NCBI GenBank assembly: GCA_049679185.1
Contig: JBAUFO010000083.1
Location: forward strand, 25,958 to 89,957
Direction: 5' to 3'
DNA length: 64,000 nucleotides
From: Candidatus Zixiibacteriota bacterium
GTDB lineage: Bacteria > Zixibacteria > MSB-5A5 > SM1-73
Part shown: piece by piece, positions 1-64,000 of the stretch
Layout: each line of letters starts with the position of its first letter
Numbering within the stretch: the first letter of the stretch is position 1
The notes under the pieces: model-generated
The model's database searches: none
Seen by the model: only the letters and a program-made list of their open reading frames with translations
What the model was told of the DNA's origin: nothing
Translations under genes and position numbers: made by a program

Positions 1-471
1 TTCCCGGTAGAAGTGAAGATACTTCTCAATGGTCAGTTTGGTCACTCCATAGGGGCAGAGGGGTCTTGCCGGGTGCTTTTCGTCGGCCGGGAAATAATCC
101 TGCTCTCCATAAATGGCCCCGCCGGTGGAAGCGAAGATGACTTTCTTTACCTTGTGCCTGACACAGGCATTCAGCAGATTCAAGCTGCCGAGGATATTTA
201 CGTCTGCGTCAAAGATCGGATCATCAGTCGACTTCCGCACGTCTATCTGAGCGGCGTGATGGCACAGCACGTCTGGTTTGGTCTTCTCGAAGATCTTACC
301 TATCACCGCGCTTCTGATGTCAACTTTATAGAATTTGGCCTTTTTGTTGACGTTGGATTCCACGCCCGTGGATAGATTATCAATTATGGTCACTTCGTGA
401 GCTTCTTGGATAAATCTGTCCGCTGCGTTTGATCCGATGAAGCCCGCTCCGCCGGTCAATATGATCTTCAC
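1..471 (-). CDS. NAD-dependent epimerase/dehydratase (GalE/SDR-like), N-terminal part; gene runs past the window start
   Basis: Reverse-complement translation from GTG at 471 gives MKIILTGGAGFIGSNAADRFIQEAHEVTIIDNLSTG..., i.e. a Rossmann GxxGxxG NAD-binding motif. A GGGAGGA Shine-Dalgarno sits 5-11 nt upstream at 476-482. The listed + ORF 13..375 is its antisense shadow. Confidence 0.8.
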   Translation of the reverse strand, partial: MKIILTGGAGFIGSNAADRFIQEAHEVTIIDNLSTGVESNVNKKAKFYKVDIRSAVIGKIFEKTKPDVLCHHAAQIDVRKSTDDPIFDADVNILGSLNLLNACVRHKVKKVIFASTGGAIYGEQDYFPADEKHPARPLCPYGVTKLTIEKYLHFYRE

Positions 472-1137
472 CAGTTATCCTCCCACCAGAAAGATAGATG
501 TTCCTCTTGCGCCAATACTCGTTTATCGGACAGGAATTATAGTCGAGTTTCACCTCAAAGTCAACATGAAGGTTTTGATTTTTATTGCCTTACAGTTCAC
601 CTGAAAGAATCATGCCGTTATGATAAAAGCAGGAGTCTTCTGTAAAGGGTCCGAGGAGCCCGGCGAGGATGCCGGGCTCCTGGAAGGGGCTGTTTTACTT
701 GAAAGAAGGAAAGAAATGCAATCATATGTTATAGCAAGATTTATGCCAAATTGATCAAATCTTGCACATTACGGGCGAAATGTAACGTAATCGTTTGTTG
801 CGCACCGCATTACGGAAAACCACTTTAGGCGTGTACCCCTTCTCTCATGCCTCACCGAGCAGGAAAATTCGTAAATTCTTACGAATTACCCAAAAATTCT
901 TTCGACTGAGAAGTGACAAGTTTCACGGTTTAATCTTTTGTTGCACAAGAAATTCTGGGCAAGAAACCGCGAAATCTTGTCAATTCTGCTGCCTGACGGC
1001 CTGGTTTTAATTCAAATGGAGGGAGAAGGTGGGAAAAGCGAGAGATGCCTATAGGTTGAAGGTGTGTAGCTTAGCAGCCTCGAGTGACTTGCTCCCGAGA
1101 ACAGGATAACACCCGGGTCTGCGGCCTGAAGGTTCAG

Positions 1138-1449
1138 TCAGATCTTTACTGCGGTTCCGCTCACGGTCACCATGAGCATGCCCTCTCGTACAGTCTCATA
1201 GTCCAGATCAACTCCCACAATTGCGTTTGCTCCGAGAGCGGCAGCATTCTCCTCCATCTCCGTGACAGCGATATCTCTGGCTCTTGTGAGCTCTTTTTCG
1301 TAGGCTGCAGAACGGCCTCCCACGATGTCGGTTATCGACGCGAAAATATCCTTTATGAGATTTGCGCCCATGATGGCCTCGCCGGTGACGATGCCCAGAT
1401 ACTCCTTTATCTCCTTGTCCTGGATGGTTGGTGTGGTGGTGACGATCAT
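1138..1449 (-). CDS. YbjQ/UPF0145 family (heavy-metal-binding-like) protein
   Basis: 103 aa, [36 protein letters not shown]...[25 protein letters not shown]; a characteristic full-length YbjQ-fold sequence. Confidence 0.85.
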
Positions 1450-1542
1450 CGAATTCCTCCTTTACTCTGTTTCGGTTGTCTCATTGAGAATTCGCCCGAT
1501 GAATCGGGCGACTACGAGGTCATGTTTGATGGTTCGGGCTAT

Positions 1543-2676
1543 CTAGATTTTGATCTCAAAGATTCTATACTTCTTATAGAGCTTTGCTCCCAGAAGCTTG
1601 AGCACTCGATTCATGAGGGTGTTGTCCTCCAAGACCCAGGACATCTCGGCCCAGGTGTATCCTCTTTTCACCCCGACGTTGTAGCTTTGCACGTAAAAGA
1701 CCGTATCAATCCCCCTTTTTTGAAATTCGGGGGTCACCCCCATAGTGATTACGCGAACGCCGTCGATCTTTTTTCTAATCTTGGAGTGCCAGAGCAGCTT
1801 GAGGATTCCAAAGGGGAAAAGCCTTCCGTTCAATCTGGCAAGTACCTGGTTGAAGTCGGGTAAAGCAAGCGAAAAACCTGCCGGTCTCCCATCCACCTCC
1901 GCTATGAAGATCATGTGAGGATCCACGATCTGTTTCAGATTCTTAGCCAGGTGATCAAACTCCTCATCGGTCATGGGAACGAATCCCCAGTTCTTGCTCC
2001 AGGCGGCGTTGTAAATCTGCTTTATCAGCTTGATCTCTTTTTGAAATTCCTTCATGTCGATGTTTCTGATTCTCACATTCTGCCTTTTTCTAATGCTCTC
2101 CGCCATCCTGACCACTCTTTGCGGAGCGGGCAGGCTCTTGTCAATGAAATATGCATAAAGGTCCTTGGCTTTGACCATGCCGTACCTCGCCGCGAAAACC
2201 AGGTAGTAAGGGGGATTGTAGGTCATCATGATCACCGGCCGGGAGTCGAAACCCTCCAGCAGGAATCCCCATTCTTCGTTGGAGGAGAAATTCGCCGGGC
2301 CGCGCATGATCTCCATTCCTTTGGATTTGAGCCAATCCCGAACCTTGTCCAGAAGCGCTTTGGCAACTTCGTAGTCGTTCACGCATTCGAAGAATCCGAA
2401 GAACCCGACTTTCTCCTGGTGGTACTTTATGTGATTGTGATTGACTATACCGGCGATCCTCCCCAAGATCTTCCCATTCCTCTCTGCCAGATAGAGAACC
2501 ACCTTCGCATGTTTGAAGAAAGGATTCTTTTTTCTATCTAAGAATTCTTTTCTCTCGACGATCAGAGGAGAAACCCAGTGAGAGTCGTCCTTGTAGATAC
2601 GCCAAGGAAGTCTGATGAATCCCATCAGGTCACTTTTTGTTTCTACGACCCTGATACTTGGCTTTTGAGTTGGCAT
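1543..2676 (-). CDS. GNAT-fold acyltransferase, ~377 aa (FemAB-like / Acetyltransf_6-like); candidate N-acyltransferase partnered with the adjacent alpha-oxoamine synthase
   Basis: Length and layout match the ~380-aa GNAT-fold acyltransferase class. Same strand as the upstream AOS gene, 103 nt downstream of it. Family call rests on recalled sequence features, not a search. Confidence 0.55.
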   Translation of the reverse strand: MPTQKPSIRVVETKSDLMGFIRLPWRIYKDDSHWVSPLIVERKEFLDRKKNPFFKHAKVVLYLAERNGKILGRIAGIVNHNHIKYHQEKVGFFGFFECVNDYEVAKALLDKVRDWLKSKGMEIMRGPANFSSNEEWGFLLEGFDSRPVIMMTYNPPYYLVFAARYGMVKAKDLYAYFIDKSLPAPQRVVRMAESIRKRQNVRIRNIDMKEFQKEIKLIKQIYNAAWSKNWGFVPMTDEEFDHLAKNLKQIVDPHMIFIAEVDGRPAGFSLALPDFNQVLARLNGRLFPFGILKLLWHSKIRKKIDGVRVITMGVTPEFQKRGIDTVFYVQSYNVGVKRGYTWAEMSWVLEDNTLMNRVLKLLGAKLYKKYRIFEIKI

Positions 2677-2779
2677 TTGCCTTCAGAGGAATGCTGGCAG
2701 GTGTTTTTTCGCCGCCACTCGATGCCGGTTGGTGGAGAGCAGATGCAGCCCGCGGGAAATGAAGTATTTGAATCCGGTT

Positions 2780-3961
2780 CTAAATGACGCCCATCTTCTT
2801 GCCCACCCTTTCAAAGACCTTCAGGACCCTGTCCAGCTGCTCATCGGTATGTGTGGCAGTGTAGCTGGTGCGGAGGAGTTGGGAACCGGGAGCGACGGCG
2901 GGGCTGATTATGGGGTTGACGAATATGCCTTCATCCGAGAGCATCTTCCAGAATTGGAAGGTCTTCATGTCATCGCCTATGTAGATGGGAATGATGGGGG
3001 TCTGCGTTGGTCCTATGTCAAACCCCAAAGCTTTATACTCCTTGTGCATTCTCCTGGTGATCTCCCAGAGCCTCTCTCTTCTCTCCGGCTCGTTCTCGAT
3101 TATATCCAGAACTGCAAGGCAGGTCGCCACTGCGGCAGGCGGCGGGCTGGCGGAGAATATCAGCGGGCGGGAGAAATGCTGGATGTAATTAATTACCCTT
3201 TCGGTGCCCGCGATGAAGCCGCCCAGCGACGCGAACGATTTGGAGAAGGTGCCCATCACCATGTCCACCTCGTCCTCCACGCCAAAATGCTCTGCGGTGC
3301 CCCGGCCATTCTTACCCAAAACACCGATGGAATGAGCATCATCCACCATCACCCGGGCACAGTGCTTCTTGGCTAACTTCACTATCTCCGGTAGGTTGGC
3401 TATGTCTCCCTCCATGCTGAACACTCCATCCACCGCGATCAATTTTCCCGCGTTGTTTTCGCAGTTGCTCAAGACCCGCCCCAGATCAGACATGTCGTTG
3501 TGCTTGAACTTCACCACGGTTCCGTAAGATAGCCGGCAGGCATCCACTATGCTGGCATGATCCGATCTGTCGATGACGATATAGTCTTTCCGGTTCACCA
3601 GCGTGGCTATGGTTCCCAAATTTGTCTGGAAACCGGTGGAGAAGACCAAGACAGCTTCCTTTTTCATGAACTTGGCCAGTTTCTCCTCCAACTCCTCGTG
3701 GATTTCCAGAGTTCCGTTTAAGAACCTGGATCCGGTGCACCCGGAGCCAAACCTTTCCACCGCTTTAACGGCGGCCTCTTTCACCTTGGGATGCGAGGTT
3801 AAGCCCAGATAGTTGTTGGAACCGATCATGATCATCTGCTTTCCCTCGATGGTCACCTCGGTGTCCTGGCCGGAGGAGATAGCCCGAAAGTACGGGTAGA
3901 CCCCCAGCTTCTTTACCTCATCGGCCTCGGTGAAGCCTTGGCATTTTTCAAACAGGTCCAT
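2780..3961 (-). CDS. PLP-dependent alpha-oxoamine synthase, serine palmitoyltransferase-like (Spt/BioF/Kbl family)
   Basis: 393 aa. PLP-lysine motif [13 protein letters not shown] matches the TFSKS signature of bacterial SPT rather than GTLGKALG (Kbl) or the BioF motif. Contains DDAHSIG and the C-terminal HT-EQLD region. Confidence 0.85.
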
Positions 3962-4063
3962 TTTTCCTTATGGGATTTGAGATTCGCCGGTTTCGTTAAG
4001 ATTCGCCCTCCGGTTCTCTTTTTGGGACCGGAGTGCGTCGATTGCTGCCTGCTCAAACGCCTA

Positions 4064-4092
4064 ATCTTAAAGAAATGCCTTCCGATTGTCAA
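4064..4092 (-). promoter_or_regulatory. sigma70-like promoter for the AOS-GNAT-ybjQ transcription unit (-35 TTGACA, 17 nt, -10 TAAGAT on the minus strand)
   Basis: Minus strand reads TTGACA (4092-4087) + 17 nt + TAAGAT (4069-4064), about 100 nt upstream of the AOS start at 3961. Confidence 0.45.
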
Positions 4093-4154
4093 GAGAAAAA
4101 AGGAATGTATAGGCAGATCAAGCGATGGTCTTCCGGCGTCATGGGTAGCCTGGG

Positions 4155-5051
4155 CTATTCCTCCTTCTTGTGAACGCTGAGGAGGTCCACTCTGAAATCC
4201 TCCAGGAACTGTGAGATGTTTTCAGCCTGTCTCCCCTGGTAACGTCTCTGAAAGAGTTTGGTCAGAATAGTGGCACCGGACGGAATCTCCTTTGCTGAGA
4301 TACCGCAATAGGTCCCGTTGGAGATGCGGGCGATTTTCATTCCCAGCTTGCTTCCGCCGAAAAGCTGTCCGCTTTTGCTCTTACCGTGGGCGGGATTTAT
4401 CACCAGGATGGGAATCTCTGCTCTTCTGAAATCCTTAGAGATCCTCAGCGTCTCCTGATAGGCAGGCTCCTCCAGGAGATCGGCATACTTGTGGGTCAGC
4501 GGCTCGGGGAAACAATCGCTGATAAGAACGGCGAAGGGTATGAAGTTGGGCGATCTTCTTTTCTCCTGTTTGAACATCTCGACGGCTTTCTTAAGACCAT
4601 CTGCCAGGGGCGTGAAACCGGACGGGGAGAGACGGGCCAAGTTCCCCAGGGTTACCCTCAGATTGTTGGTGGGGTGATTCATGATCTTGGCAGAATTCCT
4701 CTGAAAAGCGATCAAGCCCAAACGATCCCTGTTCCTGTATGCATCGCGATACACTATGGAAAGCGCTTTGGAAACTGCAGGAAGGAAGTGATAGGTCGAG
4801 TAACTGGCATCGGTAATCAGAACCAGGGTGACCGAACTTCTTCCCTGTCTGACCCAGACCCGGAGGTCGGAGGTCTCCAATCTGATTTTGGGCTTAGCTT
4901 CACCTTTTCCACGGGTCACCAAAGCCGCGATTATGCTGGGAAGAATGGCGATGTTCTCTGTGGGAAGGGCTTTTGGTTTCTGAGAGCTGGTAGGCCGTCC
5001 CCGGGTGGAGGTGGTAAGACTTGCTGCCCGCTTACCCACAAACTGCCGCAT
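4155..5051 (-). CDS. von Willebrand factor A (VWA) domain protein, ChlD/BchD C-terminal-like; probably the 3' half of a frameshifted chlD-like gene
   Basis: MIDAS motif DASYS (LVLITDASYS), then GLIAF, GFTPLADGL and AVLISDC beta-strands, a typical VWA fold. The -1 frame upstream of the ATG stays open through the A9 tract at the end of the ChlI-like ORF. Confidence 0.7.
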   Translation of the reverse strand: MRQFVGKRAASLTTSTRGRPTSSQKPKALPTENIAILPSIIAALVTRGKGEAKPKIRLETSDLRVWVRQGRSSVTLVLITDASYSTYHFLPAVSKALSIVYRDAYRNRDRLGLIAFQRNSAKIMNHPTNNLRVTLGNLARLSPSGFTPLADGLKKAVEMFKQEKRRSPNFIPFAVLISDCFPEPLTHKYADLLEEPAYQETLRISKDFRRAEIPILVINPAHGKSKSGQLFGGSKLGMKIARISNGTYCGISAKEIPSGATILTKLFQRRYQGRQAENISQFLEDFRVDLLSVHKKEE

Positions 5052-5203
5052 TTTTCGAGGTGGAGCCTTCTTGGAGAGCTTAAGTTTCCACCGGTCAAAG
5101 TAAGATACCAGCGAACGCAGCGCCTCCTTGGGATTGACCAGCGGAACTCTGGCAACAAGCTGCTTCAGGGAGGGTTTGGGAGAAGATTTTTCGCTTGCAG
5201 GGG

Positions 5204-6346
5204 TTAGGAGTTTTTTTTTACGTCGGCGTCTCCACCGGGCTCAGCCATACCCGTGCCCTTTGGTGCGGAGACTTGAGCGCTGCCCTTTTCCTTCCACATG
5301 TATCCCCATTTTCGGGAGCTCTCCTCAAAGGCATCTTCAATCTCCTCTTGGGTGGGGGGCGGTTCAAGGCCGCCTTCGCGCGTACGGTGGGAGAGCGCCA
5401 GGTGCGAAGACTTCAGTAAGTCTTCCTCCTTGACCGTGGTTCTGCCGTCCAGAGCAGCCGCTGCACAGGCGGTCTTGGTAATCACGATGTCCGGGCGCTG
5501 CCCGTCTACCTTGAGTCGGGCACAAATGGAAGCGGCAATATGGTAAATCTCCTCCCGGACTTCGACCCTGGGAAGGAGAACCTGGGCCTTGGCGATTTTC
5601 CTTTCCAACTTTTCCGCCGCGTCCTTGAACTGATTCTTGAAACCTGGGGGATCCTTTTCAAAAAGAAGGTTGTTTTTGATTATCTGGACTCTGGCTTCCT
5701 CGTCGTTGACCGTTTTGATCAGGCTCGAAAGAGGAAACCGGTCCAGAATCTGCGGGCGAAGCTCCCCCTCCTCCGGATTCATGCTCCCTACAAATACAAA
5801 GCGGGTGGGATGGCTGACGGAAAATCCCTCCCGTTCAATGGTATTCCATCCCAGGGCGGTGGCATCCAGAAGGTCGTCAGTGATGTGATCGGGCAGCAGG
5901 TTGATCTCGTCCACATACAGAATATTCTGATTGGCCTGAGCCAGCAATCCGGGCTGCAAGGCCTTTTCGCCGTCTTTTAAGATTCTCTGCACGTCGATGG
6001 ATCCGATCAACCTGTCCTCGGTAATGCTCAAAGGGAGGTTGATCACTTCCATTCTCAATTCCATTTTGGGAACGTTCTCTCCCTTTTCGAATCTTGATCG
6101 GCAGGATTCGCACCTGTTGGCCGGATCTTGAAAAGAGCATCTGAAAGGGCAGTCGGCGACCACCTCCACCGGCGGCAGGATGTCAGCCAGCGCATAGACC
6201 GCCGTACTTTTGCCCGTACCTTTGGCTCCCCTGATCAGAAGCCCCCCGATTCGCGGATCGACCACATTCAAAAGCAAAGCCAACCTGAGGTCATCCTGCC
6301 CCACGATGGCGCCGAAAGGTAATGTGAGCCTTCCCCGTTTTGACAC
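5204..6346 (-). CDS. Mg-chelatase ChlI/BchI-type AAA+ ATPase with a C-terminal acidic/Pro-rich tail (ChlD-linker-like)
   Basis: Walker A GAKGTGKST, Walker B LYVDEINLL, ChlI-specific Cys-rich insertion CPFRCSFQDPANRCESCRSRF. About half the residues line up with BchI by eye. The C-terminal 55 aa (LEPPPTQEEIEDAFEESS...) resemble the ChlD inter-domain linker. Confidence 0.85.
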   Translation of the reverse strand: MSKRGRLTLPFGAIVGQDDLRLALLLNVVDPRIGGLLIRGAKGTGKSTAVYALADILPPVEVVADCPFRCSFQDPANRCESCRSRFEKGENVPKMELRMEVINLPLSITEDRLIGSIDVQRILKDGEKALQPGLLAQANQNILYVDEINLLPDHITDDLLDATALGWNTIEREGFSVSHPTRFVFVGSMNPEEGELRPQILDRFPLSSLIKTVNDEEARVQIIKNNLLFEKDPPGFKNQFKDAAEKLERKIAKAQVLLPRVEVREEIYHIAASICARLKVDGQRPDIVITKTACAAAALDGRTTVKEEDLLKSSHLALSHRTREGGLEPPPTQEEIEDAFEESSRKWGYMWKEKGSAQVSAPKGTGMAEPGGDADVKKNS

Positions 6347-6393
6347 GTTTCCTTCCTCTTAGCGAATTCGGTACCAAATGACGTCTTGAGATA

Positions 6394-6422
6394 AGTGTAC
6401 AATGTGCTTACATGAAAGTCAA
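6394..6422 (-). promoter_or_regulatory. candidate sigma70 promoter for the chlI-like gene (-35 TTGACT, 17 nt, -10 TACACT on the minus strand)
   Basis: Minus strand reads TTGACT (6422-6417) + 17 nt + TACACT (6399-6394), ~50 nt upstream of the start at 6346. Confidence 0.4.
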
Positions 6423-6540
6423 CTGAATTCTGCCTGAGGCCTGCATATGCTGATGCGGCATGATTGATTACTGCAGGATTGCTCTGCCTTTCTCAAATCG
6501 ACGGGCCACCTGCTGTGTGGCGGCCCTGTGATCCAAGTAT

Positions 6541-7329
6541 CTAACCGCGCATCCTTTGCTTTGCCACCTCGTGGAGAAGGATTCCGCCTGCTACAGCCAC
6601 GTTCAGGGATTCCGCTTTACCGTAAGTTGCGATGCGAATGACATCGTCGCAAAGCTGAAGCAACTCCTTGCCCAGTCCTTCCGCCTCGCTGCCGATTAAA
6701 AGGCAAATTTTCCCGGTCGGATTCAACCTCTCAATCTTGCGCCCCCTCCTGACATCCGTGCCGAGAATCTTGAATTTTCGTTTTTTCAACTGGGGAATCG
6801 CCTTCTCCAGGTCAACTTCATCGAAGACCGGCAGGTGAAAGACAGAACCCATGCTGGAGCGCACCACCTTGGGATTGTATAGCTCCACCGTCTCGCCTGA
6901 CAAAATCACTGCATCTATCCCCAATGCGTCCGCGGTTCTTATCAGCGTGCCCACGTTCCCCGGATCTCCGATGCCGTCCAAAGCCACAATCACTCTCAGG
7001 TTCCATTCCCACAAATCCTTCAGAGTGAGGCTCTTTGTTTTTGCGACAAAGACTATTCCCTGAGCGGTCACGGTATCCGAAAGCTTACCTAAAACCTGGC
7101 TTTTCACAGGTATCAGCTCAGTATTTCTCTTTTGCAGTTTTCTTAAGAGCCGTTTACCTCTGGGTTTCTGTTCAAAGGACCTGGTGAAGAGAACCGACTC
7201 GATGGGCCAGGAGGAGTCCGTTGCCTCCTCGCAAAGACGCAACCCCTCTATCAAGAATCTTCGCTGCTGGCTGCGGCCTTTCTTCGTCTTGAGCTTCGAG
7301 AACTCTGTGAGCCGTCGCTTTGAAAGCAT
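6541..7329 (-). CDS. TrmH/SpoU-family RNA 2'-O-methyltransferase (RlmB-like)
   Basis: LDGIGDPGNVGTLIRTADALGIDAVIL ... LLIGSEAEGL ... ESLNVAVAGGILLHE, the SPOUT knot motifs. Confidence 0.85.
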   Translation of the reverse strand: MLSKRRLTEFSKLKTKKGRSQQRRFLIEGLRLCEEATDSSWPIESVLFTRSFEQKPRGKRLLRKLQKRNTELIPVKSQVLGKLSDTVTAQGIVFVAKTKSLTLKDLWEWNLRVIVALDGIGDPGNVGTLIRTADALGIDAVILSGETVELYNPKVVRSSMGSVFHLPVFDEVDLEKAIPQLKKRKFKILGTDVRRGRKIERLNPTGKICLLIGSEAEGLGKELLQLCDDVIRIATYGKAESLNVAVAGGILLHEVAKQRMRG

Positions 7330-7461
7330 GAGCTATTTAGAATCGATCTTGAGGTTTATCGTAACTAACTCGAGTTTGACGTGGTAATCCAGACCTCGAG
7401 ACAATCCGACCCTTTTGTTCTGTAGTGCGATAATATGCAGGGTTCTAAGGAGATAGGCCAT

Positions 7462-8454
7462 TTACTTCAAGTGTTCTCTTATCGTCCTGCTCGCTTTCTC
7501 TATGGGATGCTTTGCCACGCGTTCTTTGAGCTTTAGGTAATTCTTCATTCCCGACTCGTATTCTCTCACCCATTTTCTGGCGAACCTACCGTCCTTGATA
7601 TCTTTTAAGATCTTCTCCATACGTTTTTCCACCTGCTTGGTTATTACTTGGCTTCCGGAGAGATAGGACCCGAACTCGGCGGTTTGGCTGATCCGATCGA
7701 ACATGCCAGCTATCCCATGAGATTTGATGGTATTCACGATATAGTCGAGTTGATGTACGCATTCCAGGTAGGCATTCTCCGGGGGGAATCCTGCTTTCAC
7801 CAGGACGTTGAAGCCACTTTTCAAAAGCTCGGTCATTCCGCCGCACAGGACCGCCTGTTCTCCGAAGAGATCGCCGACTGCCTCGTGCTCAAAGGTGGTC
7901 TCGAACGCCCCTGCTTTGGTACATCCGACGGCTTTGGCATAAGCTAAAGCCTTCTCCCTGGCCTTTCCACTTTTATCCTGTTTTACCGCGATGAAACAGG
8001 GAACTCCTTTTCCCTCTTGGAAGAGCTGTCTCATCACTGTGCCTGGAGCGTGGGGCGCAACCATGATCACGTCCACGAAATCGGGCGGCAGAACCAAGCG
8101 GAAATGGACGGAGAAACCGCAGGCAAAGATCAGCGTCTTGCCGGGACTTACGTGCGGCCCAATCTGCTCCTGATAAACCTTTTTATGAAGATGATCCGGA
8201 GCCAGGATAGAGATCAGGTTTCCCCCTTGAACGGCCTTTGGGGTGGAGTAAACCTCAAAGCCATCTTTGCCAGCCTGCTTCTTGCTTTTGCTTCGCGCAG
8301 GCAGTCCGATTATCACTTCGAGTCCGGAATCCCTGAGATTCAATGCTTGCGCTCGTCCCTGACTGCCGTAGCCAATGACAGCTATGGTTTTGTTCTTGAG
8401 GTATCTCAAGTTGGCCTGTTTATCCGTGTATATCTTGAGAGCAGATTTCCTCAT
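7462..8454 (-). CDS. ilvC: ketol-acid reductoisomerase
   Basis: 330 aa. IAVIGYGSQGRAQALNLRDSG NADPH-binding N-terminus and the conserved IlvC C-terminal domain (FETTFEHEAVGDLFGEQAVLCGG). Confidence 0.95.
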   Translation of the reverse strand: MRKSALKIYTDKQANLRYLKNKTIAVIGYGSQGRAQALNLRDSGLEVIIGLPARSKSKKQAGKDGFEVYSTPKAVQGGNLISILAPDHLHKKVYQEQIGPHVSPGKTLIFACGFSVHFRLVLPPDFVDVIMVAPHAPGTVMRQLFQEGKGVPCFIAVKQDKSGKAREKALAYAKAVGCTKAGAFETTFEHEAVGDLFGEQAVLCGGMTELLKSGFNVLVKAGFPPENAYLECVHQLDYIVNTIKSHGIAGMFDRISQTAEFGSYLSGSQVITKQVEKRMEKILKDIKDGRFARKWVREYESGMKNYLKLKERVAKHPIEKASRTIREHLK

Positions 8455-8572
8455 GGTTGATCGTCCGTCCTTCCAGCTATCTCACAGAATATAACCCTGG
8501 CACCCCGCTTGTCAAAAGCAAAAAGAGTAAAAAACCAACTCACCAGATTAGCTTATATCCGATAGGAGTGGA

Positions 8573-8848
8573 TCAGGAGATGAGGATAACGATGACGAAG
8601 AGAGTCAAGAGGAGGGCTGCCAGAGGAAGAAGCACTCTAACTATGATAAGGGAGATAATCCGAAGGAGCTGATAGACCAGCCAGAGTCCGAGGAGAGTCA
8701 TAAAGAGATACAGCCCCAACTGTCCAAATGGCCCCGCGAGGTCGCCGACCCGTTGGGTAAGCTCAGAAAACGAGCTTAAGAGCAGCTTGATGAAAAAGAG
8801 GGCCGCCCCAAGAATCTGATCCAACCAAACGTTCATATCCAAAGACAC
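8573..8848 (-). CDS. small hypothetical membrane protein (2-3 TM helices)
   Basis: 91-aa ORF with strongly hydrophobic segments; no recognisable motif. Confidence 0.35.
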   Translation of the reverse strand: MSLDMNVWLDQILGAALFFIKLLLSSFSELTQRVGDLAGPFGQLGLYLFMTLLGLWLVYQLLRIISLIIVRVLLPLAALLLTLFVIVILIS

Positions 8849-9072
8849 CGGCCGGGCTCCTTACTTTTTCTCCGGCAGCCTACTGTAAGCTCATCCCCCC
8901 ACAGGCGAGCAACTGTAGTCCTAAACTAATTAAATGCCGCTGACGGATTTTGTCAAGGATTATTCGTTCGGGAGTTAGCATAGCGGCAGCCCGCGCAAAA
9001 ACTATTTGCATATGAGAGAAATAGGATTAAATTGGTTTTTCGAGAGGCAAGGCTGAAGAAAAGGCGAGATTC

Positions 9073-9720
9073 ATGATCGACCTGCATACTCATACCACCC
9101 TGAGTGACGGAGCCCTAATCCCGGCGGAATTAGTGAGGAGAGCGGAGATTGCAGGATATAAAGCCATTGCCATCACGGATCACGTCGACTCGGGAAACAT
9201 GGAGACTATTCTGAAACAGGTGATCAAGGTGGCAGAGGATTTCAACCGTCAGGGTCAACTTAAAGTTCTGCCCGGCGTCGAAATAACTCATATGCCGCCT
9301 CCTTTGATTCCGGACATGGCCAACGCGGCAAGAAAATTGGGAGCAAAGATTGTTGTGGTTCACGGGGAGTCGCCGGTTGAGCCGGTATGCCCGCAAACCA
9401 ACTTCGTTGGTCTGCGGAGCGATATCGACATCCTGGCTCATCCCGGAATGATCACGGAAGAAGAGGTAAAACTGGCAAAGGAGAGGGGAATCTACCTGGA
9501 GCTGTCGGCTCGGAAAGGGCACTGCCTGGCTAACGGCCGGTTAGTTGTGCTGGCAAGAAAATTCCAGGCTAAGCTGGTTATCAACACCGACGCGCATACC
9601 CCTGGAGAGCTTTTTTCCAAAGGTCTCTTGAAAAAGGTCGGCTTGGGGGCGGGATTGACCGAACACGAGTTGGAAGAGGTGTTTCAGAATTCTGCGGAAC
9701 TGGTGAAAAAAAGATTCTGA
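9073..9720 (+). CDS. PHP-domain (polymerase/histidinol-phosphatase-like) phosphoesterase
   Basis: N-terminal MIDLHTHTTLSDGA and an internal ITDH motif, the PHP metal-binding signature. Confidence 0.85.
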   Translation: MIDLHTHTTLSDGALIPAELVRRAEIAGYKAIAITDHVDSGNMETILKQVIKVAEDFNRQGQLKVLPGVEITHMPPPLIPDMANAARKLGAKIVVVHGESPVEPVCPQTNFVGLRSDIDILAHPGMITEEEVKLAKERGIYLELSARKGHCLANGRLVVLARKFQAKLVINTDAHTPGELFSKGLLKKVGLGAGLTEHELEEVFQNSAELVKKRF

Positions 9721-9799
9721 GCCGATCGATTCTCAACGCAACGGCCGCAAATAAACTCCGGGGTTCGTACCCTGCTTCATTTGAAACCTGAAAGGAAAA

Positions 9800-10648
9800 A
9801 TGACGATCAAGTTCTCCAAAATGCAGGCTCTGGGCAACGACTATATCTACGTCGATTGCTTCAAGCAGAGGCTGGCCGGAGTTAATCTATCCGATCTGGC
9901 AAAAAGGATCTGCGATAGGCATTTCGGCGTTGGTGCAGATGGGTTGATTCTGGTTTCACCCGGCAGGACGCGCAGATTCAGAATGATCTTCTTTAACCCG
10001 GACGGAACCGAGGCGGAGATGTGCGGAAACGGCATTCGATGTTTTGCCCGCTTCCTCCATAATAGTGGTTTGTCCAGAGGCAAGAAGCAGAACATTGAGA
10101 CCAAAGCCGGGATAATTCAGACCGAAATAATCAGGACCGGAGACGATTTCCTGGTTAAGGCTGATATCGGGAGGCCAATACTGGAGCGGAAGAGAATACC
10201 GGTTAAAGGACGGGGAAGATTCTGCATAGGTGAGAGACTCAAGCTGAACGGGCGCAGCGTGAAAATCACCAGCGTCTCTCTGGGGAATCCCCACACGGTG
10301 ATATTCGTTAAGGAGTTCAGCCCCCAGTGGCGGAAGATCGGACAGATTGTGGAGAATCATCCCGCCTTTCCCCGTCGGACCAATGTGGAGTTTGCCAAAA
10401 TCCTCAGGCCGAACAGAATCAGGCTCAAGATATGGGAGCGTGGAGCAGGAGAGACCTTAGCTTCCGGAACCGGAGCATCGGCAGCGACTGTTGCCGGGGT
10501 GCTGGCCAAAAAATTGAACCGGCGGGTGACCGCCTTGTTCGATAAGGGGAAACTCTTCATCGAGTGGAATGAGACAAATGATCGCCTCTACATGACCGGA
10601 CCGGCTGCCTCGGTTTTCTCCGGAGTTTATAATTACGATCGAAGATAG
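9800..10648 (+). CDS. dapF: diaminopimelate epimerase
   Basis: FSKMQALGNDYIYVD ... NPDGTEAEMCGNGIRCFARF ... two catalytic Cys (CGNG and ETLASGTGASA regions). Confidence 0.95.
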   Translation: MTIKFSKMQALGNDYIYVDCFKQRLAGVNLSDLAKRICDRHFGVGADGLILVSPGRTRRFRMIFFNPDGTEAEMCGNGIRCFARFLHNSGLSRGKKQNIETKAGIIQTEIIRTGDDFLVKADIGRPILERKRIPVKGRGRFCIGERLKLNGRSVKITSVSLGNPHTVIFVKEFSPQWRKIGQIVENHPAFPRRTNVEFAKILRPNRIRLKIWERGAGETLASGTGASAATVAGVLAKKLNRRVTALFDKGKLFIEWNETNDRLYMTGPAASVFSGVYNYDRR

Positions 10649-10680
10649 TCGGTCCCGGCACACGTGTCGAAGATAAGAGC

Positions 10681-10710
10681 ACCAGAACCTAACTTAAGTT
10701 AGGTTCTGGT
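10681..10710. repeat. 30-nt perfect palindrome ACCAGAACCTAACTTAAGTTAGGTTCTGGT (REP-like; core CCTAACTTAAGTTAGG recurs at 18216-18243)
   Basis: Exact inverted repeat 33 nt after the dapF stop; a second near-identical palindrome overlaps the thiE stop codon. Confidence 0.8.
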
Positions 10711-10800
10711 CCCTGATGTTAAATGAAGAACTGGAGTGTTCACCTTCAGGTGAACCGCATTTGGGTAATGCCCTTTGGCAAATTTCAGGTCAAGCTGAAG

Positions 10801-10825
10801 TCGAAAACCCCGCCGTGGCGGGGCT
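10801..10825. repeat. GC hairpin motif CGAAAACCCCGCCGTGGCGGGGCT (second copy at 51741-51763)
   Basis: 22-nt near-identical motif in two intergenic regions. On the minus strand it reads CCCCGCCACGGCGGGG followed by TTTT, so it is terminator-like. Confidence 0.7.
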
Positions 10826-10989
10826 TGACACTCCAGTGCGATCTTACATGTCTCACGAGCAATGCCTTCTTAGCGGTTTTTTGACCTTAAGGGAAGACTT
10901 CTTTCGGGTAAAATCGTATAATGTTAATGGCTGGGCAAAGCGCTGACTCCTTCCTTCATCCAGGCGCTTGCGGCATAGATAGATGAGGT

Positions 10990-13900
10990 TTGAAGAAAGA
11001 AGAGATTTTCTCTAAGATGAAAAAGAGATTCAAATTTCCCCTTTACTTCGTTTCCTTCGTGCTCTTTGCCTGCCTGCTTTTCTGGGGACTTCTAAACCAA
11101 ACCCAGTTGGTGGAGAATCAGGTCAACCGGGCATTGAGGATTCTCGTCCAGAGCAAGTATGCGCTCAAGGTGAACGTTGGGGATATCAGAGGTGTATTCT
11201 GGCGTGAGCTTGTGATTACGGGTGTAACCGTTGATTTCATCGATGAAACCACCAGCTACAGGATTGCTGACATTCCTTTCCTCAAGGTGAATTACAGGCT
11301 GGCCAATCTGTGGAGAAAGAAGTGGATCCTGGATTCTTTGACCATTGAGCATCCCAGATTCGTGCTGAGAAAGACGGAGGAAGGCAAATTGCTGGTGACG
11401 GTTCCTCGATCCGAAAGAAAAGCCATATCCAAGACGGGGTTATTTGACTTCAAGATTGGAAACCTGAGAATTGAAAAAGGCAGCCTTGAATATCTCTCTC
11501 CTGAGAAACAGTCCAGCATAGATAGCCTGAGCGTTGAGCTTTCCCTGAGCAAAGATGCTGATGGAATCAAGCTCAACTTACACCGAGGCGGTCTGGAGTA
11601 TCCAGAGAAGGACTTCGTCCTACGGAACATAGAAGGCTTTTTCTGGCTGATGAAAGACACCCTGGCCATCGAAGGGCTGAGAATCAAAACAGAAGACTCG
11701 GACGTGGAGATCTCAGGAAACGTGGCTAATCTCAAAGAACCGGAGTTCTTCTTTGCAGTCAAAGCACGACCGGTAGACCTGGAGAACCTCAGGAAGTTTA
11801 CCGGCGTGCGGTTATCAGGAGTGCTGGAGCTGGATGGGACCTGCGAGGGGAATCTCAAAAGATTCGGAGGGCAGGCGACCTTGAACGGTCTGTTTTTCGA
11901 AAGGAGATTCGAACCGATAAGGACCGAGTATTCCTATCATAACAGAAAGTTGACCTTCTCGTACATAAGCGGTCGGGCCTTCGGTTCCCCTGTAAGCGGA
12001 AAGGGGATGTTCGACTTCAGCATAGTACCTGAGGAGTATGAATTCGAGGGAAAGGTTCAAAATCTTGATCTGAACAACATCGCCTTCGGAAGCATCGTCA
12101 CCGCTCTTTCCGGCGAGATTCACATGCGGGGGAGATCCACTTCAGAAGAGGAATTGTTCATGCAGATGGAGGTGAATCTGCAGGAGGGAAGAATCGAGCA
12201 CTACAGCTTCAACCAGGCCGAAGGAATCATCGACGTCACCTCCGACTCGGTGGCTTTTCATCCGCGGTTTCAGTTCCGCTACAAGAACACCGGAATAGCC
12301 TTGACCGGGAAACTGGAGTACGACGGAGAGATCGACATAGATGCCTGGGTCGATTTCAGCGACCTGACGGATTTCCGGGAGCAGATATTCATAAAGGAGA
12401 TGAGAGGGAGGGGAAAGGCTTTCGTTAACTTGGGCGGAAAGACGGAGGATTTCAATATCAAAGGAGAGTTTACGTCCGACTCATGCTACGCTTATGAGCT
12501 TTTCAGTTCAGATGCAAGAATCAAACTCGATATAGCCAACTTCTTGAGCAAACAGAAAGGACAGGTCGACGTTCGTTTTCTGGACGGGGAGGCCTGGGGC
12601 GTGAGATATGACAGCCTGGTCTCCCGATTGAAGGTCGACGATGAATGGATCAAGATAGACACGGCCCGTCTGGAAAGCCAACACCTTGCCCTGAATTTCT
12701 GGGGTGAGTTGGACGTCTCCAAAGTTCCTCAAACTCTGTTGATCTACGAGATACTTTTGGATTATCAGGGGAATCTCCTAAATTCCTCCTCACCCACGGT
12801 GGTGAACATTGACACCCAGGAGGTCCGGATAACGAAGTGCATCCTTTCAGGGGAGACCGGAAAGATCGACGTGTCAGGTATCATCGACTACGAGGAGAAT
12901 ATGGATATTTCTTTAGAGGTATCCGGGTTGGACGTCGCTCCCTGGGCAGCACTTCTTACGTCGGAACCTATTGAAGGGAGGCTCTCCGTTCAAACCATAC
13001 TCCAGGGGAATTTTGAGAGCCCGCAAATTGAGCTAAACGGAGAAATCGAACGACTGAAATTCAAAGGCATGGAGTTGGGAGATCTGAAAACGAATATTTC
13101 ATACAAGGATAAGAAAATAGAGATCAGAGACCTTGCGGTAACCGACCCGGACTGGCGATATACCCTGAAGGGATTCCTGCCTCTGGATTTGTCATTTACC
13201 TCGGTAGAGGAGAGGATTCTGGTGGAATCCCAGGATCTCACCCTTTCAGCGAAAGGAAAGCGGCTGGAGTTGATTAAGCTGTTTATCCCGATGATCGAAT
13301 ATCTGAGAGGCGACTTTGCGGGTGACTTAGAGATTGCCGGAAGCCTGCTTCATCCACGATTCGACGGGCAGATGACCGTAAAAGAGGGGAGCTTGAAGTT
13401 CGCTGAGCTGGCCGATCCGGTGGAAGACCTGCTGGTGGAGATGAGGATGAAGGATGAGAATCTCATACTGGACAGAGTAGGCGGTTCCATGAAGAGCGGG
13501 AGGGGTCGCAAGGGCGGATTCTTCGCCAGGCTGTGGAGAATCTTCTCGCCGGGCCAGCAAATCGAAGGGGAGCTCACGGGCTTCGGAACCATCGACCTGA
13601 AAGACATACAGAGCATAGAGTACAGCTTATACTTCTCCGGAGAGAGGATTCCCATCGATTACGAGTATGCCGATCTTTCCGCGCTAGCTGATCTGACCGT
13701 GGAGATATCGGGTAGGTCCCCGCCCCTGGTTTCCTCCGAGATTTTTCTCTCCGAGTTCTTCTACCGGGAGTCTTTCACGTCGTCCGGTTCCGGGACCTTC
13801 GTCACCGCCAGTCACCAGGAGACCGACCTGTGGGACTGGAATCTGGACGTGTCTGTCGCCAACAACTGCTGGATCATGAACGACGACGTGAATCTGGAAT

Positions 13901-14610
13901 TCAGCGGCGATGTGCGGGTGCTGCGGGAGGGGGGCGAGCTCAGGATCCTGGGTGACATGGAGATCATCAGGGGAAAGTACTTCCTCTACGGAACCAAGTT
14001 CAAGATTGAAAAAGGATCGTTCTTCTTTGACAACGTGGAGAGGATCGACCCCAAGATCGATTTTCTGGTCTCCACCAGGCTATGGGGAGCAACTCCCGGG
14101 TCTTCCGGTGGCGGGACCCTTTTGGGCACGGGGTCGAGCAACGAGATCAAGTTAGCTATCGGTGGCACCCTTTCGGAGCCGGAGGTCGAGCCGGCACCTG
14201 GCTCACCATATGCCAAGGATGACATTCTGGAACTTCTGGCTTTTCAGCAGGGCATGGGCTCCGTCGATTCGGTGGGAGTGGGGAGCTTGTTCCAGGAGAG
14301 GGTAATCAAGAGCCTGGGTGGTGCTTACAGCAGCCGATTCTTAGAGAGCATCGCCGGCAGGACCCTGGGGGTGGAGACATTCGAGATAGTTCCCACCTGG
14401 AGCGAGAAGTTCCGGCTTACCGATGCTCAGATTACCATTGGCAAATACGTCTCGGACAAGGTCTATCTGCGTTACACCCGCCGCCTCTCCCAGTCCAGCG
14501 GGCAGGAAACAGGTGTGGAATACAGGTTGAATAAACACCTTTTTTTTGAAGGACGCAAGGACAAAGCGGGGCTTTTCCATCTGGGTCTAAATCTCAATTG
14601 GGAATATTGA
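10990..14610 (+). CDS. tamB: TamB/AsmA-like translocation and assembly module protein (DUF490-type C-terminus)
   Basis: 1206 aa, N-terminal signal-anchor helix, long beta-rich repetitive body, C-terminal ...LNLNWEY like the TamB DUF490 tail. Immediately followed by an Omp85 gene. Confidence 0.7.
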   Translation: MKKEEIFSKMKKRFKFPLYFVSFVLFACLLFWGLLNQTQLVENQVNRALRILVQSKYALKVNVGDIRGVFWRELVITGVTVDFIDETTSYRIADIPFLKVNYRLANLWRKKWILDSLTIEHPRFVLRKTEEGKLLVTVPRSERKAISKTGLFDFKIGNLRIEKGSLEYLSPEKQSSIDSLSVELSLSKDADGIKLNLHRGGLEYPEKDFVLRNIEGFFWLMKDTLAIEGLRIKTEDSDVEISGNVANLKEPEFFFAVKARPVDLENLRKFTGVRLSGVLELDGTCEGNLKRFGGQATLNGLFFERRFEPIRTEYSYHNRKLTFSYISGRAFGSPVSGKGMFDFSIVPEEYEFEGKVQNLDLNNIAFGSIVTALSGEIHMRGRSTSEEELFMQMEVNLQEGRIEHYSFNQAEGIIDVTSDSVAFHPRFQFRYKNTGIALTGKLEYDGEIDIDAWVDFSDLTDFREQIFIKEMRGRGKAFVNLGGKTEDFNIKGEFTSDSCYAYELFSSDARIKLDIANFLSKQKGQVDVRFLDGEAWGVRYDSLVSRLKVDDEWIKIDTARLESQHLALNFWGELDVSKVPQTLLIYEILLDYQGNLLNSSSPTVVNIDTQEVRITKCILSGETGKIDVSGIIDYEENMDISLEVSGLDVAPWAALLTSEPIEGRLSVQTILQGNFESPQIELNGEIERLKFKGMELGDLKTNISYKDKKIEIRDLAVTDPDWRYTLKGFLPLDLSFTSVEERILVESQDLTLSAKGKRLELIKLFIPMIEYLRGDFAGDLEIAGSLLHPRFDGQMTVKEGSLKFAELADPVEDLLVEMRMKDENLILDRVGGSMKSGRGRKGGFFARLWRIFSPGQQIEGELTGFGTIDLKDIQSIEYSLYFSGERIPIDYEYADLSALADLTVEISGRSPPLVSSEIFLSEFFYRESFTSSGSGTFVTASHQETDLWDWNLDVSVANNCWIMNDDVNLEFSGDVRVLREGGELRILGDMEIIRGKYFLYGTKFKIEKGSFFFDNVERIDPKIDFLVSTRLWGATPGSSGGGTLLGTGSSNEIKLAIGGTLSEPEVEPAPGSPYAKDDILELLAFQQGMGSVDSVGVGSLFQERVIKSLGGAYSSRFLESIAGRTLGVETFEIVPTWSEKFRLTDAQITIGKYVSDKVYLRYTRRLSQSSGQETGVEYRLNKHLFFEGRKDKAGLFHLGLNLNWEY

Positions 14611-14731
14611 AGAGAGCAGCTTTTTTGCATTGGAGTAATGGTTCAAATATCGGACTTCATGATCTGAAGAGCCTTATGCTAGCCCTGAGCAACACGGAGT
14701 TTGAAGCCGGTTTTGAAAAGAAGACACGACA

Positions 14732-16618
14732 ATGGTCAACAACCTCAGTAACAAATATCCAAATGTCCTGCTGATCTTTGTGGCAGTTCTTTTCCTCACT
14801 GCAACCGCTCAGGCGGGCAATCGGAATAAACCGATCATTGAGGAGATTGCCATAGAAGGGAACACTTATTTCTCCGACGGGAAGATAAAGGATCAAATGG
14901 GCCTGAAGAAAAACAGGTGGTATACCCTCTTCAAGAAAAGAAGGTTCAGCTTGAAAAAGGCAGAGTTGGACCAGGCGTCGATCGATTCTCTATATCACGT
15001 CAACGGATTCCTGGAGGCGGAAAGCGAGATCGGCGCAGAGGAGAAAAAGAAAAACAGTTGTGTAGTCAAGGTGACCATCAAAGAGGGATATCAAACCAGG
15101 CTGGGAAAAGTCATCCTGAAGGGTGGACTGCCCCAGTTTGAGGAAAAGACAAGAAAAGAGATGAAACCGTTGAGAGGCGGCGAACCCTTTAACTGGACGA
15201 AGCTGTACGACGTGCGTTTTAACATCGGAACGATCTATGCCAACAAAGGTTATCCTTATGCTGACGTTCAAATCCTGGTGTCGGCAGGGGAAAATAGGTA
15301 CATGCCGGACGTCACCCTGCAAGTGAACCCGCGGAAGAAGGTCTTCTTCGGCAAGGTCACCTATGAAGGGCTGAAGCTTACCAGGGGGAATGTGGCACGG
15401 AGGGAGTTGACCATGAAGGAGGGGGAGATCTATTCCCGGGAGAAGATCGTGGACAGCCGGCAGAGGGTTTACTCCACCGGGCTTTTCAGCTACATAACCC
15501 TCAAAACCAAGGACGTGGAGCAGAAACCGGACAAACCGGATTTCGTCCTGAGAGTGGTGGAGAAGAAGCCGTATTACGTCGGTGGTAAGGTGGAGCTGGC
15601 GCATCAGCCCCAGTCAGCAAACCAGCACGAATACCTCACCGTGGATTTCACCGGAGAGTGGGGAAACCGCAACATTGCCGGCACCTCCCGAAAAATCGGA
15701 CTGGCCGCTTATTACAGCTACAAGATCGAGCGCAAGGTGGAAAGGTTGTCGAATCGATTCACCTGTAGGTACGTACAGCCCTGGATTCTCGGAACCAGGA
15801 CGGTTCTGGACCTGGACGTGTATTATGAGCCAGGGGTACAAAGCGTGGTTCAGAAATACCGCATCGAGTCGTATGGCGGAAACATGAACTTCAGCCGGGA
15901 GTTCACCAGATATACCAAGGCTTGGCTCACCGCCAGTTATCAGCAGGTACATATCTACAGCATTCCTCCGGCGGAGTTGGAGACTTACAAAGAGGAGCAG
16001 GGGATAAGCATTCGAAGGAAGATAATCTTCTCCGGAGAGAAGGATTCACGAAGCAACATATTCATTCCTTTGGACGGATCCTTCACTCAAGTTTACGCGG
16101 AGTTGGTGGGAGGATTCCTGGGGGGGGATAACCATTTCTTCAAGACGAGATTCTCCTGGGCCAGGTACAATAATCTTAGCAGGAGGAAGAAGCTGAACGT
16201 TTTGGCCACCAGAATAAAACTTGGCTATGCGGATGGGCTTTCTCGCTTGGATATGGTTCCCAGCTTTGACCGGTTTTACATGGGGGGAGCCTCGACCATG
16301 AGAGGATTCAAGGAAAACAGCATGGGTCCGACAGATATGGGAGGTGGCCCAAGAGGAGGGAAGGTGATGGTGGTGGGGAATATTGAATATCGGAGAGCAC
16401 TGTTCTGGAAATTCGGCTGCACCATCTTCGTTGACGCAGGGAACCTGTGGGAAAAGCCGAAACATGTAAACGGAAGGGATTTCAAGGTCAGCTCCGGCGT
16501 GGGAATTCAGTTCTTCACCCCGGTGGGACCGCTGCGGCTGGATTACGGAAGGCAACTTCCCATCAAAGAGAGCCCCGAAACGGGTCGATTTCACCTGAGC
16601 ATCCTCTATGCCTTCTAG
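14732..16618 (+). CDS. Omp85-family outer-membrane protein (BamA/TamA-like; POTRA domains + beta-barrel)
   Basis: 628 aa, signal peptide, POTRA-like repeats, C-terminal barrel ending in aromatic ...LSILYAF. Pairs with upstream tamB, so likely TamA. Confidence 0.85.
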   Translation: MVNNLSNKYPNVLLIFVAVLFLTATAQAGNRNKPIIEEIAIEGNTYFSDGKIKDQMGLKKNRWYTLFKKRRFSLKKAELDQASIDSLYHVNGFLEAESEIGAEEKKKNSCVVKVTIKEGYQTRLGKVILKGGLPQFEEKTRKEMKPLRGGEPFNWTKLYDVRFNIGTIYANKGYPYADVQILVSAGENRYMPDVTLQVNPRKKVFFGKVTYEGLKLTRGNVARRELTMKEGEIYSREKIVDSRQRVYSTGLFSYITLKTKDVEQKPDKPDFVLRVVEKKPYYVGGKVELAHQPQSANQHEYLTVDFTGEWGNRNIAGTSRKIGLAAYYSYKIERKVERLSNRFTCRYVQPWILGTRTVLDLDVYYEPGVQSVVQKYRIESYGGNMNFSREFTRYTKAWLTASYQQVHIYSIPPAELETYKEEQGISIRRKIIFSGEKDSRSNIFIPLDGSFTQVYAELVGGFLGGDNHFFKTRFSWARYNNLSRRKKLNVLATRIKLGYADGLSRLDMVPSFDRFYMGGASTMRGFKENSMGPTDMGGGPRGGKVMVVGNIEYRRALFWKFGCTIFVDAGNLWEKPKHVNGRDFKVSSGVGIQFFTPVGPLRLDYGRQLPIKESPETGRFHLSILYAF

Positions 16619-16732
16619 TGACGAGACCACATAACTGTGTGTGGGACAGTGTAATGCGCCGTGCTTCTAAACATATACTTTAAATCGTCTGCAAGCCGCG
16701 GGAAAGAAGGAATGGTTCGGAAGTAGGAGAGA

Positions 16733-17512
16733 ATGAGCCGACGCGCGATAACTCCCAGAATCGCAATTAGCTGCTCCATGGAGCATCAGGATAGGAAGAG
16801 GAAGTTTCCTACCGCCTCTACCTTTGATTATCTGAAGAGGTCCTATTATGAGGTGGTGGAGAGATCGGGAGGAACTGCCGTGCTCTTGCCCAACACCAAA
16901 AGAAGGGACAAGATTCATGAGTACTTACGGATGGTAGACGGCATCCTGGTGAGCGGGGGGAATGATGTCGACCCGGTCTTCTACGGAGAGAGAAAAAAGT
17001 GCGGTAACTTGAGCATCACCAGGGAGAGAGATATCTTTGAGATAGCTTTGGTGAGAAGGGCGAAGACCAGACGGGTACCTATCCTTGCCATCTGTCGGGG
17101 AATGCAACTTGTCAACGTGGCTTTCGGGGGAAGTCTGTATCAGGATTTCAGAATGGAAAGAAAATTCCTCGACCATACTCTCGAAGGATCGGGTCGTTAC
17201 CACAAGAGGCATCCGGTGACCCTCCGGGAGGGAACCAGACTCTTCGGGGCGATCGGGAAGAAGAAGATAATGGCAAACACCAGTCACCACCAAATGGTGA
17301 AAGAGGTCGCGCCGGGATTCACTGCCGCAGCCTGGTCGAAAAGAGATGGAGTCATCGAGGCGATCGAATCGAACGATGATCTCTACCTACTGTGTGTACA
17401 GTGGCATCCGGAGTTGATGAGAGATCGAAATTCAAAGGCGCTATTCGACTCATTGGTTCAATCCGCCAGAGAATTCAAATCGAGAAATCGGAACAGAAAA
17501 CCAGGCAGGTAG
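16733..17512 (+). CDS. class-I glutamine amidotransferase-like / gamma-glutamyl hydrolase (peptidase C26, PuuD-like)
   Basis: ILAICRGMQLVNVAFGGSL (catalytic Cys) ... HHQ ... VQWHPE; AGGAGA RBS 5 nt upstream. Confidence 0.85.
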   Translation: MSRRAITPRIAISCSMEHQDRKRKFPTASTFDYLKRSYYEVVERSGGTAVLLPNTKRRDKIHEYLRMVDGILVSGGNDVDPVFYGERKKCGNLSITRERDIFEIALVRRAKTRRVPILAICRGMQLVNVAFGGSLYQDFRMERKFLDHTLEGSGRYHKRHPVTLREGTRLFGAIGKKKIMANTSHHQMVKEVAPGFTAAAWSKRDGVIEAIESNDDLYLLCVQWHPELMRDRNSKALFDSLVQSAREFKSRNRNRKPGR

Positions 17513-17579
17513 GAGGGGTTTCAACAAAAAGGGATTCAAAGCGGGATGAATTACCGGCTCTATTCCATAGTGCGAGGGT

Positions 17580-18227
17580 TTGATGATGAGCAAAGAAGAA
17601 CTGCTTTCAAAGATTCAGTTGTACGTCATCGCCGACAAGAAAATATGCGGTGACAGAGATATTGAGCAAGTAGTCCGCCAGGCAATAGACGGCGGCGCCC
17701 AGATGATTCAGTATCGAGACAAGGACTCCGACGATGCCGAGTTTTTGTCGATTGCTTCAAGGCTGAAAACAGTTTGCAAAGAAAGAGCAGTTCCTTTTAT
17801 CGTCAATGACCGAACGGAAATCGCCCGGCAGGTGGACGCAGACGGAGTTCACCTGGGACAAAAAGACCTTTCCATAGACGAAGCAAAGAGAATATTAGGC
17901 TCTGAGGCCATAATCGGAAAATCCTCCAGCACCATAGACCAGGCCAAAAAGGCGGAAGAGGAGGGGGCAGATTACGTGGGAATCGGTCCCATCTTCGAAA
18001 CTTTCTCCAAAGAGATCGATAGCCCTATTGGCGTCGATATGATTCGACAGGCCAAAGATAGCCTCAAGATACCTTTCTTTGCGATCGGTGGCGTAAATCT
18101 GAAAAACGTGGATCAGATCATCCATGCTGGCGGCAGAGGGATCGCGGTGATCTCCGCAGTTATCTTGTCGGATGACGCAAAGTCAGCGGCGGCCAAACTT
18201 CTGGATAAGCTTGAGTCCGGCACCTAA
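17580..18227 (+). CDS. thiE: thiamine-phosphate synthase
   Basis: LYVIADKK ... IQYRDKD ... VNDR ... GVHLGQKDL ... IGKSSST ... GADYVGIGPIFET ... AIGGV, all typical ThiE motifs. Confidence 0.9.
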   Translation: MMMSKEELLSKIQLYVIADKKICGDRDIEQVVRQAIDGGAQMIQYRDKDSDDAEFLSIASRLKTVCKERAVPFIVNDRTEIARQVDADGVHLGQKDLSIDEAKRILGSEAIIGKSSSTIDQAKKAEEEGADYVGIGPIFETFSKEIDSPIGVDMIRQAKDSLKIPFFAIGGVNLKNVDQIIHAGGRGIAVISAVILSDDAKSAAAKLLDKLESGT

Positions 18228-18243
18228 CTTAAGTTAGGTGCTG
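18216..18243. repeat. palindrome CCGGCACCTAACTTAAGTTAGGTGCTGG (second copy of the CCTAACTTAAGTTAGG element); sits between convergent thiE and the TM-TPR gene
   Basis: Inverted repeat overlapping the thiE stop codon (TAA at 18225-18227); no T-tract. Confidence 0.75.
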
Positions 18244-18315
18244 GACGGAATGAGCATCCAGAGGGCGCGGTTTATCTTGAACACTCAAGATGATCAGTGG
18301 GTGATCGCGGTCCAG

Positions 18316-20484
18316 CTACCGCTGATCCCTCAAACTCCTCAGAGTCTCCCTTACCTTTTTGGTTTTACCGGAATCAGCGGAGAATTGCAGAAACTGTTCT
18401 AATATTCGTATGGCGCTTTCCTTTAAGCCCTTTTTATGGTAAATCTCGGCCAAAAGAAGGTAGGCATAATCAGAATCCGGCTTGAGTTTGATCACTTTTT
18501 GATATTCCGCTTCTGCTTCGTCCAGACGATTAAGTGCAAAGCACACGTCTCCCAAGCGTGAATGCGCCTCCACGAAATCCTCCTGTATCTCGATTGCCTT
18601 TCTGAAATACTTGGTCGCCTTCTCGTACTCCCTTCGGAGAGCGTATATTTTCCCCAAATCGGTAAACACCATGGGATCTTTCACATCCAACTTCAGGACC
18701 TTTTCATAATGCCTGATCGCGTTTTTCCATTTTCCTCCAGACGCATAAATCTTTGCCAAATCAGTGTGCGCTTTTACATATTCGGGCTTCAGCCTAATGG
18801 TCTCTTGGTATTCTTGCTCGGCTAAGTCCAAAACACCCTGCCGGTAATACGTCCTCGCCAAGAAGAAATGCACGTCTGGAAAGAGAGGGTCTTGTTGAAT
18901 GGCTTTTTGAAAAGCTCTCAGTGCGTCAGCAAGTCTTCCCCGGTTATAGTATTCTATCCCCTCCTCCAAAAGGACAACCTCCGGATATATTTCTCTTTGT
19001 TTCTGGTTTTCTTTCTCCGCCTCCTGGATCATCCCTTTTTCGGTCAAGTATCGAGCTAGGAAGAAGTGGCCGGAGCGGCTCCTCTTGGGGTCCAAATCCA
19101 TCACGTCTCGAAATCTCTGAATGGATTTGCCCTCGGAAACATTCAAAGCCACCCAGGGAAGAGTTGAGAAAAAGGAGACTGCCACCATAATTGTGGCAAC
19201 GTATTTGAAGGCGGCGAGACCTCGGTTCAGCTTTAGGAAGAGTAGCAGAGCCAGTATGGTGTATCCCAGTGACAATGTAGAAAAAAGATCCCAATCACGA
19301 GGGGCTGCCAAGGCAGGGTCGATTACGAAGTGAAAAAAGAGCTGGAATCCGGTTACCAGAAGAAGAAAGCGAACAGCAGGGTTCTTGAAGTAGGACTTCC
19401 TCCCGACGGTCGCAAGGACAGCAAGAACCAAAGCGAGACCCACCGGCGAAAGCAATAGATGCTGATTTAAGAGGTCCAGTAGGTGAGCCCAGGAGAAAGA
19501 AGTGTACCCGGGGGCAAATCTATGTTCGACGGGCAACACAAAGATACGAATCAATCCGGGCTTGCTCTCAAACACGTGGAACAAAAACAGAATCCCCGCA
19601 AGCAATAGAGCCAGCTCCAACCCCCAGATCACCTTCCTGTTTACTCGGCTCCTTTTCTTCAGCAGGAGCAGGTAAGCCAGTGAAGGCAGAAGATAAAAGC
19701 TGGCGAAGTGAAAAGCCACCGCTATCACGAACGGCAAGAGGACCAGAAAGAGGCTCCCCCCTTCCTCAATCCATTTTAGGGATAGGACCAGGTAGGCGAA
19801 AACGGAGAGATAGGCAAAAGAATAGTGCTCCGCGGACCCAAAGTAGAGCTGAACGCTTCCCATAGTCAACAGAATGGAAAATACAAAGACCTTCTCGAAC
19901 AGATCCTTTCCCAGGTACTCTGAAAACCAAAACACGAAGAAGACAAAGATCCCTCCCGCCGCTACGCTCAGAAGTTGGTATGTTAATTGAGCGTCGGCCG
20001 AGAAAAGGAGATTAAGGAACTTGTGTGTGTTGATATGAAGCGTGACCTCGAGAAATTCGCTCCACGCCCGGATTACCCCGCCCTTATTTAGAGCTGAAAC
20101 CAGGCCGAGTCCATCCCCCCAAAAATACGTTCTGGATCTCAATACCCAAAATAAACCCACAGCCAGGAGACTGAACCCTGCATACCAGACGTACAGTTTG
20201 TTCCCCGAGATCCGTTCGTAAAGAGATGCCAGAGGCTTTCTTGCCATCATCCTCATGCCCCGATTAACCCGGGGGACGAATACCGAAAGAGACAGGACCG
20301 TTAAGACTATCTTGATTGGCAGAGGAAAGTAAGCCAGATGATTGATCCCCCAAACGCGATGATGCGGAAAGAAGCTGGTCAGCAGGTGAGCCAACAGGAT
20401 CACACCACAAATGGTAGCAGCAATCGTCAACGCTGGTGAGGAAACGAGAGAGGTTTCACGCAGAGTTTTCGTTTTTTTCTTCAT
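18316..20484 (-). CDS. polytopic membrane protein (~11 TM) with C-terminal TPR repeats; paralog 1 of a four-member family (GT-C/TMTC-like suspected)
   Basis: 722 aa. N-terminal ~450 aa of hydrophobic helices with conserved motifs RVWGINHLAY, WGDG and PRDWDLFS shared with the 34.7-41.0 kb array; C-terminal ~250 aa of TPR repeats. Confidence 0.8.
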   Translation of the reverse strand: MKKKTKTLRETSLVSSPALTIAATICGVILLAHLLTSFFPHHRVWGINHLAYFPLPIKIVLTVLSLSVFVPRVNRGMRMMARKPLASLYERISGNKLYVWYAGFSLLAVGLFWVLRSRTYFWGDGLGLVSALNKGGVIRAWSEFLEVTLHINTHKFLNLLFSADAQLTYQLLSVAAGGIFVFFVFWFSEYLGKDLFEKVFVFSILLTMGSVQLYFGSAEHYSFAYLSVFAYLVLSLKWIEEGGSLFLVLLPFVIAVAFHFASFYLLPSLAYLLLLKKRSRVNRKVIWGLELALLLAGILFLFHVFESKPGLIRIFVLPVEHRFAPGYTSFSWAHLLDLLNQHLLLSPVGLALVLAVLATVGRKSYFKNPAVRFLLLVTGFQLFFHFVIDPALAAPRDWDLFSTLSLGYTILALLLFLKLNRGLAAFKYVATIMVAVSFFSTLPWVALNVSEGKSIQRFRDVMDLDPKRSRSGHFFLARYLTEKGMIQEAEKENQKQREIYPEVVLLEEGIEYYNRGRLADALRAFQKAIQQDPLFPDVHFFLARTYYRQGVLDLAEQEYQETIRLKPEYVKAHTDLAKIYASGGKWKNAIRHYEKVLKLDVKDPMVFTDLGKIYALRREYEKATKYFRKAIEIQEDFVEAHSRLGDVCFALNRLDEAEAEYQKVIKLKPDSDYAYLLLAEIYHKKGLKESAIRILEQFLQFSADSGKTKKVRETLRSLRDQR

Positions 20485-20983
20485 CGTTCTGGAAAACTGC
20501 GTCAGAGAAGAGAAAGACCGGATATGTTAATGGCTTGAGTCCGTCCCGGCAAACACTCTGCTGGAGTTTTGCTCCCTGGACCAAGAATCAAGATATGAGC
20601 GTATGGTAGAGTGTCAAGTGAAATTCCGCAGGGACCTTAAGAAGACCGGAGGGAGGATGGTGTCGCTTGAGCGTAACGGCTCCAGCAGTTCGTGTTGATG
20701 CTTCTAACAAACGCCCAACTTCTCTCTGTTGGGTTCCTCGATTAGCACAAGGAGCGAAGCATTACTAAATCTGTCGTCCATTGAGAGAATCTGCAAACCC
20801 GGCTGACGGACTGATCTGAGAGGGCTTCGAGATTCTGGCCTTCTTCATCGCATCGCGTGACCTCTGGTTGTGCCATTCTCGCACGGATTATTCCCCGAAA
20901 TGACCAAGAATCCTAAGGCGAAGGCCAACCTGGGAACTGTTGCAGGCTATGTGCTCACAAATTTGATTTTTTTCAAAATAATC

Positions 20984-21012
20984 TTGACAAGTTTAGTAAA
21001 CATTGTTATTTT
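20984..21012 (+). promoter_or_regulatory. sigma70 promoter of iscR (TTGACA, 17 nt, TATTTT) with an overlapping AT-rich palindrome (possible Rrf2 auto-operator)
   Basis: TTGACA at 20984-20989, TATTTT at 21007-21012, start codon ~25 nt downstream; TTTGATTTTTTTCAAA palindrome just upstream. Confidence 0.6.
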
Positions 21013-21037
21013 TGTAGCGTAGTACTGTAAGAGGTGA

Positions 21038-21499
21038 ATGATGAACATCTCCACACGAGGAAGATACGGGTTGAGGGCGCTCTTGGAGATCGCGGCCCAG
21101 CAGGATGAAGAACCGGTGACCATAAGAGACATCTGCCAAAGGCAGCAGATGTCAGTCACCTATCTGGAGCAGATACTTCACAAGCTCAAAAAAGCCGGGA
21201 TCGTGAAGAGCATCAGGGGCGCCAGGGGCGGATACCTGTTGGCCAGAAAGGAAGACAAGATAACGGTGAGCCAGATCATCAACGCTCTGGATGGCCCCAT
21301 TTCGATTTCATACTGCGATTACCCTCAGATGCGGGAGAAAAGCTGCGTCGGGCCTTCGGCCTGCGTTTCCCGGACCCTGTGGAAGAAGCTGGAGGACTTA
21401 ATCGAAGACGCCCTGTCCAGTGTCACGCTGGCCGACATGAAGCAACAGGTTCCGGATTTGAAAAGTTCGAAGATTTCCACTAGACGGAGGAGGAGATGA
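21038..21499 (+). CDS. iscR: Rrf2-family transcriptional regulator, IscR-like
   Basis: N-terminal wHTH typical of Rrf2 (STRGRYGLRALLEIA) and a three-Cys cluster CDYPQMREKSCVGPSAC for Fe-S ligation. Immediately upstream of iscS-iscU. Confidence 0.85.
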   Translation: MMNISTRGRYGLRALLEIAAQQDEEPVTIRDICQRQQMSVTYLEQILHKLKKAGIVKSIRGARGGYLLARKEDKITVSQIINALDGPISISYCDYPQMREKSCVGPSACVSRTLWKKLEDLIEDALSSVTLADMKQQVPDLKSSKISTRRRRR

Positions 21500-22677
21500 G
21501 GAAGGTTTATCTGGACCACAGCGCCACCACACCTATGCGTACTGAGGTTCTGGAGGCAATGCTGCCATATCTCAAAGATAAATTCGGCAACGCTTCCAGC
21601 ATTCACGGCTTCGGCCGGGAAGCCAAGGTAGCAGTTGAAGAGGCGAGGGAAACAGTGGCACAGATCGTCAATGCCGCGTCCAGCGAGGTCTTCTTTACCA
21701 GCGGCGGGACGGAATCCGATAACTTAGCCATCAAGGGAACCGCCTTTGCCAACAGGAAAAAAGGTAAGCACATCATCACCTCCCAGATCGAACATCACGC
21801 CGTCTTAGAGAGCTGCAAATTCTTAGAGAAGGAGGGATTTGAAGTTACCTATCTGCCGGTCGATTCTCAGGGTTTGGTCGATCCGGACGATTTTAAGAAG
21901 GCTATCCGGGATGACACCACCTTGGTCTCCATCATGCATGTCAACAATGAAGTCGGGACGATTCAGCCGATCGAAGAACTGTCCAAAATCGCCGGGGAGA
22001 AGGAAGCATATTTTCACACCGATGCGGTTCAGAGCGTGGGGAAGATCCGAGTAGACGTGCAAACCTCGAATGTGGACATGCTTTCAATGTCCGGTCACAA
22101 GATATATGGTCCCAAAGGCGTAGGAGCTCTTTACGTGAGGAAGGGAGTTCGAATCACACCCTGGACCCATGGGGGGCATCATGAGCGCTCCAGAAGGGCC
22201 GGGACCGAGAACGTTCCCGGAATCGTCGGGTTTGCCAGGGCGTTGGAGTTGATGAATCAGGAGTTGGAGGATAGGCGCGAACAGATGAAGAACCTCACCG
22301 AGACGTTTTACCGGAGGCTGGCGCAGTCTATTCCAGATGTGGTTTTGCACGGAGACTCGACCAAACGCATCCCGAACATCCTGAGTTTGTCCTTCAAGGG
22401 GGTCGAAGGGGAATCTGTGATCCTGAGTCTTGACATGAAGGGCGTGGCGGTGGCATCAGGGTCCGCCTGCACCTCCGGAACGTTAGAACCATCTCACGTT
22501 CTTTCCGCCATGGGGGTCCCTCCGGAGGTCGCTCAGGGAGCGGTTCGATTCAGCTTCGGACGGGACAACACCATGGAGGACGTGGAGTACGTGTTGAGCC
22601 TGCTGCCAGAGATCGTGCAAAGGCTGAGATCCATCTCCCCTCTGTACACTCAGAAGCAACAAAGGCAAAGTAATTAA
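21496..22677 (+). CDS. iscS: cysteine desulfurase
   Basis: 393 aa. MRKVYLDHSATTP..., SGHKIYGPKGVGALYV (PLP-Lys), SGSACTSG (catalytic Cys loop). Confidence 0.95.
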   Translation: MRKVYLDHSATTPMRTEVLEAMLPYLKDKFGNASSIHGFGREAKVAVEEARETVAQIVNAASSEVFFTSGGTESDNLAIKGTAFANRKKGKHIITSQIEHHAVLESCKFLEKEGFEVTYLPVDSQGLVDPDDFKKAIRDDTTLVSIMHVNNEVGTIQPIEELSKIAGEKEAYFHTDAVQSVGKIRVDVQTSNVDMLSMSGHKIYGPKGVGALYVRKGVRITPWTHGGHHERSRRAGTENVPGIVGFARALELMNQELEDRREQMKNLTETFYRRLAQSIPDVVLHGDSTKRIPNILSLSFKGVEGESVILSLDMKGVAVASGSACTSGTLEPSHVLSAMGVPPEVAQGAVRFSFGRDNTMEDVEYVLSLLPEIVQRLRSISPLYTQKQQRQSN

Positions 22678-22713
22678 CCAGCACAAGCTATATCGAGAAG
22701 CTCAGGAGAGAGA

Positions 22714-23100
22714 ATGTACAGTGAAAAGGTAATGGAGCATTTCCAGAATCCCCGCAACGTGGGTGAAATCAAAGATGCAGACGGGGTGGGAGAGATTGGG
22801 AATCCGGTCTGCGGGGATATAATGAAGCTTTACATCAAGGTTAACGGCAATCGAATCACCGAGGCTAAATTCAAGACCTTCGGCTGCGGCGCAGCCATAG
22901 CCACCTCCAGCATGGTGACTGAATTGGTCAAGGGCAAGACCCTGGAGGAGGCAGAGAAGATCTCCCGCGACACTGTCGCCCAAGCATTGGACGGCCTGCC
23001 TCCGGTCAAGATGCACTGCTCCAACCTGGCTGCAGACGCCTTGCACAAGGCGATTGAGGATTACAGGGGGAAGACGAAGACCAAAAAGCCTACTTCGTGA
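22714..23100 (+). CDS. iscU: Fe-S cluster assembly scaffold
   Basis: YSEKVMEHFQNPRNVG ... GNPVCGD ... FKTFGCGAAIA ... MHCSNLA, the three conserved Cys of IscU/NifU. Confidence 0.95.
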   Translation: MYSEKVMEHFQNPRNVGEIKDADGVGEIGNPVCGDIMKLYIKVNGNRITEAKFKTFGCGAAIATSSMVTELVKGKTLEEAEKISRDTVAQALDGLPPVKMHCSNLAADALHKAIEDYRGKTKTKKPTS

Positions 23101-23120
23101 GTTTCCATCCGGAGACCTGA

Positions 23121-23897
23121 TTGAACTCAAGGCGCAAGCGAAAGCGAAGCTCGAAGCGAGCCGAGAAGGACCCCAAGACGCAGACATCGTTAGAAGCATT
23201 CAGAACGTTTCTGGGGAATAAGGGTTCAGACATAATACTCAGGCACACACGGCGGCTTTTCCGCACTTTGCCGAAGCGAAAGACAGCCGGAGGCTTCAAG
23301 TCATTTTTCCTATCTGCGGGCGACAAGATCAAGAAGGGGGCTAGCGCCCAAGAGAAGTTTTTAGTCGAACTTTTTCTCAGGTTTTCAGAGATAGACTCCT
23401 CATTGGAGACCCTAAAAGCTTTGCCTGTGTATCTTAAACACTTCCCCAACACGAAACGATTTGTGAAGGCCGGAATAACTGAACGAATGCATATGGTCTA
23501 CCAAATCGAGCACTACCTCCAGGAAGTCTACCTGCTTAAGTGCAGGATGAGACGTTTCCTGGTATTCCTGGGGAGAGAGCTGCGAAAGCGTGGACAACCG
23601 AGAGTGTACGAAAGCTTAGTACAATCGCTACAGCTTTTTGAGGATCGACTCGAGGGCATTCTTCTGGCCAGGGGAGCTCATGTCCACCAGAGGAGATACA
23701 CGGACCCAAGTCTTTATACCTTGTCTCTGTTCGATCTTGTCAAAGCGAATCATCAGGACGTTCAAGTTGGGTATGAACTCTTGCTGTTCGCTGAGAAGGC
23801 AAGGTGGTTGAAATGGATGCAGGAAACTAACCAGTTAATAGTGTGTATGGTCGATACTATCTTCAGCGCAGTCAATGAATATGTCCTTGAGGAATGA
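23121..23897 (+). CDS. hypothetical protein (no recognisable domain), inserted between iscU and mnmA
   Basis: 258-aa ORF starting at TTG 23121 (GGAG 7 nt upstream), basic N-terminus, overlaps the mnmA start by 23 nt. Start site uncertain; longest ORF in any frame here. Confidence 0.5.
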   Translation: MNSRRKRKRSSKRAEKDPKTQTSLEAFRTFLGNKGSDIILRHTRRLFRTLPKRKTAGGFKSFFLSAGDKIKKGASAQEKFLVELFLRFSEIDSSLETLKALPVYLKHFPNTKRFVKAGITERMHMVYQIEHYLQEVYLLKCRMRRFLVFLGRELRKRGQPRVYESLVQSLQLFEDRLEGILLARGAHVHQRRYTDPSLYTLSLFDLVKANHQDVQVGYELLLFAEKARWLKWMQETNQLIVCMVDTIFSAVNEYVLEE

Positions 23898-25011
23898 CGA
23901 GCAAATAGTGGTGGTGGCGATGAGCGGAGGGGTGGACAGTTCGCTGGCCGCTTTCCTGCTACACCAGAAAGGCTACCAGGTGGTGGGAATCTCCATGAAA
24001 CTATGGGATTTCAAGGAGGTGGGCGGGGACGATCACCCGGATGGAAGGTGCTGCTCTTTGGAATCTCTGAATGATGCGCGTGCAGTTTGCCACACGATAG
24101 GAATTCCCCACTACGTGGTCGACATCAGGGATGATTTCAGAGACGAAGTCATCTCGGACTTCGTGGAAGAGTACATGCAGGGAAGAACACCCAACCCCTG
24201 CATAATTTGCAACACCAGGATTAAATGGCAGAGCCTATGGAGAAAAGCCGACTCGTTGGGAGCAGATTTCCTCTCCACCGGGCATTACGCCCGGATACGA
24301 TACGATAAGGCGGCCAGGAGATTTCTGCTGCTCAAGGGGGTCGATTCGAGCCGCGACCAGTCCTACGCCCTGTGGGGGCTCTCCCAGGAAGATCTGAAGA
24401 GGACCCTGTTTCCTCTGGGGGATATGACTAAGAAAGAGGTCAGAACCCAGGCAAGAAAACACAACCTGAAAGTCGCCGAAAGGGAGGAGAGCCAGGAGAT
24501 CTGTTTTGTGACGGACGATGATTACCCCAGGTTCATAAAGGAGTGGAAAAAAGAGGAAGGTTCATCTCCCGACAAAGAAATCACGCCGGGTCCAATTCTC
24601 AGCCTGAAAGGTGAAAAGCTGGGGGAACACAAGGGGATACCTTTCTATACCATAGGACAGAGAAAGGGACTGGGAATCGCCAGGGGAAGGCCCCGGTATG
24701 TGGTGCGGATCGAGCCGGAGGAAAACGCCATATATGTGGGAGAAAATGAGGAACTTCTCCGGTCGTCGTTTGTAGTCCAGGATGTAAACTGGATCGCCTT
24801 CGGCAGCTTGAAGAAAGAAACCGAATGCGAAATAAAGATCAGATATCAACACGTCCCGCAGAAAGGAACGATTTACCCATTGACGGAAGCCCGGGTTATG
24901 GTTAAATTCAATCGACCGGAACGTGCCATCACACCGGGACAGTCTGCGGTGTTTTATCAGGATGAGGTGGTTTTGGGTGGGGGCGTGATTGGGAGAGCTG
25001 TCAACGGATAA
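23875..25011 (+). CDS. mnmA: tRNA-specific 2-thiouridylase
   Basis: VVVAMSGGVDSSLAA (PP-loop) ... NPCIICN ... RDQSYAL ... canonical MnmA. Confidence 0.95.
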   Translation: MNMSLRNDEQIVVVAMSGGVDSSLAAFLLHQKGYQVVGISMKLWDFKEVGGDDHPDGRCCSLESLNDARAVCHTIGIPHYVVDIRDDFRDEVISDFVEEYMQGRTPNPCIICNTRIKWQSLWRKADSLGADFLSTGHYARIRYDKAARRFLLLKGVDSSRDQSYALWGLSQEDLKRTLFPLGDMTKKEVRTQARKHNLKVAEREESQEICFVTDDDYPRFIKEWKKEEGSSPDKEITPGPILSLKGEKLGEHKGIPFYTIGQRKGLGIARGRPRYVVRIEPEENAIYVGENEELLRSSFVVQDVNWIAFGSLKKETECEIKIRYQHVPQKGTIYPLTEARVMVKFNRPERAITPGQSAVFYQDEVVLGGGVIGRAVNG

Positions 25012-25206
25012 AACGGTCAACGGATTGAACGGTTCGTACAGGTCTGAGCGATTTTGCCGCGGTCTGTGGACGGTCGACTGTGGACTTAACCAGATCGGTC
25101 AACTGATTGAACGGATTAAACGGATCATACACGTCTGAGCGATTTTGCGGCGGTCCGCGCACGGTCGACTGCGGACTTAACCAGATCGGTCAACGGATTG
25201 AGAGGA
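25012..25206. repeat. tandem direct repeat, 2 x ~91 bp (about 88% identical), each unit containing GTCGAC and GTCAACGGATT motifs
   Basis: Units ...GTCTGAGCGATTTTGC(C/G)GCGGTC...CGGTCGACTG(T/C)GGACTTAACCAGATCGGTCAAC(T/G)GATTGA... at about 25027-25116 and 25117-25206. Partial GTCAACGG copies flank it and recur at 29590-29660. Confidence 0.85.
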
Positions 25207-25275
25207 TAGTAGGTTAAAGCGCGGGCTGGTTGATGGAGAAAACCGAAGCCGGCTTCGCTGCGAAGAGGGGAGACC

Positions 25276-27714
25276 ATGAAATCAAGAAAAGGATTTAAGA
25301 TACTGATCGGCATTGTTGCGGGGGTGATCCTCCTGCTGATTGTGGCTTCTTTCGCGGTGAAGATCATCTTCACCAAGGAGAAGCTGATGTCCATGCTGGT
25401 TCCGAAGATTGAACAGGCGCTCAAAAGACAGGTGAAAATCGACGACGTCACCGTCTCCATCTGGGGAGGCCTGGGCGCGGACGTCAAGGGAATGAGAGTT
25501 CTGAATCCTCCCGGCTTTGTCCACGAGGAGCTCTTCAAGTTCGATCAACTGTCTATCAGAGTGAACTTCTGGCCCCTGCTGCGCAAGAGAATAGAGATCA
25601 AAAAACTCATCCTGGAGAATCCGGAGATAAATCTGGAAAAAGAGAAAAAAGGCGTCTCCAACTTCGGAGATCTGATCGAGAGCAAAGGCGGAGCGATAGT
25701 CATACCATTCTCCTTTGATCAGCTTCAGATAGGAAATGCCAAAATCGTCTACTTAGATAGCCAGACCGGCAAAGAGATAGTTCTGCATCAGTTTGCCCAC
25801 GACGCCAGGCTCGAGCTGGATGACAAGATGGAGAATGCCAGAATAACCGGTGTGATCAAAGTGGAAACCGTCGAGATGAATTTTCCCGACCGCAAGCAGA
25901 CGTTGCCGCCCCTCAGCTTGTCGGTGGAGCATGACATCAACCTCAATATGCCTGGTGATTTCGTTGAGGTGAATGCGCTCAAGATCGGCATCGCCAAGAT
26001 CATCTTAGAGATGAAGGGGAGACTGGATAAAGTGAGCACAGCCCCGGTTTTGAATCTAACCGTTCAATCAGACGGGATCTCTCTGGAGGATGTACTCGCT
26101 TCCCTGCCCAAGGCAGAGTCCTCGCCTCTTACCCAGCTCAAAACGTCCGGGAATATAGCTCTGTGGGCCTCTCTGAAGGGTGATTTCGGAGAGAAGGCTC
26201 CGGTGCAGATTGAGGGAAAGGTCACCCTGCAGAACGGCAGAGTTGACTTTGCCAAAGCACCTAAACCGCTTGATATACCTTACGGCGAGATAAACTTCAA
26301 TAATCGGAGCTTAAGCTTCTTCTCCTCCGACGCAAGGTTGGGCGAAGCCCCGCTGGAGCTTAAGCTGGTGGTGGAGAATTTCGCTGACCCCAGCCTCACC
26401 TCGCAGTTGAAAACCGACTTAAACCTTGCCATCCTGGGCGAACTGGTCACGCTTCCGGAAAAGACCGATCTGGCGGGCCGGGCAGAGATAAACGTCAAAG
26501 CTTACGGTAAGATCAAACAGTCGGAAAAGATGAGTTTTTCCGGGCGAGTCGATCTTAAAAAAGTGGAGGTGGCCACGCCTGCCCTGGGAGTTCCGGTCAG
26601 AAACCTGGATGGCACCATCTCCTTCAAGGAATCGGACGTCGATATTCCCGGGCTGAGTCTCTCCATGGGCAAGTCGTCTCTGAGCCTCAAGGGTAAGGCC
26701 TACGGGGCCATTCCCTATCTGCTTTCTCCCGAGCGGGGGAAACCTCTCCTCAGCTTCAACTTGGATTCCCCGTTCCTGGATCTGGATGAGATCCTTCCGG
26801 TGTCCAAGGAGGATGAGAAGAAGGGAGAGGCCGCCGCAAAAGGCAGCATCCCTTTACCTGACATAAACGCCAGTGGACAAGTCTCCATTCAGAAGCTGAT
26901 TTTCCGCAAGGTTGAACTCACCAATGTCTCCTCCAAAGTGAACCTGGTCGACGGCGTGCTGACATTCGACAACGCTGCCGCCAAGGTTTACTCTGGCTCG
27001 GTAAACGGTAAGGTGACCAGTGACCTTCGGAACATGGATCAGACGGAGTTCGATATGGATCTGAACGCCAGTCAGATCGAAGCCAACGATTTTCTTTCCA
27101 GGTTCACCGGTTTCGACGACCATCTCTTCGGCAAGCTGAACCTTGAGGCGACCTTCTCCGGTAAAGGGAATCGGCTGGAGGATATCCGCAGAACTCTTTC
27201 CGCGAACGGCAGGGCTAACTTCGCGGAGGGAAAATTGATCGGCTGGGCGCTCTTAGACAGCCTGGCTTCTTTTCTGCAGATTAAGGGTTTGAAGGAGCAG
27301 CAGATCAGAACTCTCAAGAATTCCTTCAGAATCGCAGATGCGCGGGTCTGGTTTGACGATCTCAGCGTCTCAACGAAGGACGGGGATTTTAGCCTGGTCG
27401 GGTCCTTGGGGTTGGACGGCTCGCTGGACTACGCCTTGACCGCCGTACTTTCATCGGAGCTCTCCTTGAGATTCGACGCTCTGGGTGATATTTCGGACTA
27501 TCTCAAGAACGAACAGGGAAGAGCGGTCCTTGACCTTAAAATAGGTGGCACCGCAAAGAAGCCAAAATTCTCCCTTGATACTTCCAGGGCGCAGGAAAGG
27601 TTAAAAGCCCAGCTGAAAGGAAAGGCGGAGGAGAAGAAGGAAGAGATACAAAATCAGTTGAAAGAAAAGGCAACTGATCTGCTTGAAGGCCTGCTCAAGA
27701 AGAAGAAGAAATGA
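25276..27714 (+). CDS. AsmA-family protein (N-terminal membrane anchor, large periplasmic beta-rich domain)
   Basis: 812 aa, N-terminal TM, AsmA-like N-domain, Lys-rich C-terminus. Confidence 0.65.
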   Translation: MKSRKGFKILIGIVAGVILLLIVASFAVKIIFTKEKLMSMLVPKIEQALKRQVKIDDVTVSIWGGLGADVKGMRVLNPPGFVHEELFKFDQLSIRVNFWPLLRKRIEIKKLILENPEINLEKEKKGVSNFGDLIESKGGAIVIPFSFDQLQIGNAKIVYLDSQTGKEIVLHQFAHDARLELDDKMENARITGVIKVETVEMNFPDRKQTLPPLSLSVEHDINLNMPGDFVEVNALKIGIAKIILEMKGRLDKVSTAPVLNLTVQSDGISLEDVLASLPKAESSPLTQLKTSGNIALWASLKGDFGEKAPVQIEGKVTLQNGRVDFAKAPKPLDIPYGEINFNNRSLSFFSSDARLGEAPLELKLVVENFADPSLTSQLKTDLNLAILGELVTLPEKTDLAGRAEINVKAYGKIKQSEKMSFSGRVDLKKVEVATPALGVPVRNLDGTISFKESDVDIPGLSLSMGKSSLSLKGKAYGAIPYLLSPERGKPLLSFNLDSPFLDLDEILPVSKEDEKKGEAAAKGSIPLPDINASGQVSIQKLIFRKVELTNVSSKVNLVDGVLTFDNAAAKVYSGSVNGKVTSDLRNMDQTEFDMDLNASQIEANDFLSRFTGFDDHLFGKLNLEATFSGKGNRLEDIRRTLSANGRANFAEGKLIGWALLDSLASFLQIKGLKEQQIRTLKNSFRIADARVWFDDLSVSTKDGDFSLVGSLGLDGSLDYALTAVLSSELSLRFDALGDISDYLKNEQGRAVLDLKIGGTAKKPKFSLDTSRAQERLKAQLKGKAEEKKEEIQNQLKEKATDLLEGLLKKKKK

Positions 27715-27785
27715 TAGACTGCGTGTGTCCTTTTGAGCATTGGATCCCTCAAACAGACCAGCGGCGCGACCAGTCCAAGAGATGA

Positions 27786-28718
27786 ATGAGCTATTTAAAC
27801 CCAATCGTTAGAGTTACAGTTTGTATTTTCGTCTTCCTTTTTTCACCCCAGCTCTCGCATTCGCAGATTTCAGCAGATCCTTCCCGTTTTGAAATCCACG
27901 CCCACGATCAGAATATTGCCTCCGAAGTAGAGACCATACTGGAATCCTCCTATCTGAGAATCTCCGACTTCCTGGAAGATTCCCTGACCGACGCGGTCAG
28001 CGTTTACGTGGTGGATAGCGAGGAGGAGTTTGTCGCGATGGTCGGGAGCAAGTTCCCTGACTGGGGGGTGGCCTGCGCCATTCCGGGTCGCAATCTGATC
28101 ATCTTGAAATCGCCCCTGCAGTTTAAGTACTATCGTCCATTCTCTCAGGTGGTCGCGCACGAGCTGGCCCACATATTCATCGGAAAGCTCTCCGGGGAGG
28201 GAAGAGTCCCCCGATGGCTGGATGAGGGGTTCGCCATGTATCATTCTCAAGAGTGGAGAATTGGGCAGGACGTAGCCGTGGCGCGCGCGGTTTTGACCGG
28301 CTCGATCTTGCCCCTGTCCCAGATAGAGTCGGTCAACGCCTTCAAGGAGAGTAAGGCTCAACTGGCATATACCGAGAGCTTTTTGGCGGTATCCTATCTC
28401 TACGGTGAATTTGGAGAGGGAACCATAAAAGAGCTGGTAACGCACCTGTCAAAAGGCACCAGCATAGATTTAGCATTCATGAGAACCATTGGATCGAATT
28501 ATCTTTCATTCCAGTTGGAGTTCGAGAAATACATCCAGACAAAATACAACTGGGTGAGCTTCCTTGGTGACACTTTCCTGCTCTGGATCGGGCTTGCCTT
28601 TTTGATCGTGTTCCTCTATCTTATCAAAAGACGACGCAGCAGGAAGACCCTGGAAGGCTGGGAACTGGAGGAGCAGAGGCTTAAGGGTGAAGATGAGGAA
28701 GCGAAGGATCAAACATAG
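27786..28718 (+). CDS. HEXXH zinc metallopeptidase-like protein (peptidase MA-like) with signal peptide and C-terminal TM anchor
   Basis: Signal peptide, HELAHIF zinc motif plus a downstream Glu (EGFAMYH), C-terminal hydrophobic helix then a charged tail. Confidence 0.55.
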   Translation: MSYLNPIVRVTVCIFVFLFSPQLSHSQISADPSRFEIHAHDQNIASEVETILESSYLRISDFLEDSLTDAVSVYVVDSEEEFVAMVGSKFPDWGVACAIPGRNLIILKSPLQFKYYRPFSQVVAHELAHIFIGKLSGEGRVPRWLDEGFAMYHSQEWRIGQDVAVARAVLTGSILPLSQIESVNAFKESKAQLAYTESFLAVSYLYGEFGEGTIKELVTHLSKGTSIDLAFMRTIGSNYLSFQLEFEKYIQTKYNWVSFLGDTFLLWIGLAFLIVFLYLIKRRRSRKTLEGWELEEQRLKGEDEEAKDQT

Positions 28719-29586
28719 AATAGAATATTGGATTACCTACCTGATGGGGGCCTTTGTTAGGATCATTCCCTATCGCCTGGCACTTGCCCTGGGTTCTTTT
28801 CTGGGATGGCTGGCATTTGACATATTTCGGGTAAGGCGTAAAGTAACTCTGATCAATCTGAGAAATTCAATGGGCAGGGGGAAAGATGGATTGGCAGGAA
28901 TCGGTCGCAGAGCTTACCGGAATTTCGGAAAATCCATGGTGGAGTATCTGTTGTTTCCGTCTTTGGACAAAGAAAAGATTGAGCAAGTGGTGGAATTTGA
29001 GGGCGCCGAGCATTTTGATGAGGCACTGAAGAGAGGAAAGGGGGCAGTTCTGGTGGCCGGACATTTTGGCAGTTGGGAACTGATGGGCGCGGCCACCAGT
29101 CAGAAAGGATATCCGATTGACTTCCTGGTGGGAGAACAACACAACATCCTGGTGGATAATTTGATGAACGATTACAGAAGATCCATGGGAATCGGAATAA
29201 TAAAAATGGGAGCCGCGGCCAAGGGGGTTATCAGGGCTCTAAAGAACAATCGTTTCGTGGCTATGCTCTCCGACCAGGACGCTGGCAGTGATGGGACGGT
29301 GGTGGAGTTCTTCGGACGGCCCGCCTCAACGCCCAAAGGTCCGGCAGCCTTCGCCCTAAAGATGGATGCTCCCATCGTGATGGCATTCATCATAAGAGAA
29401 AATGAGAGAAAGCAGAAGGTAATCGTAGAAAAGGCGATATTTGGCGAGAAGACCTCTGATAAAGAGGAAGACATCCGGAGACTGACCCAGGCTTATACCC
29501 GAGTGCTGGAGGAATATGTTCGCAAATATCCGGATCACTGGTTCTGGCCTCACCGGCGGTGGAAGAGCACGACCCGGGATTATTGA
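28687..29586 (+). CDS. lipid A biosynthesis (Kdo2-lipid IVA) lauroyl/myristoyl acyltransferase family
   Basis: LpxL/HtrB family features: N-terminal membrane helix, AGHFGSWE (HX4D/E-type motif), and the C-terminal RYPDHWFWPHRRWK tail. Confidence 0.85.
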   Translation: MKMRKRRIKHRIEYWITYLMGAFVRIIPYRLALALGSFLGWLAFDIFRVRRKVTLINLRNSMGRGKDGLAGIGRRAYRNFGKSMVEYLLFPSLDKEKIEQVVEFEGAEHFDEALKRGKGAVLVAGHFGSWELMGAATSQKGYPIDFLVGEQHNILVDNLMNDYRRSMGIGIIKMGAAAKGVIRALKNNRFVAMLSDQDAGSDGTVVEFFGRPASTPKGPAAFALKMDAPIVMAFIIRENERKQKVIVEKAIFGEKTSDKEEDIRRLTQAYTRVLEEYVRKYPDHWFWPHRRWKSTTRDY

Positions 29587-29603
29587 GAAACTGTCAACGG
29601 ATG

Positions 29604-29646
29604 GAACGCCCAGACGGGCTCGGACGAGCCCCCGTCTGGGAGCGTC
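29604..29646. repeat. REP-like GC palindrome (GAACGCCCAGACGGGCTCGGACGAGCCCCCGTCTGGGAGCGTCC), related to the elements at 31521 and 48568
   Basis: Nested inverted repeats CCCAGACGGG/CCCGTCTGGG; shares the CCCAGACGGG core with two other intergenic copies. Confidence 0.7.
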
Positions 29647-29765
29647 CTTCTGGATGGATTAAACGGATAGGAGACTGAGTGGTAGGGAGGCCTCGATCCA
29701 ACCAGAGATGAAATGTGCATTTCGACCTGCTAGCAAGTTCCTTCTTTCAACCTGACGCAAGATGA

Positions 29766-30788
29766 ATGAGACATAAGCGAATTCTGATCATCCAGACTGC
29801 CTTTATCGGCGACGTCATACTCTGTACACCTCTAATCAAGGGCCTGAAAAAGACCTTCCCCGATTCATTCATCTCCTTTTTGCTCATCCCCGAGACGGAG
29901 AACGTTTTGGAAAACAATCCGCACTTAAGTGAGATATTAGTCTACGATAAAAGGAAGAATAAGGGGATTGGAAGTTTCCTTCAGATCATCATCAGAGTCA
30001 AACAGGGGGAGTTCGATCTGGCGGTTATACCGCACAGGTCTCTGCGGAGCGCGCTTCTGGCCTATCTTTCCCGGATACCGGTGCGGATCGGCTTTGACAA
30101 AAGCACAGGATCCTTTCTGTTTACCCGCCAGGTGGTTTACAACAATAATGTTCACGAGGTAGACCGCAATCTCTCTTTGCTCTTGGATTTTAGTTCCCGC
30201 CTTAAGGACACGTCACCTGAGCTCTTTCCATCCTCTGAGGATTTTTCTTATGCCCGAAAACTGCTGAGTGATTCCGGCATCACAGAAGGGGACAAGATCG
30301 TATGCGTTGCTCCCTGCTCGGTCTGGGCAACAAAAAGGTGGCTGCCCGAAAGGTTTGCCGAGGTCGCCGATCTTCTGCTGAGGGAGGCAAGAGCAAAGGT
30401 GATATTCCTGGGCTCGGAGGAGGATCGTGCTCTTTGCGAAAAGACAGCAAACTCGATGACGGAAAGGCCCGCGGTCTTAGCAGGAAAAACCAGCGTGCTC
30501 CAATCCGCCGCAATAGTATCGTTCTGTAAGGTGATCCTCTCTAATGATAGTGCCCCAGTTCATATAGCATCCGCCATGAAAATACCAGCGGTGGCAATAT
30601 TCGGGTCCACCGTCCCTGAGTTTGGTTTCGCTCCCTATGGTGTTAATCATGTAATCATTCAAAAGAAGATGGAGTGTCGTCCCTGCGGGATACACGGAAA
30701 AAGAAAATGCCCAAAGGAGCATTTTCGATGTATGAGGGAGATCACAACAGAAGAAGTTTTTCAAGCTGTGCTTTCCCGGTTGGCATAA
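29766..30788 (+). CDS. ADP-heptose:LPS heptosyltransferase (glycosyltransferase family 9, WaaF/WaaC-like)
   Basis: ILIIQTAFIGDVILCTP N-terminus and a C-terminal SNDSAPVH...IFGST motif typical of GT9. Confidence 0.85.
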   Translation: MRHKRILIIQTAFIGDVILCTPLIKGLKKTFPDSFISFLLIPETENVLENNPHLSEILVYDKRKNKGIGSFLQIIIRVKQGEFDLAVIPHRSLRSALLAYLSRIPVRIGFDKSTGSFLFTRQVVYNNNVHEVDRNLSLLLDFSSRLKDTSPELFPSSEDFSYARKLLSDSGITEGDKIVCVAPCSVWATKRWLPERFAEVADLLLREARAKVIFLGSEEDRALCEKTANSMTERPAVLAGKTSVLQSAAIVSFCKVILSNDSAPVHIASAMKIPAVAIFGSTVPEFGFAPYGVNHVIIQKKMECRPCGIHGKRKCPKEHFRCMREITTEEVFQAVLSRLA

Positions 30789-30803
30789 TACCAGGAGCAG
30801 GAA

Positions 30804-31448
30804 ATGTTTAAGCAGGTTTCCAAGGAACTGAAGAGCCATGCTCCGTTTACAACTTTTGGAGCACTTACCGGAATAATCATTATGATATTCTTTCATAATT
30901 TGCCCCCAGATGCTTCTTACAATATTTTTTATATCCTCCATCCCATCCACGTTCTATTGAGCGCGCTGGTTACCGCATCGATGTATGAACTTCATAAATG
31001 CGGGCGGGCTGAAGGTAAACGCAAACTTTGGGTTTTGCTTATAATTGGATATACAGGTTCAATTGGCATAGCCACAATAAGCGATTCGATAATCCCATAC
31101 TTAGGAGAGATTTTACTCGGATTGCCCAACCGGGGAATACATTTTGGGTTTATTGAGGAATGGTGGTTAGTGAATCCCTTAGCGATAATCGGTATTAGCA
31201 TTGCTTACCTCAGACCAACAACAAGGTTTCCTCATTTTGGTCACGTTCTGTTGAGCACCTGGGCATCGTTATTCCACATTATTATGGCGACAGGCCAAGC
31301 CTTAAATTGGGTTTCCTATTCAATCGTTTTCTTCTTTTTGTTTATTGCGGTTTGGTTGCCCTGTTGTGTAAGCGATATTGTGTTTCCTCTTTTGTTTGTG
31401 AAAGATTCAGATCCGGGTTTGGATCCTGTGGAGAACAAAACAAAATGA
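30804..31448 (+). CDS. hypothetical His-rich integral membrane protein (visibly AT-richer than neighbours)
   Basis: 214 aa, 5-6 predicted TM helices, motifs HPIH, GIHFGF, HFGH; codon composition more AT-rich than flanking genes. Confidence 0.45.
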   Translation: MFKQVSKELKSHAPFTTFGALTGIIIMIFFHNLPPDASYNIFYILHPIHVLLSALVTASMYELHKCGRAEGKRKLWVLLIIGYTGSIGIATISDSIIPYLGEILLGLPNRGIHFGFIEEWWLVNPLAIIGISIAYLRPTTRFPHFGHVLLSTWASLFHIIMATGQALNWVSYSIVFFFLFIAVWLPCCVSDIVFPLLFVKDSDPGLDPVENKTK

Positions 31449-31520
31449 GTTACAGACGCAACTTAAAACTATAGCAAACGAACAAAATAAGTTGCCACAT
31501 TGCATGTCATGTTGAGCGAC

Positions 31521-31560
31521 CAGACGCCCAACGGGGGCGTCTGCCGTCCCTTACGGGAAG
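31521..31560. repeat. REP-like GC palindrome CAGACGCCCAACGGGGGCGTCTGCCGTCCCTTACGGGAAG
   Basis: Stem GACGCCC/GGGCGTC; a 20-nt stretch (ACGGGGGCGTCTGCCGTCCC) is identical to the copy at 48568-48604. Further hairpins follow at 31627-31648 (CCCTCTCCCCTTAGGGAGAGGG) and 31681-31697 (CCCCGCCAAAGGCGGGG). Confidence 0.75.
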
Positions 31561-31756
31561 CGAAACATATCTCTGTGAAGATGTGAGTCGTATGGTTTAT
31601 ACCAAGGGGGAAATTTCTAATGTTCCCTCTCCCCTTAGGGAGAGGGACAGGGAGAGGGGGAATGAAGACTGAGATTCTTCCCCCGCCAAAGGCGGGGTCA
31701 GAATGACATGTAAGAATCATTCCTGCGTCTGTATTAATATGGTAAACTCAAATGGT

Positions 31757-32683
31757 ATGCCCAAATTTAGAGTCACGGTAATTGGAACCATAAACAGAGA
31801 CACCTTGATTTTTCCAAGAGGGAAAAGAAAGGAGAGCTTTGGGGGAATTTTGTACAATCTGTCTGCTCTATCCGGGTTGGGTGGAAAGTGGATGGAAATC
31901 TATCCGGTGTGTAATGTGGGATATGACGTTTACGATCGGGTGAGAGAGATTTTAGAAAGCTATGAGAACGTCAGGCCGGACGGCGTCAAGAAGGTGAGGA
32001 GAAAAAACAATCATGCATCTCTCCTGATCGATCAAGAAAGCGAAAGGCAGGAGGTTCTCATAAACAGGGTCCCTGTCTTGAGTTTCAGCCAGATTGAACC
32101 GTTCCTTGAGTGCGACGTGATTTTGGTAAATTTCATCTCCGGCTTCGACATTACTCTCAGCACGTTAAAGAAAATCCGGAGGAGCACGGCCGCTTTAATA
32201 TTTATGGACGTTCACAGTCTGACGCTGGGAATCCGCAGAGACGGGAGAAGATTTTTCAGGTCCCCGAAGAGCTGGAAGGAATATATAAAACAGGCGGATT
32301 TGGTGCAAACTAATATGGCGGAATTGAGCGTGCTCGCAGAAAAGAGCTTGAAGTCCCCAAGTGATATTCGAGATTTCGGAGAGTATGTCTTAAGCCTGGG
32401 ACCGAGAGCGCTTTTGGTGACCCTGGGTGAAGAAGGAGCGGTCATGATCTACAGGCACGGAAAAGGTTGTCGTCTCAAGAAGGATGAAGGAATCAAAGTG
32501 CGAGGATTCAAAGACCCCACCGGAGCAGGCGATGCCTTTTCGGCTGGATTCTTAGTCCGTTACTTTCAGAGCCGGAGTCTCGTTCGGTCTCTTGGCTTCG
32601 CCAATCGCGTCGCCGCGGAAAAATGTAAAACATCCGGAGTAGAAGGGGTGACCCGGTTGTTGAGAGAGTTTGCCCACCCATAA
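31757..32683 (+). CDS. PfkB-family carbohydrate/sugar-phosphate kinase (ribokinase-like)
   Basis: DPTGAGDAFSAGFL anion-hole motif and a GG dipeptide region. Start ambiguous: the ORF opens at 31703, and the ATGs at 31739 and 31757 lack a clear SD. Confidence 0.75.
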   Translation: MPKFRVTVIGTINRDTLIFPRGKRKESFGGILYNLSALSGLGGKWMEIYPVCNVGYDVYDRVREILESYENVRPDGVKKVRRKNNHASLLIDQESERQEVLINRVPVLSFSQIEPFLECDVILVNFISGFDITLSTLKKIRRSTAALIFMDVHSLTLGIRRDGRRFFRSPKSWKEYIKQADLVQTNMAELSVLAEKSLKSPSDIRDFGEYVLSLGPRALLVTLGEEGAVMIYRHGKGCRLKKDEGIKVRGFKDPTGAGDAFSAGFLVRYFQSRSLVRSLGFANRVAAEKCKTSGVEGVTRLLREFAHP

Positions 32684-32778
32684 CTATGTACGTTGATTCT
32701 CACGGTCTGCCAGCGCAGGGACTCGTGCTTCGACTGGAATGCCCGCCCCTACGGGTCGTATGACTTTAGGCAGACCTT

Positions 32779-32815
32779 GAGTCCGGCTAAAGCCGGACAC
32801 TCCAAAGTCCTTTTT
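32779..32815 (+). terminator. candidate intrinsic terminator after the PfkB kinase gene
   Basis: Hairpin GAGTCCGGC-TAAA-GCCGGAC(A)CTC followed within 9 nt by TCCTTTTT. Confidence 0.4.
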
Positions 32816-32834
32816 CCTAGCCCACTCAAATCAT

Positions 32835-32863
32835 TTGACAAAAGATGGGAAATGGATTAAACT
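32835..32863 (+). promoter_or_regulatory. candidate promoter (TTGACA, 17 nt, TAAACT) giving a near-leaderless transcript for the HAD hydrolase gene
   Basis: The -10 ends 9 nt before the ATG at 32873 and there is no SD sequence. Confidence 0.35.
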
Positions 32864-32872
32864 GAAACTGAT

Positions 32873-33652
32873 ATGAAAAAGCTGTATCTGGTGGACATTG
32901 AGGGAACCATCGTAAAGGACAAATCCTACACTCCCATAGAGGGAGCCGTGGAGTGGATAAATTCGTTTGATTCTTCCCCGCATCGGTTCATCCTGTTGTC
33001 CAACAACACGACTCACAGGCCAAAAGACCTCTTGGCCCTGCTGAAGAGCAAAGGATTCGACGTCCAGTCCGAAAACCTGGTGACCTGCATGAGCGCTGCC
33101 TTAAACTGGCTGAAAAAGGAAGACGTCAAAAGTTGTTTCGTGATAGGGAGTGCGCAACTGAAAGAGTATTTGAATGAGAGTGGGATAGAAACTCCATCAC
33201 ACGACAGGGTGGAGTCAGTGCTGGTGGGCTTGGATCCGTCACTAAACTATGAGAAGCTCAAAGTTGCCGTAAATGCACTGGTGAAAAACGACGCACCTTT
33301 GCTGGCACTTCACGCCAACCGATTATATAAAGATGAAAAAGGAGAACTTTCCCCCTCGGTTGGAGCGGTGATGAAAGCCTTGGAATACAGCTCGCAGAAA
33401 AGAGCGAATGTTTTTGGCAAACCCAGTCCGGAGATTTACCGTGAAGCCGCAAGAAAATTTGAGGTAAAACCAGAGGACTGTTTCATGATAAGTGATGATC
33501 CGCTCTCCGATCTGGCAGGAGCGAAGAAACTGGGCATGAAGACGGTGTTCGTGACTTCCGGCAAGTACACGGATACGAGGATACTGAAAACCTTGAATGA
33601 GGGATTTCAGCCTGACTGGATCCATCAGAGTGTGAAGGAAATCAGAATATAG
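32873..33652 (+). CDS. HAD-IIA subfamily hydrolase (NagD/pNPPase-like)
   Basis: Motif I LVDIEGT (DxE instead of the usual DxD), motif II region SNNTT, C-terminal GK...ISDD. Length and capless layout fit HAD-IIA. Confidence 0.75.
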   Translation: MKKLYLVDIEGTIVKDKSYTPIEGAVEWINSFDSSPHRFILLSNNTTHRPKDLLALLKSKGFDVQSENLVTCMSAALNWLKKEDVKSCFVIGSAQLKEYLNESGIETPSHDRVESVLVGLDPSLNYEKLKVAVNALVKNDAPLLALHANRLYKDEKGELSPSVGAVMKALEYSSQKRANVFGKPSPEIYREAARKFEVKPEDCFMISDDPLSDLAGAKKLGMKTVFVTSGKYTDTRILKTLNEGFQPDWIHQSVKEIRI

Positions 33653-33678
33653 AACCTTTTTCTTTAGAAAGCTGATTC

Positions 33679-34776
33679 ATGAAAATCGGTATAGTCGGAC
33701 TTCCATTTGTGGGCAAGACCACGGTTTTTAATGCCTTGACGTGTGGACAGGCCAGAGTGGGCGAATTCTCGCTCGGGGTAAAAGAAGCCAACCGGGGAGT
33801 CGTCAAGGTGCCGGATGAAAGGGTGCATAAACTGGCTACCTTCTATAATCCCAAGAAGGTGACGCCGGCCGAGGTGGAATATATCGACGTTGCCGGGCTG
33901 GTCAAGGAGACCAAGAAAAAAGCTTCGGAGGGAGAATTCTATCATTCCCTAAGGGAGGTCGACGCGCTGGCTCACGTGGTGAGGGTTTTCCAGGATGAAA
34001 ACGTGATTCGCGTCTCCGGCTCGGTGGACTTAAAAAGGGACGTCAAGAACCTGGATCTGGATTTGATCCTGATAGACTTGGACATCGTGGAGAAGAGGCT
34101 GAAGCGCTTGGAAAAGAGCGTGGCCAGCTCCAAGGATGAAGAGGAAAAAAGAGAGCTTCAGGTCCTTCTGAGATTTAAAGAGACCCTGGACCAGGGGATT
34201 CCTCTAAGAGAGATTGAGCTGTCTCCGGGAGAGGAACGGCTAATCCGGGGATATGCCTTTCTCTCTTTGAAGCCCATGCTCATCATACTCAACATAGATG
34301 AGGAGCAAAACGAGCAGAGAGAGCAACTGGAATCGGAATGCTCACAGATGACTAAGGATGAAAAAATCTCCGGCTGCTCTGTTTGCTCCATCTGCGGCAA
34401 GCTGGAGATGGAGCTTTCCCAGCTTGAGGAAGGCGATCGAAGACCCTTCATGGAGGATATGGGCATAAGAGAGCTGGCGATTGAGCGGGTGATTGACGTC
34501 TCCTACAAGCTTCTCAACTTGATCTCGTTTTTCACGGCCAATGAAAACGAGGTCAAGGCCTGGCCGGTTCCTGCGGGAATAAAGGCCATAAAAGCGGCCG
34601 GAACGGTTCACACCGACATGGAGAGAGGCTTCATCAAAGCGGAGGTGATCAGCTTCGACAGGCTGTGGGACTTAGGCTCAGTTCACAAAGTCAAAGAAAA
34701 AGGTGAATTGAGGCTGGAGGGGAAGGAGTATGTGGTTCAGGACGGGGACGTGATCTTTTTCAGATTTAATGTATGA
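33679..34776 (+). CDS. ychF: redox-regulated ATPase YchF (Obg-like GTPase family)
   Basis: MKIGIVGLPFVGKTTVFNALT, central coiled-coil insertion, C-terminal TGS domain (VQDGDVIFFRFN). Confidence 0.9.
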   Translation: MKIGIVGLPFVGKTTVFNALTCGQARVGEFSLGVKEANRGVVKVPDERVHKLATFYNPKKVTPAEVEYIDVAGLVKETKKKASEGEFYHSLREVDALAHVVRVFQDENVIRVSGSVDLKRDVKNLDLDLILIDLDIVEKRLKRLEKSVASSKDEEEKRELQVLLRFKETLDQGIPLREIELSPGEERLIRGYAFLSLKPMLIILNIDEEQNEQREQLESECSQMTKDEKISGCSVCSICGKLEMELSQLEEGDRRPFMEDMGIRELAIERVIDVSYKLLNLISFFTANENEVKAWPVPAGIKAIKAAGTVHTDMERGFIKAEVISFDRLWDLGSVHKVKEKGELRLEGKEYVVQDGDVIFFRFNV

Positions 34777-36749
34777 GCAAAGCAAAAACCCCGGCAAGGA
34801 CGCGGGCCGAAAAGATGATCTGCGGGGGGTGTCTTCTCCTTATTCTCATCCATCTGGCGGCGTCATACTTTCCTTCGGAAAGACTCTGGGGAATAAACCT
34901 GCTTCACTATCTGCCGCACGCTTGGCGATGGATTCTGGCCGTCAGCGCGACTCTGATCCTGATCCCGACTGTCAACAAAGCCTGTGGTAACCTCCTCACC
35001 GGTTTGTCCCGCATCATACCGCCTGGATTCAAAAGAGCAAATAAGTATTACCGATACGCTTTTTTCAGCCTTGTCGCGGGGGTTTTCTTCTGGGTGCTCA
35101 GGGTCAAGACCTACCTTCTGGGAGATAGTCTTGTCAGAGCCAGGGAGATTGATCTGGGCGCCAGATTCTCCTTCACTGCGCCTCTGGATTTTCTTCTGCA
35201 CGTCCAGGTGGCAGGGTTCCTGAACTGGGAAGCTTTTCAAACCTATGCCCTTTTGAGCATACTTTCAGGAGTGGGGTTTGTCTTGCTGCTTCTGCTTTTG
35301 GCAGATCTGATGGGCAGGGACGGCAAAGAGAGACTGCTGGTCTTCTCCGTTTTTATCAGCATGGGAGCAATCCAGCTCTTTTTCGGATACGTTGAAAGCT
35401 ACTCTGTGGTCTGTGCAGCTATACTTCTCTACATCTTCTTTTCATTTGGCTATCTCCGGAACAAGAACGGTCTGATCCCTCCCCTCCTTGCCTTCCTTTT
35501 GGCTTTCAGCCTGCATCTTTTTGCCGTGACCCTGCTCCCTTCGCTCCTTTACCTGATATTATCCGGGCGGGCCGGAAAGAAGGAGAAGAAGCAAGGGAAT
35601 TTTGCCGGGCTCGGTCTGTCCATCGGTATGGTGCTCCTGGTGACCGTGACTCTTTCTCTTGTGCAGAGGTATAATCCCGAACCGAAGGGGCTGGAGTATT
35701 ATCTGATCTCTCCGCTGGGCGGCTGGGAAGGATCATATTCGCTCTTTTCGTTGTCGCACCTTTTGGATCTGATAAATCATCAGCTTCTGGTTTCGCCCGT
35801 GGGTCTGTTGATCTGCCTGACCTCTGTTGTGGCCTTTTCCGGAAAGACTGGCCAAAAGGACCGGGTGGCGCGGTTCCTTCTGATCCTGAGTCTTTGCACT
35901 TTAGCCTATGCCTTCCTGGCAGACCCGAAATTGGGATACCCTCGCGATTGGGACCTGTTTGCGTTCACCGCACTCGGTTACACGCTTCTGGGGCTTCACC
36001 TGTTCCTCAAGTATCGTAGAGGTGCGCAGACAGGAGACTTGCGATACCTCACCCTGGCGTTGCTGTTTACTTCACTGCTTTCCACGATTCCTTGGATCTA
36101 TATCAACGCTGCGGAGGAGACATCGGTGACCAGATTCGAGCACGTTCTGAAGCTTGACAGAGAGAGAAGCGCCCACGGGCACGAGACTCTGGCCATGTAT
36201 TACAACCAGCGCGGCGAATGGCAAAAGGAGTTGGAGCAGTGGAAGAAAGCAGCAGTGGCGGAGGTGAATGCGCGCTACATCAACAACGTGGGGGCAGTCT
36301 ACCACCGGCAGGAGAGGTACGATCTCGCCCTCAAGGAACTGGACAAGTCTCTTGTGGTGGATCCGACCTTCGACCGCACCTATTTCAACAGGGGTGACGT
36401 TCTCGCCCGGATGGGAAGGTATGAGGAGGCCCTGAAGGATTTCCGCCAGGCCATAAGGCTGCGGCCCGACAGAATGCAGTACTACAACAACTTAGCGGGG
36501 CACCTCACGAAACTGGGTCGTGACCAGGAAGCCTTGGAGGTTCTCCAGGAGGGCATGAGCGTGAACCCGGATCATCCGCCTCTTTACCGGGATTTAGGCT
36601 ATAATCATTTCAACCTGGGTGATCTCGTGATGGCAGACAAATACCTTAAGCTCTATTTGGAGCGCGCGCCCGAAGCGGAAGATGCAGCCGAAGTTCGGCA
36701 GTTTCTAAGGGGCCTGCCGGAAAGACGGCAGCAACAACCTAAACCCTAA
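34773..36749 (+). CDS. polytopic membrane + C-terminal TPR protein, paralog 2 (GT-C/TMTC-like suspected); ATGA-overlap with ychF
   Basis: 658 aa; motifs RLWGINLLHY, LLGDSLVRAREI, DPKLGYPRDWDLFAF; C-terminal TPR repeats. Start overlaps the ychF stop (gtATGAgc). Confidence 0.8.
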   Translation: MSKAKTPARTRAEKMICGGCLLLILIHLAASYFPSERLWGINLLHYLPHAWRWILAVSATLILIPTVNKACGNLLTGLSRIIPPGFKRANKYYRYAFFSLVAGVFFWVLRVKTYLLGDSLVRAREIDLGARFSFTAPLDFLLHVQVAGFLNWEAFQTYALLSILSGVGFVLLLLLLADLMGRDGKERLLVFSVFISMGAIQLFFGYVESYSVVCAAILLYIFFSFGYLRNKNGLIPPLLAFLLAFSLHLFAVTLLPSLLYLILSGRAGKKEKKQGNFAGLGLSIGMVLLVTVTLSLVQRYNPEPKGLEYYLISPLGGWEGSYSLFSLSHLLDLINHQLLVSPVGLLICLTSVVAFSGKTGQKDRVARFLLILSLCTLAYAFLADPKLGYPRDWDLFAFTALGYTLLGLHLFLKYRRGAQTGDLRYLTLALLFTSLLSTIPWIYINAAEETSVTRFEHVLKLDRERSAHGHETLAMYYNQRGEWQKELEQWKKAAVAEVNARYINNVGAVYHRQERYDLALKELDKSLVVDPTFDRTYFNRGDVLARMGRYEEALKDFRQAIRLRPDRMQYYNNLAGHLTKLGRDQEALEVLQEGMSVNPDHPPLYRDLGYNHFNLGDLVMADKYLKLYLERAPEAEDAAEVRQFLRGLPERRQQQPKP

Positions 36750-36775
36750 AATGTAATCGTTTGCAGCAAGAATAG

Positions 36776-38779
36776 TTGATGAACCGCCTTCAAATAACGA
36801 TTCTGGCAACTTGTGGACTTTTGATCTTAGCTCGCATCGTCGCTTCCTTCTTCCCCCACCTGAGATTCTGGGGCCTCAGTCAACTTCATTATTTTTCGCT
36901 GGAGTTCCGGATTGGACTATCCGTGATCGGGCTGCTGATCCTGATTCCCAGGGTAAACAAGATCGTGGCCGGGGTGCTGGGTAGGGTCTTTGACTCGATC
37001 GCGGAAAGACTCAAAAAGATGAACAGGTATCTGTTATACTCTGCTACCAGCTTCCTCAGCCTGATTCCTTTCTGGCTTCTCAGATCCAGGACGCCGTTGC
37101 TGGGTGACGGTTACATGCGGGCCGGGGAGATCAGAATGGGGAAGCTTTTCTCCGTGGCTGAACCGCTTGATGCTTTGCTACACCTCCTGTTCTCAAAGTT
37201 CTTCGGCCTTGATGCATACACCACCTATGGAGTTTTGAGCTGCCTGGCGGGCGGGCTATTTGTTTTTCTGCTTCTTCTTCTATGTGACCTCCTGGGAGAG
37301 AATGGCAGGGAGAAGTTGCTTATCTTTTCGGTGGTACTCACCATGGGGGCGACACTGTTGTTTTTCGGGTACATAGAGAGCTATACCCTCATGTATGCAG
37401 CTATGGCCGGCTACGTTCTTTTTGCCGTGAGATATCTGAAAGGAAGAGGCGGATTTTTGCTGCCGTGTGTTTTCATGGTCTTGACAGCCGGCTTCCATCT
37501 TTCTGCTATCTTCGTTCTACCCTCACTGTTCTACTTAGCCTTTGCTCCAGTTATCCCAGGCAGTGGACAGAAGGTCAGAAAGTCTCGGTTCGTCAACCCC
37601 GTAATCCTTACCTTTGTAACGGCTCTCATCGGATTAGGTTTTTACGTTGTGCGGGCTGGTTCCTCCCAAGGCTCGGTCGGTCATCTTTTGATTTACCCGT
37701 TCGGTGGTGGCGATGAAGGCTACTCTTTTTTTTCCCTGGGACACCTGCTCGACTTTGTGAACCACCAGATCTTGGTCTCTCCGGTGAATGTGGTTTTGTG
37801 GATGGTTCTTTTGCTTCTCTTCTGGAGGAGGATCAGCCTGAAAGACAATGTGGCCAGATTTCTGTTCTGGTTGGGCATCTGTTCATTGGGATTTGCCCTG
37901 CTGGTCGATCCCAAGCTGGGATATGCCCGGGACTGGGATCTCTTCGCCTTTTCCAGTTTAGGTGCTACCCTGCTGGGGTTGTATTTGATTTTGAGTCTTG
38001 TCGGAGAGCTAACCCAAGCGGCATCCAGTCCTGGACAGGAGCAAACGCCAGGGGGCGGAGAAGGCCGAGCAATGGATTTGAGGCCGGTCACCTTGGCTCT
38101 GGTTGTTACCTCCCTGGTATCCACCTTGCCCTGGATACTGGTCAACGCCTCGGAGCAAAAGGCGGTGGCCCGTTTTGAGGACCTGCTGAAGATGGATGAA
38201 AAAGGAACAGCCCACGGCTACGAGACGCTCGCCTGTTATTTTCGAGACAGGGGGGAACACCAAAGGAGCGCTAAATCATGGAGAGACGCCATTGCCTTAA
38301 ATCCGGGTCCCCGCTATTTCGGCGCCTTAGGAAACGCGTACCAGAGGTTGGGAGAATATGATAAGGCCATAGAGGCCTATGATCGGTCTCTCCGGATGGC
38401 GTCGCACTTTCCCGGCGTGGCCAGGGTGCATAAGAACTTCGGCAACACCTTAGCCAAAGCCGGTCGGTTTGAGGAGGCAGTGCTTCAATTGAAGAAAGCT
38501 ATCGACCTGAGACCGGGAAGAACGGAGGTCCATCAGAGTTTAGGCAACATTCTGGGAAAGCTGGGAAGATATCAGGAGGCAGTCCCGTACCTGGAGATGG
38601 CGCTGGAGTCGGACCCCGGCAACGTCGCCCTATACAAAGCGCTGGGAACATGTTACGCGGCAATGGGAAGAAAAGAGGAGGCTGGAATGTACCTGAAGAC
38701 CTACCTGCAATCGAGACCTGAGGATGCCCGGAAGATAGAAGAGATCATGGATAGCCTGGAAGTTGACATACAATACTAA
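36776..38779 (+). CDS. polytopic membrane + C-terminal TPR protein, paralog 3
   Basis: 667 aa; RFWGLSQLHYFSLEFRI, LLGDGYMRAGEI, DPKLGYARDWDLFAF. About 60% identical to paralog 4 across the membrane domain by eye. Confidence 0.8.
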   Translation: MMNRLQITILATCGLLILARIVASFFPHLRFWGLSQLHYFSLEFRIGLSVIGLLILIPRVNKIVAGVLGRVFDSIAERLKKMNRYLLYSATSFLSLIPFWLLRSRTPLLGDGYMRAGEIRMGKLFSVAEPLDALLHLLFSKFFGLDAYTTYGVLSCLAGGLFVFLLLLLCDLLGENGREKLLIFSVVLTMGATLLFFGYIESYTLMYAAMAGYVLFAVRYLKGRGGFLLPCVFMVLTAGFHLSAIFVLPSLFYLAFAPVIPGSGQKVRKSRFVNPVILTFVTALIGLGFYVVRAGSSQGSVGHLLIYPFGGGDEGYSFFSLGHLLDFVNHQILVSPVNVVLWMVLLLLFWRRISLKDNVARFLFWLGICSLGFALLVDPKLGYARDWDLFAFSSLGATLLGLYLILSLVGELTQAASSPGQEQTPGGGEGRAMDLRPVTLALVVTSLVSTLPWILVNASEQKAVARFEDLLKMDEKGTAHGYETLACYFRDRGEHQRSAKSWRDAIALNPGPRYFGALGNAYQRLGEYDKAIEAYDRSLRMASHFPGVARVHKNFGNTLAKAGRFEEAVLQLKKAIDLRPGRTEVHQSLGNILGKLGRYQEAVPYLEMALESDPGNVALYKALGTCYAAMGRKEEAGMYLKTYLQSRPEDARKIEEIMDSLEVDIQY

Positions 38780-38964
38780 TAATTGCGCAGAGATTGCCTG
38801 CGAAAGAGGCCCAAGCAAAGGCAGAACCGTTTATGCTAATTCAGGCAGTTCTGGAGCAATCAAGAATTCCTGCGGCAGTACGAATACTACATGCCTCTGG
38901 CTACGGATTGGGCGCAGGTAGTGTGGACCATTGACAATACAAGTAAAAGAATGAAGGAACGCTG

Positions 38965-41019
38965 ATGCCCAAACGCTCGGATGTAAAGAGCATCTCCATT
39001 GCAGACAGTGTGGGCGCAAAGATAGAGAGGTTTATTCTGCTTACCTGCGCCTTCTTGATCCTTGTTCGTCTGCTGGCTTCCTTCTTTCCCAACTTAAGAC
39101 TCTGGGGCATCAGTCAACTTCACTACTTTTCGCTGGAGTTCCGCATAGCAGTATCCGCTGTCGTGCTTTTGCTGCTGCTCCCCAGGGTGAACAAGATCCT
39201 TACCAGGGCACTGGCTGGAATCTTCGCCTGGATAGTAGGGAGATTCAGGAAGACCAACAGATATCTTCTGTACCTCGCCATAAGCGTACTCAGCCTGATC
39301 CCCTTTTGGCTTCTCAGAGCCGAAACGCCTCTGCTTGGTGACGGATACCTGCGCGCGGGTGAGCTCAAGCTGGGTGTCCTGTTGTCGATTACCGAACCTT
39401 TGGATTTCTATCTGCATCTATTGGTTTACAGGCTGTTCGGCCTGGACAGCTACACCACTTATGCGGTTCTCAGCTGCCTGGCAGGTGGACTTTACGTGTT
39501 TCTGACTCTTCTCTTATCGCATCTTCTGGGAAAGGACGGAAAAGAGAAGTTATTCATCTTTCTGATCCTGGCTACTATGGGAGCCACCCAGCTGTTCTTC
39601 GGGCACATCGAGAGCTACTCGTTCATGTTCGTGGCCGTCCTCGCATATATTTTCTTCGGGATCAGATACCTGCAGGGGAAAGGCGCTTTTTTGTGGGCCG
39701 GTCTTTTTCTCCTTTTGGCTGTGAGCTTCCATCTCACCGCTCTTTTCGTCCTGCCTTCTTTGTTCTATCTGGTCTTTGCCAGGTTTTCCGCAGCGAGCAG
39801 TTCGAAGGCCGCGAGGCTTAAGTTTGCCAATATCGTGGTCTTAATCTGTGTGGTCTTCGTGATCGGGGCCGCACTCCATCTTCGGGGCACCTACCTGACG
39901 GAAGAGACGATCGGCTCCCCTCTGATTTATCCCTTCGGAGGCGGGGAGGGCTTCTACTCCTTCTTCTCCCTGGCTCACCTTCTGGATTTCCTGAACCACC
40001 AGTTGCTGATCTCCCCGGTAAGCCTGGTCCTCTGGGCAGTACTTCTGGTTTTGTTCCGGAGGGAGATCAACTTCAGGGAGAACGTGGTTAGATTCTTGAT
40101 TTGGATCACGGCGTGCTCGTTTGGCTTCGCCCTGCTTGCCGATCCAAAGCTGGGATATGCCCGGGACTGGGACCTTTTCGCTTCTTGCGGCTTAGGTGTC
40201 ACCCTCCTGGGATTGTATCTGACGGTCAGTCTTCTCAGAGACCGGCCCAGGGCTGCGTTCGCTGCCGGACCGGAGCGAACGGCTCACCGGGAAGAAGGAG
40301 CAGTAATGGATTTAAGGCGGGTGACCCTGCTTCTGGTCGCCACCTCCCTGGCGTCGACTTTGCCTTGGATTTTGGTCAATGCCTCGGAGCAAAAGGCGGT
40401 CGCGCGCTTTGAGAGTCTGCTCTCCATCGATGAAGAAAGGGGGGCCCACGGCTATGAGACTATGGCCTGTTATTTTCGTGATAAGGGTGAGCACGAAAAA
40501 ACAATTGGATTGTGGAAAAACGCTATTGCCATCAATCCGATTCCACGCTATTATGCCGTGCTGGGAAATGCGTACCTGAGAGTGAAAAGATACGATGAGG
40601 CCATAGAGGTGCTGGAGAAATCCATAGGGATGGCGCCGAATCGCCGGGGCATCCAGTATTCGCATAGAAGCTTGGGCGTCTGCCTATCAGCAAAGGGTCG
40701 CTACGATGAGGCGATATCCCATCTGAGGATTGCCATTGATTTAGCACCCGGCAGAGCAGATTTTCATTATATCATGGGCAACATTCTGGGTAAGGCGGGA
40801 AGATACGAAGAAGCAGTTCCGTACTTCGAGACAACATTAGGACTGAACCCGGCAGAAATCAATTCGTATAAGCTCTTGGGGATAGCCTTTGCCCGAATGG
40901 GAAAAAAAGAGGAGGCCGAAAGATACTTGGAGACGTACCTGAGGTTGGCGCCACAAGATGCAGCCGGGCTGAAGGGGATAATTGATAGTATTGAAATTGA
41001 GATAGATTCCGGCCGATAG
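38965..41019 (+). CDS. polytopic membrane + C-terminal TPR protein, paralog 4
   Basis: 684 aa; RLWGISQLHYFSLEFRI, LLGDGYLRAGEL, DPKLGYARDWDLFAS; AAGGA RBS. Confidence 0.8.
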   Translation: MPKRSDVKSISIADSVGAKIERFILLTCAFLILVRLLASFFPNLRLWGISQLHYFSLEFRIAVSAVVLLLLLPRVNKILTRALAGIFAWIVGRFRKTNRYLLYLAISVLSLIPFWLLRAETPLLGDGYLRAGELKLGVLLSITEPLDFYLHLLVYRLFGLDSYTTYAVLSCLAGGLYVFLTLLLSHLLGKDGKEKLFIFLILATMGATQLFFGHIESYSFMFVAVLAYIFFGIRYLQGKGAFLWAGLFLLLAVSFHLTALFVLPSLFYLVFARFSAASSSKAARLKFANIVVLICVVFVIGAALHLRGTYLTEETIGSPLIYPFGGGEGFYSFFSLAHLLDFLNHQLLISPVSLVLWAVLLVLFRREINFRENVVRFLIWITACSFGFALLADPKLGYARDWDLFASCGLGVTLLGLYLTVSLLRDRPRAAFAAGPERTAHREEGAVMDLRRVTLLLVATSLASTLPWILVNASEQKAVARFESLLSIDEERGAHGYETMACYFRDKGEHEKTIGLWKNAIAINPIPRYYAVLGNAYLRVKRYDEAIEVLEKSIGMAPNRRGIQYSHRSLGVCLSAKGRYDEAISHLRIAIDLAPGRADFHYIMGNILGKAGRYEEAVPYFETTLGLNPAEINSYKLLGIAFARMGKKEEAERYLETYLRLAPQDAAGLKGIIDSIEIEIDSGR

Positions 41020-41177
41020 ATATAGCAGAGCATCTAAAGGCATTTCGCCGGCCAATGAGTTACTGCCCGCACGACCTGCAGAAAGACGTTTCACAAGGCA
41101 CGAGTCTGAAGTCCTGGAGCAAGGATGTTCTTACTTCATCGATTTGGTGAGTCCAGATATCTTTCAAGGGAGGAAGA

Positions 41178-43589
41178 GTGAACCTGATCAAGGAAGAAGA
41201 GAAGGTATCCGAAGAGGTCGAGAAAATAGGCAAAGAGCTTGCCGTTCTTCCCATCAAAGGAACGGTGGCCTTCCCGTCCCTCATCGTTCCCCTGGTTGTA
41301 ACCGAGCAGAAGTACGCCAAGCTGATCGATGAGATACTGACCAGCGGAAAGGCCATAGGGCTATTCGCCCGAAAGAATATAGAGGAAGAGCACGCATCTA
41401 TTGAAGACATCTATCGGGTGGGGACGGCTGCATCCATCCTGAAGATGCTGAGATTCCCCGACGGCAGCGTGAGGGTGCTGGTTCAGGGGTTGTCCCGGAT
41501 AAGAGTGAAGAGTTTCCTTGAGACCGAGCCTCACGCGGTGGCCCGGATTGAGGTTATCGATGAGAAGGTGGAGAAAAACGTTGAGGTGGAGGCTTTATGC
41601 CGGAACGTGCTCGATCTTTTGAAGAAGGTGGTAGACTTGGCCCCTTACCTCTCCGAGGAGTTACAGATCACCGCCATCAACACCGAAGACCCCAGCCGAC
41701 TGGCCGATCTGATCGCTTCAAGTCTGAACATAAAGGTGCCTCAAAAGCAGGAGCTTCTGGAGACCTTCGATGCCAAAGAGAGACTGAGGAAGGTTCTTTC
41801 GCACATCAACCGGGAAGTGGAGGTGCTGGAGCTTTCGCAGAGGATTCAATCTCAGACTGCAAGCGAATTGGGAAAGTCCCAGAGGGAGTATATTCTGCGC
41901 GAGCAGCTTAAGGCTATTCAGAGGGAGCTGGGGGAAGCCGACGAGAGAACGGCGGAGTTGGATGAGTTCAAGAAGAAGATAAAGGAAGCCAGGATGCCCA
42001 AGGAGGCCCTGGAGGCAGCCAACAAGGAACTGGACCGGCTTTCCAAGATGAACCCGGCTGCAGCCGAGTATACCGTTTCCCGAACTTATCTGGATTGGCT
42101 GGTCAACCTTCCCTGGAGCAAGAGCACCCGGGACGTGCTGAACATCAAAAAGGCACAGAAGATTTTAGACGAGGATCATTACGACTTAGATAAGGTCAAA
42201 GAGAGGATCCTGGAATATCTGGCGGTCAGAAAGCTAAAGGAGGACATGAAGGGACCAATCCTCTGCTTCGTCGGGCCTCCCGGTGTGGGCAAAACCTCCC
42301 TGGGAATCTCCATAGCCCGGGCCATGGGAAGGAAATTCAACCGGATATCGCTGGGAGGGATGCGGGACGAGGCTGAGATTCGGGGACACAGAAGAACCTA
42401 TATCGGCGCCCTGCCGGGCAGGGTAATTCAGGGGATCAGACGGGCCGGCTCGAATAACCCCATCTTCATGCTGGACGAGGTGGACAAGATCGGACAGGAT
42501 TTCAGAGGAGACCCGGCCTCAGCCCTGCTGGAGGTTCTGGACCCGGAGCAGAACAATACCTTCTCCGATCACTATCTGGACGTTCCCTTCGACCTCTCCG
42601 GAGTCATGTTCATCACCACCGCCAACGTTCTGGACCCCATACCCGGAGTGTTGAGGGATCGGATGGAGGTGATCGAACTTCCCGGCTACACAGATTTGGA
42701 GAAACTTCAGATTGCAAGAAGACATCTCATCCCCAAGGAGTTGGAAAATCACGGGCTTGGTTCCAAGAACGTAGAGTTTCAGGATAATGCCCTGAAGAAG
42801 ATCATCAATGATTATACCAGGGAAGCAGGATTGAGAAACTTAGGCCGGGAGATTGCCACCATTTGCCGAAAGGTTGCCAGGATGGTTGTCTCCGGTGAAA
42901 AGGGGAAACAACAGATAACCCCCAGAAGTTTGGAAAAGTTCCTGGGCCCGATTAAGTTTTTCCAGGAGATAGTACAGAGGGCCCCTCAGATAGGCGTGGT
43001 GCCAGGGGTTGCCTGGACCCAAACCGGTGGGGATCTGCTGTTTGTGGAAGCCACCAAGATGAAGGGCAAAAAATCTCTTACATTGACCGGCTATTTGGGC
43101 GAGGTGATGAAGGAATCGGTTAAAACTGCACTGTCCTATGTACGATCCGCCTGCGAGAGATTGGGCATCGACGAGAACTTCTACGAGAAATACGACATAC
43201 ACGTTCACGTTCCGGCAGGAGCCATTCCCAAGGATGGTCCCTCGGCCGGAATCACCATGGCAACCGCCATGGTCTCCCTTTTGACCGAAAGACCGGTCAA
43301 GCCCAAACTTGCCATGACCGGAGAGCTGACCTTAAGGGGAGACATTCTGCCCATTGGAGGTTTAAAGGAGAAATCCCTGGCCGCCTACCGGGCCGGCGTG
43401 GAGACTCTGATCGTGCCCGAAGAGAACCGGAAGGACATGGTGGAGATACCGGACGAGATCAAAAAGAAGCTGAAGTTTGGCTTCGTTGAAACGGTGGACC
43501 AGGCGCTGGCCTTGGCCCTGGATCAAAGGAAAAAAAAGGGAGGTCCGAGAAAAAAGACCGCCAAAAAGACGAGGCTTCCTTCCAGGTAG
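41178..43589 (+). CDS. lon: ATP-dependent Lon protease (endopeptidase La)
   Basis: 803 aa, GTG start with GGGAGGA RBS. LON N-domain, Walker [10 protein letters not shown], protease domain with PKDGPSAG (catalytic Ser) and the Lys in TGELTLRG...IGGLKEK. Confidence 0.95.
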
Positions 43590-43806
43590 AGCGAGAGTCT
43601 ACGTGTCGATTCCCCGGATTGCGTGCAAAGAGTCCTTTCAGAAGCTGGTAATATCACATACAGGAACTGGCGGTGAGCAGAAACCGGAGTGTGAAGCCCC
43701 GCCACTGCGGTATGTTGTACTTGAACTCGACCGTTGGTCCGCCTTGGGGAGGACACTCCAGGCGCGGAGAATCGGAATGCCGCCTCCGAGAAAACGCTTA
43801 AAGGTG

Positions 43807-43834
43807 TTGACGAACTTGAATTTCTTCCTATATT
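43807..43834 (+). promoter_or_regulatory. candidate sigma70 promoter (TTGACG, 16 nt, TATATT) upstream of the Memo-AMMECR1 gene
   Basis: TTGACG 43807-43812, TATATT 43829-43834. Confidence 0.45.
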
Positions 43835-44000
43835 CCCTGGTGCATTCTGAAGTGAGACGAGGTACGCGCATATGAGAAAGGATTTGCTTTTTTTGCTTTT
43901 TGTTCTGGTGTGGTCTATTATATTGCCAGGGTATTTTACCTGCAGCGATGGGTCCGGCTCTAAGGAAGAGCCGGGCTTAGAAAAGGAGGGAAGGTTCAAA

Positions 44001-45443
44001 ATGGGACAGGTCAGAAAGCCCGCAGTTGCGGGTCAGTTTTATCCCGGCGATCCGGTAACCCTAACCAGAGAGTTGTCGGATTTCTTTAAGAAAGCCAAAA
44101 AGGAGCCGGTGCCGGGAAAGATCGTGGCGTTGATATCTCCGCATGCCGGCTATATGTATTCGGGCCAGGTCGCAGCTTACTCCTTCAAGCTCTTGGAGGG
44201 CCTTTCCTTCGAGACGGTGGTGGTGATCTCTCCCAGCCACGTGGCTTACTTTCCAGGTGCCTCAATTTACAACGGCGGCTCTTACGAAACCCCCCTGGGT
44301 CAGATTCCTGTGGATACCACTCTGGCAGGGAAGATAGCAGATACGAGCAAAAAGGTATTTCTTTCCGACAAGGGGCACAGTTTTGCGGGGATGAGAGGAG
44401 AGCACGCTCTGGAAGTTGAGCTTCCCTTCCTTCAGCTGGTATTGGGCAAATTCAAGCTGGTTCCCATCGTCATAGCTGACCAGGACTGGGCCACCTGCGA
44501 GGCCCTGGGAGAAGCCCTCTCGAAGGCCCTTAAGGGGAAGAACGCCCTGATCGTGGCCAGTACCGACCTGTCGCATTTCCATCCGTACGATGAGGCGGTT
44601 AGATTGGACAACATCGTGATGAACCATGTGAACTCCTTCGATCCCGAAGAACTCCACTCCGATTTGGCCTCCAAAGTCTGCGAAGCCTGCGGAGGAGGCC
44701 CGGTGGTGGCGACCATGCTGGCTGCCAAGGGGCTGGGGGCAGACAAGGCCAAGGTTTTAGAGTATGCCAACTCCGGAGACGTGACCGGTGACAAATCCGG
44801 GGTGGTCGGATATATGGCGGCGGTGATCTATGACTCCAAACCAGCCGGTGACAGCAGAAAGAAATCGGAGGAAAAGAGCGAGGTTGTCGAATCCGGTCTC
44901 TCCGAGGATGACAAGAAAACGCTAATGAACATCGCCCGGACCACCATAGAGCACAGGGTGAAAGGAGAAGCTCTGCCGGAGTTTGAAGTCGACTCGCCCA
45001 TCTTAAAGGAGAACCGCGGTGCCTTCGTCACCATTCATAAGCAGGGGCGTCTGAGAGGATGCATCGGCTACATCCAGGCCATCAAGCCCCTCTACGTCAC
45101 CATTCAGGAGATGGCAGAGGCTGCAGCCCTCAACGACCATCGCTTTCCGCCGGTATCTCCGGAGGAGCTTGACGCTCTTGATCTGGAGATCTCCGTTCTT
45201 ACCCCCTTGCGAAAGATCGAGGACGTAAATGAAATAGAGACGGGAAAGCACGGGATCGTGCTGAAAAAAGGATACCACCAAGGTGTTTTCCTTCCGCAGG
45301 TGGCCACTGAGCAGGGCTGGGATCGGACCACCTTCCTCAACCAGATATGTTTCAAGGCGGGCATTCACGACAAGAACTGCTGGAAAGATGAGGACGCGGA
45401 GATATTCATCTACTCAGCCGAGGTTTTCAAGGAGAAGAAATAA
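44001..45443 (+). CDS. fusion of AmmeMemoRadiSam system protein B (MEMO1-like) and protein A (AMMECR1 domain)
   Basis: From the ATG at 44001 (AAGGAGG 10 nt upstream): MGQVRKPAVAGQFYPGDP ... ISPHAGYMYSG (Memo family), then the C-terminal AMMECR1 core GAFVTIHKQGRLRGCIG ... GVFLPQV. The listed ORF start at 43872 adds a hydrophobic extension with no RBS. Confidence 0.8.
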   Translation: MGQVRKPAVAGQFYPGDPVTLTRELSDFFKKAKKEPVPGKIVALISPHAGYMYSGQVAAYSFKLLEGLSFETVVVISPSHVAYFPGASIYNGGSYETPLGQIPVDTTLAGKIADTSKKVFLSDKGHSFAGMRGEHALEVELPFLQLVLGKFKLVPIVIADQDWATCEALGEALSKALKGKNALIVASTDLSHFHPYDEAVRLDNIVMNHVNSFDPEELHSDLASKVCEACGGGPVVATMLAAKGLGADKAKVLEYANSGDVTGDKSGVVGYMAAVIYDSKPAGDSRKKSEEKSEVVESGLSEDDKKTLMNIARTTIEHRVKGEALPEFEVDSPILKENRGAFVTIHKQGRLRGCIGYIQAIKPLYVTIQEMAEAAALNDHRFPPVSPEELDALDLEISVLTPLRKIEDVNEIETGKHGIVLKKGYHQGVFLPQVATEQGWDRTTFLNQICFKAGIHDKNCWKDEDAEIFIYSAEVFKEKK

Positions 45444-45465
45444 ACCTGATACCTCCTTTGGCAAA

Positions 45466-46707
45466 GTGAAGTCACTAAGAATAGTTCTTTACCTGGGATT
45501 AATCTTCGTTCTACTGGGCCTGATGGTGTGGGCGGGTCTGTTCAAAGCGCAGACGGGCGCAGACCTCAGTTCAGCCGCGCTGAGCCCTCCGCTTCTGGCT
45601 TGCATTTTCAAAGGAGAGCTGGAGAAGAACGAGTCTCTTTACCTTTCCCTCCTGAGGAAAGGTCTCTCCTATCAGCTGATTCATCAACTTACCTCGGTCC
45701 TCAAAGGCAAATTGGATCTGAAAAAATCCCTGCCGGGAGATTCTTATACTCTGCTATCCACCCCGGACTCCATTCTCTTCTTCGAATACCAGAAGGGCAT
45801 GCGCGAACGATGCACCTTGACAAGAGAAAACGGTGAGATGACGACCGTGGTTGAGCCGGTCGAATTCCAGTGCATCGTAAAATCACTTCAGGGGGAGATC
45901 GAGAGTTCTCTCTGGCTCTCAATGATAGGCCTGTGCCAAAGCCCGGAACTGATCATGAAGCTCACCGAGGTCTTCGAGTGGGAGATAGACTTCCTGACCG
46001 AGCCACGGAAGGGGGACAGGTTCAGGGTGATGTTCGAGGAATATTACAAGGGGGGGGATTTCGTAAGATACGGCGACATCCTGGCTGCGGAATACAGCTC
46101 GAGCGACGGGGCACATCAGGCGCTGCTGTATCGATCTCCCGAGGGGCGCAAGGGATATTTTGATCCTTCCGGCAAGTCGGTGAGGAAGGCATTTCTGAAA
46201 TCTCCTTTGAATTACAGGCGAATCAGCTCCCGCTTCTCCTACAGCCGGTTTCATCCGATCTTCAAGAGGTATCGACCGCACCTGGGAGTAGATTATGCCG
46301 CTCCGGTGGGCACTCCGGTGGTGGCATCCGGCGATGGGGTGATCTCGTTCGCCGGTTGGAAAAGGGGCTTCGGGAAAATCGTGGAGATTCGCCATCCCAA
46401 CGGATTCGTCACCATGTATGGACACCTTTCCCGCTTCGCCAGGGGAATCACGAGGGGTGCAACAGTAAGGCAGAAGGACCTGATAGGATACGTGGGGAGC
46501 ACCGGGTGTTCCACCGGCCCGCACTTGGATTATAGAGTGAAGGCGGATGGAAGATACGTAAACCCTCTCAGGATGGTTGCCCCTCCCACCGATCCAATCA
46601 GAAAAGAATATCGGGAGGATTTCCGAAGACACTGTGAAAACCTTCTCTACGCGCTGGATCTTCTCACTGGAAAGAACCTTCTCGCCTCTTGGGGTGTCAA
46701 CGAATGA
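45466..46707 (+). CDS. M23-family metallopeptidase (LytM/NlpD-like) with N-terminal membrane anchor
   Basis: HLGVDYAAPVGTPVVASGDGVI ... GYVGSTGCSTGPHLDY (HxxxD and HxH M23 motifs). GTG 45466 chosen as start; the longer ORF from 45283 overlaps the previous gene by 160 nt. Confidence 0.8.
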   Translation: MKSLRIVLYLGLIFVLLGLMVWAGLFKAQTGADLSSAALSPPLLACIFKGELEKNESLYLSLLRKGLSYQLIHQLTSVLKGKLDLKKSLPGDSYTLLSTPDSILFFEYQKGMRERCTLTRENGEMTTVVEPVEFQCIVKSLQGEIESSLWLSMIGLCQSPELIMKLTEVFEWEIDFLTEPRKGDRFRVMFEEYYKGGDFVRYGDILAAEYSSSDGAHQALLYRSPEGRKGYFDPSGKSVRKAFLKSPLNYRRISSRFSYSRFHPIFKRYRPHLGVDYAAPVGTPVVASGDGVISFAGWKRGFGKIVEIRHPNGFVTMYGHLSRFARGITRGATVRQKDLIGYVGSTGCSTGPHLDYRVKADGRYVNPLRMVAPPTDPIRKEYREDFRRHCENLLYALDLLTGKNLLASWGVNE

Positions 46708-46764
46708 TTACCTCAGATAGATTCCCTCGATTATCCTCTGTGCTCTAATCTTGAGCCGGGCACT

Positions 46765-47421
46765 ATGAAGAAGCTGCTGGAGAAGCTGGGCTTTGGCGGG
46801 GTTCTCAATTCCGGGGAAGAAACTCAGGCGGTGTCCCTGTCCGAAATAAATCCGGTTCCCCTCTTGGGCAGGTTCGACTCAGGTTTCGCCCTGGCTGACT
46901 ACAGCATATCGCAAGGTTCGCGGCGGAAAAGAACTAAGGTGGGTGATCTCTTATACCGGTTCAAATACGAGAGGAGCCCGGACGCTGGCTTGATTCTGGC
47001 TGAATTGGCTTCCGATTTCATAAACAGGCAAAGCTCGTTTAGATCTTCCCACGTAATGCTCACGGTTCCCCCTTCTTTCAAGAGTCGATCTCTCGATCCT
47101 GTTTCCCTCGTGGCGGAGAGGATAGAGGAAAGAACGCAAATTCGCTGGGAACGAGACGCTCTAAGAAGAACCAGGCTCACCAAACCTCAGAAGGCTCTTC
47201 GCGACAGGGCTCTCAAGAAGTTGAACGTGTTCAGCACTTTTCGACCGGCAAAGCCTCTAAACCTCAACGGGAAAAAGGTACTGTTGATCGATGATATATG
47301 TGCTTCCGGGGCCACACTAAACGACATTTCAGATATCCTGAGGGAGGGGAAGGCGGCAGAGATAAACGTCCTGGTTCTGGCAAGAACCCAGTTCTCTGTA
47401 AGGATTGGGTCTTCTAGCTAA
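46765..47421 (+). CDS. comFC: ComF-family phosphoribosyltransferase-like protein (ComFC-like, lacking the N-terminal zinc finger)
   Basis: PRTase motif KKVLLIDDICASGATL at the C-terminus; no Cys pairs in the N-terminus. Adjacent to dprA. Confidence 0.7.
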   Translation: MKKLLEKLGFGGVLNSGEETQAVSLSEINPVPLLGRFDSGFALADYSISQGSRRKRTKVGDLLYRFKYERSPDAGLILAELASDFINRQSSFRSSHVMLTVPPSFKSRSLDPVSLVAERIEERTQIRWERDALRRTRLTKPQKALRDRALKKLNVFSTFRPAKPLNLNGKKVLLIDDICASGATLNDISDILREGKAAEINVLVLARTQFSVRIGSSS

Positions 47422-47672
47422 CGAATAGAAGCTGAAGTTTCATGCCGCAGATTCTGTGATCGCTAAGTGAGATTCGCCTTACACAAAACTAGATTTGGCG
47501 GGCAGGGGTTCTGCCGGACGAAGGCACGGTGCCAGACATCCGGTAGGCGGGGCTTCCAGCCCCGCACAGCAAGGTGGTTCTCCAAGAGGCTCTCTAATTT
47601 ACACTTGATATTTGGGTCCTTTTCCCGTAATTTCAGTCTTGAGGGATTAAGTGGACAAAAGAGAGGTGCAAG

Positions 47673-48539
47673 TTGGACTACAGATCATATGTGATAGCGC
47701 TGAGGGAGAAAGCCAGGGTCGGACCTAAGACCTTTCAACAGCTTCTTCTGAGTTTCGGCTCACCGGAGAACGTATACAAAGCCTCGGCAGAAGAGCTTTC
47801 CTCTTTTCCCCGAATCAGTCCCGAAAAGGCTGAGAAGATTCTTGAGTCCGAGGAGTTATTGCCTGAGATAGAAAAACATCTTCTTTATCTGGAAGAAGAG
47901 GGAATTGGTATCCTGACCATATTAGATGGTGATTATCCCCAACTGCTAAAACAGATCGACGATCCCCCACCTCTTCTCTATTTTAGAGGAGAATTTCCAA
48001 TTCAAAGTATTCAATCTATCGCTGTGGTGGGTGCTCATAACGCAACGGCGGCGGGAATAGAAAAAGCGGTCCAAATCGGGAAAGCCTTAGCCAAAAAGAA
48101 AGTGGTGGTAGTGAGCGGACTTGCGAAGGGAATTGATGCTGCCGCCCATATCGGGGCCGTCAAAGGAGGTGGAAAGACTTACGCCATCTTTGGAGCAGGC
48201 TTGAATAATATTTATCCTTCCGAAAATGTTCCCCTAGCAGAGCAGATATCTAAAAGCGGAGCTTTGATCACGGAGTATGACTTAAATGTGCCGGTCAAGG
48301 TTGGTCGATTGATGGCTCGAAACAGAATCGTGATAGGGTTATCCCAGGCGGTGGTAGTGGTGGAGATGGACGAGAAGAGCCCGGGCACGATGGATGCGGT
48401 CGGCCTTGCCATCAAACAGGGGAGGCCCCTTTTTGTGATGAAAAAGGAGGGCTCCCGGAAGGTGGACGAATTGGTGGCCGGAGGTGCGGTTATCTTAGAG
48501 GGGGTTGAACGTCTGGACTTGGTGACGGATTATCTTTAG
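47673..48539 (+). CDS. dprA: DNA-processing protein A (Smf)
   Basis: Rossmann-like DprA domain: IAVVGAHNATAAGIEKA ... VVVSGLAKGIDAAAH ... ALITEY ... RNRIVIGLSQAVVVVEM. Confidence 0.9.
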   Translation: MDYRSYVIALREKARVGPKTFQQLLLSFGSPENVYKASAEELSSFPRISPEKAEKILESEELLPEIEKHLLYLEEEGIGILTILDGDYPQLLKQIDDPPPLLYFRGEFPIQSIQSIAVVGAHNATAAGIEKAVQIGKALAKKKVVVVSGLAKGIDAAAHIGAVKGGGKTYAIFGAGLNNIYPSENVPLAEQISKSGALITEYDLNVPVKVGRLMARNRIVIGLSQAVVVVEMDEKSPGTMDAVGLAIKQGRPLFVMKKEGSRKVDELVAGGAVILEGVERLDLVTDYL

Positions 48540-48567
48540 GCAGGATCCCTAGTTTCGCCCGATGACC

Positions 48568-48604
48568 GGACGCCCAGACGGGGGCGTCTGCCGTCCCGTC
48601 GGGG
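48568..48604. repeat. REP-like GC palindrome GGACGCCCAGACGGGGGCGTCTGCCGTCCCGTCGGGG
   Basis: Same family as 31521-31560 and 29604-29646; lies between dprA and the next ORF. Confidence 0.75.
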
Positions 48605-48641
48605 AATCGGGCAACTACGTTCAGCGGAGGCTTGGCACTTT

Positions 48642-48923
48642 TTGGAGCTCCGGGACAACCTAAATAGAGCTATGACGAAGTATCTAGATCACGACCAGGC
48701 GGTAAAAAAGCTTCAGAAGCTGGTGGATGAGGTGTGTGAGAAGATAAGACGCGGCAAGCTCACCTTGGGCGAAGCCCGAAAAGAAGCCGCTTTAGTGAGA
48801 CTGAAGGCGGAGAAGTTGATCCCGTTTGAAATGGATAAGTTCGATCTCATCTATGCGCCCAGATTCAACAGATTGATCGATCAGTTCCTGATGCCCAAGC
48901 TGAAGGATGATTCGTCGAAATGA
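48642..48923 (+). CDS. small hypothetical protein (93 aa, helical), translationally coupled to yigZ
   Basis: Stop overlaps the yigZ ATG (aaATGAtc); no recognisable motif. Confidence 0.4.
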   Translation: MELRDNLNRAMTKYLDHDQAVKKLQKLVDEVCEKIRRGKLTLGEARKEAALVRLKAEKLIPFEMDKFDLIYAPRFNRLIDQFLMPKLKDDSSK

Positions 48924-49537
48924 TCTCCAATCCTCCGGATGAATACCTGACTATAAGAAGTTTAGTTCGGGCCAAGACAAAGGTGAAAGGCTCGATATTT
49001 ATTGCCACTGGCATTCCGGTAGATTCGGAGGAAGAGGCCAAGGATTCGATCCAAAAAATCTGCAAGGAGTTTTTCGATGCTACACACAACTGCTTCGCTT
49101 TCCGCATCAAAAGCGCCAATGGCGAGAGCGAAAAACTCAGTGATGCAGGAGAACCCAGGGGCACCGCAGGAATGCCCATACTGTTTGCCATCCAATCGGA
49201 GAATCTCTGCAACGTTCTGGTCGTGGTAACCCGCTACTTCGGGGGAGTGAAGCTCGGAACCGGAGGACTCTCTCGTGCCTATCGGCAGAGCGCTCAGAGT
49301 GTGCTGCAAAAGGCTGAGAAGGTCACCAGGTGGATCACGTCAGAGTTGGCCCTGTCGTATCCTCCGAACACTACCGGTAAGGTAAATCAGATCTTCGCCA
49401 AGTACGGCATCCTGGTTAAGGATCAGGGTTATGAGGATAGTCCAACCGCGAGAGTTGAGGTAAGAACGAGCCTGTTAGATAAAGTGAAGAAAGCTCTTGT
49501 TGAGGTCACCAATGGCCAGGTCAAGTTCAAATCGTAA
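48920..49537 (+). CDS. yigZ: IMPACT/YigZ family (UPF0029) protein
   Basis: FFDATHNCFAFRI ... GEPRGTAGMPIL ... VVVTRYFGGVKLGTGGL, the signature of the YigZ N-domain. Confidence 0.85.
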   Translation: MISNPPDEYLTIRSLVRAKTKVKGSIFIATGIPVDSEEEAKDSIQKICKEFFDATHNCFAFRIKSANGESEKLSDAGEPRGTAGMPILFAIQSENLCNVLVVVTRYFGGVKLGTGGLSRAYRQSAQSVLQKAEKVTRWITSELALSYPPNTTGKVNQIFAKYGILVKDQGYEDSPTARVEVRTSLLDKVKKALVEVTNGQVKFKS

Positions 49538-49538
49538 A

Positions 49539-50441
49539 ATGAAGTATGATTGCCTCGGTCTGGGCGTAAATGCAGTGGACTACCTCTGCATCCTGGATCC
49601 GTATCCTCATCTTGACGACAAGGTGGACGTGAAAAGATCTTCGATCCAGGGTGGCGGCCCTGTGCCCACCGCAATGGTGACTCTGGCAAAGCTGGGAGCT
49701 AAGGTTTGTTACGTTGGCAAGGTGGGAGATGACCCGGAGGGCGAATTCGTGGGGTCTCAGCTTGAAAAAGAGGCAGTGGATACCCGGTATCTGGTGGTGG
49801 ACAAAAAAGTGAAGACGTCCAGAGCTTTTGTCTGGGTGGATAAAGGATCAGGAAAAAGGACAGTAGCCTTAGACCGGCACAAGAAGAATCACCTCAGGAG
49901 AGGTGAACTGAGGTTTCTGAATTCAGTTTCGACTCGATTCGTGCACCTTGACGCCCGTGAGCCCGAAATCAACATATCGGTGGCTCGATGGGCAAGAGAG
50001 CAGAATGCGGAAGTATGTCTGGATGTGGGAAGCCTGAGAGATGGGGTGGAGGAGGTCTTTCCGTTCGTCGACCATTTAATCGTATCGAAAAGGTTTGCCT
50101 GTGGATTTGTCAAAACCTCCGATCCTTTCGAGGCATGCCGGACATTGATGGATAAGAAATTCAAAACCGTAGTGGTGACCGTGGGCGAGGAGGGGTGTAT
50201 ATGCGGGGCGGACGGTAAGTTTTTTCATTCACCCGGTTTTCGGGTGAAAGTGGTCGATACCACCGGTGCGGGAGACGTTTTTCATGGCGCTTTTATTTAC
50301 GGGCTTCTCAAGAAATGGTCTTTAAGAAGAATTGCAGGTTTTGCCAATGCCTGCGCGGCCATGAAATGCCGGAAGCTGGGAGGGAGAGCAGGAATACCAA
50401 CACTGAGGGAAGTTGAGGGCTTCATAAGTAACTTTAGCTGA
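49539..50441 (+). CDS. PfkB-family carbohydrate kinase (ribokinase-like)
   Basis: MKYDCLGLGVNAVDY N-terminus, VVDTTGAGDVFHGAFIYGLL anion-hole motif. Start placed at the ATG at 49539; the ORF opens at 49497. Confidence 0.8.
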   Translation: MKYDCLGLGVNAVDYLCILDPYPHLDDKVDVKRSSIQGGGPVPTAMVTLAKLGAKVCYVGKVGDDPEGEFVGSQLEKEAVDTRYLVVDKKVKTSRAFVWVDKGSGKRTVALDRHKKNHLRRGELRFLNSVSTRFVHLDAREPEINISVARWAREQNAEVCLDVGSLRDGVEEVFPFVDHLIVSKRFACGFVKTSDPFEACRTLMDKKFKTVVVTVGEEGCICGADGKFFHSPGFRVKVVDTTGAGDVFHGAFIYGLLKKWSLRRIAGFANACAAMKCRKLGGRAGIPTLREVEGFISNFS

Positions 50442-50469
50442 GAATTGTAACCATAAACAGGGGAGAGGA

Positions 50470-51111
50470 TTGGCGGCCCCTGCGCAACGAAAGGATTTTA
50501 TGTTCTGCTCAGTACTGGAAACGGTCCTTGAGTTTGACGCCTACCTGTTCTTTCTTCTCAATTACAAGGCTCAGAATGTCGTCCTCGACTTATTAATGCC
50601 CATTCTGACTAATCTGGACTACTGGCGCGTCCCCATAGCCCTACTGGCTATTGCGCTCCTCGTCTTCGGAAGAAAGAGAGGGCGAATAGCCGTCCTGCTT
50701 CTGATCTTGGGAATCACCTTGAGCGATCAGGTCTGTAACAATCTGCTTAAGCCGCTGGTGGGAAGAGTAAGGCCCTGCCATGTGCTGGACAACGTTCACC
50801 TGCTGATCAACTGCACTCATTCCTTCTCTTTTCCTTCCTCCCACGCGACCAATATCTTCACGGGAATGATCATCTTCTCCTTCGTTTACCCCAGGCTGAG
50901 GATCGGCCTACTCATTATCGCAGCGCTGGTGGCATACTCTCGGGTGTATGTGGGAGTGCATTATCCCTTTGACATAGTGGCGGGAACCGCTCTGGGCGTT
51001 GCCTGTGCAATTACCATAATAACCATCTACAAGATACTATCACGAGTACTTCCGGGGATCCTGTATGCAGAAGAGACTGGGAAAAATCGAAATCAAGCTC
51101 ATTCAGGGTGA
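50470..51111 (+). CDS. PAP2-family membrane phosphatase (undecaprenyl-diphosphatase / PgpB-like)
   Basis: PAP2 motifs KPLVGRVRP, PSSHATN, SRVYVGVHYPFDIVAG. Confidence 0.85.
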   Translation: MAAPAQRKDFMFCSVLETVLEFDAYLFFLLNYKAQNVVLDLLMPILTNLDYWRVPIALLAIALLVFGRKRGRIAVLLLILGITLSDQVCNNLLKPLVGRVRPCHVLDNVHLLINCTHSFSFPSSHATNIFTGMIIFSFVYPRLRIGLLIIAALVAYSRVYVGVHYPFDIVAGTALGVACAITIITIYKILSRVLPGILYAEETGKNRNQAHSG

Positions 51112-51577
51112 TATCACGGAGCAGGAATTCGATGCCATCGTGAACGCGGCCAACAACCATCTGTGGATGGGAGTCGGCGTGGCTGGAGCTATCAAGAGAA
51201 AAGGCGGGGTTGAGATTGAACAAGAAGCGATGAGCAAGGGGCCAATTCCTGTCGGCGAAGCAGTGGTGACGGGGGCGGGAAGCCTGAAAGCGAAGTACGT
51301 GATTCACGCTGCGGTCATGGGGCAGGACTTGAAGACGAGTGAAGAACATATAAGAAATGGCACACTCAACGCCCTGAAAAGAGCGGAGGAGCTGAAGATC
51401 AAATCGATAGCTTTTCCCGCCTTCGGCACCGGCGTGGGAGGCTTCCCGGCTGACGAGTGCGCCCGGATAATGTTCAACGCAGTCAAGGATTTCTCACAAG
51501 AGGCAGAATTCGTGGAAGAAGTCCGATTCGTCCTTTTTGACAAGGCAAGCTATGATGTTTGGAGTGTCCGGCTTTAG
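51065..51577 (+). CDS. macro-domain protein (O-acetyl-ADP-ribose deacetylase, YmdB-like)
   Basis: IKLIQGDITEQEFDAIVNAANNHL ... GAGSLKAKYVIHAAV ... IAFPAFGTGVGGFP. Confidence 0.9.
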   Translation: MQKRLGKIEIKLIQGDITEQEFDAIVNAANNHLWMGVGVAGAIKRKGGVEIEQEAMSKGPIPVGEAVVTGAGSLKAKYVIHAAVMGQDLKTSEEHIRNGTLNALKRAEELKIKSIAFPAFGTGVGGFPADECARIMFNAVKDFSQEAEFVEEVRFVLFDKASYDVWSVRL

Positions 51578-51740
51578 CCGAACTGGGGAGGTTTTGGAGT
51601 GCGAAAGCTTGTTGGAACGAAGTGGAAATTCCGCTTTGCGGGGCTTTCGCGGTTTTGTCTTGGCATAAAATCGCGCCAGCAAGCAGGTGTCCTTTCTCTT
51701 TTTAGCCTCGAATTCGTAGGGACAGGGCTTGTTGAACTTG

Positions 51741-51763
51741 CGAAATCCCGCCGTGGCGGGGTC
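51741..51763. repeat. GC hairpin motif CGAAATCCCGCCGTGGCGGGGTC (copy of 10801-10825) inside a 380-nt hairpin-dense intergenic region
   Basis: Nested in GGACAGGG...CCCTGTCC and CGTAGGGA...TCCCTACG stems. Further downstream: GCAGGGCTGAATGCCCTGC and AGCGGCGGGAATTCATCCCGCCGCT hairpins. Confidence 0.7.
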
Positions 51764-51963
51764 CCTGTCCGAAGATCAAAACGGACAGCCACAAGGGCTA
51801 TCCCTACGTCGTACATACTCCTTGGTCAGGGCTGAATTCGCAGGGCTGAATGCCCTGCTCTATGTGTGTCTGATTGTGCAGATGAAGGAAAGCAGGACTA
51901 TCCGAAGCCATAGCGGCGGGAATTCATCCCGCCGCTAAGTCCTTCGATGGTTCCCGTTACCGA

Positions 51964-53358
51964 TTACATCGGATCCCACGGGGGGAGGACGATCGGGTCG
52001 GTTTTCAGAATGCCCAATACGTGCTTAGGCAAGTGTTTCTTGTGGATTATCACCTTGTAGATGTATTCATCGAACCACTCATCATACATAGTCCAGTAGC
52101 CCTTGTCGCCTTTCTCGTCGCCCCAGCTATTCTCCACTAACCACTTGGTCGGTCTCCCTCCCAGTGTATCCACGCCCACGAACGCCATGGCATGTGTGGA
52201 ATGGCTCTCCCGATAGCGAAATTTATCTGCTTTAGTCATAGAGAAGTCCATTCCGTAGAAAGTTTCGTAGTCGTGGATATCCGGTGCCAGGATGCCGTAT
52301 TCGGTGTTGGCCTCTTTGCCCACGTCACAGGTAAAATATACCGGCTGGTCGTCGAGCAACTGCTTCAGGGCGAACTGTCTCATCTGTTCGGTATCTAAGT
52401 TAATGAAAACGTTGTCCGGTCGATCATAGATGTTTCGGGCAAAGCGCATTTGGTAGAGCTTATTATAAGGGCGCACCGCGTGATTGTAGATGGGGACGTA
52501 GTCTCTGAGATCGATGTCCACCACCTCCTTGAAGAAGCTCCGGGGCGTGTAAGTTTTGACCTCGCTCAGCACTGAATCTTTGCTTTCGTATCGCCACTGG
52601 AACTCTTCGGGAGGCACTCCGAAGTTGAGCACCAGCATTCGGTAGACCTCTTTGAGCATGTCCACTTTGTTTTCTCTTAATTCACTAACGCTGGCCCCGT
52701 TCTGGCTCATCTCCCTAAAAAGTGCTGCATCCTTTCGGAGTTTGCAGCTGATAAGCCGATCCATCATCTTTGTATTGCTGGTCTGCTCGCTCTCCGGCAT
52801 TACGCTCTTGGGAACAACCCCATATTTCTCAATCAACTCCACAACATATATCCATAGACCACCGTCCGAAAAAGGACTCTGGAGTATCATGGTAAGCTCT
52901 CTATCCAGAGGATCACGGTCGCGGGTCTCGATGATGAGCTCTAAGAAGGTATTAGCCTTTTCAAACTTGTCCCAGAAGAAGAGATAGCTCTGGGAGAACT
53001 CGAATTCCTTCAACTCGTATTCTTCGATCACCTTGGGACGCATGATATTCAGTCCGGCAAATAACCAGCACCTGCCGCTGCTCTTCTGATTGGTGATTCC
53101 CTTGGTTTTGATCTTATGGCTGAAGAGATTGTCGTGAGCCACGTACTTATCCCTGTTCAGTGCCAGCTTCTTGATGTCGTTATTGGTTAGGGCGTTCATC
53201 AGGGCGCGGGTGGGAGTATCCATCTTAAAGGATTGGCGAACCTCCTGGATGACCTCTGAAGTGAGCCCGCCCTCGACCGGCTCTGAGTAGCCCACACTGG
53301 AGGCAGCTGTGAGTAAAATCAGCAATGGAATGCCGAAGATTCTTGATGTCCTCATCAC
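51964..53358 (-). CDS. pepC: aminopeptidase C / bleomycin hydrolase (peptidase family C1B), secreted
   Basis: Signal peptide; active-site QKSSGRCWLFAG (Cys), HAMAFVGVD (His), ENSWG (Asn); length 464 aa typical of C1B. Confidence 0.9.
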   Translation of the reverse strand: MMRTSRIFGIPLLILLTAASSVGYSEPVEGGLTSEVIQEVRQSFKMDTPTRALMNALTNNDIKKLALNRDKYVAHDNLFSHKIKTKGITNQKSSGRCWLFAGLNIMRPKVIEEYELKEFEFSQSYLFFWDKFEKANTFLELIIETRDRDPLDRELTMILQSPFSDGGLWIYVVELIEKYGVVPKSVMPESEQTSNTKMMDRLISCKLRKDAALFREMSQNGASVSELRENKVDMLKEVYRMLVLNFGVPPEEFQWRYESKDSVLSEVKTYTPRSFFKEVVDIDLRDYVPIYNHAVRPYNKLYQMRFARNIYDRPDNVFINLDTEQMRQFALKQLLDDQPVYFTCDVGKEANTEYGILAPDIHDYETFYGMDFSMTKADKFRYRESHSTHAMAFVGVDTLGGRPTKWLVENSWGDEKGDKGYWTMYDEWFDEYIYKVIIHKKHLPKHVLGILKTDPIVLPPWDPM

Positions 53359-53664
53359 TTCACTCCTTTGTTTAAATGGTTTGATCTTCAGGGTGTGATG
53401 GTTTGTTTACATTCGCTTTATCTCGGCCTATTCTGAAAACGAGCGCCGCCAGACTGGAGAGCCTCTGCGTGATCGTCAACGCAGCGTTGAGTACCTCCGT
53501 GCCGCTAAAATACTATCTTTTGGTCTGGTACGCAATAGGAAGAATCGCGGTCTTACGGAAAAACTCGTCCATGTCCGGGATGTCCCGGTACAGCAGACCG
53601 TAGCTTGGCTGTGTTGAACTCAGAGGAGAGAATTTTCGCAGAGGTTACTTCTCTAATAAAATCC

Positions 53665-55677
53665 TTAGTCCGGAGATTTCTGTGGAGTCATCATTTCGAT
53701 GCTGAGTTGCAGAAGCGAGCGTTCCTTAGTCTGAAGACGTCTTACCACATCCGGCAATTCTGAGGACAGATCGTGTTTCTGCTGCGGATCGCGGCGAATA
53801 TCGTATAGTGTGGAGTTCACGCCAAAACGTTCGACCAGATAGTAGGGTTCCTCCAACCACCCGATCAGACTTCCGTCCAGCATCATGGCAAAACCCTTAT
53901 CATCCGCAGGGAGCGAAAGGACGTCTCGTCCCCAGGATTCGTGGAAGACGGGCTTTCCCAAAAGACCCAGTATGGTAGGAACAAGGTCGGTCTGGCTGGC
54001 CACGGTGGAGACCCTTCTTCCTGAAGCGCCCAAGATATTGGGCGCATATATCAAACAGGCGATATGGAATCGGTCCCAGGGGAGCTGACCTTGTGAGTCC
54101 AACAGCTTGCCGTGATCCGCCACCATAACGAATATGGTGTTTTGGAAATAGGGTTGCTTTTCCGCTTGGCGAAAGAACTCACCCAAAGACCAATCGGAGT
54201 AGTGGAAAGCATTCAGATACTCCGAGCGGGGGACGTCCTGCCCGAAGACCTTGAAATCGGGGGAAGGCAGAAGAAAAGGCTCATGGTTGCTTAAGGTAAG
54301 GATGATTCCCAAAAAGGGACCGTCACCAAATTCCACAAACTCCCGGTTTGCTCTCTCGAAGACGGCGTGATCGGGCACACCCCACTTGCCCAACCTGTCC
54401 CCGGAAGGAAAATTCTTTTCCCCGACAAACTCTTCAACGCCCTGGTCCCTGAGGAAGCCTTCCATATTGTCGAACTGCAGGTCGCCGCCGTAGACTAAAA
54501 TGGATCGGTAGTCTCGTTTCTTTAGAATCTCGGCGATGGAGCTGAAAGGACGGCTGGCTGCATACTGCTTCATGACGGAACGATAAGGCTGTGACGGAAA
54601 GGAGCAGAGGATTGATACCAGACCCCGGTTGGTGCGGGTGCCAGTGGCAAAAAATCGTTCAAGCAGAATGCCATCCCGGGCCAGGCTGTCGAAGTTGGGA
54701 GTTACGCCGCTCTGTCCGCCTAACGTGCCAACATAACCTGCCAGCCAGCTTTCGAGCAGAATTATGACTACGTTATGATCCTTTGCCCGTTCAGGGTCGG
54801 TTTCCGGGTGATACCAGCGAGCCAGAGAAGCCGAGGGATCAACGAGTTTCTCCTTCGGATTGGCCAGCAGATCCTGGACAGAGGAGAGGGCTTCTCCCGT
54901 GGCGAAGAAACGAAACCTACCAAGGCACTCACCGCTCTTGTGGCGGTAGTCGTCCCAATACGACCTGCTGAGCGTGTAGGGTCCGTTAAGAGCCAACTGG
55001 TTGGCGAAGCCGTAGGGACTGAAATAGGCCAGTCCCCAGTTCATGGGCGCAAGCTGCCATCGCCCGCGAGCGACCAAGAAAAGAAGTGCCAGAATCACCA
55101 GGAAGTAAATGCAACGAACGCTGATTCTTTCCTTTTGCCTTCGGCTGAAGATCCTGCCACTGATGCGGATCACAAGAAAGGCGAATACAAAGGTGAGTGC
55201 CCCCAACAGAATGAAGTAGACGTCAACCGGATAACCGGACCATACCGTGTACCAGACCATGTCCGGCTGATCCAAGTATTCCAGCGCCCAGTGGTTCAAG
55301 CGCGAGCCGAATTCGCCAAAGTACTCGATGTCCACCAAGCTCAGGAGGAAAAGCAAGCTAAAACAGATGACCAGGATCGTCAGGACTATGACCCGGGCTG
55401 GCTTCAGGCGGTCCATGCTGATCAAGGGTAGATGACTAAGGATGAACAGTGGAATAAGAATCCAGCTTATCACCACCGCGTCAAATCGCGCCCCGACAAT
55501 GAAGGAATAAAGAAGAGTGGGCAGCGGAGTGTCGGAGGCAAGGCTCCGATGCTTAAGCAGAAACCCAAGGCGCAACAGGGTCAGACAGACCGCTGACGCT
55601 GCGAACACAGCCGCAAAGAATAAGACGATCCGGGGAGGGAAGATGAGGTTGAGAATCCGACGAATCCGCTCGCTCAT
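53665..55677 (-). CDS. LTA-synthase/sulfatase-family membrane protein (LtaS/MdoB-like phosphoglycerol or phospho-alcohol transferase)
   Basis: Five N-terminal TM helices then an alkaline-phosphatase-superfamily domain (NVVIILLESW..., MVADHG). Confidence 0.75.
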   Translation of the reverse strand: MSERIRRILNLIFPPRIVLFFAAVFAASAVCLTLLRLGFLLKHRSLASDTPLPTLLYSFIVGARFDAVVISWILIPLFILSHLPLISMDRLKPARVIVLTILVICFSLLFLLSLVDIEYFGEFGSRLNHWALEYLDQPDMVWYTVWSGYPVDVYFILLGALTFVFAFLVIRISGRIFSRRQKERISVRCIYFLVILALLFLVARGRWQLAPMNWGLAYFSPYGFANQLALNGPYTLSRSYWDDYRHKSGECLGRFRFFATGEALSSVQDLLANPKEKLVDPSASLARWYHPETDPERAKDHNVVIILLESWLAGYVGTLGGQSGVTPNFDSLARDGILLERFFATGTRTNRGLVSILCSFPSQPYRSVMKQYAASRPFSSIAEILKKRDYRSILVYGGDLQFDNMEGFLRDQGVEEFVGEKNFPSGDRLGKWGVPDHAVFERANREFVEFGDGPFLGIILTLSNHEPFLLPSPDFKVFGQDVPRSEYLNAFHYSDWSLGEFFRQAEKQPYFQNTIFVMVADHGKLLDSQGQLPWDRFHIACLIYAPNILGASGRRVSTVASQTDLVPTILGLLGKPVFHESWGRDVLSLPADDKGFAMMLDGSLIGWLEEPYYLVERFGVNSTLYDIRRDPQQKHDLSSELPDVVRRLQTKERSLLQLSIEMMTPQKSPD

Positions 55678-55756
55678 ATCGCACTTCTTCGAACGCCGAG
55701 GATCAATCCCTGCAGGAGGAACCTATCAATCGACAGGGAATTGTACGCGAGGAATT

Positions 55757-55864
55757 TCACTTTTTCTCAAGCCTCTTGATCTTCGCGTCCAGCCTCAGAA
55801 GGTAGAGAAACACCCCGATCCAAATGACCAGGGTCACGATCATGACCACGCAGTTTGAGGTCAT
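55757..55864 (-). CDS. ccmD: heme exporter protein D (small single-TM protein), absent from the ORF track
   Basis: 35-aa ORF MTSNCVVMIVTLVIWIGVFLYLLRLDAKIKRLEKK. Its ATG overlaps the ccmC stop (ATGA). One TM helix plus a basic tail, as in CcmD. Confidence 0.6.
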   Translation of the reverse strand: MTSNCVVMIVTLVIWIGVFLYLLRLDAKIKRLEKK

Positions 55865-56526
55865 CCTGATACCTCCTTATGTTCATCCGACAGTTTGTTT
55901 ATCCGTGTCTCAAGCTTGAATAGCCAGACAAAGAGAAAGGTGAAGCCAGCCAGCGAGGCTAAAAAAGTGGCCAGAACGGCCGGCGACATCTGGATGCGGA
56001 ATCCTTCGGCTATCACCGAATCCGTGGGATGCAGCGACTGATAAACCCGCGGCACCACAAAGACCAAAAACGGGACAGTGACGAAAGCTAAGATGGCGTA
56101 AACGCTTGATAAGGCCGCCCTTCTTTCCTCCGGTTCCACGGCCGATCTTAAAACAAAGTAGGCTCCGTAAATTAGCAGCAGGATGAAAAGAGACGTCTCG
56201 CGTGGGTCCCAGTTCCAGTAGGAGCCCCAGGTGGATTTTGCGAACATCGATCCGGTTATGGTGGCCAGGATGGCAAACAGAAGGCCCAAGCGAGATGCCG
56301 CGGCTGCCCCGGCGTCATGGATCAGATCCTTGCTCCGGAGATACATTACGGAGTAGATAAACGCAATCAAGAAAGCCAGAACCGCCACCCAGGCTACCGG
56401 AACGTGAAAGAAGAGAATCCTGGATACGTCGCCCAGTTGGGACTGCGGCGGCGGCAGGAGAAAGGCCGCCACGATCACAGCACACATCCAGACTAATAAG
56501 AGTAGCTTCCAGAACATCCAGTCCAC
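55861..56526 (-). CDS. ccmC: heme exporter protein C
   Basis: WGSYWNWDPRET WWD heme-handling motif, 6 TM helices, conserved His residues. Confidence 0.9.
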   Translation of the reverse strand: MDWMFWKLLLLVWMCAVIVAAFLLPPPQSQLGDVSRILFFHVPVAWVAVLAFLIAFIYSVMYLRSKDLIHDAGAAAASRLGLLFAILATITGSMFAKSTWGSYWNWDPRETSLFILLLIYGAYFVLRSAVEPEERRAALSSVYAILAFVTVPFLVFVVPRVYQSLHPTDSVIAEGFRIQMSPAVLATFLASLAGFTFLFVWLFKLETRINKLSDEHKEVSG

Positions 56527-56541
56527 CCAGCTGAGAGTTAT

Positions 56542-57225
56542 TTATTCGCTCCATACAAAATCGAACAGAAGCAGCGACGCCGTGAACATCACCACCACGT
56601 AAGATATGAGCAATCTTAAGTCGTTCCAGCCGGCGGAAAAACTCTCTCCCTGCAGGGACAGGTAAGTGCCGTCTATTGCAGCCATCAACAGCGGTAAGAG
56701 TATGGGAAACGACAGCACCGCAAAGAGCGCTCCTCTCACCCGGGCCCGGGATATGATGGCGGCTATGATGGTGGTGGCAGAGGCCAATCCCAGGCTGCCG
56801 GTTAGAAGAATCGACAAAAAGAGCCACAGGTTGGAAACGGATATGTTCATCAGGATCAAAAACAGCGGAACGATCACGATCTCCAGGGTCAAAAGAAGGG
56901 CTAAATTGAACAGAAACTTTCCGAAAAGGACGATGCCGGGTGTGGCCACCATTCTCAACACGTTAACCGTTCTGCTTTCCTCCTCTTTTACGAAGACCTG
57001 GGCCAGTCCGGACATGGAGGAGAAGAATATGATCAGCCAGAAAAGGGATGAGGCCATCTTGGGACTCAGGGAGGATGCACCAAAGGAGAAGCTCACTACT
57101 GCCAGCGTGGTAAGGGCAAACATGAGGATGGCATTCAGAGCATACCTGGTGCGGAACTCGCACTTCAAATCCTTTGCCAACAGCCAGGCCGATTTAGCCG
57201 CCCAGCCGGATGACTTGATCGCCAT
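56542..57225 (-). CDS. ccmB: heme exporter permease protein B
   Basis: 227 aa, 6 TM helices; position between ccmA and ccmC; CcmB-like FxxDxxDGSL-type region (AIDGTYLSL). Confidence 0.75.
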   Translation of the reverse strand: MAIKSSGWAAKSAWLLAKDLKCEFRTRYALNAILMFALTTLAVVSFSFGASSLSPKMASSLFWLIIFFSSMSGLAQVFVKEEESRTVNVLRMVATPGIVLFGKFLFNLALLLTLEIVIVPLFLILMNISVSNLWLFLSILLTGSLGLASATTIIAAIISRARVRGALFAVLSFPILLPLLMAAIDGTYLSLQGESFSAGWNDLRLLISYVVVMFTASLLLFDFVWSE

Positions 57226-57811
57226 ATTTCGTATCCGCCTTCTCGTTGGTGGCCAGGATCAATATACCTCTTTCCCTCTGCCGGGAGACCGTCCGGTCCA
57301 CCAGTGATATTCCTTCCTCATCTAAATTCGCCGTCGGCTCGTCCAAAAGCAGAATCCTCGGCTCAAACAAAAGAGCCAGGGCATATTTCAGCCTTTGCTT
57401 CATTCCTGAGGAGAAGGAAAAGACCAAGTCGTTCTCCCTTTTCGCAAGACCGACCTGGCCTATCTTCTCTTTCAGCTCGTCCCTGGTCAAACTCAAACCC
57501 CGAAGCCGGGAGAGAAACAAGAGATTCTCCATAGAGGTAAGCTCACCATAGAGTTCTAAGTCAGGCATCACCAACCAAAGGAGATTCTTGCTCTCCTCCG
57601 GTGTAAGATTTTTCTGTCCGGAGTTGATCAGAATCTGACCCTTGGTGGGCCGGATAAGCCCGGAGAGAATCTTGAGCAAGGTGGTCTTCCCCGATCCGTT
57701 CTTGCCCGTGACAACCAGCGAGCCTCTTTCCTCAAGAGAGAAACTGATCCGATCAAACACTTGCCGTTTGCCGAACCATTTCCCCACTTCCTTAGCCTGC
57801 AAAGAGATCAT
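57194..57811 (-). CDS. ccmA: heme exporter ABC ATPase
   Basis: Walker A GKNGSGKTT, signature FSSGMKQRL, Walker B LLLDEP; 205 aa as expected for CcmA. Confidence 0.85.
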   Translation of the reverse strand: MISLQAKEVGKWFGKRQVFDRISFSLEERGSLVVTGKNGSGKTTLLKILSGLIRPTKGQILINSGQKNLTPEESKNLLWLVMPDLELYGELTSMENLLFLSRLRGLSLTRDELKEKIGQVGLAKRENDLVFSFSSGMKQRLKYALALLFEPRILLLDEPTANLDEEGISLVDRTVSRQRERGILILATNEKADTKYGDQVIRLGG

Positions 57812-58062
57812 CGCTTTTTCCGGAGGTAAGAGAATCTCGACTCAGTCATTCAAACGAAAATATCACAAAGTGACACCAGAGTCAAGGGAAATGAGAACCG
57901 CCCCTTCGCGGATCTTGCCCCTACTGGGCTGACGGCAGACGATCAGGGCTGCGGATGACCCCGAATTGTATCACTAAAGCAAAAGAAAAAGGGATTTTGG
58001 CAGCTCAAAGAAGAGCCTCTCCAAAATCCCTGACATGCCGGTTTTTAGATTTGTCTTTCCAG

Positions 58063-58791
58063 CTAATCTATCGTGCTCAAAAGCCTGCCCCACCTGACCC
58101 GATTGGGAAGATGGAGGATATTGTACCCGATATTGTGCGGTACTGATAGAAGCTCTCTGCTGGATACTACGGGGGCATTGGGATCGGGAGCCCAGGACCA
58201 GTGAATGATCATGGCTTTACCCAAAACCAGCTCTCTGGGGAGGAATCCCCAGAAGCGAGAATCTGCGCTGTTGTCCCGATTGTCCCCCATCATGAACAGA
58301 TGACCATTGGGTACCTTAGCCGGCCCGAAATTGTCCCGGACGTCTCTTCCCGGCGACCGGGTATTCGGATCAGTGTATTTTGCCAGAGCGGGATCCTCAA
58401 CTCCTTTTCCGTCGACATACAAAACCTTATTTCTGATTTCAACCGTCTGTCCCTCTACGGCCACACACCTTTTTATGTAGTTGACCTTGGGGTTAAGTGG
58501 ATATTTGAAGATGACGATGTCACCTGGCTTCGGTTCTCTGAGGGCCGGGAGATGAACCGGCAAAAGAGGAACCTTGGAGCCGTAGATGAACTTGTTGGCT
58601 AAAAGAAAATCGCCCACCAGAAGGGTATCCTCCATCGAGCCGGAGGGAATCTTATACGCTTCCACCACCGAACATTTGACGATCAACGCAAAAATCAAAG
58701 CTATGGCGAAAGACTCAACGTACTCCTTCAGCACGGTAAGTGCGGATTTCTTCTCCCTCTTTTTGACCTCTTGCTTTTTCTTCCTGAACAC
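58063..58791 (-). CDS. lepB: signal peptidase I
   Basis: IPSGSMEDTLLVGDFLLANKF (catalytic Ser), YIKRCVAVEGQ (Lys), FMMGDNRDNSADSRFWG. Confidence 0.9.
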   Translation of the reverse strand: MFRKKKQEVKKREKKSALTVLKEYVESFAIALIFALIVKCSVVEAYKIPSGSMEDTLLVGDFLLANKFIYGSKVPLLPVHLPALREPKPGDIVIFKYPLNPKVNYIKRCVAVEGQTVEIRNKVLYVDGKGVEDPALAKYTDPNTRSPGRDVRDNFGPAKVPNGHLFMMGDNRDNSADSRFWGFLPRELVLGKAMIIHWSWAPDPNAPVVSSRELLSVPHNIGYNILHLPNRVRWGRLLSTID

Positions 58792-58967
58792 AGGTTTTCC
58801 TCCGGTTTGATATTTGAGACGCTCATTTTGAGTATACGGTAGGGCAGACCGCTTGGTTTAAGAATATTTACCGGGAGACGACAGGCGGCCGGCAAATACG
58901 GCGATTTTGAATTCTTGCAGACCGTCAGACTTCATGAATATTGAACCGCCAAGTCGGCAATCTGGTA

Positions 58968-58996
58968 TTGACTTGATTGGAGAAAAGTTGTATAAT
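58968..58996 (+). promoter_or_regulatory. near-consensus sigma70 promoter (TTGACT, 17 nt, TATAAT) for the class-V aminotransferase gene
   Basis: TTGACT 58968-58973, TATAAT 58991-58996, start codon 30 nt downstream. Confidence 0.65.
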
Positions 58997-59025
58997 CGCA
59001 TGAATGCCAAAACTGAAAGGCAACT

Positions 59026-60201
59026 ATGGAAAAGCTGATTTATCTTGACAGCGGCGCGACCACCTTTCCAAAACCTGAAGAGGTTTATGTGGCGATGGAT
59101 GAATTCTCTCGCTGCTGCGGAGTCAACCCGGGTCGCTCGGGGTACGATCTCTGCATGGTAGCCGGATCCATGGTCGAGGAAACCCGCAAGCTTCTCACCC
59201 GATTCTTCAACGGAACTGATCCCAACCGTCTGATCTTTGCTTACAACGCCACGGACGCTCTGAATCTGGCCATCTTCGGTTTGCTGAAGGAGGGCGATCA
59301 TGTGATCACCTCCAATATAGAACATAATTCTGTCATTCGGCCGCTCTACCATCTCTACAAGTATGGCGGGGTCGAAGTCGATCATGTCCCCTTTGACGGT
59401 CAGGGATTTCTGGACCCGGACGAGTTCGCCCGGCGTTTCAAGAAGAACACCAAACTGGTTGCGATCAATCACGCCTCCAACGTCATCGGCACCGTGCAGC
59501 CGGTTGGGGAAATCGGACGGCTCTGCCGGGAGCGCGGAATCACCTTTGTGGTCGACTCTGCCCAGTCGGCGGGCAAGATTCCGGTAGATATGGAAGAGCT
59601 TAATATCGACGTGGTGGCTTTCACCGGCCACAAGTCTCTTATGGGACCGATGGGGATAGGCGGACTCTATGTCCGTGAAGGTATTGAGATCCGGCACACC
59701 CGCGCCGGCGGCACAGGCGTGCGCTCGGCCGTCCGCACTCACTTGGACGAATACCCATACCGGCTGGAGTACGGTACCCCGAACCTGCCGGGAATAGCGG
59801 GGTTAAACGCCGGCGTCAAATGGGTGCTTGAGGAAGGGATGTCAACGATCCACGGACGCGAAACAAAGCTGCTCCGTATGTTGAGGGACGGGTTGCGGGA
59901 AATAGAAGGCGTGACCCTGCACTGCCAAGATAATCTTGACAATCACATCGGCATTCTCTCGTTCAATGTGGAGGGGCTGGAGGCAATGGACACTGGTACC
60001 ATGCTGGACGTCGACTACAGCATAACCAGCCGCACCGGCTTGCACTGCGCTCCCCGGGTGCATGAGCAGCTGGGCACTGATAAGATTCATGGATCGGTAA
60101 GATTCGGGATAGGCCCCTTAAATACCGCCGAAGATATCGAAGCCGCCATCAGTGCTGTGGGAGAAATCGCCCGAATTCGTCAAAAGCAGAAGACCTGTTG
60201 A
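59026..60201 (+). CDS. class-V aminotransferase / cysteine-desulfurase-like PLP enzyme
   Basis: LDSGATTFPKP, FTGHKSLMGPMGIGGLYV (PLP-Lys), and a C-terminal Cys in TSRTGLHCAP resembling a desulfurase/selenocysteine-lyase active-site loop. Confidence 0.85.
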   Translation: MEKLIYLDSGATTFPKPEEVYVAMDEFSRCCGVNPGRSGYDLCMVAGSMVEETRKLLTRFFNGTDPNRLIFAYNATDALNLAIFGLLKEGDHVITSNIEHNSVIRPLYHLYKYGGVEVDHVPFDGQGFLDPDEFARRFKKNTKLVAINHASNVIGTVQPVGEIGRLCRERGITFVVDSAQSAGKIPVDMEELNIDVVAFTGHKSLMGPMGIGGLYVREGIEIRHTRAGGTGVRSAVRTHLDEYPYRLEYGTPNLPGIAGLNAGVKWVLEEGMSTIHGRETKLLRMLRDGLREIEGVTLHCQDNLDNHIGILSFNVEGLEAMDTGTMLDVDYSITSRTGLHCAPRVHEQLGTDKIHGSVRFGIGPLNTAEDIEAAISAVGEIARIRQKQKTC

Positions 60202-60237
60202 CTGGTGATATTGACCTTCCGGCCGACCTTTCTCATG

Positions 60238-61587
60238 TCATCTCTCCTTCTTCTCAATCACCAGAGCGTCTGCGAGCACCTCGGACACGGTCTTGATCTC
60301 TACTTTAAGGTCATATTCGCGGTTAAGCTCGCTGAGTTGGTCGATACAGTTGTGACAAGGAGTGACCACGATCTCAGCTCCGGTCTCTCGGATCTGATCT
60401 GCCTTGATCTTGCCTGTCTCCAATCGCCTCTTGGCATAGCGTGTCATGGCTAACTGACCCCCGCCGCCGCCGCAACATAAATTCTTTTCGCGATTCGGAT
60501 ACATCTCCACGAAGTCGGTGACCGCATTGTTGAGAATGTAGCGCTGTTCTTCGATGATGCCGCCCAGGCGCACCAGGTTGCAAGGATCATGAAGTGTCAC
60601 CACTTTCTGATTGCGCGAAGGGTCCAGCTTGATGCGTCCCTGGCGGATATAATCAGCGATGATTTGAATAACGCTTTTGACCTCGAATCTGTCCTCTGTT
60701 GCCATCCACTCCGGCGCTTCCCAGCGATTGGAATTATAGCCGTGACCGCATTCACCCAGGACCAGTATCTTGGCGCCGAACTTAGCCATTGACTCGCGCA
60801 AACGCGATGAAATCAGGGCCGCCGCTTCGTCATCGCCACTGTAAAGGCCATAGTTGGTAACGTCATAGTAGTCGGCTGATACGGTCCAGCTTTCCCTGGC
60901 GGCGTAGAATATCTTGGCAGTAGCCAGAAGAGACAACGGAAAGAATTTCGGTTCGCGCGGGTTGACGGTGTAAAGGATTTTCGTTCCCGGCTTATCGACC
61001 GGCAGATGCGCCTGCGGATCGCCCACCTCCATCTGCAGTTCTTCGCTCAACCACTGGAGTGTATCCAGCCACTCCTCCCGGGGAATGCCCATATTATTCC
61101 CCTTTTCCACGGCGGTGGTCACCGTTGACTGCAGGCCGGGCGGAACAAGGTCGATGGAAGCCAGGCTGGTTCTGGCCATGCGGATTAAACGCGTTATGTT
61201 GATACCCATGGTGCAGTTGAGCGCGCAGCGTCCACACAGGGTGCAGCGTCCGAACAGCGAATCGACCCATTGCTCGACCATCCGGGCATCCAAAGCACTA
61301 TCACCTTCGCTCCCTTTTGCCAGTCCGCCCAGCACGGTCAGGAGCTTTCTGAATACCGAGCTTACCAGTTTGAGTTTGTAGGCCGGGATGGCCTCAGTCT
61401 CTCCGGTGACCACAAAGTAGTGGCAGGAGTCGGCGCAAAGGCCGCAGTTGACGCATGACTGCAGGTTGGCAACTGCTTTGTGGTCAAGCAGTTGCTTGAA
61501 GGACTTAAGGGCCGATTTCAGTTGTTCCGCTTTGAGGCCGCGGATGCGCTCTAAATAAGTATCTTTTGAGTCTACCTCGGATGCCAT
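60238..61587 (-). CDS. HdrD/DsrK-like iron-sulfur protein (two [4Fe-4S] ferredoxin motifs + CCG domains)
   Basis: CVNCGLCADSCHY and CTLCGRCALNC cluster motifs; CCG-domain signatures LCCGGGGG and HDPCNLVR/TPCHNC. Confidence 0.8.
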   Translation of the reverse strand: MASEVDSKDTYLERIRGLKAEQLKSALKSFKQLLDHKAVANLQSCVNCGLCADSCHYFVVTGETEAIPAYKLKLVSSVFRKLLTVLGGLAKGSEGDSALDARMVEQWVDSLFGRCTLCGRCALNCTMGINITRLIRMARTSLASIDLVPPGLQSTVTTAVEKGNNMGIPREEWLDTLQWLSEELQMEVGDPQAHLPVDKPGTKILYTVNPREPKFFPLSLLATAKIFYAARESWTVSADYYDVTNYGLYSGDDEAAALISSRLRESMAKFGAKILVLGECGHGYNSNRWEAPEWMATEDRFEVKSVIQIIADYIRQGRIKLDPSRNQKVVTLHDPCNLVRLGGIIEEQRYILNNAVTDFVEMYPNREKNLCCGGGGGQLAMTRYAKRRLETGKIKADQIRETGAEIVVTPCHNCIDQLSELNREYDLKVEIKTVSEVLADALVIEKKER

Positions 61588-61590
61588 ATG

Positions 61591-62226
61591 CTAAGCTTTC
61601 TTTGAAGGATGAGGAAGCACACCTCTCCGGCCAAAGAACTCGCCGAAGAGAATCCGACTGTAGAAGAAGAAAGCGCAGTGACGAAGTTTCCCGAATGGGA
61701 TGTAAACAAAGATAATGATGGCTACAAAAAGAAATGCCATGTGTACAGTTTCGGTGAAAGTCGATGTTAGAGCCGATAACAGGAAAAGGTCGACCAGAGA
61801 GTTGGCCAGATAGTCATCACCGCTGCTCAAGGACCTCATCTGTGCTTTAAGTATTCTCTTGATGAGCAGCGCCACTCCGCAAACCACGCCGATGAACAGT
61901 AGTATTCGTGCTGCCTGCAGAAACGGTGCAAAAAGTGAAATGTGCAGTACCACCGTTGCCAGAAACAGCATTGCCATCAGTATGCCGACGTGATAAAGGA
62001 TGCCGCCCATATAAGTCCAAATATGTTTGGCAGCGCTCTCCTTTTCCCAGGGCAGCATGCCCGGCCCGAAGGCGTACATAATACCCGCGAACCTGCTGCC
62101 TCGTGGGTGTGCATAGGTCGGTCTCCGGCCGAAGGCGAAAGTTCGCGCGACCAGCAACCTTAGAACGACGAGGCAGAACAGCAGCGAAGCCGCTACACCC
62201 AGTTTCAGTAACGCAAATAGAGACAT
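61591..62226 (-). CDS. NarI-like cytochrome b membrane subunit (DsrM/HdrE-like)
   Basis: 211 aa, 5 predicted TM helices with His residues placed for bis-heme ligation; 3 nt upstream of the HdrD/DsrK-like gene. Confidence 0.55.
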   Translation of the reverse strand: MSLFALLKLGVAASLLFCLVVLRLLVARTFAFGRRPTYAHPRGSRFAGIMYAFGPGMLPWEKESAAKHIWTYMGGILYHVGILMAMLFLATVVLHISLFAPFLQAARILLFIGVVCGVALLIKRILKAQMRSLSSGDDYLANSLVDLFLLSALTSTFTETVHMAFLFVAIIIFVYIPFGKLRHCAFFFYSRILFGEFFGRRGVLPHPSKKA

Positions 62227-62235
62227 TTTGAGGAC

Positions 62236-62556
62236 CTATACACAGCCGTCCGGCTTGGGCAGACCGGCAATCTTACACGCCCCCTTGGCAGGACCTGAGG
62301 GGAATAGTTCGTAAATGCGGCGAAGAGGCAGGCTGGTGGTCTTACAAATGGAACGAACCATAGGCGCTAAGTTGGTTTCCAGGTAATGATTCCGAATGAA
62401 TTCAATGACCGCCCAGTGTTCTGCGGTCAAATCATCGATACCTTCTGCAGCTTTGGCCAAAACCTCCGCAGCCTGTTTATCCCACTGACTGGAATCTGTC
62501 AGAAACCCCTCTTCGTTTAGCTCTAATTTCTTGTCACCGACATCGAGATGAGACAT
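62236..62556 (-). CDS. DsrC/TusE-family sulfur-relay protein carrying both conserved C-terminal cysteines
   Basis: 106 aa ending ...GPAKGACKIAGLPKPDGCV (Cys-x10-Cys-Val, the DsrC arm); conserved HW.VI.F.R..Y core. Confidence 0.85.
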   Translation of the reverse strand: MSHLDVGDKKLELNEEGFLTDSSQWDKQAAEVLAKAAEGIDDLTAEHWAVIEFIRNHYLETNLAPMVRSICKTTSLPLRRIYELFPSGPAKGACKIAGLPKPDGCV

Positions 62557-62746
62557 AGGCCTACTTCCTCCGGTTAAATTTGCTGACCGGGAAGATAATG
62601 CAACTTAACCTGCTTGGCAAGGGAATTCCGATTGGGCGAATACCAGCGGCGGACTGCCGACGGTGGACGGCGGACAGAAGCACAAGCAAACAGGGGTGGT
62701 TCCGCGCAAGACTTAGATAAATTCCGCACTTTCGCGACAAAACAGC

Positions 62747-62775
62747 TTGACACAGAGGCGTTGGAGGGTTATTTT
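62747..62775 (+). promoter_or_regulatory. sigma70 promoter (TTGACA, 17 nt, TATTTT) upstream of the HEPN gene
   Basis: TTGACA 62747-62752, TATTTT 62770-62775; ~125-nt leader to the ATG at 62905. Confidence 0.5.
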
Positions 62776-62904
62776 ACCCCCGGTCCTGCAGGAACACACG
62801 CTTGCAAGGTTGTCAGGGAGGTTGCTATGGGGTACTCTAAACTCGCTTTGGGGTCTTACGCGGGTCAGTATAATCAATGTTAGCGAGCACATAATTGAAG
62901 CATC

Positions 62905-63693
62905 ATGGACGCAGTTGATATTTCACAAGTTCTGCGCGACGCAGAGAACGCTTTGCGTGATTTCATAGCGTTTAAGCTCCAGAAATCTATCGGAGATAAT
63001 TGGATTGAACTATGTGGGGTATCACCGGAGCGGATCGAGAGGTGGAAAGAGCGAAAGGAAATTGAAGAAAAGAAGCAGGTGGCTGGAGTAGTTGAAGAGC
63101 GGTTGATCTACTACGCGGACTTCTACGATCTGATAACAATTCTGAAGCATCGGTGGTCGGAAGACTTTTCGGAGGTTTTTGGAAAATGGAAAGACATGGA
63201 GGTGTGGCTCAGCACGCTCGAAGATTTACGTAATCCTGAAGCTCATAGAAGAGAGCTACTTCCTCACCAAAAGCAGCTAGCCGCTGGTATAGCAGGTGAG
63301 ATTAGAACCCGGATCGTTCGTTATCGTAGCAAGGACGTAGCGGTCGACAACTACTTCCCCCGAATTGAGAGCGCTCGCGACAACCATGGTAATCTGTTTA
63401 CTGCCGGCGAGTCAAGTATGTTCGACACAGGCACCGTTCTTCACCCTGGTGACGACTTGGAGTTCATCGTGACTGCCTCCGACCCCTATGGTCAGAAGTT
63501 ACAGTACGGATTCGGGGTTGGCAGCGATCATCCCTGGCAAGACAGCAACCAGTTTGCTCTGAGGGTTACAGCCGATCACATTGGCAAAGACTTTTACGTC
63601 TCTTTGCGCATCCAGAGTGAGCGCGATTACCATGCGCACAGTTTCTGTGATGACTTTGTTGAGTTCGTCTATACAGTTCTACCGACGAGCTAG
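62905..63693 (+). CDS. HEPN-domain protein (Swt1-like Rx4H RNase motif) with a C-terminal beta-rich domain of unknown function
   Basis: N-terminal ~120 aa: ALRDFIAFKL ... W ... LEDLRNPEAHRRE (R-x4-H HEPN motif). C-terminal ~140 aa without recognisable motifs. Confidence 0.55.
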   Translation: MDAVDISQVLRDAENALRDFIAFKLQKSIGDNWIELCGVSPERIERWKERKEIEEKKQVAGVVEERLIYYADFYDLITILKHRWSEDFSEVFGKWKDMEVWLSTLEDLRNPEAHRRELLPHQKQLAAGIAGEIRTRIVRYRSKDVAVDNYFPRIESARDNHGNLFTAGESSMFDTGTVLHPGDDLEFIVTASDPYGQKLQYGFGVGSDHPWQDSNQFALRVTADHIGKDFYVSLRIQSERDYHAHSFCDDFVEFVYTVLPTS

Positions 63694-63928
63694 AACAGCC
63701 GCAGGTGGGCCACAGGTTTGCTGTGGGGTGGTTGGCAGCAGTAATCAACTTTCATGACCAGCCCGAAACACTACGATGATTCAGACACACTGCGGTTTGT
63801 AACGTTCAGTTGCTGTTTGGTTATGCCCGAAGCGATGCCTTTTTCGCACGCGTGTCATACAGCACCTGAAAGAGCATTTGAGATGTTATAAGCATCAATA
63901 TAAGCAATGTTCTTCGTGAGGGAAGAAG

Positions 63929-64000
63929 ATGACACCATACGAAATCGTCACTTCGCTCATCGCAATCGTCGCGCTCGTAATCTCGACCGCGTCGCTCATC
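63929..64000 (+). CDS. 5' end of an ORF encoding a hydrophobic N-terminus (partial; continues past the window end)
   Basis: GAGGGAAGAAG ATG, then MTPYEIVTSLIAIVALVISTASLI. Confidence 0.3.
   Translation, partial: MTPYEIVTSLIAIVALVISTASLI

Follow-up and report, generated by a model that had tools for sequence, protein, structure and literature searches.

Among the described systems closest to the locus analyzed here are those in which the small protein DsrC works with the membrane complexes DsrMK or DsrMKJOP, as in Archaeoglobus, Desulfovibrio, and Allochromatium. DsrC in these organisms carries two cysteines on a conserved arm, and DsrK, along with HmcF and TmcB of the Desulfovibrio Hmc and Tmc complexes, is recognized by two [4Fe-4S] motifs, one complete CXnCCGXnCX2C motif, and a cysteine within a (T/G)ECGH sequence (PMC10861901). 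There is precedent both for loading DsrC with sulfur and for reducing it: IscS and cysteine persulfurate Allochromatium vinosum DsrC at CysA in vitro, and DsrC-trisulfide is reduced by menadiol via DsrMKJOP (PMC10861901). DsrC normally partners dissimilatory sulfite reductase; a two-cysteine DsrC is taken as a signature of DsrAB-based dissimilatory sulfur metabolism, for which dsrC and dsrMK serve as metagenome markers.

Other known systems are also close to the locus. Mycobacterial EtfD (PDB 9ojn) takes electrons from ETF and has clusters that are noncatalytic and shielded, and in the methanogen HdrDE, the CCG motif occurs twice and HdrE is di-heme. In the IscS-TusA-TusBCD-TusE and SufS-SufE/CsdA-CsdE systems, a pyridoxal phosphate (PLP) cysteine desulfurase has as its partner a small acceptor from the DsrC/TusE family that bears cysteine, and group II desulfurases normally require a dedicated acceptor. 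Our literature search returned nothing specific on a cluster of dsrC, HdrD-like, and cysteine desulfurase genes, nor on dsrC or dsrMK without dsrAB in Zixibacteria or Aminicenantes.

A dsrC operon convergent with a cysteine desulfurase gene

The window (the whole 64-kb stretch of DNA that was analyzed) contains the following features at this locus:

58968..58996, plus strand: putative sigma-70-like promoter, TTGACT-17-TATAAT (11 of 12 positions, a consensus match only)
59026..60201, plus strand: cysteine desulfurase gene, 391 aa, convergent with the trio below
60238..61587, minus strand: CCG-subunit gene, 449 aa
61591..62226, minus strand: membrane-anchor gene, 211 aa
62236..62556, minus strand: dsrC-type gene, 106 aa
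62592..62620, minus strand: weak promoter-like sequence, TTGCCA-17-TATCTT (9 of 12 positions, which is at chance level in shuffles)

These open reading frame coordinates bear out the arrangement described in a first-pass annotation of the same DNA, namely, three minus-strand genes facing a convergent class V gene. Because the intergenic gaps within the trio are just 9 and 3 nt, we consider it an operon. The stop codons of the desulfurase and CCG genes are 36 bp apart, and no intrinsic terminator was found in this convergent gap (z-score of 0.5). The near-consensus promoter that had been proposed for the desulfurase gene was recovered and stands about 30 bp 5' of its start codon, while the weaker site on the other strand lies upstream of dsrC and is followed by a GGAGGA ribosome-binding site. 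Scans of the window for tRNAs and Rfam families gave no matches. The desulfurase gene, being convergent with the operon, is not cotranscribed with it, which we counted against a four-gene DsrC module.

The small protein is of the DsrC type

The 106-aa protein matches Pfam DsrC (PF04358; 8.3e-35) and passes TIGR03342 with 108.9 bits against a cut-off of 53.5. Its C-terminus, ..GACKIAGLPKPDGCV, holds both of the DsrC cysteines that the first-pass annotation had placed there, Cys94 and Cys105; CysA is the penultimate residue, C105, and CysB is C94, 11 residues upstream. Across 47 relatives, C105 is conserved in 100% and C94 in 91%, with CysB replaced by alanine in 4 of the 47, and the CysA-CysB chemistry is thus not obligatory in the clade. 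The same relatives share an invariant, clade-specific extra cysteine, C71 (100%).

The protein is 47% identical overall to the DsrCs of Desulfovibrio gigas and Desulfovibrio vulgaris (1e-29), and 22 to 23 of its last 27 residues are identical to theirs. DsrC structures in the PDB match it at 1e-27 to 1e-29, whereas a TusE-like sulfurtransferase does so only at 1.7e-7, and the TusE equivalog NF008562 is not reached (83 bits versus a cut-off of 191). The DsrC-specific C-terminal motif used by DiSCo is AGLPKPTGC with one mismatch allowed (PMC8477390); the window protein ends in AGLPKPDGCV, a single substitution away, and is scored as DsrC by that test. On these comparisons, the protein is classed as DsrC-type and not as TusE, in keeping with the earlier reading. 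JGI commonly labels these DsrC-type proteins TusE.

A CCG subunit related to, but outside, DsrK, HmcF, and TmcB

The 449-aa protein carries two [4Fe-4S] motifs, C45xxC48xxC51xxxC55 and C115xxC118xxC121xxxC125, and one complete copy of the CCG motif (C336, C371, C372, C411, and C414). The second CCG motif is degenerate and keeps the cysteine of GECGH (residues 278 to 282) alone, as in DsrK, HmcF, and TmcB. The first-pass description of this protein therefore stands as regards the two [4Fe-4S] motifs and a CCG domain, but not as regards plural CCG domains. The motif cysteines, together with C280 and H282, are 98 to 100% conserved in 65 relatives, and every DsrK/HmcF/TmcB hallmark listed above is present. 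We predict that the protein is cytoplasmic and serves as an iron-sulfur catalytic subunit like DsrK, HmcF, and TmcB.

Against the NCBIfam equivalogs, the protein scored 294 bits for HmcF (cut-off of 750), 278 for TmcB (735), and 230 for DsrK (400). Since it falls below all three cut-offs, we place it in a sister clade and assign it to none of the three families. An identity of the GlpC/GlcF type was considered and rejected, given scores of 40 bits for GlpC and 37.5 for GlcF versus 230 to 294 for the Dsr/Hmc/Tmc subunits; the earlier grouping of the protein with the Hdr/Dsr kind is upheld. The best PDB match is EtfD (9ojn_A; 1e-9). In contrast to EtfD, the cassette retains an intact CCG motif of the catalytic type, along with the cysteine of GECGH, and co-encodes a thiol-protein substrate, and it differs from HdrDE in its single complete CCG motif.

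A predicted five-helix membrane anchor with three conserved histidines

The 211-aa anchor is predicted to have five helices in a NarI/EtfD-like fold; it probably binds a (mono-)heme b and interacts with quinone. Only H68 (90%), H79 (99%), and H183 (97%) are conserved among 121 representatives of the family, in which no fourth conserved histidine was found and no other column reached 30% His. H162 of the window anchor is present in only 2% of relatives, and a sister clade retains only the equivalents of H79 and H183. The "bis-heme" label given to this subunit on first reading was not confirmed.

Nor could membership in the NarI family, which had also been proposed, be recovered by sequence. The anchor gave no match to Pfam NarI/PF02665 (Nitrate_red_gam) or to NCBIfam DsrM at E < 0.01, and no PDB match, NarI included, either as a single sequence or as a 34-sequence profile. 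Its only matches were weak ones to HmcE and TmcC (E of about 1e-9). At E <= 1e-3, the anchor family comprises just 416 representative clusters. A natural fusion of the anchor with the CCG protein exists.

Taken together, no curated families score higher on the two subunits than those of HmcEF and TmcBC, which share the single CCG motif and (T/G)ECGH with the cassette. The cassette is nonetheless far below the cut-offs of these families (750 for HmcF, 735 for TmcB, 275 for HmcE, and 240 for TmcC), lacks a periplasmic cytochrome c and the other Hmc/Tmc subunits, and has dsrC in its operon. With DsrMK systems, it has in common a two-cysteine DsrC, a CCG subunit in which a pair of [4Fe-4S] motifs goes with one CCG motif and the cysteine of GECGH, a putative five-helix, b-type partner in the membrane, and a predicted quinone-linked redox reaction of the DsrC cysteines. 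However, with a subthreshold DsrK score, scores closer to HmcEF/TmcBC, no DsrM match, and three rather than four conserved histidines, the pair does not belong to DsrMK proper.

The desulfurase is a dedicated partner of the cassette

The product of the convergent gene matches Aminotran_5 (3e-90), as expected of the class V enzyme proposed on first reading, and passes TIGR01977 with 427.2 bits against a cut-off of 377. The PLP lysine K203 (GHK) and the catalytic C341 (RTGLHCAP) are invariant in 42 relatives, and we predict a group II (SufS-like) cysteine desulfurase with a complete set of catalytic residues. The window also encodes a housekeeping NifS adjoining MnmA, separate from the cassette, which makes the cassette desulfurase an extra, dedicated copy. 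We take the NifS-MnmA pair to resemble the Tus-independent YrvO-MnmA arrangement of Bacillus subtilis.

A search with the CCG protein returned 430 species-level genome matches. We compared 80 genome loci, spanning Zixibacteria (66 to 91% identity), Aminicenantes/Acidobacteriota (about 60 to 65%), and other phyla, and found that only these four genes stay linked while the flanks vary. Among the 63 evaluable genome loci, 50 had both DsrC and the desulfurase, 8 had DsrC only, 5 had neither, and none had the desulfurase only; the desulfurase thus adjoins the cassette in 50/63 loci and never does so without DsrC. In the reciprocal search, with the desulfurase as the query, a convergent DsrC and/or CCG gene was present in 66 of 67 evaluable metagenome loci. 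Among these 66, 12 loci had DsrC without the membrane complex, and 8 had a divergent membrane/CCG pair upstream. In most loci, the dsrC, anchor, and CCG genes occur together, 3 to 15 bp apart. Because the loci share phylogeny, fewer independent observations underlie these co-occurrence counts than the figures suggest.

The desulfurase is a conserved, dedicated partner of the cassette and not a bystander. The view of it as a mere neighbor was not sustained: none of the partners of this DsrC is linked to it more tightly, and the linkage persists in loci without the membrane complex. Chance adjacency was considered as well and was rejected in light of the reciprocal synteny test. This pairing fits the need of group II desulfurases for a dedicated acceptor. 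Unlike the Tus, SufE, and CsdE pairs, the cassette has no TusA, TusBCD, SufE, or CsdE, and its putative acceptor is of the DsrC type, with two arm cysteines, and is tied to a membrane redox complex. A cysteine synthase, CysK, recurs in the cassette, and this recurrence is left unexplained by a purely cysteine-degrading role.

The cassette is not linked to dsrAB

A Pfam scan of all large open reading frames found no dsrAB, aprAB, or sat in the 64-kb window, as the first-pass annotation had noted. The DsrA/DsrB peptides WKHGG, THWKH, and CGNCY were absent from the window and from the 80 genome loci, although this was a crude scan and the negative is a weak one. No dsrAB was found within 6 to 10 kb on either side at about 160 loci. 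The 80 genome loci showed no linkage to dsrAB, dsrD, dsrN, dsrT, or dsrJOP and no fifth conserved neighbor, and gene maps of 80 metagenome loci and one further locus (L164), with Pfam/NCBIfam annotation of the recurrent neighbors, revealed none of these either. In this respect, the cassette differs from DsrMK systems at every locus, and having a cysteine desulfurase as the conserved partner points to a sulfur source other than theirs.

The single-contig, closed genome of Zixibacteria TRIP_5 (LS998015.1; 99.94% complete) has the cassette. In the paper describing TRIP_5, the two Desulfatiglans genomes are the only ones reported to have the genes of dissimilatory sulfate reduction, listed there as sat, aprAB, and dsrAB. 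A full Dsr pathway has been reported in some Zixibacteria. Aminicenantes do not figure among the dsrAB-carrying lineages in the text of the surveys consulted, two of which gave no match to the name.

Discussion

Our preferred reading, to which we give a probability of about 0.5, is that the four genes form a self-contained DsrC module running a DsrAB-independent sulfur and redox cycle that is fed by cysteine and not by sulfite. Of the two options left by the first-pass annotation, a DsrC module with a role outside canonical sulfite reduction is the one that our results favor. The two findings that would have told against that annotation were not made, as the small protein is not TusE-like and the CCG protein does not belong with GlpC or GlcF.

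In such a cycle, the SufS-type desulfurase would convert L-cysteine to alanine and pass the sulfane sulfur from Cys341 to CysA (C105) of DsrC. CysB (C94) would then resolve the persulfide, yielding sulfide and DsrC with an intramolecular disulfide or trisulfide. The CCG subunit, predicted to have a single non-cubane cluster site in addition to the GECGH cysteine and to sit on the five-helix heme b anchor, would pass the two electrons between DsrC and the pool of (mena)quinone and regenerate reduced DsrC, by homology with the action of DsrMK/DsrMKJOP on DsrC-trisulfide. The net reaction would be cysteine + quinol -> alanine + sulfide + quinone.

One elaboration would give CysK a role. CysK could use persulfurated DsrC, loaded by the desulfurase, as the nucleophile on O-acetylserine to form the heterodisulfide DsrC-S-S-cysteine, which the HdrD-like CCG enzyme would reduce with quinol in a bacterial heterodisulfide reductase cycle. 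More broadly, fermentative Zixibacteria and Aminicenantes that degrade necromass would respire with cysteine sulfur as the electron acceptor. We consider this version quite doubtful.

The direction of electron flow that we prefer has a cost. Menaquinol, at about -70 mV, may have to work uphill to reduce a protein disulfide or persulfide, and a mono-heme anchor would get no help from the proton motive force, which would make the oxidative direction thermodynamically easier. The membrane complex could run the opposite way, oxidizing the DsrC persulfide or dithiol and passing electrons to the quinone pool as EtfD does; DsrC disulfide or trisulfide would then be a form of activated sulfur, or cysteine sulfur would be an electron source. 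The three conserved histidines, of which the sister clade keeps two, fit a single cytoplasm-side heme as in EtfD, where electrons run toward menaquinone. Protein disulfides and trisulfides typically have potentials below the menaquinone potential (PMC10861901), and DsrMKJOP is thought to act oxidatively in sulfur oxidizers. However, none of the loci shows an obvious user of DsrC trisulfide in the absence of rDsrAB, and menadiol-dependent reduction is the only demonstrated activity of the family (PMC10861901). We regard this oxidative operation as unlikely.

It is still less likely, in our estimation, that DsrC and a minimal DsrMK serve canonical sulfite or sulfate reduction here, in which case dsrAB, apr, sat, and qmo would lie in other parts of the genome and the desulfurase would be an unrelated neighbor. 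Such an arrangement would suit a bona fide two-cysteine DsrC, as CysB has been reported almost only in organisms with dsrAB, and it would agree with the complete Dsr pathways of some Zixibacteria; the window is, moreover, only 64 kb of a 96.6-kb contig. Yet the CCG protein falls short of the DsrK equivalog and has better scores for HmcF and TmcB, and the anchor has neither a DsrM/NarI match nor the fourth histidine of di-heme DsrM. Across about 160 loci, the cassette is accompanied by the desulfurase and never by dsrAB. It is also common in Aminicenantes, which the text of the surveys consulted does not list among dsrAB lineages, and is carried by the near-complete TRIP_5, for which no sulfate reduction genes were reported.

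Finally, a TusE-like biosynthetic relay for tRNA thiolation or a thio-cofactor, with the membrane Fe-S complex separate or only reducing the carrier, would accord with the desulfurase-fed tRNA thiolation carriers of the DsrC/TusE family, the desulfurase-DsrC pairs of the 12 metagenome loci, the four homologs with a TusE-like CysB-to-Ala change, and the frequent JGI label, but it is very improbable given a protein far nearer to DsrC than to the TusE equivalog, no tusA or tusBCD nearby, an MnmA lying in another part of the window, next to the housekeeping NifS, and the close spacing of dsrC with the anchor and CCG genes.

A widespread cassette that pairs a two-cysteine DsrC with its own desulfurase and a DsrK-like complex in lineages apparently lacking dsrAB means that surveys based on dsrC or dsrK only would over-call sulfite and sulfate reducers. 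The cassette also offers a simple, four-protein system in which a single non-cubane cluster and the GECGH cysteine would act on DsrC. If the cysteine-fed reading is true, organic sulfur can feed a DsrC/CCG redox cycle, and abundant, uncultured sediment bacteria would carry out quinone-linked sulfide production from cysteine. Should the cysteine respiration version also be true, this would be a previously unrecognized sulfide-producing process, invisible to dsrAB marker surveys.

Organization of the locus

Four ORFs make up the locus, and our ORF list agreed exactly with the positions assigned to them by the first-pass annotation. The near-consensus promoter claimed ahead of the desulfurase gene was also located:

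58968-58996 (+), promoter-like TTGACT-17-TATAAT, 11/12 consensus positions
59026-60201 (+), desulfurase ORF, 391 aa, convergent with the other three
60238-61587 (-), CCG-protein ORF, 449 aa
61591-62226 (-), membrane anchor ORF, 211 aa
62236-62556 (-), DsrC-type ORF, 106 aa

The dsrC, anchor, and CCG genes are separated by only 9 and 3 nt, and the 36 bp between the desulfurase and CCG stop codons contain no terminator-like hairpin. The window belongs to a Zixibacteriota MAG, and its anchor is 100% identical to NCBI protein WBF13_04730, encoded on a 96.6-kb contig. A Pfam scan of all large ORFs in the window found no dsrAB, aprAB, or sat, as had been reported; the remaining genes are housekeeping (TamB/BamA, Lon, TPR proteins, lipid A genes, ccmABC, and signal peptidase I). 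Three tandem TPR-repeat proteins of similar size (658, 667, and 684 aa; 34773-41019, +) are apparently paralogous; another, of 722 aa (18316-20484, -), lies on the opposite strand. A 523-aa fused Memo-like and AMMECR1 protein (43872-45443, +) is encoded by an ORF that, as listed, overlaps the M23 peptidase ORF downstream at its start. Divergent from dsrC is a gene for a 262-aa HEPN_Swt1-domain protein (62905-63693, +; E 3e-10), which is missing at relatives' loci and whose exact sequence occurs only on two short Logan contigs.

Conservation of the cassette

The CCG protein, used as query, recovered 430 species-level genome stretches, and the best 80 loci spanned Zixibacteria (the top loci, at 82-91% identity), Aminicenantes/Acidobacteriota, and a few other phyla. 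When flanking ORFs of these 80 loci were clustered, the only recurring families were DsrC, the anchor, the CCG protein, and the convergent desulfurase; the next commonest neighbour appeared at 19 loci, and flanks varied even between close Zixibacteria. DsrC and the desulfurase occurred together at 50 of 63 evaluable genome loci, with DsrC only at 8, neither at 5, and the desulfurase without DsrC at 0 (Fisher's test, p = 2e-4, for loci that are not phylogenetically independent).

For the reciprocal test, we queried a metagenome collection with the desulfurase and examined 80 loci at ≥70% identity. At 43 of these, the CCG gene followed the desulfurase directly and convergently, as in the window, and DsrC was present in 30/30 such loci with enough room; at 3 more, a divergent CCG gene held the same position. 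DsrC itself lay convergent right after the desulfurase at 12 loci with no membrane complex and at 8 with a divergent anchor/CCG pair upstream. One evaluable locus had neither DsrC nor CCG, and 13 were too short to judge fully (10 could not be evaluated, and 3, evaluable in part, showed nothing). Given this breakdown, we conclude that the core association is that of desulfurase and DsrC, with the membrane complex as the usual third partner. A sister anchor/CCG pair (25-27% and 37-42% identity; HmcF 311 bits, HmcE 54 bits) is linked to the same desulfurase-DsrC pair in other arrangements (loci L120, L127, L158, L159, L124, L140, L111, and L154).

At a number of Aminicenantes-type loci, the cassette also contains a cysteine synthase A (CysK), whose gene follows that of the CCG protein or else separates dsrC from the desulfurase (L038:11335-12393, L044, L047, L124:7169-8242, L140, L130:1897-2949, and L138). 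This protein passes the TIGR01139 equivalog at 365-378 bits and has a cysteine-rich C-terminal tail (..CSIHCCTL...ARCCVLEPC). Genes for a cupin and for a 328-aa alpha/alpha-toroid protein weakly similar to squalene-hopene cyclase lie divergent from the desulfurase at 13-19 genome loci and several metagenome loci, many from Aminicenantes (L068:8438-9790, L159:4741-5727, L124:3807-4187); they may reflect lineage synteny or a further partner. One Zixibacteria relative carries a 755-aa nSTAND3 NTPase gene between the CCG and desulfurase genes (L004:11354-13621).

Indirect evidence on dsrAB in carriers of the cassette

Across about 160 loci, no dsrAB was found within 6-10 kb of the cassette. Aminicenantes, in which the cassette is common, are not among the dsrAB-carrying lineages in the text of the surveys consulted, two of which nowhere give the name, and the available text of the estuary study behind Zixibacteria SM23_73_3, whose flanks match the window (L002), places no Zixibacteria bin among those with dsr genes. 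The strongest item, albeit indirect, is Zixibacteria TRIP_5 (LS998015.1; a single contig of 3,508,505 bp, 99.94% complete), which has the full cassette: DsrC at 70% identity with both cysteines, the anchor at 47% with the same three histidines, the CCG protein at 63% with GECGH kept, and the desulfurase at 75%. The TRIP_5 paper found dissimilatory sulfate reduction genes only in two Desulfatiglans genomes and described the remaining community members as fermentative necromass degraders. Pointing the other way, full Dsr pathways are known in some Zixibacteria, and CysB has been reported to be nearly confined to dsrAB organisms.

The DsrC and CCG proteins

The small protein had been called a DsrC with two arm cysteines, and this held. 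It matches Pfam DsrC at 8e-35, exceeds the TIGR03342 cut-off, and shares 47% identity overall with D. vulgaris DsrC and 22/27 positions of the C-terminal arm, with Cys94 and Cys105 at the spacing of CysB and CysA. Its arm, AGLPKPDGCV, is one substitution from the DsrC-specific motif that DiSCo uses (PMC8477390). The protein is DsrC-like rather than TusE-like: the TusE equivalog scored 83 bits versus a cut-off of 191, and a TusE-like sulfurtransferase in the PDB matched at only 1.7e-7 versus 1e-27 to 1e-29 for the best matches, archaeal DsrCs and DsrC of the Desulfovibrio gigas/D. vulgaris DsrAB complexes. Among 47 relatives, CysA was 100% and CysB 91% conserved, and a third cysteine, C71, was invariant. 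Four of the 47 (L027, L054, L071, and L032; ..GAAKIAGLPKPDGCV) have Ala at CysB and retain CysA and C71; CysA-CysB chemistry is thus not universal in the clade.

The CCG protein scored 294 bits for HmcF, 278 for TmcB, and 230 for DsrK, attaining none of these equivalog cut-offs (750, 735, and 400). A GlpC-type affiliation is rejected on scores of ~40 bits for GlpC and GlcF (HdrB ~20). The protein has the two predicted [4Fe-4S] motifs (CxxCxxCxxxC) and GECGH at residues 278-282, with a single complete CCG motif (C336, C371, C372, C411, C414) rather than the CCG domains, in the plural, first described; motif residues were 98-100% conserved in 65 relatives. For DsrK, HmcF, and TmcB, Barbosa et al. 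(PMC10861901) describe a single CCG motif together with a catalytic cysteine located within (T/G)ECGH. Since the protein bears this exact signature and misses the equivalogs, its sequence identifies it as a putative DsrK-superfamily catalytic subunit of a separate clade.

The membrane anchor

The anchor had been described as NarI-like and bis-heme; NarI membership at the sequence level was not confirmed, and neither was the bis-heme character. It has no Pfam match and no PDB match by single sequence or profile, and HmcE and TmcC are the only families to which it shows similarity, weak but significant (E about 1e-9). A profile search against 1.84 billion representatives yielded a compact family (416 clusters at E <= 1e-3). 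His-rich columns across 121 of its full-length representatives were confined to H68 (90%), H79 (99%), and H183 (97%); there was no fourth ligand column, and window H162 was not conserved. The sister clade keeps the equivalents of H79 and H183, not of H68; it also conserves a GHRG His. Di-heme DsrM and NarI require four histidines (PMC10861901), while EtfD, with its five-helix plus HdrD-like architecture, holds a single heme b via two histidines beside a menaquinone site. Given three conserved histidines and this precedent, we infer that one heme, at H79/H183, is most parsimonious. A natural anchor-CCG fusion in the representative library (P0489, 670 aa, in which the GECGH position reads SPCGH) has the same architecture as mycobacterial EtfD and supports the two proteins forming one complex.

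A dedicated desulfurase

The convergent gene, correctly flagged as a class-V desulfurase, passes TIGR01977 (427 bits versus a cut-off of 377) and contains both the PLP lysine, which is invariant, and RTGLHCAP, the catalytic loop of group II enzymes. A housekeeping sulfur-mobilisation cluster occupies 21038-25011 (+):

21038-21499 (+), Rrf2/IscR-like regulator
21496-22677 (+), NifS equivalog, 581 bits, after the regulator and upstream of MnmA
23121-23897 (+), 258-aa ORF with no Pfam/NCBIfam match, between NifS and MnmA
23875-25011 (+), MnmA

Because NifS is encoded here, the desulfurase adjoining dsrC is a second, dedicated copy. A Tus relay is apparently not needed for tRNA thiolation, an arrangement that resembles the Tus-independent desulfurase-MnmA pairing of Bacillus subtilis.

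Proposed route and direction of electron flow

From these four proteins, with the motifs and linkage observed, a route can be proposed. The desulfurase would load sulfane sulfur onto CysA of DsrC, as IscS and cysteine load A. vinosum DsrC at CysA in vitro. CysB would resolve the persulfide to sulfide and DsrC disulfide, or to a trisulfide, and the CCG subunit, seated on the heme b anchor, would exchange two electrons with the quinone pool. Reduction of DsrC-trisulfide driven by menadiol has been demonstrated for DsrMKJOP (PMC10861901). Which way electrons flow in the cassette is uncertain. The reducing power of menaquinol may not suffice, and an anchor with a single heme would not be coupled to proton-motive force, so the membrane complex running in the opposite, oxidising direction stays a serious rival. 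The simple model accounts for neither the recurrence of CysK nor the CysB-less DsrCs.

The cassette would work like DsrC/DsrMK and is built like HmcEF/TmcBC and EtfD/HdrDE, but its CCG protein fails membership of DsrK, HmcF, and TmcB on score, and its anchor fails that of DsrM/NarI on histidines and sequence. It is therefore not the DsrMK-type complex proper that the first-pass annotation proposed. The searchable literature holds no description of a two-cysteine DsrC paired with a dedicated TIGR01977 desulfurase. The cassette bears on the use of dsrC and dsrK as markers. It also points to a pathway, open to testing, by which abundant uncultured bacteria of sediments would turn cysteine sulfur into sulfide with a link to the quinone pool.

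Follow-up and report, generated by a model that had tools for sequence, protein, structure and literature searches.

How does a solitary HEPN protein stay harmless to the cell that makes it when no antitoxin accompanies it? To our knowledge, the answer is known for only a few such proteins. HEPN RNases act as effectors of Cas13, Csm6, several Abi systems, and many toxin-antitoxin (TA) pairs, and metal-independent endoribonuclease activity is a trait of the superfamily. The question is raised here by a gene near the end of a 64,000-nucleotide stretch of Candidatus Zixiibacteriota DNA (the window), more specifically an ORF at 62905..63693 that begins with ATG and encodes 262 aa, as a sequence-only reading of the window had proposed. 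It lies on the forward strand, as do all of its signals and domains given below. The family of this protein is a compact case of the problem: it is highly conserved, encoded by one gene, and equipped with a small Ig-like domain as the only candidate regulator. Because of this design, autoinhibition and trigger sensing are directly testable. By analogy with the Schlafen-Ig protein pSlfn5, the gene may encode a self-contained sensor-effector RNase, a reading to which we give about an even chance of being right.

The HEPN domain and its catalytic motif

The N-terminal domain (aa 1-145, 62905..63339) had been assigned to the Swt1-like HEPN proteins from the letters alone, and the assignment was right. 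PF18731 (Swt1-like HEPN) scores 40.8 bits, compared to a gathering threshold of 27.5, and is the sole Pfam match of the protein; 38 of the 64 family representatives match it too. The same part of the protein is matched by PADLOC gene B of PDC-M34, and a Zixibacteria MAG encodes an identical protein under the name 'Swt1 family HEPN domain-containing protein'. No solved relative was detected by sequence, the best E-values of 0.13-0.2 being spurious. The all-alpha fold with a four-helix core is present, and the HEPN identity is supported by both sequence and fold.

The stretch LEDLRNPEAHRRE, in which the catalytic motif had been read, is present, with the codon of R109 at 63229-63231 and that of H114 at 63244-63246, which gives the R-x4-H motif R109-N-P-E-A-H114 (63229..63246). 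This motif is invariant in our alignment of the family (A2), and its R and H are retained in 119 of the 120 best homologues, inside an invariant block RxPxAHRRELLPHQ. The sequence-only reading had allowed that the motif might fall outside a HEPN fold; in the structure model it lies within the fold, where helix 95-109 gives way to helix 120-145 and the last core helix starts.

The conservation of this site bears on whether the protein could be a catalytically inert scaffold that binds RNA or protein, comparable to eukaryotic Swt1, whose HEPN domains are judged inactive (PMC3710099). Against such a scaffold, which we consider highly unlikely, stand the retention of R and H in nearly all homologues and the classification of bacterial Swt1-family members as active (PMC3710099). 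The window protein is probably a HEPN endoribonuclease with an intact Rx4H site, an activity for which the motif argues. No hydrophobic N-terminal segment was seen by inspection, and the two-domain protein is therefore presumably cytoplasmic.

Locus organization and the search for a partner

The sigma-70-like site TTGACA-17-TATTTT is found at 62747..62775, where it had been placed, and agrees with the consensus at 10 of 12 positions. It is a putative promoter, with a predicted transcription start near 62782: the consensus scan gave three sites of that quality in 1.8 kb where 1.5 are expected, so that the site alone is weak evidence. Promoter site and leader (about 125 nt, 62776..62904, also as proposed) are 88.5% identical in an 85%-identical orthologue, L051, in which the site has the form TTGACG-17-TATCTT; the leader is as conserved as this where the coding sequence reaches 86.1%. 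Alignable sequence starts just upstream of the site, and the sequence farther upstream is unalignable (52%). The leader includes a short upstream ORF (uORF) of 18 codons at 62828-62883, preceded by GGGAGG, which is kept in L051 with three synonymous and three non-synonymous codon changes. A longer upstream ORF at 62614-62883 (89 aa, TTG start) was discarded as spurious save for this uORF, since it has no Pfam match and its conservation in L051 is limited to the last 18 codons. Leader and uORF are both missing from L052, a 73% orthologue, and the leader is therefore not a feature of the family.

On the other side of the gene, the sequence can be aligned with L051 for about 55 nt past the stop codon, after which similarity ends. 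This conserved 3' flank (63694..63745), which forms the right-hand limit of the conserved unit, contains a hairpin, CCACAG-N5-CTGTGG, whose folding is not exceptional (z = +1.0) and which might act as a terminator. We describe the locus, from the promoter-like site through leader and ORF to the short conserved 3' flank, as a self-contained single-gene cassette at about 62740-63745.

Antitoxins, MntA or RnlB for example, commonly accompany HEPN toxins (PMC3710099, PMC13000451), and the window protein might be the toxin of a TA pair whose antitoxin, either a small protein, the leader RNA, or the 18-codon uORF, escapes recognition. The leader and the uORF behind its Shine-Dalgarno sequence, both conserved in L051, are consistent with such a pair, but their absence from L052 is not. 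An RNA antitoxin or a riboswitch in the leader was rejected because no Rfam family, including the AbiF-associated RF03085, was found in the locus above E = 0.5, because the only tandem repeat, four copies of a 7-nt unit at 62647-62675, is not of the ToxI kind, and because the leader folds more weakly than shuffled controls (z = +1.5). A protein partner fared no better. All-against-all BLAST of flanking ORFs of at least 70 aa gave no shared neighbour in 48 loci, and no adjacent ORF of at least 35 aa is shared in 50 loci, save in L004 and L047, which are a syntenic pair of relatives; a large cluster in this second BLAST was noise from spurious ORFs of high-GC DNA. Among the 145 neighbours of 46 loci, no family recurs, with Pfam families reaching at most 2/145 and PADLOC families at most 3/145 among the top 25 families listed. 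The MNT antitoxin that the sequence-only reading had suggested looking for nearby was found neither in the window nor in the 48 related loci, and no other partner was found there either. We consider a TA toxin improbable.

Housekeeping genes make up most of the neighbours, and TA, restriction, or transposase genes are only occasional; ParE, PIN, Fic, type IIG R-M, mad2, or transposases each account for at most 3/145 in raw counts. Four long contigs were inspected, three of which carry mainly housekeeping genes (ribosomal proteins and ProRS; Fur/ZnuABC; Mur ligase/PBP), one of these three with an NYN RNase-domain gene 63 bp upstream, while the fourth carries TA-like pairs and a caspase-STAND protein. 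Since housekeeping genes predominate, the association with defence islands is weak. The toxin, Abi, or defence-effector role that the sequence-only reading called typical of stand-alone HEPN proteins is putative for this one.

In the window itself, 348 bp separate the gene from its divergent neighbour, in agreement with the 350 bp or so first estimated, and this neighbour, called dsrC-like before, is a true DsrC (PF04358, 119.9 bits) on the opposite strand. The HEPN gene lies near dsrC in three related Zixibacteria lineages, but the flanks turn over, and in one Zixibacteria relative a frameshifted RiboL-PSP-HEPN gene is inserted beside it. Downstream, a gene for a membrane protein had been proposed. 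It does start at 63930 and run off the window, and its membrane character comes from a single transmembrane helix read by inspection. Using Logan contig L001, which is identical to the window, we completed the truncated gene, whose product is a 159-aa protein with uniformly hydrophobic residues 9-24, taken as that helix. The protein matches phrog_6723 (E = 1e-17), a phage/plasmid family, and gave no family match above the cut-off in Pfam and PADLOC searches; PADLOC matched neither of the two genes downstream of the HEPN gene.

This 159-aa gene lies on the same strand as the HEPN gene, 236 bp away from it, and plasmid homologues of its product adjoin SIR2, type I restriction, and Abi_C (HEPN-type) genes. 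Together with the phrog_6723 match, this arrangement would suit a two-gene system, in which HEPN would be the effector and the putative membrane protein its sensor or a further effector. Nevertheless, the genes around the plasmid homologues bear no relation to the window HEPN family, and the 159-aa gene has no counterpart in L051, where the HEPN gene is directly followed by its next neighbour, in L052-L054, or in any of the 48 other loci. Because of this absence from orthologous loci, we reject the 159-aa protein as a partner. Its gene was inserted downstream in the window, and a two-gene system, largely refuted by these comparisons, is very improbable.

Distribution of the family and its Ig-like domain

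Full-length homologues with both domains occur at 55-60% identity across many bacterial phyla and at 41% identity in two Methanocellales archaea, and the family is present in 48 of 185,579 species genomes. Culturable carriers include Pandoraea captiosa, Taibaiella koreensis, Piscinibacter caeni, Franzmannia qiaohouensis, and Fodinibius sediminis. The GC content of the gene is below that of its flanks by 7.5 points on average and by up to 25 points, three Gallionellaceae MAGs (two of them named Gallionella sp.) carry the gene at different sites, and the ORF is split at two loci. Homologues of 27-33% identity are found on actinobacterial plasmids, where they adjoin transposases. The distribution is thus sporadic and horizontally acquired. 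A phage-borne family was considered and rejected, as INPHARED phages, IMG/VR viral contigs, and PHROGs gave no match.

The C-terminal region (aa 146-262, 63340..63690) had been described as about 140 aa without any recognizable motif. It is shorter, about 117 aa, and it does show one: the region is predicted with confidence (pLDDT 95.6) as an Ig-like beta-sandwich of seven to eight strands, related to PKD/Big repeats, with a PKD-type signature TASDPxGxxLxY and the flanking motifs YFPRIESxRDxxGN and RSxRxYHA...DDxVxFxYxVLP. The domain, called uncharacterized before, falls below every Pfam model even at E = 10, and nothing specific was matched in the PDB, but it is not a new fold; we observe a divergent PKD/Ig-like domain. 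Its pairwise identity is 48%, compared to 71% in the HEPN domain, and variable and conserved positions alternate along its strands. A set of polar residues is invariant (D159, D193, S238, R240, H243, and D249), which could reflect a metal site, a contact between the two domains, or a single unchanging ligand, and not an arms-race surface. In one protein, this Ig-like domain is fused to a TIR domain that shares 69-74% identity with its counterpart in TIR-STAND-TPR proteins; the gene of the fusion lies two genes away from an Mrr restriction gene, and such fusions form one cluster of one member.

Conservation and distribution point in different directions if the protein is taken as a housekeeping or stress-response RNase, involved in RNA processing or regulation, with the Ig-like domain as an oligomerization or partner-binding module. 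The very high conservation of the HEPN domain and the invariant polar residues of the Ig domain would fit such a role, as would the prevalence of housekeeping neighbours and the position near dsrC kept in three related Zixibacteria lineages; eukaryotic Swt1 and Las1 are cases of HEPN domains recruited to core RNA processing (PMC3710099). On the other side, few species genomes carry the gene, scattered over phyla and two archaea with no synteny. The syntenic housekeeping gene envisaged by the sequence-only reading is not what we find across phyla. The GC far below the flanks in many hosts, the split and plasmid copies, and the different sites in the Gallionellaceae MAGs also argue against it, and we judge a housekeeping RNase rather unlikely.

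Proposed mechanism and comparison with known systems

If the gene encodes a sensor-effector RNase, the enzyme would need two Rx4H motifs joined through dimerization, as other HEPN RNases do. At rest, the Ig-like domain would hold the HEPN domain inactive, and an antitoxin gene would be unneeded for this reason. A trigger, most plausibly an invader protein, would bind the variable face of the Ig-like domain, upon which the active HEPN dimer would be released or assembled, and this dimer would cut cellular and/or invader RNA, leading to growth arrest. The variability of the Ig domain, its fusion to TIR, and the precedent of pSlfn5 are consistent with a sensor. Nevertheless, the conservation of the HEPN domain is higher than usual for a conflict toxin, the polar residues of the Ig domain are invariant, the TIR fusion has a single member, and the partial PADLOC match is to a candidate whose partner is absent here. 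The defence-island association is weak, as indicated above, and the model leaves the placement of the two domains relative to each other uncertain (pTM 0.50), with the invariant segment 65-72 poorly modelled.

Should the Ig-like domain turn out to be a sensor, the reach of Ig-based sensing would grow from Schlafen to HEPN, and perhaps to TIR effectors as well. Present defence catalogues, in which environmental phyla (Zixibacteria, Planctomycetota, Desulfobacterota, Chloroflexota, Methanocellales) are poorly covered, would also gain a gene typical of such phyla. If the protein is a housekeeping RNase instead, the finding is ordinary. We tentatively put forward a bolder hypothesis, which we hold possible though somewhat doubtful: members of the family may combine immune receptor and effector in one protein, a widespread and undescribed arrangement in Bacteria and Archaea that would match pSlfn5 on the HEPN side. 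A cytoplasmic PKD-like Ig domain would directly sense an invader protein and switch on a Swt1-type HEPN RNase, the Ig module being exchangeable between HEPN and TIR effectors, where it would replace the STAND-TPR sensor. Our literature search on the HEPN plus Ig-like architecture, PF18731, or PDC-M34 found no description.

Among defence candidates, the HEPN part resembles gene B of PADLOC PDC-M34, which we take, from the PADLOC naming, to be a multi-gene candidate: aa 10-121 match positions 65-174 of 192 in model PDLC04592 (E = 3e-13). The window gene differs in having no partner gene, the upstream gene being that of DsrC, and the model has no Ig-like domain; PDC systems are unvalidated candidates (PMC11514479). 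Compared to HepT/MntA type VII TA systems, there is no adjacent or fused MNT, and the window protein is longer, with an extra Ig-like domain. It differs from AbiD/AbiF (Abi_2) in having no Abi_2 match at E up to 10 and no RF03085 RNA nearby, from the C-terminal HEPN of AbiA in having neither an AbiA_CTD Pfam match nor a reverse-transcriptase domain, and from ToxIN-like type III TA systems in having no tandem repeat RNA antitoxin upstream. Whereas PKD, K319L-like PKD, and Big_9 domains form repeats, the Ig-like domain is present here in a single copy, with its own flanking motifs, in a protein without a signal peptide by inspection.

Swt1-like HEPN domains (PF18731) belong to the Abi2/Swt1 clade of Anantharaman et al. 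2013 (PMC3710099), for which fusions to PIN, AAA+ (DUF499), TM, PLD, ParB/HNH, helicases, STAND, Zn-ribbon, RNase III, CBS-HD, and aegerolysin are listed. In that paper, 'Ig-like' and 'beta-sandwich' have 0 occurrences each, and no such fusion is named in the passages searched. Unlike this clade, the window protein is solitary and lies outside any R-M operon.

A similar design is that of pSlfn5 (RorSlfn5), a bacterial Schlafen tRNase with a C-terminal Ig-like phage sensor, which is a proven single-gene defence (PMC13056530). Its Ig domain binds a tail assembly chaperone of phage T5, and both trigger and tRNA target are proven (PMC13056530), whereas trigger and RNA target are hypothetical in the window family. 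The nuclease of the window protein is HEPN and not Schlafen, without homology between them, so that the likeness is one of design, not of membership. Within this limit, both proteins combine, in one antitoxin-free gene, an N-terminal RNase, predicted in our case, with a C-terminal Ig-like beta-sandwich, and in both the putative or proven sensor domain diverges faster than the nuclease.

The HEPN gene and its leader

The ORF that the sequence-only reading had proposed at 62905-63693 (forward strand) encodes 262 amino acids. An identical protein, recorded for a MAG of Zixibacteria, is annotated 'Swt1 family HEPN domain-containing protein', so that the HEPN half already has a name in public annotation. 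The Pfam family HEPN_Swt1 matches residues 10-118 with 40.8 bits (cut-off 27.5), the PADLOC candidate model PDC-M34B matches over the same stretch, and a search of NCBIfam with the protein gave no match. The R-x4-H motif recognised in that reading is R109-x4-H114 (LEDLRNPEAHRRE), encoded at 63229-63246, and both Arg and His are kept in 119 of the 120 best homologues. Invariant in an alignment of 37 homologues are R109, P111, A113, and H114, along with the segments RRELL, ENxLR (in helix 1), and YYADF-D.

The AlphaFold model of the full protein (mean pLDDT 84) is helical through residue 145, and its interdomain geometry is unreliable (pTM 0.50). Since the Rx4H motif sits between helices 95-109 and 120-145, it does not fall outside a HEPN fold, which the earlier reading had named as grounds for abandoning its claim. 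The protein belongs to the HEPN superfamily and, more specifically, to the Swt1-like family. In the model, pLDDT falls below 50 only for the invariant ERLIYYADFYD segment (residues 65-72, window 63097-63120), which may become ordered only in a dimer, or with substrate or trigger bound.

A scan for promoter-like sites recovered the previously proposed TTGACA-17-TATTTT on the forward strand at 62747-62775. Taken alone, this site is weak evidence for a promoter, because three such sites were seen in 1.8 kb versus 1.5 expected by chance. The site and its leader of about 125 nt, also part of the original claim, are 88.5% identical to L051, a contig carrying an 85%-identical orthologue, compared to 86.1% for the coding sequence; upstream of the site, L051 is unalignable (52%). 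This upstream part of the dsrC-HEPN intergenic region holds about four copies of a 7-nt unit, CGGCGGA (62647-62675), at whose position L051 instead carries about 110 bp of inserted sequence containing two perfect palindromes. Inside the leader lies an 18-codon uORF, MGYSKLALGSYAGQYNQC (62828-62883), with GGGAGG 5 nt upstream and a stop codon 21 nt before the HEPN start codon. The uORF is present in L051 as MLYSKLGLGSYVGQYNQC, likewise ending in a stop codon, and is missing from L052, a contig with a 73%-identical orthologue. The HEPN ORF itself has no clear Shine-Dalgarno sequence, and the uORF may have a role in translational coupling or control.

The C-terminal Ig-like domain

Modelled alone, residues 146-262 form an eight-stranded β-sandwich (pLDDT 95.6, pTM 0.87), for which Pfam has no model of its own. 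A profile of this domain, searched against 1.84 billion representative proteins, gave 1140 matches at E ≤ 1e-3, of which 342 have E ≤ 1e-10; most of the strong matches share the two-domain architecture and are about 260 aa long, and HEPN_Swt1 is matched by 38 of the 64 mid-length representatives. The profile core, LRPGDxIxFxxTAxDPxGxxLxY, recurs in giant proteins (900-6500 aa), where it matches 6-18 repeats; in P0121, the one giant protein scanned, the repeats are K319L-like_PKD, PKD_4, Big_9, and Cadherin_5. Given this confident β-sandwich and a core matching PKD/Big-type repeats, the C-terminal domain belongs to the PKD/Ig-like superfamily as a divergent member and is not a new fold, contradicting the earlier statement that the region shows no recognisable motif.

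In two small proteins, P0215 and P0229, the entire domain, flanking motifs included, forms a tandem pair behind a hydrophobic N-terminal segment; both are probably secreted or membrane-anchored. The domain is therefore an independent module, used both outside and inside the cell. It also occurs complete, with its flanking motifs, at residues 184-300 of the 514-aa protein P0211 (contig L058, 8001-9545), between a TIR domain and about 200 mostly unannotated residues. The TIR region is 69-74% identical to TIR_2 of many TIR-STAND-TPR proteins, several named Pyrinomonadaceae, which makes the TIR domain a solid prediction, and a Mrr restriction gene is found two genes away. Because P0211 forms a single one-member cluster, we treat the TIR-Ig fusion as a lead rather than a pattern.

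The Ig-like domain is the faster-evolving of the two parts, at 48% mean pairwise identity versus 71% in the nuclease. Variable and conserved positions alternate along the strands, the loops are hypervariable, and six polar residues (D159, D193, S238, R240, H243, D249) are invariant; possible explanations are a fixed ligand, a metal site, or contact between the domains. That the protein is an inert scaffold is very improbable.

A variable site beside dsrC

The divergent gene upstream is a true DsrC (119.9 bits), separated from the HEPN gene by 348 bp, in line with the gap of about 350 bp given before. Next come an ORF of 211 aa, which Pfam does not match and which probably encodes a membrane protein, and a gene for a CCG/4Fe-4S HdrD/DsrK-like protein. 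Counted as four genes, the region at 58063-62556 comprises signal peptidase-like, cysteine desulfurase-like, HdrD/DsrK-like (with the 211-aa ORF), and DsrC genes, in an order kept in L051 and L053; the first two have orthologues in L051 that match Peptidase_S26 and Aminotran_5, respectively. In an unrelated contig (L061), a HEPN homologue (57% identical) is preceded, at 27 bp, by an Aminotran_5 gene, probably by coincidence. Since the 85% and 73% orthologues in related genomes adjoin the same DsrC / 211-aa ORF / DsrK-like cluster, the HEPN gene was inherited in place within this lineage.

The other flanking genes differ. L001, a Logan contig whose sequence is identical to that of the window, continues for about 1.3 kb past its end and shows that the gene starting at 63930 (window 63930-64000, then L001 1208-1687) codes for 159 aa. 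We read the hydrophobic N-terminus of the product as one putative transmembrane helix, agreeing with the membrane protein gene said to run off the window. A 111-aa protein follows (L001 1929-2264, about 1.2 kb past the window end), with no match in Pfam, PADLOC, or PHROG. In L051 the HEPN gene is directly followed by the 111-aa gene (9380-9700), which is not present in L052. Downstream in L052-L054 there is an outer-membrane β-barrel gene, and upstream an aldehyde dehydrogenase gene and then, directly before the 73% orthologue, a frameshifted RiboL-PSP-HEPN gene (L052 5499-6139, L053 9360-10000; PF18735 at 33.1 bits for the spliced translation, motif RRHHIAH), so that two unrelated HEPN genes stand side by side. 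From these differences, the locus is a small variable accessory site in which the HEPN gene is the stable element.

The 159-aa protein is matched end to end by phrog_6723, of unknown function (E = 1e-17). Homologues at 26-32% identity are encoded by 19 plasmids (14 conjugative) from Klebsiella, Moellerella, Legionella, and Marinobacter; one has a SIR2 gene as its neighbour, and another is flanked by genes for type I restriction and Abi_C. The 159-aa protein could be the product of a defence-island gene not characterised so far. That it pairs with the HEPN protein, as its position just downstream might invite one to think, is hardly to be expected: being missing at the orthologous locus in L051, the gene is a separate insertion.

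Distribution, possible function, and known systems

The 120 best homologues are all of full length, with 54-61% identity except for the closest few; where a source is named, it is Zixibacteria, Cyanobacteria, Planctomycetes, Deltaproteobacteria, or Patescibacteria. A search for two invariant peptides in 185,579 species genomes (one per species) found at least 48 loci, a pattern-dependent lower bound, in Planctomycetota, Desulfobacterota, Verrucomicrobiota, Chloroflexota, Pseudomonadota, Bacteroidota, Actinomycetota, Cyanobacteriota, Bacillota, Armatimonadota, and others, as well as in two archaea of the Methanocellales. The gene has spread horizontally. Its GC content is on average 7.5 points below that of its flanks in 42 loci (about 25 points in three); the gene's position differs among three Gallionellaceae MAGs (two named Gallionella sp.), it is present twice in one Rubrobacter MAG, and seven actinobacterial plasmids carry homologues at 27-33% identity, some adjoining IS elements. 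The ORF is split in two loci, possibly by sequencing error. Phage records, viral contigs, and PHROG families gave no match to the HEPN-Ig protein.

Among 145 nearest neighbours, called crudely as longest non-overlapping ORFs, no Pfam family occurs more than twice and no PADLOC family more than three times (top 25 families counted). They include housekeeping genes (tRNA synthetases, ZnuA, NADH dehydrogenase) and some ParE, PIN, Fic, HTH, transposase, and type IIG R-M genes. Four long contigs were read from end to end: in three the surroundings are mainly housekeeping genes, one of these with a NYN RNase-domain gene just upstream, and in the fourth the HEPN gene has TA-like pairs and a caspase-STAND protein as neighbours. 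The defence-island association of the family appears weak. Such surroundings would fit a housekeeping or stress RNase, a reading that sits less easily with the horizontal spread and that we consider unlikely.

No flanking ORF of at least 70 aa, or of at least 35 aa, is common to the loci compared, except in one syntenic pair of relatives, and no partner gene was found among these ORFs. A toxin whose antitoxin was not recognised is quite improbable.

In HEPN RNases, two Rx4-6H motifs form a composite site. From established knowledge of these enzymes (PMC3710099; HepT as an example, PMC13000451), the protein would be an endoRNase active only as a dimer. With no antitoxin, autoinhibition would be required, and the Ig-like domain would be the only candidate regulator or sensor. 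We give the HEPN-Ig protein an even chance of being a sensor-effector; the apparently weak defence-island association, the unusually conserved nuclease, and the invariant polar set all count against this.

A literature search found no description of the HEPN-Ig architecture, and for the Abi2/Swt1 clade the searched text of the 2013 HEPN architecture census lists many fusions, none Ig-like (PMC3710099). The protein is not a member of HepT/MntA, ToxIN-like, Abi_2, PDC-M34, or pSlfn5, as a defining feature of each fails for it. The nearest proven design is pSlfn5, a Schlafen tRNase in which specificity is set by the C-terminal Ig-like domain, the part that binds a phage tail assembly chaperone (PMC13056530).
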